Part shown: one piece after another, positions 1 through 32,462 of the stretch | How positions within the stretch are numbered: the first letter of the stretch is position 1 | Layout: every line of letters begins with the position of its first letter | UHGV virus genome: UHGV-0221239 | DNA length: 32,462 nt | Reading direction: 5' to 3' (one strand) | Origin: a virus | Translations under genes and position numbers: made by a program | Notes under the pieces: generated by a model | The model's database searches: none | The model's input: the letters and a program-made list of their open reading frames with translations, nothing else | Told to the model about the DNA's origin: nothing

Positions 1-299
1 GGACGGGCATCATCCTCCGTCATGGCACCGAGAAAATCATTCAGCGTACCGGGTCGGGAATCTTCATACACGGTGATGGTCCCGGCATGTGACGGCGGGA
101 ATCCTTCCACCAACAGAATAACGCTGTACTGACCGTACTCAACGTCCATGCTGTAACGCCCGGCTTCATCCGGATTTTCTGAGGCCAGCGTGTTCACCAC
201 CACCGTGGTGCTGTTACGTTTTGCTTTCAGCTGGATTGTGCAGTTCTGTACCGGTTTTCCTGTGCCGTCTTTCAGTACACCTGAAATCTTTACTGCCAT
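1..299 (-). CDS. stf: Side tail fibre protein Stf, N-terminal 99 codons; gene continues past the window start
   Basis: Minus-strand translation from ATG at 297-299 reads MAVKISGVLKDGTGKPVQNCTIQLKAKRNSTTVVVNT..., matching my recollection of the lambda Stf N-terminus; sits downstream of lom as in lambda. Confidence 0.8.
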   Translation of the reverse strand, partial: MAVKISGVLKDGTGKPVQNCTIQLKAKRNSTTVVVNTLASENPDEAGRYSMDVEYGQYSVILLVEGFPPSHAGTITVYEDSRPGTLNDFLGAMTEDDAR

Positions 300-308
300 A
301 TTCACCCC

Positions 309-336
309 ACAAAAAAGCCCGCCTGAACAGGCGGGC
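309..336 (-). terminator. Rho-independent terminator downstream of lom
   Basis: GC-rich hairpin (gcccgcctg / caggcgggc, 2-nt loop) followed on the minus strand by a T-run (plus-strand A-run 311-316). Coordinates approximate to +/-2 nt. Confidence 0.6.
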
Positions 337-363
337 TGTCATAACACTGTGTTACCTGGCTAA

Positions 364-963
364 TCAGAACTTATAACCGACACCCACGATGAAACCGTCA
401 GTGCGCCAGTCGCCACTGCCGGAGCCTTCATAAGCAATATCAATGGCCACGGATTCGGTCGGGTTAAACTGCACGCCAGCTCCCCACGCCAGAGACGTGT
501 TGCTGTGGCGACCGTCATCACTTCCGGTCAGCACGTCGTGCGTTTTCCCCTTGTTGTCAGTTACGCGGAGATAATCCCCGGAGAAAGTCGACACACGGCT
601 GTAAGCCATACCCGCCATCGCATACGCGCTGAACCATTCATTCACGCGCACAGACGGCCCCACCATCACGCTGAACCAGCGGTTACGCACGGAATCTTCA
701 TGCCAGCGGGTATCGCTGTAACGGGTAAGCTGGCGATTCTTGTCTCCTGCATAGCTGAATGACGTCACCATCCCCAGTGTGTCCGTAAACTCATAACGGT
801 ATTTCACGTTAATCCCGTTCAGATCATCGCTGCCGGGAACGTTCGTCGAGGCATGAAGATACCCCGCGCTCAGCGTGGACTGATGTTCAGATGCCCATGC
901 AGGCGCACCGGATACGGCCAGACAAATGGCTGCGGAAAAAATGGCGGCATAAAGTTTACGCAT
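364..963 (-). CDS. lom: Lom outer-membrane protein (Ail/Lom family), 199 aa
   Basis: ORF with signal peptide ([24 protein letters not shown]) and C-terminus ...[26 protein letters not shown] typical of Lom; GAGAGG Shine-Dalgarno upstream; lies directly after J as in lambda. Confidence 0.85.
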
Positions 964-985
964 AATTACCTCTCGCTTTTCTGCA

Positions 986-1011
986 ATAAAAAAGGCACCA
1001 TTTCTGGTGCC
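986..1011 (-). terminator. Rho-independent terminator between J and lom
   Basis: Hairpin ggcacca-tttc-tggtgcc followed on the minus strand by a T-run (plus-strand aaaaaa 988-993). Confidence 0.6.
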
Positions 1012-1032
1012 CTTATATGGGTTATAACAATT

Positions 1033-4000
1033 TCAACGAATACTGATGCCGGAAGCGGCTTTTTTGGTCACAATCACCGTACAGTCGGTGATATTACCTG
1101 CCCGCTGATTGCCTTTATGGAAAACCTTAAACTCCAGAGTGACGCTTCCCCTGCCACTCGGCATATCAATAACCGCACTGTAGCTACCGGGAATGGCCCC
1201 TTTAGTTTCTCTGGATGCGATTAATACACCGTTTTTGCGAACTTCAAAACCATAACCCGTGTATCTTGTACCTCCCGGGTTATTACCACTTCCCGGATCG
1301 CTATACGCTATTCCGTTAAAGATAATGGGCGGAATAATGATTTGACGGTCAAAGTTATGATCATCGCTGATGGTGACTGTAACCGTCCCGTTTGGTGTTT
1401 CCGTATTACCCCACGTACCAGCCTGTTTCGGGAATGATTTGGATACAGCTTTAACGAAGTCACCTCTGACCTGAGTCGCCTCCAGCATGCCCTTAATCGT
1501 ACAGTTTTCATTTACCGTGACATTGTTGAGCGTCCCGGCGTTCGCATTCACACTGCCACTGATATCCGCATTTTTAGCGGTCAGCTTTCCGTCCGGAGTC
1601 AGGGAAAATGCCGGTGGATTTCCACCGCTGGTAATGGTGGGGGCCGTCAGGCGTTTCAGGAACACGTCGTTCATGAATATCTGATCGCCCTGACCAACAA
1701 ACATCGGTTTTGTGTTGCCATTCGCAGGATTAACCATCGCAATCCTGTCCGCCGCCAGCAGCACCTGACTCTGCATGCCGTCAGGGGTGTTCTCAATACC
1801 GGCACCAATACCCGCAATATAAAGGCGTCCGTCCTGCATCTGCTGCAGCTTCACAGCCCACATGCTGTTCAGGTTATTATTTGTATCAACCTGAACTTTC
1901 TGTATCTGCTGGATCGCTGCACTCTGGTCTTCCAGTTTCTTATTGACGGTCTGTGTGATTTCATTGCTGACATCCGTAATGGACGTCCTGATTTCAGCCA
2001 GGTCAGGCGCAAGCTGACCGTTATCAATCTGCGTCCACAGCTCCTGAGCCAGATGGGTTTTCCCTATCTCGCCTTTGAAAAAATCCAGATAGCCGGATGC
2101 ATCATCACTCGGCTGACCAACAGCCTCCACGAATGCCGATTTGCCAACGGTGTTCACACTGCGAACGTAAAAATAATAATCATGGCCCGGTTTGATATTG
2201 ATACTGGCGGCTATCCAGTACAGTGCCGTACCAAGATAACGCGCGCTGGTTTCAACCTGCCTGATATCCGCAATCCGTTTTTCCGAGAACCAGAACTCAA
2301 ACTGTACCGTCGGGTCATAAACCGCAAGATGCGGCGTGGCGGTTATCTGAAAATAGCCCGGCGTCAGCTCAATCCGCGACGGCGCTGCCGGTGCGGCAAT
2401 CCGGAACGATACCGACGCCGGATCGCCCTGCTGCCCCCACGCATTTACTGCCCGGACTGTCAGCCTGTAGTTCCCCAGAGCCAGTTGTGTGAAGCGGTAA
2501 GTGGTTTCCGTCGTCCGGGCCGTGCTGACCAGCCGCTCACGGCCGTCATCCGCTGCCACGGTCAGGCGAAGCAGGAAGCTCACGCCCTTCACCACCTTCG
2601 GCGTGTCCCAGCGGGCCAGCACCTGATATTCCCCGCTGTCTGCGGTGACTTCTGCGGTCAGGTGCTGCACCGCTGGCGGCGTGACACCATTTACCGTGCC
2701 GCTCTGGTCGCCGTCAAAGTGCGCCCCGTTATCCACGATGGCCTCTTTTTCCGGTACATGCTGCACGGCGGTGATGGCATACGTGCCGTCGTCGTTCTCA
2801 CGGATACTCACGCAGCGGAACAGGCGCTGGCGCAACGTCGGCAGCTTCAGCCCCCATACGCTGTATTCAGCAACGCCGTCAGGAACACGGCTCACTTTCA
2901 CCTTCACGCCGTCGGTGACGGACTGAACCTCCACGCTGACCGGACTCCCCTGCCCGTCAACCAGGCTTATCAGCGTGGTGCCGGAAGATGGCAGCGTGAT
3001 TTCACGGTCGAGCGTCAGCGTCCGGGTCTGGCTGTTTACCGCCAGCACGCGCCCGCCGGTGCGGATACCGGCATAGTCATCATCGCAGATTTCAATGACA
3101 TCCCCCGGTACATGGCGAAGCCCTTCGGCACCCACGCTGAAGTCCACGGTCTGCGTTTCCAGCAGTTCTGTTTTAATCAGCCACAGCCCGGCGCGGTGTG
3201 CCTGCCCCCGGCTGGTACAGCCAAAAGCATCCATCTTCGTGACGTTACGACCGTAACGGGCAATGGCCTGCGTGTCCTCCACAAGCTCTGTCGCCGTCTC
3301 CCAGCCGTTATTCGGGTCAATCCAGTTCACCTCAACGGCATTATGGCGGTCCTTCAGGGCGCTGAAGCTGTAGCGGAACGGCGCACCATCATCCGGCATC
3401 ACCACATTACTGCGGTTATAGGTCCACACCTTATCCGACGGTCGGTCCTGCACGAACGTCAGCGTCTGCCCGTTCCATACCGGCATACAGCGCATCGCAG
3501 AGCAGAAATCACTGAGCACATCCCACGCCTTGCGCTGTGTGGTCAGGTACGCATTACAGGTGATGCGCGGCTCCGTGCCGCCAAAACCGTCCGGCACCGA
3601 CTGATCGCAATGCTGGCCGATGACATACAGCGCCCATTTGTCCACATCCGCCGCACCAAGACGTTTCCCCATGCCGTAGCGCGGATGGGTCAGCATATCC
3701 CACAGACACCAGGCCATGTTGTTGCTGTATGCTGGCTTAAACGTTCCGTCCCAGATACCGCTGTATTGCCGCGTCTGCGGGTTATAGTTCGACGGCACCT
3801 GCAGAATGCGCCCGCGCAGATGATAATTACGGCTCACCTGCTGGCTGCCGAACTGCTCCGAGTCCACCTGCACGCCGACCAGTGCCGTGTTCGGGTAGCA
3901 CTGTTTCACATCGATGATTTCGGTGTATGACGACCAGAGCGTTTTGTTCTGCAGCTGGTCTGTGGTGCTGTCCGGCGTCATCCTGCGCATCCGGATATTA

Positions 4001-4530
4001 AACGGGCGCGGCGGCAGGTTATCCACCACCACCGAGGCCAGATACTGCGAGGTGGTTTTGCCCTTAATGGTGATGTCTTTTTCCGTCACCCAGCCACCAT
4101 TACGCTGTATCTGAACCAGCAGGCGAACTTCCGACGGATTCCGGTCCCCCTTTGAGGTGGTTTCCACCAGTGCCTGCACACCGAAGGTAAAGCGCAGTCG
4201 GTCGATGTTTGCCGACGTGATGGTGCGGGTGATCGGCGTGTCGTATTTCACTTCCGTACCCAGCACCGTCTCGGAGCCGGAGGATTCAAATCCCTCCGGC
4301 GGAGTCTGCTCCTGCTCACCAGCCCGGAACACCACCGTGACACCGGCGATGTTGGTATTCCCCTCACTGTCCAGCACCGGCGTACTGTTCAGCAGCACGC
4401 TTTTTAATCCATCCACCGGACCTTCAATCGGCCCTTCACTGATGGCATCAATCACACTCAGCAACTGCGTGGATTTCAGGTTGTCCTTCGCTTCGCGCGG
4501 GGTATGCCCCTTACTGCTGCCTTTACCCAT
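1033..4530 (-). CDS. J: Tail tip / host specificity protein J, 1165 aa
   Basis: Long ORF beginning [54 protein letters not shown]..., recalled as lambda J; position after I. Confidence 0.95.
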
Positions 4531-4590
4531 TCGTCACGCTCCATAAACGACAAAACCGCCCGCAGGCGATTTCACATAAAATGTTTTGCA

Positions 4591-5262
4591 TCAGCGACCA
4601 ATCACCACAACCTGACCACCATCCCCTTCGTCTGCCGTGCTGATCTCCTGAGAAACCACCCGTGACCCCACGCGCATTTCACCGTACAGAACAGGCAGAA
4701 CATTGCCTTGGGCAACCATGTTATCCAGTGAGGAGAAATAGGTGTTCTGCTTACCGTTATCCGTTGTCTGTGTACGGGGAGTTCTGGCTTTCGGTGCCAG
4801 CATCTGCGCCACACCACCAAGTACCATACTGGCACCGAGAGAAAACAGGATACCGGTCATACCACCGGCCCCAATGGCTGCCCCCCATGCTGCAAGGGTG
4901 GCTCCGGCAGTAAAGAATGATCCGGCAATGGCGGCAGCCCCCAGAACAATCTGGAATACGCCACCTGACTTGGCCCCGGCGACTCTGGGAACAATATGAA
5001 TCACAGCGCCATCAGGCAGAGTCTCATGTAACTGCGCCGTTAACCCGGACGTGCTGACGTCCCGCCCGGCAATCCGTACCTGATACCAGCCGTCGCTCAG
5101 TTTCTGACGAAACACCGGGAGCTGTGTGGCCAGTGCGCGGATAGCTTCAGCCCCCGTTTTCACACGAAGGTCGATGCGGCGGCCAAATCGTTGCAAATCC
5201 CCGTAAAGGCAGATGCGCGCCATGCCCGGTGACGCCAGAGGGAGTGTGTGCGTCGCTGCCAT
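4591..5262 (-). CDS. I: Tail assembly protein I, 223 aa
   Basis: ORF MAATHTLPLASPGMARICLYGDLQRFGRRIDLRV...; start overlaps the 3' end of K as in lambda. Confidence 0.9.
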   Translation of the reverse strand: MAATHTLPLASPGMARICLYGDLQRFGRRIDLRVKTGAEAIRALATQLPVFRQKLSDGWYQVRIAGRDVSTSGLTAQLHETLPDGAVIHIVPRVAGAKSGGVFQIVLGAAAIAGSFFTAGATLAAWGAAIGAGGMTGILFSLGASMVLGGVAQMLAPKARTPRTQTTDNGKQNTYFSSLDNMVAQGNVLPVLYGEMRVGSRVVSQEISTADEGDGGQVVVIGR

Positions 5263-5903
5263 TTGTCGGTATACCTCTCTCGTTTACTCAGTTGTTCAGG
5301 AATATGGTGCAGCAGCTCGCCGTCACCACAGTAAATGGCAGCATGATTCGGCACCGATGAACCAAAACAACACAGCAGCACATCGCCCGGTTGTGCTGAT
5401 GACAACGGCACCTGATACAGCCCTGTGGCCTCCAGATTATCCAGATAGAGATTCTGACCGTGACGCCACCAGTCATCCTCGCGATGAAAATCCGGCATCT
5501 CAATCCCCGCCAGATGGTAAGCATCCCGGAACAGCGTGTAACAGTCCGTCACCCCGTGCTCAAAGCGCCGCCCGGTGAGATGCGGCACACAGCGGAACTT
5601 ATGAATCGTCCCCCGGCAGACCAGCCACCACGGCAAATCACTCTGCACCTGCAGCCGCCGGTCGGCCTCACTCAGCCTGGGCAGACCACCGGGGTGGCTG
5701 TGGACCAGCGCCACAATCTCACCCTGCATTTCTGCCTGCAGCCAGTCTTCCGGCGACATACGGAAATACGCCTCCGGCTCACCGGAGATATTCACGCAGG
5801 GGAAATATCTTTCCCCCTCCGGCGTGCTTACCACGAAGCCGCACGACTCCGCTGGCGCACATCGCCGAGCGTGCGCCAGAATCGCTGATTCTGTCTGTGT
5901 CAT
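5160..5903 (-). CDS. K: Tail assembly protein K (NlpC/P60-like), 247 aa
   Basis: ORF MTQTESAILAHARRCAPAESCGFVVSTPEGERYF...; position between L and I. Confidence 0.85.
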   Translation of the reverse strand: MTQTESAILAHARRCAPAESCGFVVSTPEGERYFPCVNISGEPEAYFRMSPEDWLQAEMQGEIVALVHSHPGGLPRLSEADRRLQVQSDLPWWLVCRGTIHKFRCVPHLTGRRFEHGVTDCYTLFRDAYHLAGIEMPDFHREDDWWRHGQNLYLDNLEATGLYQVPLSSAQPGDVLLCCFGSSVPNHAAIYCGDGELLHHIPEQLSKRERYTDKWQRRTHSLWRHRAWRASAFTGICNDLAAASTFV

Positions 5904-5908
5904 GGGAT

Positions 5909-6607
5909 TTACTGCGAAAGTTTGTTAATGGAAAGGAAGCCGCCAAAGTTGCCGACATTATTGCGAAACTTACAGCCACTCAGGCATTTGCTGCATTTAT
6001 CCTTCGTGATATCGGACGTCGGCTGGTCATATTCATCCACGACCGCCGGACCGTTATAACCGCACTCATCACCGCGATAGGTCCAGGTGCAGGTATTAGC
6101 CAGCATGATGCGCCCCGGAAAAACGGCACCATCCGTTTCAGTCGGCGTGGACAGTACAAAGGAGGCACTGACCGCGCTCAATTCGCTGCACTGCTCGATG
6201 CGCCAGCGGCTAATCACCTCCTGCTCCGGATCGGCGTCGCTGTTTCCGTTGACGAAGTTCACCGCATCCAGAAAACGGGCATAAACCTTACGCCTGACCA
6301 CCGTTCCGCCGACCAGACTCTGCAGATCTTCCGCCATCCCGGTGACCATGCCATACAGGTTAGAAACCGTCAGCGTGGGGCGCGTACTGGTGCCTTTGCC
6401 ATTCAGTTCGAAACCACTCCCCTGAATGGGATACGCCTGATACTGTCGCCCCTGCCAGGTGACCGGCTCACCTTTTTCGTTCTGCTCATTACAGAAAAAA
6501 TAACGTTCTCCACCGACCTCTGTCAGGTCGATTTCCCATAGCACCACGCTGGCCGACTGCTCCGCACGGGTGCATTCATTCAGTGTTTCCTGCCGGATAT
6601 CCTGCAT
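5909..6607 (-). CDS. L: Tail tip assembly protein L, 232 aa
   Basis: ORF MQDIRQETLNECTRAEQSASVVLWEIDLTEVGGERYFFCNEQNEKGEPV..., recalled as lambda L. Confidence 0.9.
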   Translation of the reverse strand: MQDIRQETLNECTRAEQSASVVLWEIDLTEVGGERYFFCNEQNEKGEPVTWQGRQYQAYPIQGSGFELNGKGTSTRPTLTVSNLYGMVTGMAEDLQSLVGGTVVRRKVYARFLDAVNFVNGNSDADPEQEVISRWRIEQCSELSAVSASFVLSTPTETDGAVFPGRIMLANTCTWTYRGDECGYNGPAVVDEYDQPTSDITKDKCSKCLSGCKFRNNVGNFGGFLSINKLSQ

Positions 6608-6936
6608 CAGTTCACCACCTGTTCAAACTCTGCGCTGAACTCAACACGCAACATACTGACCCGCGACGACCATTTTGCGCAGGTCACCTTTATCTGCCGC
6701 CACTCATAAGGCGGCGTCCACAGAAAGGATTTCCAGCCCCCGTGCTCTTCCAGAAACGACTCCAGTACCGTGGCCTCCTCACGGGGGACAGAAAGCGTCA
6801 CGCTGTACGTTTTCAGGTTGGCATTCAGCCCGGCAGGCGCTCGCTGAGAATAGCCATCACCAAAGCGCACCTTTCTTACAGAAGGGACCGAAGCCACATC
6901 CATACCGGGTTTCACTTTCCAGCGGAAGGTCTTCAT
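6607..6936 (-). CDS. M: Tail tip protein M, 109 aa
   Basis: ORF MKTFRWKVKPGMDVASVPSVRKVRFGDGYSQRAPAGLNANLKTYSVTLSV...; start overlaps the end of H. Confidence 0.9.
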   Translation of the reverse strand: MKTFRWKVKPGMDVASVPSVRKVRFGDGYSQRAPAGLNANLKTYSVTLSVPREEATVLESFLEEHGGWKSFLWTPPYEWRQIKVTCAKWSSRVSMLRVEFSAEFEQVVN

Positions 6937-9494
6937 CGTCCACCTCCGGAGAACAGGCCACCATCACGCATCTGTGTCTGAATTTCATCACGGGCACCCT
7001 TGCGGGCCATGTCATACACCGCCTTCAGAGCAGCCGGACCTATCTGCCCGTTCGTGCCGTCGTTGTTAATCACCACATGGTTATTCTGCTCAAACGTCCC
7101 GGACGCCTGCGACCGGCTGTCTGCCATGCTGCCCGGTGTACCGACATAACCGCCGGTGGCATAGCCGCGCATCAGCCGGTAAAGATTCCCCACGCCAATC
7201 CGGCTGGTTGCCTCCTTCGTGAAGACAAACTCACCACGGTGAACAATCCCCGCTGGCTCATATTTGCCGCCGGTTCCCGTAAATCCTCCGGTTGCAAAAT
7301 GGAATTTCGCCGCAGCGGCCTGAATGGCTGTACCGCCTGACGCGGATGCGCCGCCACCAACAGCCCCGCCAATGGCGCTGCCGATACTCCCGACAATCCC
7401 CACCATTGCCTGCTTAAGCAGAATTTCTGTCATCATGGACAGCACGGAACGGGTGAAGCTGCGCCAGTTCTGCTCACTGCCGGTCAGCATCGCCGCCATA
7501 TTCTGTGCAATACCATCAAAGGTCTGCGTGGCTGCACTTTTTACCTGCGACATACTGTCCGTGGCGCTCTCTTCCCACTCACTCCAGCCGGACTTCAGGC
7601 CTGCCATCCAGTTCCCGCGAAGCTGGTCTTCAGCCGCCCAGGTCTTTTTCTGCTCTGACATGATGTTATTCAGCGCCAGCGGATTATCGCCATACTGTTC
7701 CTTCAGGCGCTGTTCCGTGGCTTCCCGTTCTGCCTGCCGGTCAGTCAGCCCCCGGCTTTTCGCATCAATGGCGGCCCGTTTTGCCCGTTGCTGCTGTGCG
7801 AATTTATCCGCCTGCTGCGCCAGCGCGTTCAGGCGCTCCTGATACGTAACCTTGTCGCCAAGTGCAGCCAGCTGGCGTTTGTACTCCAGCGTCTCATCTT
7901 TATGCGCCAGCAGGGATTTCTCCTGTGCAGACAGCTGGCGACGTTGCGCCGCCTCCTCCAGTACCGCGAACTGACTCTCCGCCTTCCACAAATCCCGGCG
8001 CTGCTGGCTGATTTTCTCATTTGCTCCGGCATGCTTCTCCAGCGTCCGGAGTTCTGCCTGAAGCGTCAGCAGGGCAGCATGAGCACTGTCTTCCTGACGA
8101 TCGCCCGCAGACACCTTCACGCCGGACTGTTTCGGCTTTTTCAGCGTCGCTTCATAATCCTTTTTCGCCGCCGCCATCAGCGTGTTGTAATCCGCCTGCA
8201 GAATTTTCCCGTCTTTCAGTGCCTTGTTCAGTTCTTCCTGACGGGCGGTATATTTCTCCAGCGGCGTCTGCAGCCGTTCGTAAGCCTTCTGCGCCTCTTC
8301 GGTATATTTCAGCCGTGACGCTTCGGTATCGCTCTGCTGCTGCGCATTTTTGTCCTGTTGACTCTGCTGCTCAGCCTTCTTTCGGGCGGCTTCAAGCGCA
8401 AGACGGGCCTTTTCACGATCATCCCAGTAACGCGCCCGCGCTTCATCGTTAACAAAATAATCATCCTTGCGCAGATTCCAGATATCGTCCGCTTTCTTAA
8501 ACGCGGCCTCTGCCTTAATCAGCATCTCCTGCGCGGTATCAGGACGACCAATATCCAGCACCGCATCCCACATGGATTTGAATGCCCGTGCTGTCCTGTC
8601 TGCCCAGGTTTCCAGCGTGCCCATGTTCTCTTTCAAGCGTCGGGTCTGGTCATCAAACCCTTTCGTTGCGGCCTCGTTCGCCGCCTGCAATGCCCCGGCT
8701 TCATCGCCGGAACGCTGCAACTGAGCAACATACGCAATCTGCTCCGCCGTCACGTTATGGAACTGGCGTGCCATCGCCGTCAGCCCCGACGTCGGGTCTG
8801 TGGTCAGCTTCCCGAAGGCTTCAGCGACCTTGTCCACCTCCACGCCGGATGCAGAGGAGAAACGCGCCACACTCTGGCTGATGGACGCAATCTGAGCCTC
8901 ACCGCTTACCCCCGCCTTAACCAGTGCGCTGAGTGACTCGCTGGTCTGGTTAAACGTCAGCCCTGCCGCCTGCCCGGCTCTGGACAGGACCAGCATACGA
9001 TCTGCCGTCAGTCCCGCCTGATTGCCGGAAAGGACCAGCGTTTTGTTGAAATCGGACAGGGTTGAGTTGCCCTGATACCAGGCATACGCCAGCGCTCCGG
9101 TCGCCACCGCCAGCGAGGTAGCCCCCACCATCGGCAGGGTGATCGCACCGGCAAGCCCCCGGAACATGGGGATCATCCCGCCGAAGGAGTCCTTCACCTG
9201 ACCCCCCTGTTGCAGCAGGATCAGCCACGGGCTTTGCCCGCCTGCAAGCTGCGTGGCCACGTCGGTGAACTGTGCAGGCAGCATACGCATGGCGGCTTTA
9301 TACTGTCCGACGGAAATCCCCGCTTTCTGTGCAGCCAGCGCCTGCCGGTTCATTGACTGTTCAACGACTGCCGCTGTTTTTTTCGCATCACTTTCCGTAC
9401 CGGAAAAATGACGCCTGACTCTGGCCATCTGCTCGTCAAATCTGGCCGCATCCAGACTCAAATCAACGACCAGATCGCCTACCGGTTCAGCCAT
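6933..9494 (-). CDS. H: Tail tape measure protein H, 853 aa
   Basis: 853-aa ORF, Ala/Gln/Glu-rich coiled-coil centre and glycine-rich C-terminus; directly downstream of the G/T frameshift pair. Confidence 0.95.
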   Translation of the reverse strand: MAEPVGDLVVDLSLDAARFDEQMARVRRHFSGTESDAKKTAAVVEQSMNRQALAAQKAGISVGQYKAAMRMLPAQFTDVATQLAGGQSPWLILLQQGGQVKDSFGGMIPMFRGLAGAITLPMVGATSLAVATGALAYAWYQGNSTLSDFNKTLVLSGNQAGLTADRMLVLSRAGQAAGLTFNQTSESLSALVKAGVSGEAQIASISQSVARFSSASGVEVDKVAEAFGKLTTDPTSGLTAMARQFHNVTAEQIAYVAQLQRSGDEAGALQAANEAATKGFDDQTRRLKENMGTLETWADRTARAFKSMWDAVLDIGRPDTAQEMLIKAEAAFKKADDIWNLRKDDYFVNDEARARYWDDREKARLALEAARKKAEQQSQQDKNAQQQSDTEASRLKYTEEAQKAYERLQTPLEKYTARQEELNKALKDGKILQADYNTLMAAAKKDYEATLKKPKQSGVKVSAGDRQEDSAHAALLTLQAELRTLEKHAGANEKISQQRRDLWKAESQFAVLEEAAQRRQLSAQEKSLLAHKDETLEYKRQLAALGDKVTYQERLNALAQQADKFAQQQRAKRAAIDAKSRGLTDRQAEREATEQRLKEQYGDNPLALNNIMSEQKKTWAAEDQLRGNWMAGLKSGWSEWEESATDSMSQVKSAATQTFDGIAQNMAAMLTGSEQNWRSFTRSVLSMMTEILLKQAMVGIVGSIGSAIGGAVGGGASASGGTAIQAAAAKFHFATGGFTGTGGKYEPAGIVHRGEFVFTKEATSRIGVGNLYRLMRGYATGGYVGTPGSMADSRSQASGTFEQNNHVVINNDGTNGQIGPAALKAVYDMARKGARDEIQTQMRDGGLFSGGGR

Positions 9495-10325
9495 ACCGGA
9501 CTCCTCCTGCGATCCCTTCTGATACTGTCATCAGCATTACGTCATCCTCCGTCATGTCCGCCACATCCGGGGAAGCGGGGATAACTTCATTCCCGTCCGG
9601 GCCAAAGCGGACGCCTCCGGCAAGCCCTGCCGCTTTCTGCATCAGCACATCATCTTCAGGCTCTTCGTCAGCCTCGCGCCGGTTCAGCAGACTGAAATCC
9701 AGCGGATGCATATCCGGATCGCTGAAAAACAGGCTGAGTACGGTGTACGTCAGCCCGGAAAAGTGCATATCCAGCAGAACATCATGAAAATAATGGGTAC
9801 TGTAAAAGCGGTGCCAGTCGGCATACTCCGTGGATGACATCCCGGCAAGCATGGCGCGCCAGTCGGGTCGCCCCATCTCACGCGCCAGTTTCAGGGCAAA
9901 ACTCAGCTCACCGTCGAACACTTTCCCGCAGAAACAGGCTCTGCTGGCCCGGCGTCATCTGCCTGTTCAGGTGCATCATTCACAACAAACTCAGACATAC
10001 CGGACAGACGCATTACCACATTTTCAGCCTGAGCAATTGCCTCTGTGGGCCAGGTGGTAAGCACTTCCTGCTCAATTTGTTTAACGGCTTCATTCATGGA
10101 CGGCATCTTTGTCTTCTGCGGATGGCTATGCCACAGGGACATCGCCACCAGAAAAGCACCGGTTCTGACGAGATCTTCCACGCTCACCTGTCGATTGAGA
10201 CTGGATCCCGCCTGTTCTGCCTGTCGTTTCAGCAGGGCGAGATGCTCAATTCGCTGCAGGGCTGACAGTTCAGAAAGCGTGACGCTCACACCGTTATATT
10301 CAAATGATTCGGTTTTCAGGAACAT
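9487..10325 (-). CDS. T: Tail assembly chaperone G-T fusion, made by programmed -1 frameshift from the G frame into the T frame
   Basis: G ORF (9903-10325) and overlapping -1 frame ORF (9487-9921) joined at the heptamer G GGA AAG; the shifted frame reads GKVFDGELSFALKLAREMGRPDW..., exactly the T ORF in the track. Confidence 0.8.
9903..10325 (-). CDS. G: Tail assembly chaperone G, 140 aa
   Basis: ORF MFLKTESFEYNGVSVTLSELSALQRIEHLALLKRQAEQAG...; ends ...AGKCSTVS just after the slippery site. Confidence 0.9.
   Translation of the reverse strand: MFLKTESFEYNGVSVTLSELSALQRIEHLALLKRQAEQAGSSLNRQVSVEDLVRTGAFLVAMSLWHSHPQKTKMPSMNEAVKQIEQEVLTTWPTEAIAQAENVVMRLSGMSEFVVNDAPEQADDAGPAEPVSAGKCSTVS
9921..9927 (-). 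other. Programmed -1 ribosomal frameshift slippery heptamer (G GGA AAG on the minus strand)
   Basis: Plus-strand ctttccc at 9921-9927 is GGGAAAG on the coding strand, 16 nt before the G stop; the -1 frame continues into the 144-aa T ORF. Confidence 0.75.
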
Positions 10326-10340
10326 CGCTGACTCTCCGGA

Positions 10341-11081
10341 TTAACTGTCGGTGACGGTGATTTCTGCAACCACAGCAAGTTCACCATTACCGGATACAAC
10401 CGGAATGTTGACCTTGCCTGCAGCAACACCTTTCACGGTGATGGTCATACCACTGACCGACACGGTGGCTTTTGTTTTATCCGCAGACACCGCACGGAAG
10501 CTCTTGTCGGTTGCGCCTTCCGGCTGGAATGCCACGGTCAGCGTGGTGCTCTGCCCTTTCACCACCGAAGTGCTGGCAGGCGTCACGGTCATGCCGGTTG
10601 CCGCTGTTACCGTGCTGCGATCTTCTGCCATCGACGGACGTCCCACATTGGTGACCTTCACCGTGCGGGTAATCACTTCCTTCGCCGTCACCGCCTTACC
10701 GATACTGCTGACCCAGCCACGGAACACATCGACCGTGCCGTTCGGGAAGCGGATTTTATAGGCACGGGTATCACCTTCATTAAACCACGCCAGCAGCGCC
10801 TGCTGCCCCTGCTCTCCGGGCATCCACGCCAGCGTGAAGCTGGTATCTCCGGCAGATTTCTGCCCCTGCCCGGTCGCAGTCCAGTCTGCATCTTTATCAT
10901 CGAGATAGCTGTCGTCATAGGACTCAGCGGTCAGTTCGCCGGGCGTCAGGTCTTTAACTTTTGCCAGACGCGACCAGTCAACGTCTGAAAGCGGGTTCGC
11001 ATAAGGGTCACCGCTCCCCTTATAAACCCACAGGGTGGTCCCGGCACCTTTCACCGGCATTGTAGGATTTGGTACAGGCAT
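10341..11081 (-). CDS. V: Major tail tube protein V, 246 aa
   Basis: ORF in the track starts 10 codons upstream; start refined to [26 protein letters not shown]..., which has a GAGGA Shine-Dalgarno; C-terminal Ig-like region. Confidence 0.9.
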
Positions 11082-11088
11082 AGCGTCC

Positions 11089-11484
11089 TCACATTTCATA
11101 GGTAATGACATAAGTCAGATCGGCTGAACTCCACAGGCCCGCATCATCGTCGCGCCGGTAGTCATAGCCACTGGCCACCATACTGGTGATCAAATCTGAC
11201 AGTGCCGGGATATCGCTCATCACCGGATAAATCCGGGACTCCATCCACGCATCCAGCTCTGAATCCGGCACCTGAGCAGGCAGGAAAACTTCAATATGCA
11301 GCTCCGCCTGCCAGGTATCGCTGTCCAGCTCTTCGCCCGTGTATTCAGCGCCGGTGAGATAAACGGCAATTGCCGGAAAATCTTCCTCATCAAAAACAGC
11401 GGGGCGACCATCAAAAAGCGTCGCCCCGGTGTCATGCTTCTCCAGTGCATCCAGTACGGCTGCACGGAGTTCAGTATGTTTCAT
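11089..11484 (-). CDS. U: Tail terminator protein U, 131 aa
   Basis: [53 protein letters not shown]...; lambda gene order. Confidence 0.9.
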
Positions 11485-12059
11485 CGCTTTATTACCATCC
11501 TCAGTTGATGCTGCAGCGCATAGCCCAGCTCTTTCGGAAGACGCTCACGCCGTATCCGCTCAATATTCTGTTTAAACGCCGTGGTCAGCGGCACCGCCAT
11601 CGGGATTTTCACCACATCAATGGGGTAACGGTTTTTCCCGGCCACACGCTGCATGACATGCCAGCGGCCATTTTTCAGTTGCTGAATAAACGCGCCGGGA
11701 ATACGACGGTTTCCCACCACAAGCACGCTGCCGCCACCTTTCAGGGCTGAACGCTGCCCCTTTTTACGACGCCTGCGTCGGGACAGGACAATCCGCGCGT
11801 TACCCAGCTTTATTACGGGCAAATCCCCCCGGTTAACCTTGATTCTGGCCTGCGGATTTTTGACCGTGGCCCTTTTCAGCCTGGCCCTTTCCTTTACCAG
11901 TTTCCGGCGTACCTTTGTCTCACGGGCAACCTGTGACGCCGACTGCGATATCGCGGATGAAGCAACGCGGTTAATAGCCATTGCGGCGGCACCGGGCACC
12001 GCCGCTCTGCTGATACGACTGAGGTTTTCAACGGCCTGCTCAAGACCTTTTATGGCCAT
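11481..12059 (-). CDS. Z: Tail completion protein Z, 192 aa
   Basis: ORF MAIKGLEQAVENLSRISRAAVPGAAAMAINRVASSAISQSASQVARETKV...; overlaps the U start. Confidence 0.9.
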   Translation of the reverse strand: MAIKGLEQAVENLSRISRAAVPGAAAMAINRVASSAISQSASQVARETKVRRKLVKERARLKRATVKNPQARIKVNRGDLPVIKLGNARIVLSRRRRRKKGQRSALKGGGSVLVVGNRRIPGAFIQQLKNGRWHVMQRVAGKNRYPIDVVKIPMAVPLTTAFKQNIERIRRERLPKELGYALQHQLRMVIKR

Positions 12060-12070
12060 ACATCCCCCTT

Positions 12071-12424
12071 TCAGCGGCGACGGTTAACGGCAGGCGGTAC
12101 GCCCCGCCCAAGCCAGAGATGACAGCTTCCGCCATCATCCGGCGAAATCCGGTCTATCCAGAAGTTTTCCTCACCGATGGTCAGCGTGTCGCCGCGCCGC
12201 AGCTGCCGCACATCATCAGTCCGGACAAACAGGGACGGGCTGGAGCCTTCAACGCGCACGCCCTGTCCGGCATAGCTGATATTTTCAGGGTCATCAAAAA
12301 CACCACGTATCACAGCACCGGACTGCTCACCGGATGTCATGGTGGCTGACGTTCCCATGTACCCGCGTATCGTTTCATCGGCGCGGGCAATGGCAGCATC
12401 GAACAGGTTATCGAAATCAGCCAC
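12071..12424 (-). CDS. FII: Head-tail joining protein FII, 117 aa
   Basis: ORF MADFDNLFDAAIARADETIRGYMGTSA...; the track start is a GTG codon. Confidence 0.85.
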   Translation of the reverse strand: MADFDNLFDAAIARADETIRGYMGTSATMTSGEQSGAVIRGVFDDPENISYAGQGVRVEGSSPSLFVRTDDVRQLRRGDTLTIGEENFWIDRISPDDGGSCHLWLGRGVPPAVNRRR

Positions 12425-12435
12425 AGCGCCTCCCG

Positions 12436-12831
12436 TTATTGCATTCTGGCCAGGCCGCGCTCTGTCATTTCAGCTGACACACCGGCAGAGACACGGAACG
12501 CCGTTCCCGGCAGCACAAATGCCACAGCCTCATCCCGCGTGGCGTGAAGTGCATCAGTATGCAGCGTCACCAGTGCCACAACCGTGACCAGATCAGCCGT
12601 ATCAGTCACGGTATCCGGCTGCGCTGATACAACCTCATTTTCATGTCCGGTCAGCGCATTTTCCGGGCTGACAGATGTGTCCTGACCGGCAGCGTCATCC
12701 GTGTCATCAAGCTCCTCTTCCAGCTCTGCCACACGGAGCACCAGTTCTTCTTTCGTCCCCGTCAGGCTGACATCACGGTTCAGTTGCTCACCCAGCACCT
12801 GAAGACGGGCAATCAGTTCATCTTTCGTCAT
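12436..12831 (-). CDS. FI: DNA packaging protein FI, 132 aa
   Basis: Start refined to the in-frame ATG giving MTKDELIARLQVLGEQLNRDVSLTGTKEEL..., preceded by GAGGAG; the track ORF begins 13 codons upstream. Confidence 0.85.
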   Translation of the reverse strand: MTKDELIARLQVLGEQLNRDVSLTGTKEELVLRVAELEEELDDTDDAAGQDTSVSPENALTGHENEVVSAQPDTVTDTADLVTVVALVTLHTDALHATRDEAVAFVLPGTAFRVSAGVSAEMTERGLARMQ

Positions 12832-12872
12832 AGACTCCTCCACAGAGAGAAAATGGCCCCGAAGGGCCATGA

Positions 12873-13898
12873 TTACGCCAGTTGTACGGACACGAACGCA
12901 TCAGGGTCAGCCAGCAGCATCAGCGGTGCTGACTGAATCATGGTGAACTCACGCGCCGGATCGCCGGTGGTCACCCAGTTTTTCGGGTAGCGGGCAGAGG
13001 CGTTAATACCTTCGCGCTGTGCGTCCGCATCCTGAATGCAGCCATAGGTGCGCAGACCGCGTGCCTGAGTGTTCCCCAGCACCATCGAGTTGTCCGGAAG
13101 GAAGTTCTTTTTGACGTCGTTTTCCACGTACTGTCCGGAATACACGACGATCGCCGTATCGCCATACATCCCCTTATAGGACACCGCTTCGCCCAGGTCT
13201 TTTACCGCTGTCTCCAGCTCGGAATTAGAGCCGCGACGGGTATCCAGCTTCTCCTTGACGGCTTTGAAGGAACGGAACAGCGCCCAGCCTTTCGGATCAA
13301 ACACGATGATATTCACCACTCCGCTGGCGTTCAGCGCATAGGCTTCGATATCGTCGGTCGGGTCATACGTGGACTTGTCACGCTTGCTCCACTCCGTACC
13401 ACCGGACTGTGTGATGTTGTTCGCCGCACTGCGGCCCATATCCACCTCAACCGGATCGAAGGCTTCACCGGTCATGGTGTATTTGCCCTTAAGCACAGCA
13501 GAAACTGCCTGCATCTCTTCGACCTGAGCAATGGCCAGCTCTTCGTCTCGCATGTTCTGCATGATGATGCGACGGCGGCGGTAAGCCGGGTCCGCCAGAT
13601 TCTGCGGATCTTCATCCGGCAGGCGACGCAGGGTCATCTGCGGATTCACCTCATGCTTCGGCTTGACATATCCCGGTGTAAATTCAGAGGTGGAGCCGCC
13701 ACGGGAGCGGATAACCTCACCGGAAACAATCGGCGAAACGTACAGCGCCATGTTTACCAGTCCCGGAATTTGTGAGAGATAGACTTTCTCCGTGATGAAG
13801 GGATAGCTCTCACGGAAAAAGAGACGCAGAAACAGCGGATCAAACTTAAATTTCTTCTCATTTGCCGCCAGCAGCTGGGCGGTTGTGTACATCGACAT
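12873..13898 (-). CDS. E: Major capsid protein E, 341 aa
   Basis: Start refined to MSMYTTAQLLAANEKKFKFDPLFLRLFFRESYPF...; characteristic lambda gpE sequence. Confidence 0.95.
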   Translation of the reverse strand: MSMYTTAQLLAANEKKFKFDPLFLRLFFRESYPFITEKVYLSQIPGLVNMALYVSPIVSGEVIRSRGGSTSEFTPGYVKPKHEVNPQMTLRRLPDEDPQNLADPAYRRRRIIMQNMRDEELAIAQVEEMQAVSAVLKGKYTMTGEAFDPVEVDMGRSAANNITQSGGTEWSKRDKSTYDPTDDIEAYALNASGVVNIIVFDPKGWALFRSFKAVKEKLDTRRGSNSELETAVKDLGEAVSYKGMYGDTAIVVYSGQYVENDVKKNFLPDNSMVLGNTQARGLRTYGCIQDADAQREGINASARYPKNWVTTGDPAREFTMIQSAPLMLLADPDAFVSVQLA

Positions 13899-13953
13899 AA
13901 AAAAATCCCGTAAAAAAAGCCGCACAGGCGGCCTTTAGTGATGAAGGGTAAGG

Positions 13954-14286
13954 TTAAACGATGCTGATTGCCGTTCCGGCAAACGCGGTCCGTTTTTTCG
14001 TCTCGTCGCTGGCAGCCTCCGGCCAGAGCACATCCTCATAACGGAACGTGCCGGACTTGTAGAACGTCAGCGTGGTGCTGGTCTGGTCAGCATCAACCGC
14101 CAGAATGCCAACGGCAGTACCGTCGGTGGTGCCATCCCACGCAACCAGCTTACGGGTGGAGGTGTCCAGCATCAGCGGGGTCATTGCAGGCGCTTTCGCA
14201 CTCAATCCGCCGGGCGCGGTTGCCGTATGTGCCGGGTCACTGTTGCCCAGCGGCTGGTAATGGGTAAAGGTTTCTTTGCTCGTCAT
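13954..14286 (-). CDS. D: Head decoration protein D, 110 aa
   Basis: Start refined to [43 protein letters not shown]... Confidence 0.9.
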
Positions 14287-14295
14287 AAACATCCC

Positions 14296-15595
14296 TTACA
14301 CTGGTGTGTTCAGCAAATCGTTAACGGCATCAGATGCCGGGTTACCTGCAGCCAGCGGTGCCGGTGCCCCCTGCATCAGACGATCCAGCGCAGTGTCACT
14401 GCGCGCCTGTGCACTCTGTGGTGCAGCTGCCAGAATGCGGCGGGCCGTTTCCACGGTCATACCGGGGGTTTCTGCCAGCACGCGGGCCTGTACTTCGCGT
14501 CCGTGAGCCTCCTCACAGTTGAGGATCCCCATAATGCGGCTGTTTTCTGCCGCAACCGCAGCGGTGATCTGCGCGTTCACGTCCGGCTGCGCCGCGCTGG
14601 CGTTTTCGCCCTCCGTCGCTGGCACCACGTCAGTAACGTCAGTCTGCGAAGCAGTGGCTGAAACAGTTGTTGATTGAGTCTCTTTGGTCATTCGCCCTCC
14701 TGAGAGACGGGATTTACGCGCATCCAGTGCATCACGCATGACGGTGATCGCATCGGTGCTGTTAACAAGTTCATCAGCCAGTCCGGCATCAATGGCCTCC
14801 TGACCGCTGTACACTGCAGCCTCGGTATCCAGCACAGCCTGCACAGACAGGCCGGTATATGCCGACACCTTCTGCGCAAACATCTGGCGGGTTGCGTCCA
14901 TCCGGGACTGCAGTGTCTCCCGGACGTCATCCGGAAGATGGCTGTAGGGATTGCCATCCACCTTATGGCTGCCGCTGTAAATCAGCGTGATTTCCACACC
15001 CTGTTTCTCCAGGGCAGCACCGTAATTACTGTGAGCCATCATGACGCCGATGGAGCCTGTCCGGGCGGTCTGCGTGACCAGACGCCGGGAGGCGGCACTG
15101 GCAAGCAGCTGACCTGCACTGCAGTTCATGTCGTTGGCCAGCGCCCATACCGGTTTTATGTCTCGCACACGGGCGATGATGTCAGCGCAGTCAAATGCCC
15201 CCGCCACCATTCCGCCTGGCGTGTCCATATCGAGCAGAATGCCGTCCACCATCGGGTCGCTGGCAGCCTGTTGCAGACGGGCGATAATGCCGTTGTAACC
15301 GGTCATCCCCGAGTACGGCTGCAGCGCCCGCGTCCGGCTGACCAGCGTGCCGGACACCGGCAGCACGGCGATGCCGTTCATGACCTGATAACTGCGGGCC
15401 TGTCGTGGTCCGTCATCATCACCGGATAATGCCAGCGTCGCGAGTGCCTCCTGGGCAGTCAGGCTGTCGCCGGACACCGCATCCGTCAGGCGGCTGATCC
15501 CAAGCTGGCCTGCAAGCGCACAAAAGAAAACCCGCGCATAGGCGGGTTCAAGCATCAGCGGCTCATTAAAGGCCATGCTGGCAATATGCGGGAGA

Positions 15596-15615
<20 letters not shown>
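14296..15615 (-). CDS. C: Head maturation protease / scaffold C, 439 aa, GTG start; the Nu3 scaffold is expected in-frame within its 3' part
   Basis: ORF region reading (V)TAELRNLPHIASMAFNEPLMLEPAYARVFF...; GTG start preceded by a GGAGGAG Shine-Dalgarno; S49-type protease motifs. The track ORF extends 49 codons further upstream into B. Confidence 0.85.
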
Positions 15616-19296
<3,681 letters not shown>

Positions 19297-19322
<26 letters not shown>

Positions 19323-19842
19323 TCAGCAACCCCGGTATCAGTTCATCCAGCGCGGCTGCTTTGTTCATGGCTTTGATGATATCCCGTTTCAGGAAATCAA
19401 CATGTCGGTTTTCCAGTTCCGGAAAACGCCGCTGCACCGACAGGGGGATCCCGTCGAGAATACTGGCAATTTCACCTGCGATCCGCGACAACACGAAAGT
19501 ACAGAATGCGGTTTCCACCACTTCAGCGGAGTCTCTGGCATTCTTCAGTTCCTGTGCGTCGGCCTGCGCACGCGTAAGTCGATGGCGTTCGTACTCAATA
19601 GTCCCTGGCTGGAGATCTGCCTCGCTGGCCTGCCGCAGTTCTTCAACCTCCCGGCGCAGCTTTTCGTTCTCAATTTCAGCATCCCTTTCGGCATACCATT
19701 TTATGACGGCGGCAGAGTCATAAAGCACCTCATTACCCTTGCCACCGCCTCGCAGAACGGGCATTCCCTGTTCCTGCCAGTTCTGAATGGTACGGATACT
19801 CGCACCGAAAATGTCAGCCAGCTGCTTTTTGTTGACTTCCAT
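19297..19842 (-). CDS. nu1: Terminase small subunit Nu1, 181 aa
   Basis: ORF MEVNKKQLADIFGASIRTIQNWQEQGMPVLRGGGKGNEVLYDSAAVIKWY... with an N-terminal helix-turn-helix; immediately downstream of cos. Confidence 0.95.
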
Positions 19843-20019
19843 TGTTCATTCCACGGACAAAAACAGAGAAAGGAAACGACAGAGGCCAAAAAGCTCGCTT
19901 TCAGCACCTGTCGTTTCCTTTCTTTTCAGAGGGTATTTTAAATAAAAACATTAAGTTACGACGAAGAAGAACGGAAATGCCTTAAACCGGAAAATTTTCA
20001 TAAATAGCGAAAACCCGCG

Positions 20020-20031
20020 AGGTCGCCGCCC
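20020..20031 (-). other. cos: cosN, the 12-nt cohesive-end site; the cosB region lies at 19843-20019 and cosQ side at 20032-20060
   Basis: Plus-strand aggtcgccgccc is the reverse complement of the lambda cohesive end GGGCGGCGACCT; the flanking sequence (cgcgggttttcgctatttatgaaaattttccggtttaagg... on the minus strand) matches the lambda left end as I recall it. Confidence 0.85.
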
Positions 20032-20230
20032 CGTAACCTGTCGGATCGCCGGAAAGGACCCGAAAAATGATAATAATTATCATCTGCATGTCACAACGTG
20101 CATCTACGCCATCAAACCACGTCAAATAATCAATTATGACGCAGGTATCATATTAATTGATCTGCATCAACTTAACGTAAAAACAACTTCAGACAATACA
20201 AATCAGCGACACTGAATACGGGACAACCTC

Positions 20231-20464
20231 ATGTCAACGAAGAACAGAACCCGCAGAACAACAACCCGCAACATCCGCTTTCCTAACCAAATGATTGAAC
20301 AAATTAACATCGCTCTTGATCAAAAAGGGTCCGGGAATTTCTCAGCCTGGGTCATTGAAGCCTGCCGCCGAAGACTGTGCTCAGAAAAAAGAGTTTCGCC
20401 TGAAGCAAACAAAGAAAAGAGTGACATTACTGAATTGCTCAGAAAGCAGGTCAGACCAGATTGA
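20231..20464 (+). CDS. Small ribbon-helix-helix (Arc/CopG-like) DNA-binding protein, 77 aa; possibly YlcI/DUF3950-like
   Basis: ORF MSTKNRTRRTTTRNIRFPNQMIEQINIALDQKGSGNFSAWVIEACRRRL...: basic N-terminus, a beta strand then two helices with a G-rich turn, the RHH pattern. Family name from memory only. Confidence 0.55.
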   Translation: MSTKNRTRRTTTRNIRFPNQMIEQINIALDQKGSGNFSAWVIEACRRRLCSEKRVSPEANKEKSDITELLRKQVRPD

Positions 20465-20521
20465 AGCAATTTAGATAATCGTGCAGACTAGGTACCTTCA
20501 TATCACATGGAAGGTACTACA

Positions 20522-20932
20522 ATGGCTCAGGTTGCCATTTTTAAACAAATATTCGATAAAGTGCGAAATAATTTAAACTATCACTGGTTTTATTCTGAAC
20601 TAAAACGTCACAATGTCTCACATTACATTTACTATTTAGCCACAGAGAATATTCATCTTGTTCTTGAAAACGATAATACGGTTTTAATAAAAGGACAGGG
20701 TAAGGTTGTAAATGTAAGATTTTCAAAAAATAAATGCCTTATAGAAGCCACATTAAAAGGATTCAAATCAGGAGAGTTATCATTTTACGAATACAGGAAA
20801 AATCTTGCTACAGCAGGGGTTTTCAGATGGATTACAAATATCCACGAAAACAAAAGGTATTACTATACCTTTGATAATTCATTACTCTTTACTGAGAACA
20901 TTCAGAACACTACACAAATATTTCCGCACTAA
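20522..20932 (+). CDS. Hypothetical phage protein, 136 aa; possibly YbcV/DUF1398-like
   Basis: ORF refined to start at [30 protein letters not shown]... with GGAAGG upstream; AT-rich codon usage unlike the neighbouring structural genes. Family assignment is tentative. Confidence 0.55.
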
Positions 20933-21610
20933 ATCATAACGTCCGGTTTCTTCCGTGCCAGAACCGGACTCGCTGGCATGATGAAATATGTGTACCCGGT
21001 AACCCCGGTGTGCATCGTTTTTGATTATTCCCGCACACTCGCGCAGAAGGAGTTCCCCGTCGGGCTACGGTCTCTGTTAATACGGGAATACGGCGACGAT
21101 ACAGCGCATGATGTGTCAGGCTTGAATACCTTTATCCTTTAAAAGGGATATCAGTTAAGTTATCCCGTGTAGGGTATAAGCCATTATCAAAGCCACTCTG
21201 TAGGGAATGGCTTTTGTGATGGCATCACTTACTCTTTACGCTGCTATCCCACTCATCCCGGAATTTTGATGGGTTATTGAAACCTTCTGCTGACATAACA
21301 ACTCCTTCAATGTTTGGCTGAAATTAGGATGTCTTTCCATCAGTCCGCCACCACAAAGAATCTTTTTTGCCATAAGGCAGGAGGTTCATCTTTCAGTGGC
21401 TGCCGGTGTTATTTCCCCACTTACTGGCTTGGGTTGTTTCGTGGTACTGCCGTTAACTGGTGGCGCACAGATTTAGTTAAATCCGTTCTCGCCTGAACTA
21501 TCTTTTACATACCCGGATTGTGGGGATGTAAATCACGGTTTCATTATCAAGCCCACCAGTAGATGGGCTTTGTAATGAAGAGTTGTTATGAAAATTGCTC
21601 TAAACAAGCA

Positions 21611-22099
21611 TTAATAGCTATCAGAAGTAATCGCTACAGATTTCAATCCCTCAATGTCATCCTTGGACAGGGCGAACCATTCACCGTGCTTTCTCTTTGC
21701 GGCAAATTTGCGATGAAGCATGTTTTCAGTTTCTCTTCCACCAGGGATCAGGCACTCAAGCTTCAAGCAGTCTGGTCCAGAGTTGCCAAGCGATTTGATG
21801 CGTTGTGGAATGTTGGATGAATACCCAATTTTGGTTAGCCCAGTTTTCTTCGATGACAAAACGTATACCTGAGGAGGTTCTTTTCTCTGGTCTTCCATTA
21901 CACGTCTCATTGTTGCCATAAGTCCGCCGTGCATCAGCATTTCAACAAAGAACGCTGACCGAACACCTGACGACTTAAGCATGCCAGAAAATTCACTTGC
22001 CAATTCCATTAACTCTGCGATGTTTTCAGGAACTTTTTGGCAGTTATCTTCCTTGTATAAGGAAATCATTCTTTGAAGCTTTTCTTCTAATTGGTTCAT
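21611..22099 (-). CDS. T5orf172 / GIY-YIG-like domain protein, 162 aa from the ATG (174 aa from the upstream GTG in the track)
   Basis: C-terminal half PQVYVLSSKKTGLTKIGYSSNIPQRIKSLGNSGPD...ENMLHRKFAAKRKHGEWFALSKDDIEGL fits the T5orf172 (MUG113) motif pattern (YVL..., KIG-T, R, E..LH..F, GEWF); N-terminal roughly 85 aa are of unknown function. Confidence 0.7.
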   Translation of the reverse strand: MNQLEEKLQRMISLYKEDNCQKVPENIAELMELASEFSGMLKSSGVRSAFFVEMLMHGGLMATMRRVMEDQRKEPPQVYVLSSKKTGLTKIGYSSNIPQRIKSLGNSGPDCLKLECLIPGGRETENMLHRKFAAKRKHGEWFALSKDDIEGLKSVAITSDSY

Positions 22100-22248
22100 A
22101 GCGTCTTTACCTTTTAGAAAGTGAGCCTGTCTCACAGAAAAGCCGCCCCGAGATGGTCGCCACCATATACGGCAGTTCTCAGGCTCAACTTTCTGAAAGG
22201 CTCGGGTGATGCAATATGCGCGTGAGATGCGCTGTGAAATTCAGATGT

Positions 22249-22272
22249 AAAAAAAGCCCCGCATCGCGAGGC
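22249..22272 (-). terminator. Rho-independent terminator downstream of Rz
   Basis: Hairpin gcctcgc-gat-gcggggc (one G-U pair) followed by seven U on the minus strand; separates the lysis operon from the T5orf172 gene. Confidence 0.6.
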
Positions 22273-22304
22273 TCATTAAATGGACTTTGTGATTTGCAAA
22301 AAAA

Positions 22305-22763
22305 TTATTTCAGGCATTGCGTCCTGATGTATTCCTGCAGGTAGTTAACCTGCGCGGTTATCTTGTCGATTCCACTTCGGAGACGGTAATAATTGAGTTC
22401 AGCATCTGCTGTAAGTCCTGGGCTTTCTCCATCGCCCATGCCGCTGGTTCCGGTCGTTGACTTTGCACAGGTGGCGGCGACTTGCAGGCGCTTACGCCCA
22501 GCAGAAACATCAGCACGGAGACTTTCGATAGTCGCGTTAGCATCAGCAAGCTCCTTTGTGTATCTTGCGTCGAGTTCTGCTACATCACGTTGACGCTTCC
22601 GCATGTCAGCGATGGTGGCGTTCGCCTTCTCCAGTTCACTGGCCTTGTTATCGCGCTGCTCTTTGTAGGCGATTGCGTTATCACGGTAATGATTAACAGC
22701 CAATGACAGGCAGACGATGATGCAGATAACCAGAGCGGAGATAATCGCGGTTACTCTGCTCAT
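22305..22763 (-). CDS. Rz: Spanin inner-membrane subunit Rz (i-spanin), 153 aa
   Basis: Start refined to [39 protein letters not shown]...: N-terminal TM helix plus coiled-coil; contains the embedded Rz1 frame. Confidence 0.85.
22358..22543 (-). CDS. Rz1: Spanin outer-membrane lipoprotein Rz1 (o-spanin), embedded in the +1 frame of Rz
   Basis: [39 protein letters not shown]...: lipobox (VSAC) followed by a proline-rich segment, entirely inside Rz. Confidence 0.7.
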
Positions 22764-23257
22764 TGTTTCCCCCACAAACAGACTTCACGCTCAATCTCAC
22801 GGCGAGTCATCAGTCCTTTCCATTGATTACCGCCAGCGTATGTCCAGCGCCGTAGCTGATCACATGCGCCTTTAATATCACCCTGGTTTATTTTGCGAAG
22901 AAGCGTCGATGTTCTGAAATTGCCAGCACCCACGTTGTAGACGAACGAGTAAAGAGCGCCGCGCGTTGTTTCCGGTATATCGACTTTGATGTACCGGTTA
23001 ATTTGTCTGGCGACAGTGGCAAGGTCTTTATTCAGGAGGGCTTTGCACTCTGCTTCGGTATACGTTTTACCGGGAATGATGTCTTTTCCTGTATGCCCGT
23101 AACATACAGTCCATACACCAACTATGTCTTTGTAAGGATTATGTCTCACACCTTCCAGACCATCGTTACCACTTGGGCCAGTGATTAACACAGATGCTAT
23201 AGCAATAGCCCCGCCACCAATAGCAGCAGCAACAGCTTTTCGTAATGATGGAGGCAT
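22760..23257 (-). CDS. R: SAR endolysin (phage 21 R-type lysozyme, GH24), 165 aa
   Basis: [40 protein letters not shown]...: Gly/Ala-rich signal-anchor-release domain followed by a T4-lysozyme-like domain. Confidence 0.9.
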
Positions 23258-23472
23258 TATTCACCTCTCGCAGCCTTGCGCTTATCTTCTTTAATCTTGA
23301 AATAAAGGTTTGTCAGGTACGTCAGCAGGCCAAATACCAGGCTACCCAGCACACCTATTGCTGCCCACTGTGAGGGCGTGACTTTATCGAGCAGCTGTAA
23401 AAACCAGTACCCGGCACTACCTGCTGAGGTGCCATAGGCGACACCCGTTGTTAACTTATCCATGGATTTCAT
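23257..23472 (-). CDS. S: Pinholin (phage 21 S-type holin), 71 aa, dual-start motif MKSMDK
   Basis: [74 protein letters not shown]: two TM segments, charged C-terminus, Met1 and Met4 starts. Confidence 0.9.
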
Positions 23473-23583
23473 AACCCCACCTCGCAGACAAAGCGGGTGT
23501 AAATTGAGGGAATACTACGAAACGTAACAGACTCGGAGTCAGTGAATAACTCAGGTATTGGGTTATCAGCTAATATCGAGACT

Positions 23584-23617
23584 CAAAAAATGGAAAAACC
23601 CGCTCGACGGCGGGTTT
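23584..23617 (-). terminator. Candidate tR'-like terminator upstream of the lysis genes; the late promoter is expected just upstream on the minus strand
   Basis: Hairpin aaacccgc-cgtcga-gcgggttt followed on the minus strand by UUCCAUUUUUUGAG, about 110-145 nt upstream of the S start, inside the AT-rich 23473-24045 region. Confidence 0.45.
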
Positions 23618-24045
23618 AAGCTGTGTGACGAAGTAACCACTCTTAACAGCATAACCAATTTTTTACGTACGTAAACCACTAAATGATATTTGCGAGAATG
23701 CTACCGAGTATTGAAAACACCACTACAAATACATAAGCAAATCTCAACAAATAACCAACAAATAATTTCCAGCGTTATTTTTAGCCAATTTAAATTGAAC
23801 CTTCAAATTATAGAGCACTTATAAATAACAGCCGTTAATATAAATTGGCTAATAGATTTATTTTTATTCAGCCAAGAGCTATGAATAGGATTCGATAGAA
23901 AAAAGTTCAGATAAAAATAGAGATCTACTTCACAAATCAAACGAGAAACCAAAACTTACATCTTGAAATAATCACATTGATTAGATGAATATTTATCGCG
24001 CAGTGACATCATTTTTTAATAATAGTTCAAAAAAAAGGGCTCACG

Positions 24046-25143
24046 ATGAAAAAATTAACAGTGGCAATTTCTGCTGTAGCTGCATCAGTACTGATGGCGA
24101 TGTCTGCTCAGGCAGCTGAAATTTATAATAAAGACAGTAACAAGCTGGATCTGTACGGGAAAGTTAATGCTAAGCACTACTTCTCCTCTAATGATGCAGA
24201 TGATGGTGATACTACTTATGCCCGTCTTGGCTTCAAAGGTGAAACCCAAATCAACGATCAACTGACTGGTTTCGGTCAGTGGGAATATGAATTCAAAGGC
24301 AACCGCGCTGAATCTCAAGGTTCCTCCAAAGACAAAACCCGTCTTGCATTTGCAGGCCTGAAATTCGGTGACTACGGCTCAATCGATTACGGCCGTAACT
24401 ACGGTGTAGCATACGACATCGGTGCGTGGACTGACGTTCTGCCAGAATTCGGTGGCGATACCTGGACCCAAACAGATGTGTTCATGACTGGTCGCACCAC
24501 TGGTGTTGCAACCTATCGTAACAACGACTTCTTTGGTCTGGTTGATGGTCTGAACTTTGCTGCTCAGTACCAAGGCAAAAACGATCGTAGCGATTTCGAT
24601 AACTACACTGAAGGTAACGGTGATGGCTTCGGTTTCTCTGCTACCTATGAATACGAAGGATTCGGTATCGGTGCAACTTATGCGAAATCTGATCGTACCG
24701 ACACTCAAGTTAATGCAGGGAAAGTTCTTCCTGAAGTATTTGCTTCCGGTAAAAATGCAGAAGTTTGGGCCGCAGGTCTGAAATATGACGCTAACAACAT
24801 TTACCTGGCCACTACCTATTCTGAAACCCAGAATATGACTGTATTTGCTGATCACTTCGTTGCTAATAAAGCCCAAAACTTCGAAGCTGTTGCACAATAT
24901 CAGTTCGATTTCGGTCTGCGTCCGTCCGTTGCTTACCTGCAATCTAAAGGTAAGGATCTTGGAGTATGGGGCGATCAGGACTTAGTCAAATATGTTGATG
25001 TAGGTGCAACCTATTACTTCAACAAAAATATGTCTACTTTCGTTGATTACAAAATCAACCTGCTTGACAAAAATGACTTCACTAAAGCACTCGGTGTAAG
25101 CACTGATGACATCGTTGCTGTAGGTCTGGTTTACCAGTTCTAA
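24046..25143 (+). CDS. nmpC: Outer-membrane general porin of the OmpC/OmpF/NmpC/Lc family, 365 aa, intact
   Basis: [49 protein letters not shown]...GLVYQF with signal peptide and C-terminal beta-barrel signature ending in F; opposite strand to the flanking Q and lysis genes, as for nmpC in DLP12 and Lc in phage PA-2. Confidence 0.9.
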
Positions 25144-25305
25144 TCTGATTACGAAAAAGATATGTTGCGGGAGGCGTTGCCTCCCCAACATATAAGTGGC
25201 TCCCTCAAGCCACTTCCTTTAGAAGCACAACCTTGCTTCTAACTATATAAACCTTCTGTTATATATTACCCTTTATTTTTGGGGGCGTCTCAACGCCCCA
25301 TTTTT
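25144..25305 (+). ncRNA. ipeX: Structured 3' UTR of the porin gene, candidate IpeX-like sRNA
   Basis: Roughly 160 nt between the porin stop and its terminator contain three consecutive stem-loops (atatgttgcgggagg.../aagtggct...agccactt/agaagca...tgcttct). IpeX is described as lying between the nmpC stop and its terminator; identity not verified by alignment. Confidence 0.4.
25281..25305 (+). terminator. Rho-independent terminator of the porin transcript
   Basis: ggggcg-tctcaa-cgcccc hairpin followed by ATTTTT. Confidence 0.7.
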
Positions 25306-25332
25306 AATAATTTTTAGTAAACAATTGGCATA

Positions 25333-25707
25333 TTAATTAGAGTTATTAACAACGATATCCATCTCTAACCGGATATCTAATGCCATTAACATCCCTTCAA
25401 TTATGCCCTCAGCCTTCTGTAACCTTTTCCCGATATAACCATCAGAGCAGCAATGCTTACCTGCCAGTGACATGAATGTCATACCGACTACATAATAATC
25501 TACTAATAAATCGTGCAAATCGCTGTTGTTCTTTTTCAGACGGGCCATGCACCCGCAAATGATCATCGCGTCATCGTCACAACATTGCGGGCGAGATTTT
25601 ACTTTTGAAGGAATTAATCCCTTAAACCAGACCGCTGATTTTGAAGATAATGACTTCAGCGGCAAACGCTCCCTGATGGAGTCTGTCGAAGCGAAGATCA
25701 AAGACAT
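25333..25707 (-). CDS. Q-like late antiterminator (QuuD-like), 124 aa from the first ATG; its first 28 codons lie inside an inverted-repeat copy
   Basis: C-terminal ...[83 protein letters not shown] with Cys clusters; position between the early genes and the porin/lysis block as for quuD. No Shine-Dalgarno precedes the ATG in this orientation. Confidence 0.5.
25624..25697. repeat. Inverted repeat, copy 1 (74 bp perfect; 87 bp with 2 mismatches), partner at 26075-26148
   Basis: The plus-strand sequence aaaccagaccgctgattttgaagataatgacttcagcggcaaacgctccctgatggagtctgtcgaagcgaaga is the exact reverse complement of 26075-26148. Confidence 0.9.
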
Positions 25708-25933
25708 TATGCCAGTGACATTTGAATTTAAATGCGTTCCGTTTGAAGGTCTGAAAGAACGTCCGTTTAAATTACGCCTCAGCATTATCACTGGCGATCG
25801 TCCTGTACTTGTTCTGCGCATTATTCAGCTGGAGGCGGTGCAGGAAGAAATGGCTAACGAATTTCGCGATCTGCTTGTTGAGAAATTCAAAGACAGCAAA
25901 GTAGAAACCTTTATTGGTACTTTCACCGCCTGA
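25624..25933 (+). pseudogene. Displaced 3' portion of the yfdQ-like gene (repeat-encoded residues plus 74 C-terminal codons), inverted relative to its 5' part
   Basis: Plus-strand frame reads [28 protein letters not shown] then [74 protein letters not shown]; the same [24 protein letters not shown] segment ends the minus-strand gene at 26016-26663. Confidence 0.6.
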
Positions 25934-25945
25934 TTTGATTACTGC

Positions 25946-25966
25946 AAATGCCCCTGCGGGGGCATT
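25946..25966 (+). terminator. Terminator-like hairpin after the displaced yfdQ-like 3' end
   Basis: aaatgcccc-tgc-ggggcattt perfect 9-bp stem 13 nt after the stop codon; followed by a GGAG-6nt-ATGATG start context at 26052-26067. Confidence 0.4.
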
Positions 25967-26015
25967 TATGGAAACGTAATTAACTCAATAATCTCCGGAT
26001 GGTGAGGGCTTCCTT

Positions 26016-26663
26016 TTACCAGAATTCAGTGCGGTGCAGCGCAAATAACGTGGAGAACAAAATGATGTCTTTGGTCTTCGCTTCGACAGACTCCATCAGG
26101 GAGCGTTTGCCGCTGAAGTCATTATCTTCAAAATCAGCGGTCTGGTTTGCTTCAATCGTGATTTTACGGACAGCCGCAGCCGCTTTTGTTGCCTGGATAG
26201 CGTCACCATTAGCATCAAAACCCACAAGGTAGTCGGCCCAGTCTTCAATCCATTCTGCCAGTGACTTCTGGGAGTTACGCTCGCTGTTAACAGACAACAG
26301 TGCAGAGAACGGTGCTGTCTTTTTCAGTTTGAGAGTGGCGGTGTTATCTGCGTGACCTGGTTCATCAATAGTACCCAGGTTAAGCACACTGACGGCACGC
26401 ATATTATCAGCATCGATAAAGCAGCGGGTGCCTTCATCTGCAAGATCTTTAGAATAACGGGTAAAGTCATCGATGCTGGCAGTGGAAAGCGCACCACGGA
26501 AACGGAAGCGATTTAAATTAAATTTTTCCAGATCATGAATGCGGAAATTCTCAGGCAATGCTACAGCATCGGCACCAATCTTACTGATAATTTCATTAAC
26601 ACCCTGAGCAGAAATAATAGCATGGATTTGATTAATTGCGGTTGCGTCTAAGTTCTGAGACAT
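26016..26663 (-). pseudogene. yfdQ-like (DUF2303-like) phage gene, 5' part; reading frame leaves the family-like sequence after the inverted repeat and stops 15 codons later
   Basis: [51 protein letters not shown]... with GAGGA Shine-Dalgarno; after ...SVEAKTKDI it reads [15 protein letters not shown], while the plausible continuation is on the other strand at 25698-25933. Confidence 0.6.
26075..26148. repeat. Inverted repeat, copy 2 (partner of 25624-25697)
   Basis: Exact reverse complement of 25624-25697; coordinates cross-checked against the codon positions of both ORFs. Confidence 0.9.
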
Positions 26664-26728
26664 AATAAGTCCTCACTATATAAAGATATTCAGTGATGAG
26701 ATAAATAATCAGTTAATTAAGAACGATA

Positions 26729-27091
26729 TTAATGACCTGCTGCGCGGAGTTTTCCGTCAGGTTCACCGGCAAGAGTCAGTAATTGTCCCTGGTCTTCCTG
26801 CAGAATAGTCAGGCGACCACCGCGATTGACATACATCGGCGTTTCGGTGGTGTCTTCTTCAGAAATTTTCCCGCGGTTAGTCGGGCGAACATATGAGAGT
26901 TTGTGTTTGATTTTCACTCGGTTCTCATCAAATGGTTCGATTTCCAGGTTGAGTGAGACCTTACCTTTGGTTTTCGTGTTCATCACACCGGAAGCGACTT
27001 CACTGAGAACTGCGCCGATTTTGGTTTCAAATACGCCGCCGTCCAGCTCCCCGATAAATGCCTGCACATCAGTACTGCGTTCGCTAGCCAT
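26729..27091 (-). CDS. Hypothetical phage protein, 120 aa (YfdP-like)
   Basis: Start refined to MASERSTDVQAFIGELDGGVFETKIGAVLSEVASGVMNTK... with GAGGAG 8 nt upstream; the track ORF extends 106 codons further upstream into non-coding-looking sequence. Confidence 0.7.
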   Translation of the reverse strand: MASERSTDVQAFIGELDGGVFETKIGAVLSEVASGVMNTKTKGKVSLNLEIEPFDENRVKIKHKLSYVRPTNRGKISEEDTTETPMYVNRGGRLTILQEDQGQLLTLAGEPDGKLRAAGH

Positions 27092-27139
27092 TTTGCTGCT
27101 CCTCATCATATCGACCCTGCAAGGCCGATTAGTTTCTCC

Positions 27140-27272
27140 ACAAAACAGAGAAGAACACCTGCGGTGGCAGCCGCCCGGATGGATTGAGTTATGAGCCCGT
27201 CGTCCGGTGATGCTCTTCTCTGTTTTGTAAAAAGGACGGTACCAGCCGGAAGCAAGGGTACAAGCTGGTACC
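27140..27272. other. Structured GC-rich non-coding region: 15-bp inverted repeat (27140-27154 / 27214-27228, 59-nt spacer) plus a 9-bp-stem hairpin (27238-27272)
   Basis: caaaacagagaaga ... tcttctctgttttg, and ggtaccagc-N17-gctggtacc; the hairpin loop carries gggtacaag, resembling the operator half-site GGTACAAG found at 29110-29117. Confidence 0.5.
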
Positions 27273-27492
27273 GCCAAGACTACACACAGCATAAAGTTGT
27301 GGTGCCGGGTGCCTCCCGGTGCCTGGCGAAGGTTGCACACCAGGCGGGTGGGTATCCACAGAAGGTCGACTGTCAGCCTCAACCTTAACCCGCGTGCGCT
27401 GAGCAGCATTCACCACAACGCTAAGGATTCTCTCTGGTTGAAAATACTTAGCTGTTATGTGCCTGCTTTTAGCCACATCAGGCGAGGTGGAC

Positions 27493-27544
27493 CTGGTTAT
27501 TCCCCAACAACAAGGATTCGGTTAATCTGGTTATCCCCAACAAC
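27493..27544 (+). promoter_or_regulatory. Two direct repeats (CTGGTTAT(T)CCCCAACAAC) 34 bp apart, 15-65 bp upstream of the 144-aa gene
   Basis: 27493-27512 ctggttattccccaacaaca and 27527-27544 ctggttatccccaacaac; followed by AAGGA and ATG at 27560. Confidence 0.5.
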
Positions 27545-27559
27545 GCAAAAGGAAAAGAA

Positions 27560-27994
27560 ATGTCCGGTAATATCTACACGTTGTACAAATCCCACTGTGA
27601 AAATGTTGGAAAGTATCGGGGCATTGAAATCAGTGGGGTAGTGTCATCAGTCGAAATAAGCAAAGTGGAATCAAGGGCAACATTACTTACTCTTCTGGAT
27701 CTTGTCTTACATGAGCACCGGAAGAAATTCGGCACTCCCTATAATCAGTTGAATGGGAAAAAGGCTCTGGTTCACCTTATTCTGATGAAGCATCACTGGA
27801 TGCCAAAACAGATTAATGAGATGAAATTTGATGAACTTCTTCTTTCAATTCAGGATGAACTCACACTTGATAAAATAAGCGTAACCGCCCAGAAATTTTT
27901 AGATTATCGAGACTGGAGATCACAAATTCATCACTTTGATGATTTTGACGAAAATGAATGGGATCCTAATTTGTCTGCACAATATCTAAAGTAA
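27560..27994 (+). CDS. Hypothetical protein, 144 aa, no family recognised
   Basis: ORF MSGNIYTLYKSHCENVGKYRGIEISGVVSSVEISKVESRATLLTLLDLVL... with AAGGA Shine-Dalgarno at -6; AT-rich codon usage; 3' end overlaps the convergent 68-aa gene by about 29 bp. Confidence 0.65.
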   Translation: MSGNIYTLYKSHCENVGKYRGIEISGVVSSVEISKVESRATLLTLLDLVLHEHRKKFGTPYNQLNGKKALVHLILMKHHWMPKQINEMKFDELLLSIQDELTLDKISVTAQKFLDYRDWRSQIHHFDDFDENEWDPNLSAQYLK

Positions 27995-28172
27995 CATCCT
28001 GTGATAAAACCGTGATTTCCTGATCCAGTTTTTTTAAGGAGTCTATTGTTTCCTGTCGATAAGACAGCACTTCACGAAGCTGGTTTATAGCTGCCAGCTT
28101 CTTTGCCATCCACTCGTAAATTTCCTCATTTGTGTATCCGGGCGCGACGATTTTGGGTTCTGTTTTGTGCAT
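27966..28172 (-). CDS. Small hypothetical coiled-coil protein, 68 aa, downstream of the repressor gene
   Basis: Refined start MHKTEPKIVAPGYTNEEIYEWMAKKLAAINQLREVLSYRQETIDSLKKLDQEI... with GGAGG 8 nt upstream (the track ORF begins at a TTG 5 codons earlier). Confidence 0.6.
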   Translation of the reverse strand: MHKTEPKIVAPGYTNEEIYEWMAKKLAAINQLREVLSYRQETIDSLKKLDQEITVLSQDVTLDIVQTN

Positions 28173-28406
28173 TTCACACCTCCTCAAGTTATCAGTTACT
28201 TGTTGATGGGGACCAGATTGTTAAAGAGCTAAGCGTCCTGTAGGGCGCTTTTTTGTTGCTAACGAATCATCCTGGACTTCATATGCCCCAGGCGGCTACT
28301 TCGTGGGCGTCCTGCCTGTTTGTTGTTTCTCTTAGGTACATTATGTATCTCAAGGGTACATTGTCAAGTATAAAAAAACCTGCCGAAGCAGGTTCATAAA
28401 CATTGA

Positions 28407-29081
28407 TTAGGCTTTGATTTTGTATCTTCTTGGTTTTCCTGAGAAAATCACAGTTCCAATTATAGAGCAATTACCGTTGATCTTAATGTAAGGCTCAGGC
28501 CAGTTTGGGTTTAACGCTTTGAGATAACGCTGTGTCCCATCTTCTATCAACCTTTTGAAGGTGGTTTCACCTGTATCGTGCATCAATGCAATAACGTCGT
28601 CACCGTGGCAGGCAGGTACTTCAGGATCGACAAAAATCATGTCTCCCGGGCGGTACTCATCAATCATTGAATCACCTATCACCCGCAAGATATAAGTCAT
28701 TTCCCCACAGGGTACAGGGCAGGGATACGTTTCTGCTGTGCTCAAATCAACCTCAGAATATCCAACTTCTTTCCATGCTCCGGCCTGTACCCATGATATG
28801 ACAGGGACTAATGTGATTTGTTTATTAGTGATTGAAAAATCAGGTTTTTTTGTGATGTTCGTTGTCTGGTGTTCTTGATCGAGCCATCCGACAGGCAGGT
28901 CGAAACATTTTTCGATGTGTCGTGCCATGTTGTCACCGATATTTTTAGTAGCACCATCTCCCATAAACCTGCTGGTCTGGGTTGGCTCGCGATCAATCAT
29001 AGTGGCAAAGGAAGAATTCCCGCCAACACCATCTCTCAGTTTTCTGGCGTTAGACCGCCGGATGTCATGGATTGTTTTCAT
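28407..29081 (-). CDS. cI: CI-like prophage repressor with C-terminal S24 (LexA-like) peptidase domain, 224 aa
   Basis: ORF MKTIHDIRRSNARKLRDGVGG... with N-terminal HTH and C-terminal ...VISWVQAGAW...LRVIGDSMIDEYRPGDMIFVDPE...GDDVIAL...TTFKRL... autocleavage-domain pattern; divergent from a Cro-like gene across palindromic operators. Confidence 0.85.
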   Translation of the reverse strand: MKTIHDIRRSNARKLRDGVGGNSSFATMIDREPTQTSRFMGDGATKNIGDNMARHIEKCFDLPVGWLDQEHQTTNITKKPDFSITNKQITLVPVISWVQAGAWKEVGYSEVDLSTAETYPCPVPCGEMTYILRVIGDSMIDEYRPGDMIFVDPEVPACHGDDVIALMHDTGETTFKRLIEDGTQRYLKALNPNWPEPYIKINGNCSIIGTVIFSGKPRRYKIKA

Positions 29082-29096
29082 AACGAAATTAAAACC

Positions 29097-29117
29097 CTTG
29101 TACCGTTAAGGTACAAG
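29097..29117. promoter_or_regulatory. Operator palindrome on the repressor-promoter side (CTTGTACC-GTTAA-GGTACAAG)
   Basis: Perfect 8-bp half-sites with TGTAC-N7-GTACA spacing, 16 bp upstream of the cI start codon. Confidence 0.6.
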
Positions 29118-29145
29118 TATCTTGAAGGTTCATTTCAATCATGTA

Positions 29146-29168
29146 ATATGTACACCGGAGGTACATAT
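29146..29168. promoter_or_regulatory. Operator palindrome on the cro-promoter side (ATATGTAC-ACCGGAG-GTACATAT), overlapping a candidate -10
   Basis: Same TGTAC-N7-GTACA geometry; candidate promoter TTGAAG (29122-29127), 16-nt spacer, TAATAT (29144-29149) reading toward cro. Confidence 0.6.
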
Positions 29169-29171
29169 TGT

Positions 29172-29372
29172 ATGAAAGCGTATTGGGACTCTTTAACCAA
29201 AGAACAGCAGGGCGAGTTGGCCGGAAAAGTTGGCTCAACACCTGGCTACTTACGGCTGGTTTTCAATGGCTATAAAAAAGCCAGTTTTGTGCTGGCTAAA
29301 AAACTTGAGCAATGCACGTCAGGTGCAATTACGAAATCTGACTTAAGACCGGATATCTATCCGAAAGATTAG
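29172..29372 (+). CDS. cro: Cro-like small DNA-binding protein, 66 aa
   Basis: Refined [69 protein letters not shown], divergent from cI, GGAGG upstream. The track ORF 28869-29372 begins far upstream inside the operator region. Confidence 0.7.
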
Positions 29373-29508
29373 CAGAACACTTTCAATTTTTAACCACAGA
29401 ACGATGAGGCTAATCGTGGGTATCTGGGGCGACACCGTTGTTGAGTGTGTGCTTAACAAACTCTGCCCGTCGCATACCTACGTAATTTTTAAATATCCGG
29501 AGTAATCC

Positions 29509-30021
29509 ATGCATCGTATAGACACGAAAACCGCGCAGAAGGATAAGTTCGGCGCGGGTAAGAACGGTTTTACCCGTGGTAACCCCCAGACCGGCACACC
29601 TGCCACCGATCTGGATGATGACTACTTTGACATGTTGCAGGAGGAGCTTTGCAGCGTGGTGGAGGCATCCGGTGCCAGCCTGGAGAAGGGGCGGCACGAC
29701 CAGTTGCTTACCGCGCTTCGTGCGCTGCTGTTAAGCCGCAAGAATCCGTTTGGCGATATCAAATCGGATGGCACGGTGAAAACGGCTCTCGAAAACCTTG
29801 GTTTGGGAGAAGGTTCTGCATTACCTGTTGGGGTGCCTGTTCCGTGGCCTTCAGCCACTCCGCCAACAGGCTGGCTGAAATGCAACGGTGCGCCTTTTTC
29901 TGCCGAAGAGTATCCGGAACTGGCAAAAGTTTACCTGACAAATAAATTGCCTGATTTACGCGGTGAGTTAATTATAAACGGTTATGTCTCCAGCTTTTAT
30001 GGCAATGAGTTCGTTATTTAA
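29509..30021 (+). pseudogene. Tail-fibre gene, constant N-terminal part (about 153 codons), terminated 17 codons after the constant/variable junction in this orientation
   Basis: [77 protein letters not shown]...[44 protein letters not shown] then [17 protein letters not shown]; the PWPS...LPDLRGE block resembles the Stf constant/variable junction; GGAG at -7. Confidence 0.7.
29938..29969. repeat. Inverted repeat alpha, copy 1 (32 bp, encodes [10 protein letters not shown] at the tail-fibre junction); partner at 30325-30356
   Basis: acaaataaattgcctgatttacgcggtgagtt is the exact reverse complement of 30325-30356. Confidence 0.9.
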
Positions 30022-30041
30022 GACAACTTTATTCATCAGGC
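29969..30041. repeat. Inverted repeat beta, copy 1 (73 bp; its reverse complement encodes the tfa start [22 protein letters not shown] and the stop of the variable fibre segment); partner at 30357-30429
   Basis: taattataaacggttatgtctccagcttttatggcaatgagttcgttatttaagacaactttattcatcaggc is the exact reverse complement of 30357-30429. Confidence 0.9.
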
Positions 30042-30326
30042 AGCCCTCACGATATAATTAAAGGCAATGTTACGAGGTCGGTTTTCGTTTGCAGTTGGAA
30101 CAACTCTGGAAGCATCGAATGTTACTCGCTTTGCATAACCACCTTTAATTGAATCCGATGAAGCATCTCCGATGACGCTGGTTGTAAAAACGCCAGAATC
30201 AGAAGGATAGGTATTGAACCTGACATCCACTAATGCACCAATTATATTTCGAATGGCATCGCCCTGTGATGAAAGCAAGCTACGGCTAGTATCTATTCCT
30301 CTTCCGTCATCCCAGCCACGAATAAA
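30036..30326 (-). pseudogene. Variable C-terminal tail-fibre segment (about 96 codons), on the opposite strand from its constant part
   Basis: Minus-strand reading continues in frame from alpha copy 2: (LPDLRGE)FIRGWDDGRGIDTSRSLLSSQGDAIRNIIGALVDV...NRPRNIAFNYIVRAA*, a typical tail-fibre C-terminus (lambda Stf ends ...NIAFNYIVRLA as I recall); no ATG of its own (TTG inside alpha in the track). Confidence 0.65.
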
Positions 30327-30356
30327 CTCACCGCGTAAATCAGGCAATTTATTTGT
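30325..30356. repeat. Inverted repeat alpha, copy 2
   Basis: Reverse complement of 29938-29969; a one-base difference immediately outside (29970 / 30324). Confidence 0.9.
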
Positions 30357-30429
30357 GCCTGATGAATAAAGTTGTCTTAAATAACGAACTCATTGCCATA
30401 AAAGCTGGAGACATAACCGTTTATAATTA
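30357..30429. repeat. Inverted repeat beta, copy 2 (contains the tfa start codon at 30362)
   Basis: Reverse complement of 29969-30041. Confidence 0.9.
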
Positions 30430-30970
30430 TAATGGTGAAACGCGGGAATATATTTCCACATCAACAGAATATCTTGCCATTGGTGTAGGCATTCCGGCAT
30501 GTTCCTGTTTAGATGCTCCAGACTCATACAAAACTGGTTATGCAATTTGCCGTTCTGAAGATTTTAACTCATGGGTATATGTGCCAGACCATCGTGGTGA
30601 AATTGTCTATAGCACTGAAACAGGAGAATCAAAAGAAATCACAGCTCCGGGTGATTACCCTGATAATACAACCACTATCGCCCCGTTAACGCCATACGAT
30701 AAATGGGATGGTGAGAAATGGGTGACGGATACCGTGGCACAGCATAGCGCCGCAGTAGATGCAGCAGAAGCACAGCGCCAGTCGCTGATTGATACTGCAA
30801 TGGCCTCCATCAGTCTGATTCAACTGAAATTACAGGCCGGACGGAATCTGACGCAGTCAGAAACCAGCCGACTTAACACGGTGCTGGATTACATTGACGC
30901 GGTAACGGCAACAGATACCAGCACCGCGCCGGATGTCATCTGGCCTGAACTGCCGGAGACTGCGCAATAA
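30362..30970 (+). CDS. tfa: Tail fibre assembly protein (Tfa/U family), 202 aa
   Basis: [33 protein letters not shown]... with C-terminus ...LNTVLDYIDAVTATDTSTAPDVIWPELPETAQ, resembling the conserved Tfa C-terminus (lambda Tfa ...RVDTSTAPDIEWP); the start overlaps the stop of the variable fibre segment (TGATG) when that segment is read from the beta repeat. Confidence 0.8.
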   Translation: MNKVVLNNELIAIKAGDITVYNYNGETREYISTSTEYLAIGVGIPACSCLDAPDSYKTGYAICRSEDFNSWVYVPDHRGEIVYSTETGESKEITAPGDYPDNTTTIAPLTPYDKWDGEKWVTDTVAQHSAAVDAAEAQRQSLIDTAMASISLIQLKLQAGRNLTQSETSRLNTVLDYIDAVTATDTSTAPDVIWPELPETAQ

Positions 30971-31139
30971 ACTCACCATCAATATATAAATCCCCCTGCT
31001 GTGTGTCAGCAGGGCATTCTTTCCATATTAATGATGGATGGAATCTTCCTTCAGGATTAATTTCCGTTATCTCTTCTACTTTATTTTCTTCAATTCTTGC
31101 CCACATATGAACCTCACCAGTAAATATAAACTGCGCCAT
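30936..31139 (-). CDS. Possible second, truncated tail-fibre assembly gene (67 aa), convergent with and overlapping tfa
   Basis: Internal start MAQFIFTGEVHMWARIEENKVEEITEINPEGRFHPSLIWKECPAD... sits 26 nt before the stop of the glycine-rich gene, the usual stf-tfa coupling; weak similarity only. Confidence 0.35.
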   Translation of the reverse strand: MAQFIFTGEVHMWARIEENKVEEITEINPEGRFHPSLIWKECPADTQQGDLYIDGEFIAQSPAVQAR

Positions 31140-31788
31140 CTGCTCCGGCACCCGACTGACCCGTTGATGAATTAGGACATAATCCAGCACCGCCACCTCC
31201 AGGCCCAACTGCTGATACCGCTTTTCCGTTAGCTGTATCTCTGAATGAACCTGCTCCTCCGGGGCCACCACCAGAACCACCATTACCAGCTCCCGATGCG
31301 GCAGACGCAATGGAACCTGGAGAACCTGGCCCAAGCGATGTATTAATTGTTCCCCCAACACCAACTGCGCCTAACCCTCCGGAAGGCTGGCCTCCGCTAT
31401 AGCCTCCGGAAGCTGACATGTAAGTCCCGAAACTGCTCGAGCCACCATTTTTACCGTTTACAGAAATACCAGACACAGGCGCACCACCGGCACCAACCGT
31501 AATCGAAACACTGTTAATACCAGTTAAATCTACCAGTCCCTCAGCAACTCCGCCCCCACCACCTCCTCCGCCACATGTAACGGCTGAAGCGGTTATTGAA
31601 CCTATCCCTCCTGACGCACCGCCACCAATAACTTTGACGTAACATTTTCTTCCTTTGCGCAACTCTTCAGGAACAGTCCAGCTTGTTACTCCAGCCGTTG
31701 TGAAGGCAACCAGATTTCTGAACCCAAATGAGCCTTCTCCCAAACCAACGTTTATGAAAATGCAGAAATAACGAGCAAATGGCATCAT
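31114..31788 (-). CDS. Glycine-rich putative tail-fibre / receptor-binding protein, 224 aa
   Basis: ORF MMPFARYFCIFINVGLGEGSFGFRNLVAFTTAGVTSWTVPEELRKGRKCYVKVIGGGASGG... with long Gly/Ser/Ala-rich tracts; divergent from the invertase start 27 bp away, as stfE is to pinE in e14. Confidence 0.55.
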   Translation of the reverse strand: MMPFARYFCIFINVGLGEGSFGFRNLVAFTTAGVTSWTVPEELRKGRKCYVKVIGGGASGGIGSITASAVTCGGGGGGGGVAEGLVDLTGINSVSITVGAGGAPVSGISVNGKNGGSSSFGTYMSASGGYSGGQPSGGLGAVGVGGTINTSLGPGSPGSIASAASGAGNGGSGGGPGGAGSFRDTANGKAVSAVGPGGGGAGLCPNSSTGQSGAGADGAVYIYW

Positions 31789-31815
31789 TCCTGCTTTTAC
31801 TTGGGGGGATTTAAC

Positions 31816-31923
31816 ATGCTTATTAGCTATGTACGCGTATCAATAAATGACCAGAACACAGATCTACAACGTAATGCGTTGAACTGTGCAGGATGCGAGC
31901 TGATTTTTGAAGACAAAATCTAA
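31816..31923 (+). pseudogene. pin: DNA invertase (Gin/Pin/Hin serine recombinase family), first 35 codons only
   Basis: [35 protein letters not shown] matches the invertase N-terminus (Gin: [34 protein letters not shown]..., from memory), including the catalytic Ser region; a stop follows directly after the inverted repeat. Confidence 0.75.
31835..31916. repeat. Inverted repeat gamma, copy 1 (82 bp perfect; invertase codons 7-34); partner at 32245-32326
   Basis: gcgtatcaataaatgaccagaacacagatctacaacgtaatgcgttgaactgtgcaggatgcgagctgatttttgaagacaa is the exact reverse complement of 32245-32326. Confidence 0.9.
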
Positions 31924-32142
31924 CTTTGCTTAACCTTAGCGTAAACCGTTCCGTTCAGAATGCTGTATTTCTGAAAAAACGTGATGCTCTCATCGTCCAC
32001 ACCAATCTACGACTGAACATACCACTTATACTTAAGGATAAATGGGATGAGAGTGAAATACTGGAGCGAGGTAAAAAGTTGGGGGAAATTGCATTGAAAG
32101 TATGGCCAAAATACGATTAATGCAATTAATAAAATGATTATA

Positions 32143-32166
32143 GCGGCCTTACATTAGTAAGGCCGC
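32143..32166. other. Perfect 9-bp-stem palindrome (gcggcctta-cattag-taaggccgc)
   Basis: Seen directly; overlaps the stop codon of the minus-strand ORF 32154-32426; no adjacent T-run on either strand. Confidence 0.5.
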
Positions 32167-32426
32167 AACTCACTATTAAATCCTTTAATTTGCATCAAGA
32201 ACAGCACTGTCAGCCCTAGGCTCTCGGACTTTGTACCGCTTATCTTGTCTTCAAAAATCAGCTCGCATCCTGCACAGTTCAACGCATTACGTTGTAGATC
32301 TGTGTTCTGGTCATTTATTGATACGCTCGCTTGTTGCCGTTTCCTTACCAGTAGCTGTTCAGGGGTAAGATCGGTTCCAGACAGAACAATTTGGTTCATT
32401 ACCGTAGCATCTGAATTTGTCACCAT
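32154..32426 (-). pseudogene. Chimeric ORF: unrelated N-terminus + repeat-encoded invertase residues 8-34 + ISGTKSE..., then loss of invertase similarity
   Basis: MVTNSDATVMNQIVLSGTDLTPEQLLVRKRQQAS-VSINDQNTDLQRNALNCAGCELIFEDK-ISGTKSESLGLTVLFLMQIKGFNSELRPY*; invertases continue ...RPGLKRAL..., so the gene is degenerate after about residue 45. Confidence 0.5.
32245..32326. repeat. Inverted repeat gamma, copy 2
   Basis: Reverse complement of 31835-31916; boundaries cross-checked against codon positions of ORF 32154-32426. Confidence 0.9.
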
Positions 32427-32462
32427 ATGACCATTTTCGAGAGGCCAACAGGAATACCAACT

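Follow-up and report, generated by a model that had tools for sequence, protein, structure and literature searches.

The question raised by this locus is how two overlapping reading frames, lodged between a tail tube gene and a tape measure gene, are expressed: as two proteins with separate starts, or as a short chaperone and its frameshifted extension. The window, by which we mean the whole 32,462-nucleotide stretch of virus genome UHGV-0221239 that was analyzed, is a lambdoid prophage read in reverse, in which a lom-like gene and then J through Nu1 occupy positions 364..19842. In phage lambda, the production of gpG and gpGT by -1 programmed ribosomal frameshifting (PRF) at the sequence G_GGA_AAG is experimentally established (PMC5009743, PMC3296357, PMC7618472; Levin, Hendrix & Casjens 1993 and Xu, Hendrix & Duda 2004, 2013, 2014, as cited in PMC5009743). 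The site found in the window is almost certainly the lambda G/GT programmed -1 ribosomal frameshift site, carried by a lambda-like E. coli prophage.

Genes at the locus

V, the major tail gene, and H, the tape measure gene, flank the G/T pair, and all four are encoded on the minus strand. The features needed to follow the argument are listed below.

10341..11081, minus strand: gene V, major tail tube protein; 246 aa; PF16461 and Big_2; 97.6% identical to lambda V
9903..10325, minus strand: gene G, tail assembly chaperone; 140 codons plus TGA at 9905..9903
9906..9954, minus strand: overlap in which the -1 (T) frame is open ahead of the G stop; 49 nt
9921..9927, minus strand: slippery heptamer G_GGA_AAG, read from the sequence; Gly134-Lys135 in the zero frame, GGG AAA in the -1 frame
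9487..9921, minus strand: T segment; 144 codons in the -1 frame plus TGA at 9489..9487
6933..9494, minus strand: gene H, tape measure protein; 853 aa; PF06791 and PF09718; full length, 99.2% identical to lambda H

Family models recognize both halves of the pair. G matches PF06894 (lambda tail assembly chaperone G) with E=1.9e-55 and scores 200.6 bits against the NCBIfam equivalog TIGR01674 (cutoff 74.45), while the T-frame product matches PF06223 (minor tail protein T) and scores 189.1 bits against the equivalog TIGR01715 (cutoff 77.35). A search by sequence for PDB relatives of the GT fusion found none. V lies directly upstream of G, with its start at 11081 and not at the upstream ATG 11111 of the ORF list, and the lambda-type genes U and Z are also found upstream.

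Shine-Dalgarno sequences at normal spacing precede both G (GGAG at 10337..10334) and H (a strong AGGAGGAG, located within the 3' end of T), and the ATG of H falls in an 8-nt overlap with the end of T (ATGGCTGA). Inspection of the sequence ahead of GTG 9921 revealed no Shine-Dalgarno-like sequence at a usable distance; the GTG itself is present. By analogy with lambda, the T segment is expected to be made only as the C-terminal part of the 279-residue GT fusion.

The slip site and its reading frames

The plus strand reads CTTTCCC at 9921..9927, which places GGGAAAG on the minus strand at 9927..9921. The zero-frame register is GCG GGA AAG, the canonical G_GGA_AAG, and the 3' end of G reads CCT GTT TCT GCG GGA AAG TGT TCG ACG GTG AGC TGA (...PVSAGKCSTVS*). 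Fifteen nucleotides, that is, five codons (TGT TCG ACG GTG AGC), separate the heptamer from the stop codon TGA at 9905..9903. In the -1 frame the sequence continues as GGG AAA GTG TTC GAC GGT, with 144 sense codons from GTG 9921 to TGA 9489..9487. The predicted GT fusion comprises 135 + 144 = 279 residues and 30.85 kDa, against 15.29 kDa for G alone. The heptamer falls inside the 49-nt G/T overlap, close to the end of G, and the overlap is bounded upstream by a -1-frame TGA at 9957..9955.

The initial annotation, which left the strand unstated, had proposed a G GGA AAG heptamer in G, a -1 frame running on for 144 codons and a predicted fusion of roughly 279 residues, and all three agree with the sequence. 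Its distance of 16 nt between heptamer and stop holds only as a base-to-base count, taken from the heptamer's final base to the T of the TGA; the spacing proper is 15 nt. A shift in the opposite direction is ruled out because the +1 frame closes after 8 codons.

As a bare string, GGGAAAG has 5 copies in the window, where shuffled sequences predict 4.7 +/- 2.4. There is no enrichment, and a count at chance level is uninformative. What singles out the site is its register, its position and the long -1 ORF behind it. A scan for in-register X_XXY_YYZ heptamers across 19 late genes (6051 codons) returned 11 instances, among which the G heptamer alone lies within five codons of the stop of its own gene. 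The -1 extension that follows it is 144 codons long, compared with 1-83 codons for the other in-register heptamers of the late genes.

Comparison with phage lambda

The 866-bp G-T region aligns to lambda (NC_001416) without indels, and a block of 88 nt around the slip site is identical. The T-frame product matches that of lambda at 146 of 146 residues. G is identical at 120 of 140 residues (86%), and its 20 substitutions are clustered at residues 10-56 and 98-123, with none within 13 codons of the site. The two systems share the heptamer G_GGA_AAG and its register, the five codons (CSTVS) before TGA, a G of 140 residues, a T frame of 144 codons, a fusion of 279 residues, the 8-nt T/H overlap, the V-G-T-H order and the amino acid sequence of the T frame.

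Beyond the substitutions in G, two further differences are seen. The -1 overlap ahead of the G stop measures 49 nt here and 61 nt in lambda; it is 12 nt shorter because GAT replaces the lambda GAG, creating a TGA in the -1 frame. The setting also differs, in that the present element is a chromosomal prophage with an early region that is not that of lambda. At the level of sequence, the differences in G (20 substitutions and a 12-nt shorter overlap) leave the site untouched. Judged in the same way, the locus is the ortholog of lambda G/T, and every sequence-level defining feature of the lambda G/GT family that was tested was found here. The likeness to lambda G/T claimed in the initial annotation is upheld both by this alignment and by the family models.

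Late region and prophage context

The frameshift had been taken at first as confirmation that this part of the tail module is intact. The module is indeed intact in sequence, a conclusion drawn from a separate test and not from the frameshift site, which by itself confirms nothing of the kind. For this test, 21 lambda late-region proteins (Nu1 to lom) were compared with the window by tblastn. From Nu1 to J, 20 of 20 were collinear, full length and uninterrupted; the gene order Z-U-V-G-T-H-M-L-K-I-J is collinear with that of lambda, with all products full length. Identity to lambda is 100% for T and M, 86% for G and FI, 82% for J and 45% for the lom-like gene. The tail-shaft assembly portion of the prophage is intact in sequence.

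Mosaicism is seen inside a late region that is otherwise 97-100% lambda-like, at G (9906..10325) and FI (12439..12831), both on the minus strand. J (1036..4530, minus strand) and the lom-like gene (364..963, minus strand) belong to the same mosaicism. J is also longer here than in lambda, at 1165 versus 1132 residues.

Beyond Nu1, the window holds, from left to right, cos, a DUF1398 gene, a GIY-YIG/T5orf172 gene, Rz, a phage-21-type lysozyme and a holin, followed by a porin gene on the opposite strand and then Q. The right-hand, early region (25800..32462) is not lambda-like. It contains yfdQ (DUF2303) and yfdP-like genes, and no genes of the N, O or P type were seen in it. The positions of the features in this part of the window are as follows.

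20507..20932, plus strand: DUF1398 gene
21611..22135, minus strand: GIY-YIG/T5orf172 gene
23257..23472, minus strand: holin
25333..25821, minus strand: antiterminator Q
28407..29081, same strand as Q: ymfK-type S24/LexA-family repressor
29509..30021, plus strand: truncated tail-fiber N-terminus
30353..30970, plus strand, and 31114..31788, minus strand: tail-fiber assembly genes, in both orientations
32154..32426, minus strand: DNA-invertase fragment

Among the complete E. coli genomes of the collection, none holds the right-hand region contiguously beyond 55%. Since this part is nowhere contiguous in them, the element may be mosaic or defective. With an early region that is not of the lambda type and is perhaps defective, the late operon may therefore never be expressed in the host.

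Rz is separated from cos/Nu1 by two inserted genes, the DUF1398 gene and the GIY-YIG/T5orf172 (MUG113) nuclease-like gene. Between Q and the holin lies a general porin of 365 residues (24046..25143, plus strand; PF00267, E 1e-156), at the position occupied by lc/nmpC-type lysogenic-conversion porins in lambdoid prophages. The stretch with tail-fiber and invertase genes resembles an e14-type invertible region.

Proposed mechanism of gpGT production

Because the slip site, its flanks and the T domain are identical to those of lambda, with H at 99.2% and V at 97.6% identity, the lambda mechanism is expected, with very high confidence, to operate here. The occurrence of the shift, its efficiency and its role in assembly are accordingly those that the lambda experiments lead one to expect.

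Most ribosomes would read G in frame and stop at TGA 9905..9903, yielding the 140-residue chaperone gpG. A small fraction would step one base back on G_GGA_AAG, the tRNA-Gly re-pairing from GGA to GGG and the single E. coli tRNA-Lys (mnm5s2UUU) from AAG to AAA. The shifted ribosomes would then enter GTG TTC GAC and continue through 144 more codons to produce the 279-residue gpGT, with the two frames joined at 9921. In lambda, the zero frame is kept in ~96% of cases and the shift takes place in ~4%, so that gpGT bypasses the G stop (PMC3296357). The resulting gpG:gpGT ratio of ~30:1 is needed for tail assembly (PMC5009743, PMC3296357, PMC7618472) and depends on the thiolation of tRNA-Lys (PMC3296357, PMC7618472).

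The subsequent steps would also follow lambda. There, tail assembly requires both gpG and gpGT; their G parts attach to the tape measure protein and the T domain to the major tail protein, and neither gpG nor gpGT is present in the virion (PMC5009743). By analogy, the G parts of gpG and gpGT would coat the tape measure protein H, and the T domain would recruit the tail tube protein V, allowing the tube to polymerize round H to the correct length. Both gpG and gpGT would again be absent from the virion.

Conservation of the slip site

The same 866 bp is found at 100% identity in many E. coli chromosomes as prophage copies, for instance in ATCC 8739, and 3711 of 5426 complete E. coli genomes contain relatives. 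The G allele of the window is the one prevalent in E. coli chromosomes. Among isolated phages, PhiR11_1 and PhiR42_1 come closest (99.7-99.8%), and the slip heptamer is identical in lambda and PhiR11_1.

Conservation was followed further in 10 progressively diverged GenBank phages and in four viral-contig scans made with the G proteins of four clades. GGGAAAG is invariant among 52 unique close relatives, and in all 92 loci that possess it the distance to the G stop is exactly 15 nt. In 300 of 301 loci across the four G clades, the end of G carries a zero-frame A_AAG from which the -1 frame runs on open; the sole exception has an aberrant G ORF of 207 codons. Heptamers at the 300 loci are G_GAA_AAG (138), G_GGA_AAG (92), A_AAA_AAG (69) and G_GCA_AAG (1). 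The site is kept despite divergence of G to about 27-45% amino acid identity. It follows from these counts that the invariant element is the A-site lysine codon AAG preceded by A. The single tRNA-Lys of E. coli forms a weak pairing with AAG, the minimal site for a -1 shift is A_AAG, and both G_GGA_AAG and A_AAA_AAG are highly shift-prone in this host (PMC5009743).

Systems of the N15/HK225/mEp460 type possess a homologous G (27-50% amino acid identity) and T domain, the same placement, with the tail tube gene on one side and the tape measure gene on the other, and an identical A-site context, A_AAG. Their heptamer differs, being G_GAA_AAG, which is not a perfect X_XXY_YYZ because the P-site codon is GAA. 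In some of these clades the G stop lies 3 or 0 nt past the site instead of 15 nt: it is found 3 nt past G_GAA_AAG in mEp460, Ayreon and Kp4865-4, and directly after it in Providencia phage PSTCR8lys. The 1720a-02 / Stx2d_112808 clade of G/T uses the dnaX heptamer, A_AAA_AAG. In E. coli dnaX itself, an upstream Shine-Dalgarno-like stimulator and a downstream stem-loop accompany a shift of ~50% that gives a truncated product. The site studied here differs from dnaX in that inspection revealed no upstream Shine-Dalgarno-like stimulator of that type, frameshifting is expected at low efficiency, and it would lengthen the product instead of truncating it. The two are alike in the slip itself, the sole tRNA-Lys moving from AAG to AAA in dnaX (PMC5009743) as is expected here.

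Alternative explanations

As implied by GenBank/RefSeq annotation, T could be translated independently from GTG 9921, the heptamer being incidental. A GTG-initiated ORF does exist at this position, and T is listed as a separate CDS in public records; such a listing is, however, an annotation convention and not evidence. The lack of a Shine-Dalgarno-like sequence at a usable distance before the GTG, when G and H each have one, disfavors independent initiation of T. Diverged relatives have no start codon at this point yet keep the in-register A_AAG, and the HK225 record labels its T 'downstream half of translational frameshift product'. The products reported for lambda are gpG and gpGT (PMC5009743). 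We therefore consider a separately started T very improbable. A fusion could also arise by transcriptional slippage, through stuttering of RNA polymerase instead of slippage of the ribosome. Nothing specific speaks for this beyond the short G and A runs at the site, and these are only three bases long (GGG, AAA), whereas transcriptional slippage generally needs far longer homopolymer runs. Moreover, the lambda frameshift ratio responds to tRNA-Lys thiolation (PMC3296357), which points to a translational event, and stuttering is hardly credible as the source of the fusion.

A doubt of another kind is whether the ribosomal frameshift has any current function here, or whether the site is a silent relic in a defective prophage whose late operon is unexpressed. 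The content right of Q lends this some weight: yfdQ/yfdP-like and ymfK/ymfL-like genes, a truncated tail-fiber gene and an invertase fragment are found there, lambda-type N, O and P genes are not among them, and at most 55% of the right-hand part is contiguous in any complete E. coli genome of the collection. On the other hand, the whole late-region set of 21 proteins, Nu1 to lom, is present, with Nu1 through J full length and uninterrupted, an intactness that is unusual for a long-dead prophage, and Q, holin, endolysin and Rz are present as well. On balance we judge the site unlikely to be silent. This question bears on expression alone and leaves the identity of the site unchanged.

With lambda-type ribosomal frameshifting as the preferred reading, the correct products to annotate are gpG (140 residues) and gpGT (279 residues), not the free 144-residue T given in most public records. 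The lambda G/GT frameshift is already known, and the copy described here is real but ordinary: no new biology is involved, because lambda G/GT is the textbook case and the copy is identical at the site.

A predicted RNA structure downstream of the site

Many -1 sites carry a 3' stimulator. A folded element is predicted behind the heptamer:

9843..9913, minus strand: predicted RNA structure, starting 7 nt 3' of the heptamer

The putative structure has an outer helix, formed by 9913..9906 with 9850..9843, and an inner GC-rich hairpin at 9887..9852; its 7-nt distance from the heptamer is typical of -1 PRF stimulators. Folding of the first 100 nt downstream gives -40.6 kcal/mol (z -1.99 against dinucleotide shuffles), and the first 60 nt past the site show no gain in stability over shuffles (z +0.67). 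In a consensus fold of 7 clade representatives, both helices are kept, with compensatory changes. The 39 unique sequences that share the 15-nt spacing have 90% of their cells paired, versus 23-45% with the partners slid, figures to be read with the caveat that the structure was derived from the same sequences that were scored and that the region encodes the conserved N-terminus of T. The double changes exchange G-C and A-U at one outer pair and G-C and C-G at one inner pair, and one of them runs through a synonymous change in T.

Overall, the support for this structure is mixed and weak. No excess of synonymous conservation was found, the diversity of T codons 1-30 being not below that of the rest of T. 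Against synonymous-codon nulls in which the protein is kept, the folded segment scores z -1.5 or -2.6, and values across clades range from -0.4 to -3.0. The two-helix structure is not formed in the mEp460 clade. Levin et al. in 1993 reportedly found no required secondary structure. It is doubtful, on this modeling, that the G/GT shift is tuned by a two-helix RNA at 9913..9843 in the lambda, N15/HK225 and 1720a-02 clades; the predicted structure is a weak lead, which we keep outside the main explanation.

Gene starts and reference records

T is entered as an independent GTG-initiated CDS, without a ribosomal-slippage join, in the reference entries for lambda, PhiR11_1 and E. coli ATCC 8739, whose protein sets consequently lack the 279-residue product. 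Gene Z, intact in the window, is marked in the ATCC 8739 copy as a pseudogene with a frameshift. RefSeq names the GIY-YIG/T5orf172 gene 'GIY-YIG nuclease family protein' in matching E. coli genomes.

The ORF list over-extends several 5' ends relative to lambda. The four genes concerned, with the span in the ORF list and the start equivalent to that of lambda, are the following.

10341..11111, minus strand: V; 256 versus 246 residues; lambda-equivalent start at 11081
5160..5903, minus strand: K; 247 versus 199 residues; lambda-equivalent start at 5759
14296..15762, minus strand: C; 488 versus 439 residues; lambda-equivalent start at 15615
12873..13925, minus strand: E; 350 versus 341 residues; lambda-equivalent start at 13898

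Follow-up and report, generated by a model that had tools for sequence, protein, structure and literature searches.

The closest described relatives of the locus analysed here are the nmpC porin gene of DLP12 (qsr′), a cryptic prophage of Escherichia coli K-12, and the lc porin gene of phage PA-2. DLP12 also carries a small RNA, IpeX, that represses ompC and ompF (PMC5069750); the RNA arises from the phage porin promoter within the porin transcript and is processed from a precursor, and its effect on ompC is not solely due to complementarity (PMC12197685). In phage PA-2 the same RNA lowers OmpC and OmpF, an effect reported in PA-2 lysogens, where it is present in single copy (PMC8065619). The nmpC mRNA is in turn a target of RybB (PMC3333887), and uropathogenic strain CFT073 strongly favours its nmpC copies at 37 °C, in both RNA and protein, and favours ompC at 23 °C (PMC12890032). 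Among clinical isolates, the amount of ipeX for the most part failed to follow that of OmpC.

A second prophage regulatory RNA likewise neighbours a member of the same Q gene family: StxS, the pR′-tR′ leader RNA of Stx phages. dRNA-seq placed the pR′ start of these phages 258 nt before the 3′ end that Term-seq defined at tR′, and this start was described as "closely associated with Q" (PMC7547250). StxS derives from the late-promoter leader and is read from the phage strand, whereas IpeX is derived from the 3′-terminal part of a moron mRNA read from the other strand; the two RNAs have no sequence similarity.

The stretch of DNA analysed here (the window) is the whole 32,462-nt sequence of UHGV virus genome UHGV-0221239. 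Positions 9793–25626 share 99.9% identity with the prophage at the argU site in strain L73; that prophage is annotated with intact structural genes. Our analysis indicates that the region between the lysis genes and Q (Table 1) is very probably the nmpC/lc-ipeX moron of a lambdoid prophage of the DLP12/PA-2 type, a self-contained transcription unit read from the strand opposite to the phage genes. Judged by its sequence it is an ordinary example of a porin and IpeX already described in such prophages; the porin gene, the RNA, their position and the proposed effect on host porins have all been published. The identity of porin and IpeX to characterised genes, the intactness of the gene and the structure of the RNA are direct observations from the window.

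Table 1. Features of the porin region and its surroundings (window coordinates; multipart entries list their members under remarks)
Feature	Position	Strand	Remarks
Lysis cassette	22305–23472	−	essD 23472–23257 (S21-type holin); rrrD 23257–22760 (endolysin); Rz 22775–22305 with embedded Rz1
Intrinsic terminator-like hairpin with T-run	23596–23617	−	Consensus scan; conserved with Stx2 phage
Homologue of the Stx-phage late promoter pR′	23648–23675	−	TTTACG (23675–23670), 16-nt spacing, TATGCT (23653–23648); assigned by homology only
AT-rich region upstream of the porin gene	23677–24045	+	Nearly identical to PA-2 and K-12
nmpC/lc-type general porin gene	24046–25143	+	Intact, 365 aa, ATG to TAA
IpeX, RNA derived from the 3′ UTR	25141–25307	+	167 nt; 167/167 identical to K-12 ipeX
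IpeX stem-loop 1 (SL1)	25160–25193	+	15 bp with one bulge; RNA fold
IpeX stem-loop 2 (SL2)	25194–25215	+	8 bp; RNA fold
IpeX stem-loop 3 (SL3)	25219–25242	+	9 bp; RNA fold
Weak A/U-only hairpin	25244–25265	+	Doubtful significance; minimum free energy structure
Rho-independent terminator of the porin/IpeX transcript	25282–25305	+	GGGGCGT-CTCA-ACGCCCC (25282–25299), then ATTTTT; fold and consensus scan
quuD (Q antiterminator, PF06530) remnant	25333–25626	−	3′ 97 codons kept; first 30 codons and everything upstream deleted

A sequence-only reading had proposed a complete porin of the OmpC/NmpC/Lc family at this site, and the homology searches bear this out. The reading frame has neither an internal stop nor an IS5 insertion, and its product covers the whole of the Pfam profile Porin_1 (PF00267; positions 1–337 of 337, 522 bits, E = 1e-156). 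It scores 526.5 bits against the NCBIfam subfamily model NF007841, "porin OmpC" (cutoff 484), and falls below the equivalog cutoffs of both PhoE and OmpF in the same profile search. A signal peptide of 23 residues (24046–24114), matching the sig_peptide annotated for Lc in the PA-2 record, is followed by AEIY, and the protein ends in LVYQF, the aromatic last residue being an outer-membrane targeting signal. Identity is about 99% to both characterised homologs: 363 of 365 residues are shared with PA-2 Lc (the differences are R99H and V154F) and 344 of 346 with the first fragment of K-12 NmpC. General porins form trimers of 16-stranded β-barrels that act as diffusion channels, an architecture to be expected here at such identity to a characterised porin. 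The protein is the same throughout as that translated from the L73 and KSC9 loci, annotated in RefSeq as WP_000737266.1. Chromosomal OmpC, OmpF and PhoE, together with Salmonella OmpD, belong to the same Pfam family; unlike these porins, the one described here is phage-borne and has the IpeX UTR.

The gene order also agrees with that of the two reference systems, as the earlier reading had held. In PA-2 (GenBank J02580.1) a 1861-nt module is 98.8% identical and has the same orientation relative to the lysis genes, with 16 extra bases near the S gene; in K-12 DLP12 the order is likewise quuD, ipeX/nmpC on the opposite strand, and then essD, rrrD and rzpD. The order of essD, an opposite-strand porin gene and quuD is common to K-12 DLP12, L73, KSC9, phage 434B and more than 35 sequenced phages. 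The differences concern intactness: K-12 nmpC is split by IS5 after codon 346 and the porin gene here is uninterrupted, whereas quuD is complete in K-12 and truncated here; and PA-2 is an active phage, whereas the prophage in the window lacks the 5′ end of Q and the early region. The proposed placement of the porin gene between Q and the lysis genes, on the opposite strand, thus holds for location and strand, but Q is present only as a remnant.

The 1861-nt module is widespread: of 5426 complete E. coli genomes, 3756 contain a match, and in 2465 (roughly half of the total) at least 80% of the module is covered; it also occurs in 43 phage records, among them PA-2 and the λ-434 hybrid 434B, which picked up qsr′. 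A pattern scan for the IpeX core, made with one genome per species, returned E. coli records only, plus one 442-nt contig (NZ_VJYK02000722.1). This contig is labelled Streptomyces alkaliterrae and matches the core exactly; it is probably E. coli contamination.

Directly upstream of the porin gene the DNA is AT-rich: the intergenic region between essD and the porin gene (23473–24045) has 34.4% GC, compared with 51.9% in the window. The porin gene had been credited with an AT-rich promoter region of its own; the composition is as described, but a consensus scan revealed no strong or consensus sigma-70 promoter in front of the gene. CRP site 2 of the PA-2 record maps to 23917–23937.

Downstream, 189 nt separate the porin and quuD stop codons; this spacer matches its K-12 DLP12 counterpart at 100% identity, and 192 of 192 nt from the porin stop codon onward are shared with PA-2. 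K-12 ipeX occupies 574365–574531 on the reverse strand (167 nt; supplement of PMC8313858), and these coordinates were carried to the window through the gapless alignment of the two spacers. The RNA so defined begins with the T of the porin TAA codon (25141) and ends with the T-run of the terminator, so the 3′ UTR lies at the location described for IpeX, as had been suspected before any alignment. Three strong hairpins precede the terminator in the predicted fold, as had also been anticipated, with one further weak A/U hairpin, and the transcription unit has an intrinsic terminator of its own. The latter is the one + strand intrinsic terminator that a consensus scan detected downstream of the porin gene, and it lies 25 nt from the quuD stop codon. 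The fold of 25141–25310 has a free energy of −62.9 kcal/mol, compared with −30.8 ± 3.6 kcal/mol for dinucleotide shuffles (z = −8.98), and none of 200 shuffles folds as well; the structure therefore exceeds chance expectation. Since the porin gene is uninterrupted, co-transcription of porin and IpeX is possible in this prophage; in K-12, IS5 intervenes.

Variation in the RNA is slight. In an alignment of the nine versions found in phages no compensatory pairs were seen; the few changes fall in loops, appear as G-U pairs or mismatches, or shorten SL2. Because this variation is so small and not compensatory, covariation neither supports nor refutes the structure. A search with Rfam 15 gave no family at gathering score in the whole window, nor at E ≤ 1 in 23450–25400; the only two matches were at chance level. 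This result says nothing against the identity of IpeX, for which there is apparently no Rfam model. The RefSeq record of K-12 also leaves ipeX unannotated, although other small RNAs such as micF are annotated; with neither source naming it, the feature looks unannotated, and automated pipelines label the stretch only as "porin". Recording IpeX here is thus of use for annotation. Moreover, an intact nmpC-ipeX unit may alter the permeability of the outer membrane, the phage receptors and the entry of antibiotics, and is relevant to strain phenotype.

The late promoter of the prophage appears to lie downstream of the porin cassette, where the − strand is homologous to the pR′ region of Stx phages. 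In Stx2 phage II, 258 nt counted back from the T-run of tR′ leads to a point 7 nt past a promoter (TTTACG-16-TATCAT) that overlaps the Q stop codon; this distance was used in place of the published Sakai pR′ start, which falls inside Q in NC_002695.2, probably through a version offset. The 83 nt directly 3′ of Stx2 Q align to window positions 23676–23594 (−), with 77% identity over the BLAST match, and comprise the promoter, the conserved first 25 transcribed bases and the hairpin that follows. The corresponding promoter and leader hairpin in the window lie about 170 nt upstream of essD. Homology to pR′ predicts a late start near 23641 (−) and puts the hairpin some 25 nt inside the leader, with about 120 nt between it and essD further downstream. 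QuuD shares 78–81% identity with Stx-phage Q. In those phages pR′ overlaps the Q stop codon, whereas here the cassette (~23677–25332) would separate Q from pR′; with pR′ at 23675–23648 the cassette would not lie inside the late transcript, and late transcription would therefore not read across it antisense. A pR′ and leader antisense to IpeX, within the spacer between quuD and the porin gene, was also considered and rejected, as that spacer contains no good hexamers and the pR′ homologue is found elsewhere. The 1986 PA-2 record annotates two CRP sites, and the one other than site 2 corresponds to 23621–23641, on the conserved pR′ leader.

The Q gene next to the porin is not intact in the window. 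Homology to quuD of K-12 and L73 ends at 25626, and the remnant spans only positions 31–118 of PF06530, whereas K-12 QuuD, a complete protein of about 127 aa, spans positions 1–118. Full-length K-12 QuuD is distantly similar to the Q21 protein of PDB entries 6JNX and 6P18. Immediately to the right, at 25627–25933, a yfdQ (DUF2303) gene is represented on the + strand by its 3′ part, and the junction 25626|25627 is thus a head-to-head meeting of two genes truncated at their 5′ ends. The early, immunity and replication region of the prophage is missing at this point, and exactly such a junction would result if the entire early region between the rightward and the leftward operon were deleted; a comparable but smaller deletion, which leaves quuD intact, is present in KSC9. 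The junction occurs in no complete E. coli genome of the collection, and a look-up of the ORF that spans it returned no exact product on record. Having lost the first 30 codons of quuD, the prophage cannot make its own Q and is unable to turn on its late genes by itself. With the early region gone as well, the porin-IpeX unit is among the few parts still able to act alone.

Further rearrangement is visible to the right of this junction. Two yfdQ fragments that overlap in sequence and point in opposite directions form an 87-nt inverted repeat (25624–25710 and 26062–26148, 98% complementary). The sequence switches at 26061|26062, with a 3-nt ATG microhomology at the start of yfdR, to the early-left region of an icd-adjacent type of prophage, and 26062–29422 is 99.94% identical to strain S1-SRL-01-C, in which the prophage of that type sits next to icd. 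This second junction was seen in no complete E. coli genome, and a look-up turned up no exact counterpart of the truncated 215-aa YfdQ; the junction could reflect either a genuine illegitimate rearrangement or a chimeric assembly.

By analogy with the published systems, the AT-rich upstream region would drive the porin gene, and the porin mRNA would end in the 167-nt structured 3′ UTR closed by the intrinsic terminator. The UTR would then be released from the porin transcript as IpeX and would lower production of host OmpC and OmpF after transcription, as published work proposes for this RNA, and a cell turning the unit on would exchange its host porins for the phage porin. For the present strain, expression, processing and repression of OmpC and OmpF are carried over from the literature and may be expected rather than read from the DNA. 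It is rather unlikely, in our view, that porin and UTR are real but transcriptionally silent in the host, for example through silencing of AT-rich DNA, and leave host porins unaffected under ordinary conditions. The low GC content of the upstream region and its want of a good sigma-70 match would fit such silence, as would the mostly independent levels of ipeX and OmpC in clinical isolates; a 1998 paper by Prilipov et al. is reported, by its title, to call the intact nmpC of E. coli B "quiescent". The upstream region is, however, nearly identical to that of PA-2, whose lysogens reportedly reduce OmpC and OmpF through IpeX (PMC8065619), and the nmpC copies of CFT073 are strongly expressed at 37 °C (PMC12890032).

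How IpeX would act bears on a further alternative, in which the spacer hairpins serve mainly to insulate the convergent porin (+) and Q (−) transcripts and regulation by IpeX is a side effect of multicopy expression. A windowed RNA-RNA search against the leaders (−120 to +90) of ompC and ompF gave best energies of −24.5 and −21.1 kcal/mol, compared with −22.2 ± 2.4 and −20.2 ± 2.5 kcal/mol for shuffled IpeX, and is thus not above chance for either target; duplexes computed over the whole length of IpeX were meaningless global pairings, and the windowed search was used in their place. This lack of complementarity is consistent with the literature and also with insulation. The original IpeX paper, of Castillo-Keller et al. 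in 2006, is said to have found the RNA as a multicopy suppressor. Read on the − strand, the 15-bp SL1 hairpin is followed by CUUUUUCG (25159–25152) and therefore resembles a terminator for transcripts leaving quuD, which it could terminate; on the + strand, the proximity of the porin terminator to the quuD stop codon also fits an insulating role. SL2 and SL3 are nevertheless unneeded for termination on either strand, yet the spacer that contains them is 93–100% identical across 36 phage records, more conserved than the whole module (down to 88%), and the effect in PA-2 lysogens was reported for a single copy (PMC8065619). We consider insulation as the main function improbable. It is scarcely credible that the ORF and the hairpins arose by chance or represent a decayed pseudogene: the full Pfam match (E = 1e-156), the 99% identity to characterised proteins and the fold (z = −9) refute this.

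The nmpC/lc-ipeX moron thus accounts best for the region, and a bolder version of this reading can be put forward tentatively, though we would sooner doubt than assume it. The cassette may have been inserted exactly between the Q stop codon and the −35 element of pR′, with hairpins that work on both strands, SL1 doubling as the terminator of the Q transcript, and it may survive in this truncated prophage as a domesticated module for switching host porins.

The position after Q may also be a recurrent slot for opposite-strand morons, since phage 1H12 (2879–3559) has a different gene in reverse orientation, encoding the lipocalin Blc, directly after a Q that is 87.5% identical to QuuD. Two differences were noted in and beyond the lysis genes. 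An ORF of 174 aa (21611–22135, −) occupies the place of borD in K-12 DLP12, and its L73 counterpart carries the annotation "GIY-YIG nuclease family protein". In L73 an IS3-family element lies in Rz, at 12769–14076 of the L73 locus; the window has no element at the corresponding site (~22556–22560), and Rz is uninterrupted.

Follow-up and report, generated by a model that had tools for sequence, protein, structure and literature searches.

Probable exchanged cargo in an e14/SfV-type lambdoid prophage: a convergent ECs1072-like and YdfC-like gene pair behind the early-left promoter

Two small genes that converge and overlap at their 3' ends lie beside the repressor gene in UHGV virus genome UHGV-0221239, and their position raises the question of whether they serve the lysogen, as the rexAB and sieB genes of other phages do, or belong to a different transcriptional program. 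The window, that is, the whole stretch of DNA analysed, comprises 32,462 nt, and the features discussed here are collected in Table 1. The original prediction of a convergent pair encoding 144 and 68 aa with an overlap of about 29 bp agrees with the ORF coordinates. Both ORFs are annotated in RefSeq, where PGAP names the 144-aa product "ECs1072 family phage-associated protein" (WP_000016389.1) and the 68-aa product "hypothetical protein" (WP_000549626.1). Shigella phage SfIV is 98.8% identical to the region; there the 144-aa ORF is annotated as SfIV_36 and the 68-aa ORF is unannotated. An alternative upstream TTG start would extend the 68-aa ORF to 73 aa. The RefSeq annotation, together with the family matches described below, argues that both ORFs are real genes and not chance ORFs.

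Table 1. Positions of the genes, signals and boundaries at the locus, numbered along the window
Feature	Position	Strand	Remarks
YfdP-like ORF	26729-27091	-	phrog_204; equivalent gene named yfdP by PGAP
STnc100-like sRNA element and terminator	27226-27449	-	41.9 bits (GA 47), E 5e-7; in the conserved left flank
Variable accessory cassette with both genes	27491-28257		767 bp; from homology breaks and GC profile
Direct repeats CTGGTTAT(T)CCCCAACAAC	27493-27511 and 27527-27544	+	Leader of the 144-aa gene
Weak -10-like TAATCT	27523-27528	+	Between the two direct repeats
144-aa gene (ECs1072 family)	27560-27994	+	ATG start; opposed to the early-left operon
Overlap of the 3' ends of the 144-aa and 68-aa ORFs	27966-27994		29 bp
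68-aa gene (YdfC-like)	27966-28172	-	ATG start; first ORF past PL
Shine-Dalgarno GAGGAGG of the 68-aa ORF	28179-28185	-	6 nt 5' of the ATG
BoxA GCTCTTTAACA	28219-28229	-	PL leader, 46 nt 5' of the 68-aa ATG, right after the hairpin
Predicted terminator of the 144-aa transcript	28231-28257	+	Stem of 8 bp that includes G-U pairs, followed by UUUUUUGUU
Predicted PL with two operator repeats	28322-28367	-	Operator repeats overlap PL
Predicted PL promoter, TTGACA-16-CATAAT	28367-28340	-	11/12 sigma-70 match
Predicted cI intrinsic terminator	28395-28376	-	Same terminator carried in the SfV and SfII annotations
cI-type S24 repressor gene (YmfK/CohE type)	28407-29081	-	Peptidase_S24 match

The interval between cI and the 68-aa gene bears directly on the question. 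It holds the predicted terminator of cI and, after it, a promoter match that outscores every other in the region (12.7; all candidates on the + strand score 5 or less). A 20-nt operator repeat occurs in two copies at this promoter and in two more in the cI-cro intergenic region (OR), and we read the promoter and its repeats as PL/OL. Because the cI terminator and the operator-flanked PL intervene, the 68-aa gene is predicted to open the repressed early-left operon instead of lying distally in the cI operon; it would thus occupy the position of N and should be off in the lysogen. The e14 element of K-12 is identical at 98.5% across positions 28258-29422, which include PL, cI (ymfK) and cro (ymfT). 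The first gene past the equivalent PL of e14, ymfJ, responds to SOS conditions with late induction (log2 fold change 4-4.8), and the opposing gene, ymfI, changes little (PMC11002266).

These observations do not agree with the original placement of the 68-aa gene in the rexAB or sieB position, since a terminator and a promoter separate it from cI and the co-transcription with the repressor that marks a rexAB-type gene is not found. The fuller version of that idea, in which both genes are expressed in the lysogen and jointly confer superinfection exclusion or abortive infection, has its attractions. The pair adjoins cI, the 68-aa gene shares the cI strand, and the pair is accessory, low in GC and variable among relatives, with uncharacterised products. 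Lambda rexAB and the sieB genes of lambda and P22 are likewise accessory genes near the immunity region; such genes can act in the lysogen, and P22 sieB is under antisense RNA control. We nevertheless hold the idea to be quite improbable, as PL is operator-controlled and the positional equivalent in e14 is SOS-induced and not constitutive. Neither protein resembles Rex or Sie in sequence or fold or matches any PADLOC model, and both are predicted to be helical with no membrane segment apparent, whereas RexB and SieB are membrane proteins. Of the two genes, only the 144-aa one could plausibly be expressed in the lysogen.

The expectation of an accessory cargo locus adjoining the repressor was borne out. 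Both genes lie in a cassette of 34-42% GC between flanks of 48-58% GC, and homology breaks off sharply at 27490 and at 28258/28261 in comparison with SfV, SfII, mEp460, PhiR29_1, Kati and e14. Related phages carry other genes between the same boundaries: ymfI (+) and ymfJ (-), overlapping by 63 bp, in e14; an 81-aa ORF (+) and orf33 (-), also overlapping, in SfV; a coiled-coil/zinc-ribbon gene on the + strand in PhiR29_1; and an HTH_17 gene on the - strand in mEp460. The cargo of SfII likewise differs from the cassette. None of the alternative cargo genes has a convincing PADLOC match, the sole weak one being that of the mEp460 gene to mad1 (E 5.9e-5). From these comparisons the cassette is best described as a self-contained, horizontally exchanged unit in a slot directly downstream of the cI-repressed PL of an e14/SfV-type lambdoid prophage, and the locus as the allelic counterpart of ymfI/ymfJ, which lie between ymfK/cohE and ymfH/xisE in K-12 e14. 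The two loci share the repressor, the operators, PL, the slot boundaries and the arrangement of a + strand gene converging on and overlapping a PL-proximal - strand gene. They differ in that the cargo is unrelated and that e14 has neither the BoxA nor the + strand terminator hairpin described below. Homology of YmfI and YmfJ to the pair was considered and rejected, with an hhalign probability below 1% for both.

The direct repeats that had been noticed upstream of the 144-aa gene are conserved across 79 copies of the cassette. PhiR29_1 has the same direct-repeat leader with a different cargo gene downstream. In five cargo alleles the leftmost gene is on the + strand, with its ribosome-binding site 35-70 nt inside the left boundary, which points to a + strand transcription start within the conserved flank or close to it. 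A convincing sigma-70 promoter was not found 5' of the 144-aa gene in the window, where the best + strand score is about 5 against 12.7 for PL. In the relatives of the ST64B clade, a TGnTAAAAT extended -10 was read by eye upstream of the ECs1072-like gene.

The two opposing transcripts are predicted to overlap well beyond the 29 bp shared by the ORFs. The hairpin at 28231-28250, where the 144-aa transcript would end, has a centroid energy of -11.5 kcal/mol on the + strand and -3.3 kcal/mol on the - strand. Where the + strand has G-U pairs, the - strand has C-A mismatches, which leaves a weak hairpin without a U-tract, so that the PL transcript would not be stopped there. Because the terminator sits beyond the start of the 68-aa gene, the 144-aa mRNA would cover the complete 68-aa ORF in antisense, ribosome-binding site included, and the PL transcript is in turn predicted to be antisense to the entire 144-aa gene. 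In ST64B and in Serratia the equivalent terminator is located within the partner ORF.

The PL leader also contains a BoxA that matches the gamma-proteobacterial consensus GYTCTTTAANA (PMC5725501) perfectly and is unique in the window (0.08 expected, at most one mismatch). PhiR29_1 has this BoxA too, in the same flank, and another ECs1072-like locus (L094) has a BoxA match at the same relative position; e14 and SfV do not have it, although they share both PL and the operon below it. Beyond the 68-aa stop codon the PL transcript runs through about 870 nt without an ORF (27966 to 27092) before it reaches yfdP, and a DUF2303/YfdQ gene follows on the - strand (Pfam and phrog matches, PGAP). Within that interval, having traversed the cassette, it meets the STnc100-like element.

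A perfect BoxA beside a hairpin in a phage early leader resembles the antitermination signals of rrn operons and of the lambdoid nut sites, and it raises the possibility that the 68-aa protein serves this phage type as an N-like antiterminator, the 144-aa gene being an unrelated passenger. The 68-aa gene is the first after PL, terminators lie downstream in the STnc100-like element, and the N proteins of different lambdoid phages are non-homologous occupants of the first-PL position too. We consider this very improbable. On inspection of the sequence, an arginine cluster is absent from the N-terminus of the 68-aa protein (MHKTEPKIVAPGYTNEE), and the locus departs from the lambdoid nut systems in having no N-like arginine-rich protein. 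The BoxA belongs to the cassette, since it is missing from e14 and SfV, and on the strand read from PL the hairpin is a weak one. Homologues of YdfC are found not only after PL but also after PR' and within a P2-like early operon. The order in the window, hairpin and then BoxA, is that of rrn operons and not that of lambda.

The original prediction recognised no family for either protein and proposed profile- and structure-based homology searches as a check. Both proteins turn out to belong to named though uncharacterised families, and searches of Pfam, PADLOC and PDB sequences gave no informative match for either one. The 144-aa product matches NCBIfam NF033230 with 157.8 bits (cutoff 70), residues 4-144 aligning to positions 2-142 of the 142-position profile, and it also matches phrog_5286. 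In a profile search of 1.84 billion representatives, the ECs1072 family comprised 76 clusters at 50% identity, 46 of them with an E value of 1e-10 or lower; full-length members measure about 145-155 aa, and all members with a named source organism come from Enterobacterales. An alignment of 50 full-length members shows Trp134, in an EWDP motif, to be invariant and R54, L64, G66, A69 and H72 to be nearly so.

The AF2 model of the 144-aa protein is all-helical and confident (pLDDT 94, pTM 0.88). Searches of Pfam and of PDB sequences found no relative for the protein or for its 50-member family alignment, Foldseek against the PDB returned a best E value of 1.6 for the model, and the BFVD fold search gave nothing at E 0.001 or lower. 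PADLOC gave no match for the 144-aa or the 68-aa protein, and no Rex, Sie or catalogued defense family was matched by either one in Pfam, NCBIfam or PADLOC. In the literature we found no functional data on ECs1072, YdfC or orfs 35 and 36 of SfIV, which are described simply as unique proteins without an assigned function (PMC3851460). The only hint of expression is that a signal for Sakai ECs1072 was detected in uninduced cultures (PMC2241611).

The 68-aa product aligns over its whole length (residues 1-68 of 68) to phrog_1744 with an E value of 4.8e-34. In tblastn searches it shows 38-39% identity to ydfC genes annotated in lambdoid phages, over a length of 66 aa (E 1e-8). The 68-aa protein, YdfC and the longer sb50-like proteins have in common the N-terminal motif EPxxxxPxYTxEExxEW, in which a Trp is invariant, and a long helix after it, and the YdfC/68-aa profile aligns to the sb50-like profile with an hhalign probability of 79% (E 1.6e-5). 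AlphaFold2 with single-sequence input predicts one long helix for residues 15-67 (pLDDT 89). This helix fits the earlier description of the protein as a coiled coil, although the model does not prove the coiled coil itself. No function of YdfC was reported in the literature found.

The gene order around the 68-aa gene recalls the dicBF operon of the Qin prophage (ydfA-ydfB-ydfC-dicF-dicB), in which ydfC is promoter-proximal under DicA repression and precedes the sRNA DicF (PMC5069750). In the window, too, a ydfC homologue follows a predicted repressor-controlled PL and precedes an sRNA element. The element after ydfC is DicF in Qin, DicF together with an STnc100-like element in the Qin-type phage vB_EcoS-813R8, and an STnc100-like element in the window. 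Qin differs in that no ECs1072-like gene separates ydfC from the sRNA, and its YdfC shares only 38% identity with the 68-aa protein.

Whether the two genes form a unit was assessed from their distribution. The convergent pair is found between Q and holin, with the ECs1072-like gene antisense to the late genes, in ST64B and Klebsiella phage KPP5665-2, within the Cox-to-GpA early operon of a Pantoea P2-like prophage, and in genomes of Providencia, Serratia and Photorhabdus. In the ST64B clade it is present in all 80 IMG/VR loci (25 distinct proteins), with overlaps of 71-95 nt in 77 of them and none in the other three. Exceptions occur on both sides. The ECs1072-like gene is without a YdfC-like partner in two further loci (L091 and L094) and in about 15 chromosomal loci of Kosakonia, Erwinia, Pantoea and relatives, and one locus (L095) has a truncated, non-overlapping partner; Qin-type operons have YdfC without an ECs1072-like gene. 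The association is therefore strong yet non-obligatory. In every phage locus with neighbors called or annotated, the ECs1072-like gene is antisense to the flanking genes, and antisense orientation appears to be a more general rule than pairing.

The pair is co-conserved in four or more contexts, at identities as low as 14-30% and with a fixed convergent geometry. This would fit an obligate two-component system with the ECs1072-like protein as effector or toxin and the YdfC-like protein as its direct antagonist or partner, the overlap ensuring joint inheritance. The invariable pairing in the ST64B clade and the profile similarity between the YdfC/68-aa and sb50-like proteins point the same way. 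Such a system is nonetheless rather unlikely, since each family is found without the other, and the occurrence of YdfC alone in Qin-type operons indicates that coupling at the protein level is not obligatory. Convergent orientation is also atypical of protein toxin-antitoxin pairs. The overlapping WxP tail of the longer YdfC-like proteins looks like a by-product, being complementary to the invariant Trp-x-Pro codons of the ECs1072-like gene, and the 68-aa version in the window is without this tail. A type II toxin-antitoxin system was given little weight because the genes are convergent and not co-directional and no toxin-antitoxin domains were found.

The opposite view is that the overlap has no regulatory meaning and reflects the compaction of two independent cargo genes in a recombination hotspot. 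Unrelated pairs with the same geometry do occupy the same slot (ymfI/ymfJ in e14, the 81-aa ORF and orf33 in SfV), and the overlap is absent from three pairs of the ST64B clade and from L095 with its truncated partner. Against this stand the persistence of pair and orientation across different phage modules and, in three lineages, an ECs1072-like terminator that falls within the partner ORF or past it, which suggests that the overlap of the antisense transcripts is built in. We therefore regard simple compaction as unlikely, though not as far-fetched as an N-like role for the 68-aa protein.

The explanation that we prefer combines an exchanged cassette in the PL slot with a 144-aa effector that acts in the lysogenic phase and is switched off on induction. 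As a whole we give it about even chances. Its architectural part, taken alone, is very probable; its functional part, that the 144-aa protein is a lysogeny-phase effector shut off at induction, is tentative, and we think it somewhat more likely to be wrong than right. In the lysogen, PL would be off and the 144-aa gene would be expressed as a moron from a weak or unidentified promoter. Like classical morons, the 144-aa gene is low in GC, has its own predicted terminator and is swapped in sister phages; it departs from them in having no clear promoter, in lying antisense within an operon and in having a specific convergent partner. Upon induction, transcription from PL would yield the YdfC-like protein and then silence the 144-aa gene by transcriptional collision and antisense pairing, and the YdfC-like protein may antagonise the 144-aa protein in addition. 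The BoxA would recruit Nus factors and thereby spare the PL transcript from Rho across the untranslated interval, so that it could reach yfdP, yfdQ, xis and int.

If the gene is silenced during the phage's own lytic growth, the role of the 144-aa protein would most likely be anti-phage exclusion or a host function confined to lysogeny. In late-region contexts the YdfC-like gene is possibly constitutive from PR', which would weaken a strict on/off exclusivity. Several points were counted against the explanation: the 144-aa gene has no clear promoter, the protein has neither a PADLOC match nor a structural analogue, and members of both families also stand alone. Two more points were counted likewise: a BoxA close to a start codon may act in repression, suhB being an example (PMC5725501), and selection on the 68-aa ORF is mild.

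The cargo slot of e14/SfV-type prophages, K-12 e14 ymfI/ymfJ included, is now defined, and two widespread families without known function have gained a context, one of them with a confident fold that has no structural relative. About 8% of the complete genomes of E. coli carry the cassette, and relatives occur across the phages of Enterobacterales. The arrangement offers a simple, testable regulatory logic: the cargo opposes the early operon, its terminator is strand-specific, and a BoxA would permit read-through. Should the 144-aa protein be a lysogeny-only effector, it would represent a new family in prophage-encoded host protection and provide the first functional context for YdfC; should it not be, the locus would be an ordinary moron pair.

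The STnc100-like element may widen the picture. Bona fide STnc100 (65-109 bits) was found in 16 of 20 sampled relatives, and in 13 of these 16 it is divergent from the ECs1072-like gene and lies about 120-330 nt upstream, the same relation as in the window. One could imagine a mobile module of an ECs1072-like gene, a convergent YdfC-like gene and an STnc100-type sRNA that settles directly below strong lytic promoters (PL, PR' and the Pe of P2), with the ECs1072 protein as a lysogeny-phase effector that acts against phages or modulates the host and is silenced at the prophage's own induction by antisense transcription and the YdfC-like protein. This proposal is speculative and probably too ambitious, about on a par with the two-component system; if true, it would amount to a self-immunity switch for a new defense family in about 8% of E. 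coli genomes. In the literature we found no description of an ECs1072/YdfC-like/STnc100 module or of the BoxA.

Among 5426 complete E. coli genomes, about 420 carry each half of the cassette with an identity of 95% or higher. Among 39 unique cassette copies, the 144-aa ORF has 0 non-synonymous and 21 synonymous changes, a count that is biased because the loci had been selected at 100% protein identity. The 68-aa ORF of the same copies has 13 non-synonymous and 10 synonymous changes, which indicates purifying selection of only a mild degree.

Comparison of the window with the related locus PhiR29_1 suggests that cargo is swapped inside a conserved expression frame. PhiR29_1 retains parts of the window's frame (see table), and its + strand cargo gene differs from that of the window, encoding a coiled coil plus zinc ribbon; the YdfC-like ORF is absent. 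ECs1072-like genes also occur on the chromosomes of Kosakonia, Enterobacter and relatives without a YdfC-like partner, and are followed there by a different small convergent gene of about 73-81 aa (MSKIVVVL.PGG...ETYYCEGEEFYFARVE), the product of which had no match in Pfam or PADLOC. In versions of the ECs1072-like/YdfC-like module found in the late region (Q to holin), tRNA genes lie immediately upstream of the YdfC-like gene, as is likewise the case in Stx-phage late regions.

Features in the window and in related loci (L-numbers; coordinates are those of each locus)
Feature	Position	Strand	Locus	Remark
Inverted repeat, 87 nt, 98% complementary	25624-25710 and 26062-26148		window	divides DUF2303/YfdQ gene
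DUF2303/YfdQ, N-terminal part	26016-26663	-	window	
DUF2303/YfdQ, a C-terminal part	25526-25933	+	window	
STnc100-like sRNA element with DicF-like terminator part	27226-27449	-	window	41.9 bits, slightly under gathering score 47
BoxA, GCTCTTTAACA	28219-28229	-	window	perfect consensus match; PL leader, hairpin immediately before
Retained frame parts	2594-2645 and 3198-3245		PhiR29_1 (L003)	direct-repeat leader; terminator/BoxA flank
Intrinsic terminator of ECs1072-like gene	3324-3344	+	ST64B (L007)	within partner coding sequence
Intrinsic terminator of ECs1072-like gene	4479-4501	+	Serratia (L099)	within partner coding sequence
Different convergent small gene after chromosomal ECs1072-like gene	about 4497-4740	-	L103-L113, L118, L119	
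tRNA genes	about 3681-3753	-	L134, L154, L162, L180, L186, L187, L192, L202 and others	

The stem of the ECs1072-like gene's terminator in ST64B coincides with the conserved "EKAALEERL" stretch of the partner, and conservation of this stretch may therefore be partly due to the opposite-strand hairpin. In five overlaps (L007, L008, L096, L097 and L115), the same 9 nt encode W-x-P in both proteins, because TGG-NNN-CCA reads as W-x-P on either strand. The Trp of this motif is invariant in the ECs1072 family, including members without a partner, and the WxP tail of the YdfC-like partner is thus probably a by-product. The 68-aa protein of the window ends immediately ahead of the W-x-P position.

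In the window itself, the inverted repeat in DUF2303/YfdQ looks like a site where two prophage copies were joined by inversion or recombination. The next gene after cro (29172-29372) is a tail-fibre gene (29509 onward), beyond which lie tail-fibre assembly genes and a recombinase. A set of 5426 complete E. coli genomes contains no copy of this junction (~29420-29510), and the cro-side and tail-fibre-side segments are about 28 kb from each other in E. coli AST240, which suggests that the immunity fragment (26062-29422) is what is left of a rearranged or deleted prophage.

Long annotated ORFs overlie the STnc100-like element in related prophages, and SfIV_35 and the N-terminal extension of SfIV_34 in SfIV, as well as "ymfH" in K-12, probably reflect the RNA element beneath rather than coding sequence. 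In rrn leaders, a hairpin comes first and BoxA follows, an order shared by the leader of the early-left promoter (PL) in the window. e14 and SfV have the same PL but lack BoxA.

Follow-up and report, generated by a model that had tools for sequence, protein, structure and literature searches.

The divergent repressor-Cro pair at 28407-29372 of the window (the whole 32,462-nt stretch that was analyzed, virus genome UHGV-0221239) is, judging from sequence comparison, very probably the CohE/CroE (YmfK/YmfT) switch of an e14/SfIV-family prophage remnant, lying in its native orientation within its own element. The original prediction had drawn attention to a departure from the gene order of lambda, with cI on the strand of the late genes, cro on the opposite strand, and neither O/P replication genes nor cII or a nin region between cI and Q. 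These observations were confirmed by the ORFs and profile matches: the repressor lies on the minus strand together with Q (ORF called as 25333-25716), the lysis genes and the genes from J to Nu1, while croE lies on the plus strand, and 24001-32462 is fully tiled by other sequence, every base being covered by alignments to annotated reference genomes. The pair looks inverted because the left arm of the e14-type element abuts, at 25626/26064, the 5'-truncated Q of an unrelated minus-strand late region of the lambda/DLP12 type. The anomaly in phage gene order is two known prophage types side by side, the biology of which is already known; the violation of lambda gene order vanishes once the pair is recognized as CohE/CroE in its own remnant, and it carries little biological weight.

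The two genes of the immunity pair are the following.

28407-29081, - strand, cohE/ymfK, S24 LexA/cI-type repressor of the e14 family, 224 aa (Pfam, PHROG, motifs, e14 comparison)
29172-29372, + strand, croE/ymfT, Cro-like HTH protein, 66 aa (profile matches, e14 comparison)

The repressor ORF matches Pfam PF00717 (E 2e-26) and a PHROG described as a transcriptional repressor, and it contains QAGAW at residue 99 (the Ala-Gly site), GDSM at residue 136 and FKRL at residue 175 (the Ser/Lys catalytic residues). The ORF listed at 28869-29372 is a program call from an upstream GTG, within which croE proper begins at 29172. Comparison with K-12 e14, which the original prediction had proposed, gave 223 of 224 identical residues for YmfK and 65 of 66 for YmfT, and 98.5% DNA identity over 28258-29422. 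The repressor region had been ascribed to a different, e14/Mu-like element; the e14 part of this description is borne out, whereas 'Mu-like' is apt only for the tail genes of intact relatives.

The order of the arms around the module is native, with yfdQ'-yfdP-...-ymfK on one side and ymfT-(deletion)-ymfQ'-fibre-tfa-pin'-GmrSD on the other, collinear with the related sequences L001, L003 and L027. The stretch 26062-29422 is 99.94% identical to an intact icd-site e14-like prophage, in which the order is int-xis-yfdR-yfdQ-yfdP-...-ymfK followed divergently by ymfT-ymfL. Furthermore, croE and the surviving e14-type fibre genes share a strand in the window, as expected for that element. An inversion of the block within a phage, as had been suggested, is contradicted by this arrangement: cI to the left and cro to the right is normal relative to the element's own arms, as in SfIV, and the two flanks are different backbones. 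The interval between Q and the repressor is occupied mainly by the left arm.

26062-28172, - strand, left arm, e14/SfIV-type (alignments, profile matches; 98.9% identical to SfIV across the block)
26016/26062-26663, - strand, yfdQ', truncated DUF2303 gene (alignment, Pfam)
26729-27091, - strand, yfdP (alignment)
27106-27416, - strand, frameshifted ORF (alignment to annotated references)
27560-27994, + strand, ECs1072-family ORF (profile match)
27966-28172, - strand, 68-aa ORF (ORF listing)

The count of four small genes between cI and Q was no more than approximate, the interval being made up of a reversed piece with the yfdQ 3' end and yfdR start, the truncated yfdQ, yfdP, the frameshifted ORF, the plus-strand ECs1072-family ORF and the 68-aa ORF. 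Alignment tiling and profile matches gave no O/P, cII or nin genes between Q and cI, and Rfam and tRNA scans of the window gave no matches. Reference annotations conflict at one point of this arm: what RefSeq lists as yfdP and, upstream, a 'frameshifted hypothetical' is a single 226-aa ORF here (26729-27409), as in SfIV_34.

On the other side of croE the element continues across a deletion into its right end, with the following features.

29416-29505, + strand, deletion junction J3, where ymfL, cut after 7 nt, runs at 29420-29422 into the final 89 nt of ymfQ
29509-31919, + strand, e14-type tail-fibre/invertible P region (alignments, profile matches)
29509-29973, + strand, fibre 5' part (alignment)
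29793-29816 and 31730-31753, no strand, pix-like crossover sites (Pin/Gin-type, inverted; sequence)
30362-30970, + strand, tfa (alignment)
30936-31788, - strand, alternative tfa and fibre ends (alignment)
31816-31919, + strand, pin' fragment (alignment)
32327-32462, - strand, body of a GmrSD/DUF262 gene, which runs off the window (alignment)

About 25 kb of an e14-type phage, comprising replication, Q, lysis, head and contractile tail genes, are missing at J3. J3 recurs in two further assemblies, the ENA metagenome scaffold L027 (14.3 kb) and the Logan contig L029, which probably derive from one sample and were retrieved by looking up the exact YmfK protein of the window, itself rare. Both show an e14-like remnant of ∼13.5 kb between icd' and icd, with which 26065-29969 of the window is identical and collinear across the cro-ymfQ' junction; because the junction recurs in these two assemblies, the ∼25-kb deletion from cro to ymfQ' is real, and it is similar to the decay seen in K-12 e14. 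The genes int and xis and the att sites lie outside the window and are present in the identical remnant on the scaffold. In L027 and L029 alike, yfdQ is intact (274 aa) and leads into yfdR-xis-int, the fibre gene is intact as well (249 aa), and the three reversed pieces described below are absent. A second cI/cro pair further to the right had been named as the finding that would indicate two adjacent elements; within the window there is none, only the e14-type right end. There the pix-like sites bound an invertible segment of ∼1.9 kb, which in strain SW4848 has the opposite orientation to that in the window and in strain 1190. Since the adjoining pin is a short 5' fragment only, this P segment has probably stopped inverting, barring an invertase supplied in trans. 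The GmrSD/DUF262-type gene, which putatively encodes a type IV restriction enzyme (1448-3337 of L027), occupies the position of mcrA in K-12 e14, which suggests that the right end beside attR is a swappable slot for defence genes.

The remaining 25.6 kb of the window are lambdoid, and the late region 1-25626 belongs, as far as its genes and alignments tell, to a separate prophage of the DLP12 type.

364-19842, - strand, lambda-type structural and packaging genes, all intact (ORFs, Pfam families of relatives)
364-963, - strand, lom (Lom PHROG match)
1033-4530, - strand, J (ORF and relatives)
6933-9494, - strand, H (ORF and relatives)
12873-13925, - strand, E (ORF and relatives)
15596-17197, - strand, portal (ORF and relatives)
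17397-19322, - strand, terminase A (ORF and relatives)
19297-19842, - strand, Nu1 (ORF and relatives)
21611-22099, - strand, GIY-YIG/T5orf172 nuclease-like moron between the lysis genes and cos (Pfam PF13455/PF10544; GIY-YIG nuclease in relatives)
22305-23472, - strand, lysis cassette essD, rrrD, Rz (holin 23257-23472, lysozyme 22760-23257, Rz 22305-22763)
24046-25143, + strand, nmpC/ompD-like porin gene, a moron between Q and the lysis genes (Porin_1, relatives)
25333-25626, - strand, quuD (antiterminator Q), 3' 97 codons (Pfam PF06530, comparison with the 127-aa QuuD)

This half is 99.9% identical to and collinear with E. coli PK5074/L73 over 24 kb, with 24001-25626 matching L73 at 100%; its closest relatives reach 99.98-100% identity, and the best match of all is scaffold_298, from the metagenome that also contains L027, with one mismatch in 14,530 nt. 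The exact Rz variant was found in three contigs only; the third of them, in the 50-200 kb size class and presumably scaffold_298, is grouped as similar to a contig with the full early region. PK5074, L73 and all other contexts that were recovered via the porin, J, nuclease and Rz proteins have an intact Q of 127 aa followed by ylcG, rusA, ybcO, ninE, P, O, YdaT or cII, cro (-) and cI (+), i.e. the lambda orientation. In many relatives the slot from Rz to cos holds bor or a KilA-N gene instead of the GIY-YIG/T5orf172 gene, so that it is a variable moron slot. In E. coli L73 (L020, 2811556-2813232) the icd attachment site is empty and iraM lies directly beside icd; among complete genomes, the two halves of the window are therefore best matched in different lineages.

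The 5' truncation of Q, which the original prediction had not mentioned, is located where the match to relatives ends, at 25626, 90 nt short of the start codon of Q (alignments to L004 and L005). QuuD has lost its first 30 codons, in the place of which 65 codons from the antisense strand of yfdQ are read, and PF06530 is matched over profile positions 25-118 of 118, with 1-24 missing. A chance ORF extends to 25821, giving 162 aa of which 65 are the antisense of yfdQ; a homology search with this Q' fusion ORF gave no match covering more than ∼70% of it at the level of identity seen for Q, and no such fusion is known. The lambdoid prophage had been called defective, and as given in the window it is, being without the Q 5' end, nin, O/P, cro/cI and int. 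Its late operon has neither an intact Q nor an early promoter of its own, and both elements are defective: from the content of the window, neither would be expected to replicate, excise or activate late genes normally.

A candidate control region was located between the divergent genes, and further signals were located downstream of cohE.

29097-29166, no strand, divergent control region with two GTAC-N7-GTAC palindromes, 29100-29114 and 29150-29164, candidate operators
28395-28376, - strand, intrinsic terminator of ymfK (consensus scan)
28367-28340, - strand, leftward early promoter-like site TTGACA-16-CATAAT (consensus scan), overlapped by GGTACA half-sites at 28335 and 28355

In a consensus scan, GTAC-N7-GTAC motifs occurred five times in 32 kb, two of them within the 90-bp gap between cohE and croE and 50 bp apart; the palindrome of the control region was also picked up as hairpin-like in a separate scan. 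The palindromes would serve as operators and 28367-28340 as a promoter. By analogy with LexA/cI-type switches, CohE may bind both palindromes between cohE and croE and also the related half-sites that overlap the leftward promoter-like site, a strong one, and RecA-stimulated self-cleavage of CohE would derepress both sides. The cohE gene would be read leftward and stopped by its own terminator, with the promoter-like site pointing into yfdP-yfdQ(-yfdR-xis-int); transcription on this side would cross yfdP and what is left of yfdQ, heading for the Q' fusion ORF. The croE gene would be read rightward into the remains of its own right arm, namely ymfQ', the tail fibre, tfa, pin' and GmrSD. Because ymfL/ymfM and the replication genes are missing, the switch would control almost nothing on the cro side but remnants of fibre genes. 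The e14 element has been reported as linked to an SOS-inducible division block (PMC3614548).

The e14-type 6.9 kb contain three reversed pieces, of which there are none in the lambdoid 25.6 kb.

25624-26064, + strand, reversed piece 1, 441 nt, yfdQ 3' end (25624-25933), intergenic sequence and yfdR start codon
29969-30356, reversed, reversed piece 2, 388 nt, fibre C-terminus and tfa start
31916-32326, reversed, reversed piece 3, 411 nt, pin' 5' end and 3' end of the GmrSD/DUF262 gene

Together with the join of Q to yfdQ, these pieces make six breakpoints that are private to the window and absent from the closest assemblies. Each piece is accompanied by inverted end duplications, of 87 nt for piece 1, 36 and 74 nt for piece 2 and 85 nt for piece 3 (within 25624-26148, 29938-30429 and 31835-32326, respectively); the 87-nt arm of piece 1 duplicates 26062-26148 in inverted form. 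At 29938-30429 the arrangement can be written A b c' M' b' c D, which fits either a short contig that was reversed with its overlaps kept or a double template switch. Exact look-ups of four ORFs that span junctions gave no match, no 30-mer across J1 or J3 occurred in the viral, GTDB-genome or JGI-metagenome collections, and the joins are not covered by any of 5,426 complete E. coli genomes. The duplicated arms were also absent from the lambdoid stf/tfa genes of scaffold_298. Perfect microhomology at seven junctions, checked base by base, amounts to 3, 0, 3, 1, 1, 1 and 0 nt, about what chance would give; BLAST overlaps of 3-6 nt, considered as the sign of a molecular event, shrank to this level and were set aside.

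Substitutions are denser in the reversed pieces (5/1240 versus 2/7094; Fisher p = 0.001). Piece 1 differs from the adjacent allele at four positions, agreeing at two of them with the Logan contig and at the other two with PhiR49_1 and SfIV. As all four substitutions are natural alleles in other assemblies and phages, neither error-prone synthesis nor sequencing error was accepted as their source, and the piece therefore comes from another copy of yfdQ or another strain and not from miscopying. It was also considered as the left arm of a PhiR49_1-like lambdoid phage, a candidate that its orientation fits; however, the icd-type allele is closest (99.1% identity versus 97.5% for PhiR49_1 and 96.8% for SfIV). 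Two other sources of the reversed pieces were discarded. Pin-mediated inversion does not agree with their ends, which are not at pix-like sites, and the end duplications are foreign to site-specific inversion; that the duplicated arms are multi-copy repeats of the kind that break assembly graphs is not supported, the arms being single-copy in most E. coli genomes (median of one place).

How the two elements came to be adjacent can be explained in several ways. The explanation that we favour, and consider moderately probable, is that the join of Q to yfdQ and the three reversed pieces stem from assembly or scaffolding, in which contigs of 388-441 nt were reversed with overlaps of 36-87 nt kept and two unlinked contigs were joined; the real genome would then have the e14-type remnant alone at icd and a complete lambdoid prophage elsewhere. 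The order A b c' M' b' c D is the exact outcome of reversing a contig bMc with kept overlaps, and the sizes of the pieces are in the range of library fragments or short contigs. One metagenome (SRR11412801, BioSample SAMN14445483) has both halves at at least 99.99% identity on separate scaffolds, with int-xis-yfdR-yfdQ intact, and the allele states of piece 1 and of its arm both occur in the two assemblies of that sample; the junction-spanning ORFs are on record nowhere in the exact look-ups and homology search. Against such an origin, the single-copy state of the arms in most E. coli genomes is unlike the usual repeat-induced graph breaks, and graph assemblers rarely join sequences that have only 0-3 nt in common. 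The join could instead be real, for which we see a substantial chance that stays somewhat below even: a single complex rearrangement based on replication (MMBIR-like, with template switches in series), or an inversion or deletion with a complex junction, would have fused the DLP12-type late half to the e14-type remnant and reversed three stretches of ∼400 nt, leaving a doubly defective composite prophage. The strands fit an inversion-type join of an argU-site prophage and an icd-site element as these are oriented in K-12, and each reversed piece can be read as copying forward, a jump of 326-354 nt ahead, copying back and a jump forward, i.e. a double template switch. The breakpoints are confined to 6.9 kb, the other 25.6 kb being free of them, and internal deletions are known in e14-type elements, namely K-12 e14, YZ_2_2 and the confirmed J3. 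However, an inversion of ∼630 kb inside one replichore would be unusual, which counts against a real join, as do the chance-level microhomology at the junctions and the fact that piece 1 carries alleles of another yfdQ copy and is not a copy of the adjacent DNA. The private breakpoints themselves are awkward for it, the window being otherwise 0-1 SNP from closest assemblies that continue normally. It is these six private breakpoints in 6.9 kb of otherwise identical sequence, together with the normal continuations of both halves in the nearest assemblies, that incline us to an assembly artefact.

It is very improbable that the window is a single mosaic lambdoid phage of the PhiR49_1 type, with e14-type immunity and lambda-type late genes, in which the immunity block was inverted in place. 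PhiR49_1 and PhiR29_1 do hold both types of module in one functional genome, but the block shares 99.94-100% identity with icd-site e14-like elements and only 97.6-99.3% with PhiR49_1, where 27545-28212 remains unaligned. Furthermore, the sequence to the right of croE is the fibre/pin/GmrSD end of an e14-type myovirus and not ymfL-O-rusA, an inversion in place would have retained 5.7 kb of replication and nin-type genes of which none are present, and the closest relatives of the late region have another immunity type. The icd-site allele of the block and the e14-type sequence on its right exclude an in-place inversion of this kind. A stronger version of the real join also seems unlikely, if a little less so than the mosaic phage: serial template switching resembling chromoanasynthesis in the E. 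coli chromosome would have fused the two prophages and placed a CohE-repressed, presumably SOS-inducible leftward promoter (28367-28340) upstream of the Q' fusion ORF (25821-25333) and the intact lambda-type lysis and late operon. If this were true, it would form a hybrid circuit, in which the immunity switch of one prophage could drive the late genes of another.

The main interpretation of the original prediction, that the repressor region belongs to a different element, is supported, but no assembly of a relative supports the join of the two elements, which may be absent from the cell. An argument from prophage gene order requires that the two sides be shown to come from a single element. 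With six unshared junctions, the window should not be used for conclusions on prophage defectiveness, regulation or chromosome structure before confirmation by reads; if the junctions are real, they represent a rare bacterial case of a clustered multi-switch rearrangement.

Among known systems, the remnant resembles K-12 e14 at the icd site in its near-identical repressor and Cro, its divergent layout, its right end (ymfQ-stfP-tfa-invertible segment-pin) and a large internal deletion that makes the element cryptic. It differs in its left arm, which is ymfH-I-J in e14 and of the yfdP/yfdQ type in the window, as in SfIV and CPS-53, and in its deletion, which is larger, with ymfL, ymfM and the replication and terminase fragments all lost. 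In addition, pin is a fragment and a GmrSD/DUF262 gene stands in place of mcrA. The Shigella phages SfIV and SfV match the 3,361-nt block yfdQ-yfdP-...-cI-cro at 98.9% and 98.1%, respectively. In their native context, cI faces int, and cro (+) faces the replication, Q, lysis, head and contractile tail genes on the + strand; unlike the window, in which only ∼6.8 kb of an element of this kind remain, they are complete and inducible and carry genes for O-antigen modification. The late half corresponds to DLP12-type prophages at the argU or bio-ybhC sites (L73, PK5074, GCA_041084245.1), with 99.9-100% identity between lom and codon 31 of quuD; the porin moron and essD-rrrD-Rz are part of this match. 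These prophages, however, continue into ylcG, rusA, nin, P, O, YdaT, cro, cI, recombination genes and int, all of which the window is without. Finally, the Escherichia phages PhiR49_1 (PV340568.1, L022) and PhiR29_1 (PV340556.1) combine e14-type cI/Cro (99.3% over 28213-29422) with a QuuD-porin-lambda late region (∼96%) in one functional genome, but in canonical orientation, the stretch ymfL-ymfM-O-...-rusA-ydfU, 5.7 kb long, separating cro from Q, and the block in the window is a different allele from theirs. Because these phages carry an e14-type cI/Cro-YmfL-YmfM early region, the module is not exclusive to e14-like myovirus prophages and circulates in SfV-like myoviruses and lambda-like siphoviruses alike.

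Follow-up and report, generated by a model that had tools for sequence, protein, structure and literature searches.

Interleaved inverted repeats in the tail-fibre arm of an e14-like prophage as probable scars of an inversion with duplicated ends

The tail-fibre locus and its repeats

The DNA analysed here is a 32,462-nucleotide stretch of a virus genome (UHGV-0221239; hereafter, the window), and our subject is its tail-fibre locus, a region that matches the tail-fibre end of the e14-like prophages that many E. coli strains carry integrated beside icd (Table 1). The locus opens with a tail-fibre ORF of composite structure: in its 170-residue product, residues 1-98 make up the constant N-terminus and residues 99-153 the beginning of an StfE-type arm, with most of the Collar domain and with KLPDLRGE as its last residues, after which the protein ends in 17 foreign residues encoded by the tfa start in antisense, just as the initial annotation had described it. 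The C-terminal part of the fibre lies beyond, on the opposite strand, and next comes tfa, the product of which is identical to a protein of E. coli 1190. The rearrangement at this locus truncates the fibre to 170 amino acids and leaves tfa intact yet uncoupled from the fibre gene. Further downstream are a hypothetical-protein ORF, for the 115-residue product of which there is no Pfam match, an alternative fibre arm, and a remnant of the pin invertase gene.

Table 1. Features of the tail-fibre locus and correspondence of window segments to E. coli 1190 (L001)
Feature	Window coordinates	Strand	Description
Segment collinear with L001	29417-29973	+	L001 2998-3554
Truncated tail-fibre ORF	29509-30021	+	170 aa
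Left pix crossover site	29786-29811		CTCTCGAAAACCTTGGTTTGGGAGAA; matches the K-12 e14 stfP site (PMC12529663)
alpha	29938-29969	+	32-bp exact copy, left end of the inverted piece (L001 3519-3550)
Inverted 388-bp piece	29969-30356	-	Reverse complement of L001 3519-3906 (maps to L001 3906-3519)
beta, within the inverted piece	29969-30042		First part of the piece; followed by the remaining fibre C-terminus on the minus strand
Fibre C-terminus ORF	30036-30347	-	...PDLRGEFIRGWDDGRG...NIAFNYIVRAA
alpha', within the inverted piece	30325-30356		Last part of the piece
beta'	30356-30429	+	74-bp copy, right end of the inverted piece, original orientation
Segment collinear with L001	30356-31916	+	L001 3833-5393
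tfa, tail-fibre assembly gene	30362-30970	+	Intact, 202 aa, TfaE-type, Caudo_TAP
Hypothetical-protein ORF	30936-31283	-	115 aa; presumed assembly partner of the glycine-rich arm, from position only
Alternative fibre arm	31114-31788	-	Gly_rich_2 domain (Pfam)
Right pix crossover site	31735-31760		TTCTCCCAAACCAACGTTTATGAAAA; matches the K-12 e14 site beside pinE
pin serine invertase remnant	31816-31923	+	35 codons, Resolvase N-terminus (Pfam)

Two pairs of inverted repeats are interleaved at the point of truncation. A repeat finder called the pairs 29969-30042/30356-30429 (beta; 74 nt, 100% complementary, with the arms 313 nt apart) and 29938-29973/30321-30356 (alpha; 36 nt, 97%). Comparison base by base revealed that alpha is exact over 32 nt (29938-29969/30325-30356), the additional 4 nt of the call being an extension past a mismatch. 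The two repeats adjoin and have one base in common, the T at 29969, so that the order at the locus is alpha, beta, the variable segment on the minus strand, alpha', beta', and tfa. Both pairs are perfect, with spacing between 313 bp (beta) and, at most, 355 bp (alpha). In the entire 32-kb window, no more than four inverted pairs reach a length of 28 nt, which excludes chance as the source of the alpha and beta repeats. This is, apart from one base in the length of beta (given as 73 bp), the interleaved layout reported in the initial annotation, and the coding content assigned there to both repeats is borne out by the ORFs, the start codon of tfa being located inside beta', where the ATG at 30362 overlaps the fibre stop codon (TGA).

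When the sequence between the alpha copies is flipped in silico, an ORF of 249 codons is obtained, in agreement with the expectation of a fibre of about 250 residues; its product is identical in 248 of 249 positions to WP_019843047.1 of E. coli 1190, and the Collar domain occupies residues 108-155 of the restored fibre (Pfam). The interleaved arrangement had also been taken to allow two different inversions, and both can indeed be computed, but the flip between the beta copies leaves the 170-residue product unchanged.

The undisturbed form of this region is found in relatives. In E. coli 1190, ymfQ, the gene for the 249-aa 'phage tail protein', and that for the 202-aa tail-fibre assembly protein lie on one strand and are followed by a hypothetical gene in the opposite orientation, a 48-codon recombinase stub, and a DUF262 gene. 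The glycine-rich arm is unannotated in E. coli 1190 and annotated in sister strains. The homologues are collinear, fibre first and then tfa, in related E. coli prophages such as that of strain 1190, and several E. coli genomes contain the 388-bp piece as one unbroken block with 100% identity. Judged by this alignment, the window is the collinear arrangement in which one 388-bp stretch, which takes in the fibre C-terminus and extends 68 bp into tfa, has been reversed in place, and alpha (32 bp) and beta (74 bp) are its duplicated ends, that is, a-X-b was converted to a-b'-X'-a'-b. The initial annotation allowed that homologues sharing a fixed version of the interleaved layout would point to a fossil rearrangement; what the relatives possess is the undisturbed collinear layout, which is a stronger argument than the one it named.

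We failed to find a second carrier of the layout. Coverage of positions 29880-30480 reaches 80% in none of the 5,426 complete E. coli genomes (0/5,426), the 31-mer spanning the alpha/beta junction has no match in IMG/VR, among the GTDB representatives, or in the JGI metagenomes, the phage records contain no other case of the alpha/beta layout, and exact look-up of the three chimeric ORF products retrieved no record.

The pix-bounded segment

The locus does contain a genuine inversion switch, at a different place. Its sequence features identify it as the 'P segment', invertible by Pin at the pix sites on either side of it, of a cryptic prophage of the e14 type; it carries two alternative fibre arms, each presumably with an assembly gene of its own (for the second arm, the partner is suggested by position only). 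Crossover sites of the Din family measure about 26 bp and consist of a 2-bp core between two imperfect 12-bp half-sites (..AAACC/GGTTT..). A scan of the window for such sites with TTCTCNNAAACCNNGGTTTNNGAGAA, allowing at most 3 mismatches, recovered just the two pix sites of Table 1, where 0 would be expected by chance; if the two are read in one sense, each has AA as its central dinucleotide. Half-sites of the gix/hix/pix type, for which the initial annotation had proposed a search of alpha and beta, did not turn up at the same threshold of at most 3 mismatches in 29938-30429.

The position of the left pix site also relocates the boundary between the constant and variable parts of the fibre. 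Homology to the K-12 constant part stops at 29813, and beyond this point, K-12 stfE and tfaE are matched on the opposite strand; therefore, the true constant part consists of residues 1-98 (...ENLGLGEGS). Alpha lies about 150 bp downstream of the left pix site, at the end of the Collar domain, within the StfE-type variable arm. The assignment of the constant/variable junction to alpha was accordingly mistaken: the junction is the left pix site itself, at the ENLGLGEGS codons. Inversion in silico at the pix cores brings the glycine-rich domain into frame behind residues 1-98, yielding a protein of 307 aa, and in the ancestral orientation, the P segment encodes the 249-aa Collar fibre along with the Caudo_TAP tfa. 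Natural genomes have the segment in either orientation; in strains 1190 and SW4848, for example, where it is 99.7-99.9% identical to the window, it points in opposite directions, and the orientation breakpoints between the two map to window positions 29793 and 31753, exactly at the pix sites. Thus, the segment 29786-31760 displays inverted 26-bp sites, an in-frame swap of fibre arms, and both orientations, as befits a Din-family invertible segment.

One component of the family is missing next to the segment, namely, a functional serine invertase gene, which in this family also houses the enhancer, in its 5' part: 35 codons of the Resolvase N-terminus are all that is left of pin, which the reference strains, too, possess only as a stub, of 48 codons, and which has been further shortened here by the third of the inversion events described below. 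Given that pin is a stub in the related strains as well, any present-day inversion of the segment would require Pin to be supplied in trans. In K-12, PinQ and PinR have been shown to act on e14 in trans, and inversion of the 1,797-bp P segment was mapped to 16-bp repeats (PMC12529663), which are contained in the pix sites of the window (TTGGTTTGGGAGAAGG/CCTTCTCCCAAACCAA).

The closest known system is the e14 P segment of K-12 (stfP-tfaP-tfaE-stfE-pinE; Pin/pix), to which the two 26-bp sites match, in keeping with the earlier attribution of the locus to an e14-type tail-fibre/tfa/pin region. The e14 P segment is itself sister to Mu G/Gin, P1 C/Cin, and Salmonella H/Hin. The DNA of the constant N-terminus is 97.5% identical to that of K-12 e14, the StfE/TfaE-type arm is 88-91% identical, and the pin gene is directly downstream in both. 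The differences are that the second arm is a glycine-rich domain here instead of the K-12 StfP tip, that the pin stub is followed by a DUF262 gene here and by mcrA in K-12, and that the StfE-type arm bears the alpha/beta inversion scar, which K-12 lacks.

Related rearrangements and the origin of alpha and beta

The remaining long inverted repeats of the window mark just two further events of the same type, all within 7 kb. At 25624-26064, 441 bp of yfdQ/yfdR are reversed, with an 84-nt duplication, and the same place is the joint between a lambdoid prophage, broken in the Q gene, and an e14-like early region. At 31916-32326, in an arrangement that is absent from all complete E. coli genomes, the reversed stretch measures 411 bp and takes in the pin stub as well as the DUF262 gene at its 3' end; 82 nt are duplicated at one of its sides, and 13 bp have been lost at the other. 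In addition, about 25.6 kb have been deleted from the e14-like element between ymfT/ymfL and the 3' end of ymfQ (junction at 29420-29422; its 36-mer has no match in the GTDB representatives or the JGI metagenomes), and the fibre gene now starts about 135 bp downstream of a cro-like gene with its stop codon at 29372. The deleted stretch contains baseplate genes in the reference annotation and probably held the remaining virion genes as well. The pieces run + - + + - + - +, the long ones forward and the short ones reversed, and the overlaps at the successive junctions are 3, 0, 3, 1, 1, 1, and 0 nt. The 14 reference breakpoints have no motif in common that would hint at a recombinase or transposase, and there is no IS element in the 25.6-32.4 kb region. 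The first 21 kb of the window, in contrast to this crowded end, follow E. coli PK5074 and L73 in perfect collinearity.

The interpretation we favour, with a probability of roughly 60%, is that a single, non-programmed structural mutation hit an StfE-type Collar fibre arm, and that alpha and beta are its scars rather than recombination sites. The sequence features of an inversion with inverted duplications are in place, namely, the a-X-b topology, the lack of a recombinase site or mobile element, and little homology at the junctions. Template switching by a polymerase appears to be the preferable route since it predicts this topology, whereas the duplications and the lack of IS elements exclude conservative and IS-dependent routes: inversion mediated by an IS finds no such element at any junction, and conservative inversion by Pin at secondary sites would not create duplications. 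Under this scenario, the polymerase, within a replication fork, would first copy a through to its end, then switch to the other strand at a point about 355 bp further on and copy back 388 nt; a second jump forward would then complete the paired template switch, with a and b ending up duplicated. Two pairs of staggered breaks that were filled in and rejoined would produce the same outcome and lead to equal expectations. The two further events of this kind, together with the 25.6-kb deletion in the same 7 kb, suggest that illegitimate rearrangements came in a burst, the prophage now being unable to build a virion.

Both mechanisms have precedents. Staggered-break inversions with the same conversion of a-X-b to a-b'-X'-a'-b, including duplications with protein-coding genes, distinguish Drosophila species (Ranz et al. 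2007, PMC1885836); here, by comparison, the inverted piece is only 388 bp long and bacterial. In E. coli, paired inverted template switches have been documented and share with the present case the embedded inverted segments, the two novel junctions, and the clustering of events (Lin et al. 2011, PMC3161906); the same study gives about 1.5 kb for the dimensions of the E. coli replication fork. The jumps at the events in the window span approximately 310-425 bp. The segments reported in that work, however, are 5-43 kb in size, compared with about 0.4 kb here, and the junctions involve 3-30 bp of microhomology (PMC3161906), whereas the overlaps of 0-3 nt observed here are shorter than that and near the level expected by chance for blunt joining, a point that counts against template switching. 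In the reversed piece of yfdQ/yfdR, a stretch of 68 bp holds four private substitutions, versus three in the 3,361 bp beside it. Template-switch events are known for error-prone synthesis close to the switch points. To our knowledge, E. coli lacks classical end joining. A paralogous prophage as the donor of the variant-rich 438-bp piece (25627-26064) is unsupported, given that no genome matches it above 99.1%.

The perfection of the repeats implies that the event is either very recent or not biological, and three events of 388-441 bp each within 7 kb would be unusual if independent, suggesting one complex event or a technical cause. The analysis covered one sequence, in which a chimera of amplification or assembly might look the same as an event in vivo. 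The technical explanation, namely, that the joins are in vitro chimeras (for example, from strand-displacement amplification) or errors of assembly or scaffolding and are not part of any chromosome, strikes us as unlikely, albeit deserving of serious attention. Chimeras of strand-displacement amplification form by the same template-switch logic; all seven private junctions crowd the last 7 kb, next to 21 kb of undisturbed collinearity; the layout and the junctions are missing from every collection searched; the joins are near-blunt; and the three inverted pieces are alike in size. Moreover, the orientation of the join between the lambdoid Q region and the e14 early genes would, going by the K-12 map positions of att-lambda and icd, imply a chromosomal inversion of several hundred kilobases. 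Against all this, the strict alternation of long forward and short reversed pieces is unlike what randomly mis-oriented contigs produce, overlaps of 32, 74, 82, and 84 nt fit no single k-mer length, rare chimeric reads are normally outvoted in a consensus assembly, and there are no runs of N or adapters at the joins. With this alternation and the unequal overlaps, random mis-orientation of draft contigs, in particular, is unlikely.

A more far-reaching version of the biological reading, which we consider doubtful, is that all seven private junctions between 25.6 and 32.4 kb stem from one multi-template-switch catastrophe, similar to chromoanasynthesis, which stitched a lambdoid prophage to an e14-like one and left alpha/beta as a metastable allele. 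Were this the case, a single catastrophe would have left three inversion-duplication scars of about 0.4 kb each in a bacterial chromosome; the alpha flip would rebuild the fibre ORF, and, by the logic of the layout, inversion followed by deletion would regenerate the ancestral sequence.

A related idea, in our assessment improbable, is that the scar now behaves as an accidental, low-frequency switch through RecA-dependent exchange at alpha or beta. The perfection and close spacing of both pairs would be conducive to exchange, the alpha inversion would restore an ORF nearly identical to that of the reference fibre, and the beta exchange would provide a third isomer; after either flip, one of the pairs should turn direct, and deletion between the direct copies should restore the exact ancestral sequence. 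A length of 32 bp is, however, near the minimum for RecA-mediated exchange, and the productive flip would be rare, whereas the likelier flip, that at beta, leaves the fibre unrestored. Furthermore, the deletion at 29420-29422 removed baseplate genes and, in all probability, head and tail genes too, there is no evident selection for keeping a switch, and no other genome keeps the layout.

The switch interpretation of alpha and beta put forward in the initial annotation, that is, a programmed toggle of the fibre C-terminus by a dedicated recombinase acting on one or both repeats, is rejected as extremely improbable even though this family does swap fibre tips by DNA inversion and the alpha flip would yield a complete fibre: neither repeat contains a pix-like half-site, the repeats are the ends of an ancestrally contiguous 388-bp piece in collinear homologues, the layout is unique among the genomes searched, the same pattern recurs in the unrelated yfdQ/yfdR and pin remnant/DUF262 genes, and the sole nearby invertase gene is a 35-codon stub. 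Conservative site-specific recombination, as carried out by serine invertases, makes no duplications. Neither half-sites, nor a conservative pair, nor a conserved layout was found that would place alpha and beta among the crossover sites of the Din family. The R64 shufflons (Rci/sfx) resemble the locus in having several inverted repeats and alternative inversions of an adhesin C-terminus. Shufflons employ a tyrosine recombinase and 19-bp sfx repeats that are common to all segments, and the window contains neither a tyrosine recombinase gene nor an sfx-like repeat family.

Implications

Taken together, these observations portray a system of a familiar type, the e14 Pin/pix P segment, marked by a mutational scar of a type that is likewise known; only the clustering of the inversion-duplication events is mildly unusual. 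As a switch, alpha/beta would have been a new architecture of fibre variation, but the evidence says otherwise. As a scar, it is a clean, base-resolved case of a bacterial inversion with duplicated ends, a topology that has been described mainly in Drosophila. There is also a caution here for genome scans, in that inverted repeats flanking a fibre tip, even long and perfect ones, can be scars of rearrangement, and the telling test for such repeats is comparison with undisturbed homologues. The genuine switch, for its part, is a P segment without an invertase of its own that is nevertheless found in both orientations in sister strains carrying the pin stub. This pattern fits inversion of the e14 P segment in trans by Pin paralogues that reside in other prophages (PMC12529663).

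Inverted duplications at the prophage joint and in pin

Apart from the inverted piece in the tail-fibre gene, the window holds two further rearrangements of the same type, listed with the other features in the table. The reversed yfdQ/yfdR piece comes with an inverted duplication of 84-87 nt (arms 25624-25710 and 26062-26148) and is also the joint of the lambdoid prophage, which breaks here within its Q (quuD-like) gene, with the e14-like early region; this joint has 0 matches among complete E. coli genomes. Four substitutions (25698, 25718, 25763 and 25765) are packed into 68 bp (25698-25765) of the reversed piece, compared to 3 differences across the adjacent 3,361 bp. Given that the best match to the piece among 5,426 complete E. 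coli genomes reaches only 99.1%, all four are private and, because one of them falls inside an arm, the duplicated arms are not identical. Error-prone synthesis during a template switch could account for such a cluster, as could a technical cause.

At the pin stub, the inverted duplication consists of 82 nt from the pin 5' end, and the right junction is short by 13 bp. The inversion produced a chimeric 90-aa open reading frame (32154-32426, minus strand), and the inverted arrangement is present in 0 of the 5,426 genomes.

Rearrangements, prophage regions and immunity features in the window
Feature	Position	Strand	Details
Lambdoid prophage late, lysis and Q region	1-25626
Porin gene	24046-25143		Within lambdoid prophage region
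Second inversion-with-duplication	25624-26148		e14-like yfdQ/yfdR; reversed 441-bp piece at 25624-26064
LexA-like repressor gene (ymfK-like)	28407-29081	-
15-nt palindrome pair	29139-29153 / 29161-29175		Between LexA-like repressor gene and cro-like gene
Deletion junction	29417-29422		~25.6 kb missing relative to E. coli 1190; overlap 3 nt
Third event, same type	31835-32326		pin stub and DUF262 gene 3' end; reversed 411-bp piece at 31916-32326

Lambdoid region, immunity region and deletion

In related strains, the lambdoid prophage occupies the bioA/ybhC (att-lambda) site. E. coli PK5074 and L73, with which the lambdoid region is collinear across 21 kb at 99.9% identity, both have an IS3-family insertion that is missing from the window, where it would lie between positions 20000 and 25627. 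On the e14-like side, repeated GGTACA/TGTACC-type elements (29090-29180) between the repressor and cro-like genes, together with the palindrome pair, resemble operator sites of the immunity region. On one side the deletion starts just past the cro-like ymfT (the ymfL start), and on the other it stops at the final 90 bp of ymfQ. With it were lost the prophage genes for the baseplate and, presumably, those for replication, lysis, head and tail; the 36-mer spanning its junction has no match in GTDB representatives or JGI metagenomes.

P segment inversion and the cargo position

The genuine P segment bounded by pix, the Pin crossover sites (29786-31760), lies in opposite orientations in the near-identical prophages of strains 1190 and SW4848 (loci L001 and L006, respectively), in both of which pin is a 48-codon stub. 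That both orientations occur although these strains have only the stub suggests that a Pin paralogue from another part of the genome inverts the segment; trans inversion of the e14 P segment has been reported in K-12 for the paralogues PinQ/PinR (PMC12529663). In this prophage lineage (window 31816-32462; L001 5293-7407), pin is cut off after ~48 codons and is followed by a gene for a 629-aa DUF262-domain protein, whereas e14 of K-12 has mcrA at that position. The position downstream of pin looks like a site at which cargo genes of the restriction or defence type are swapped.
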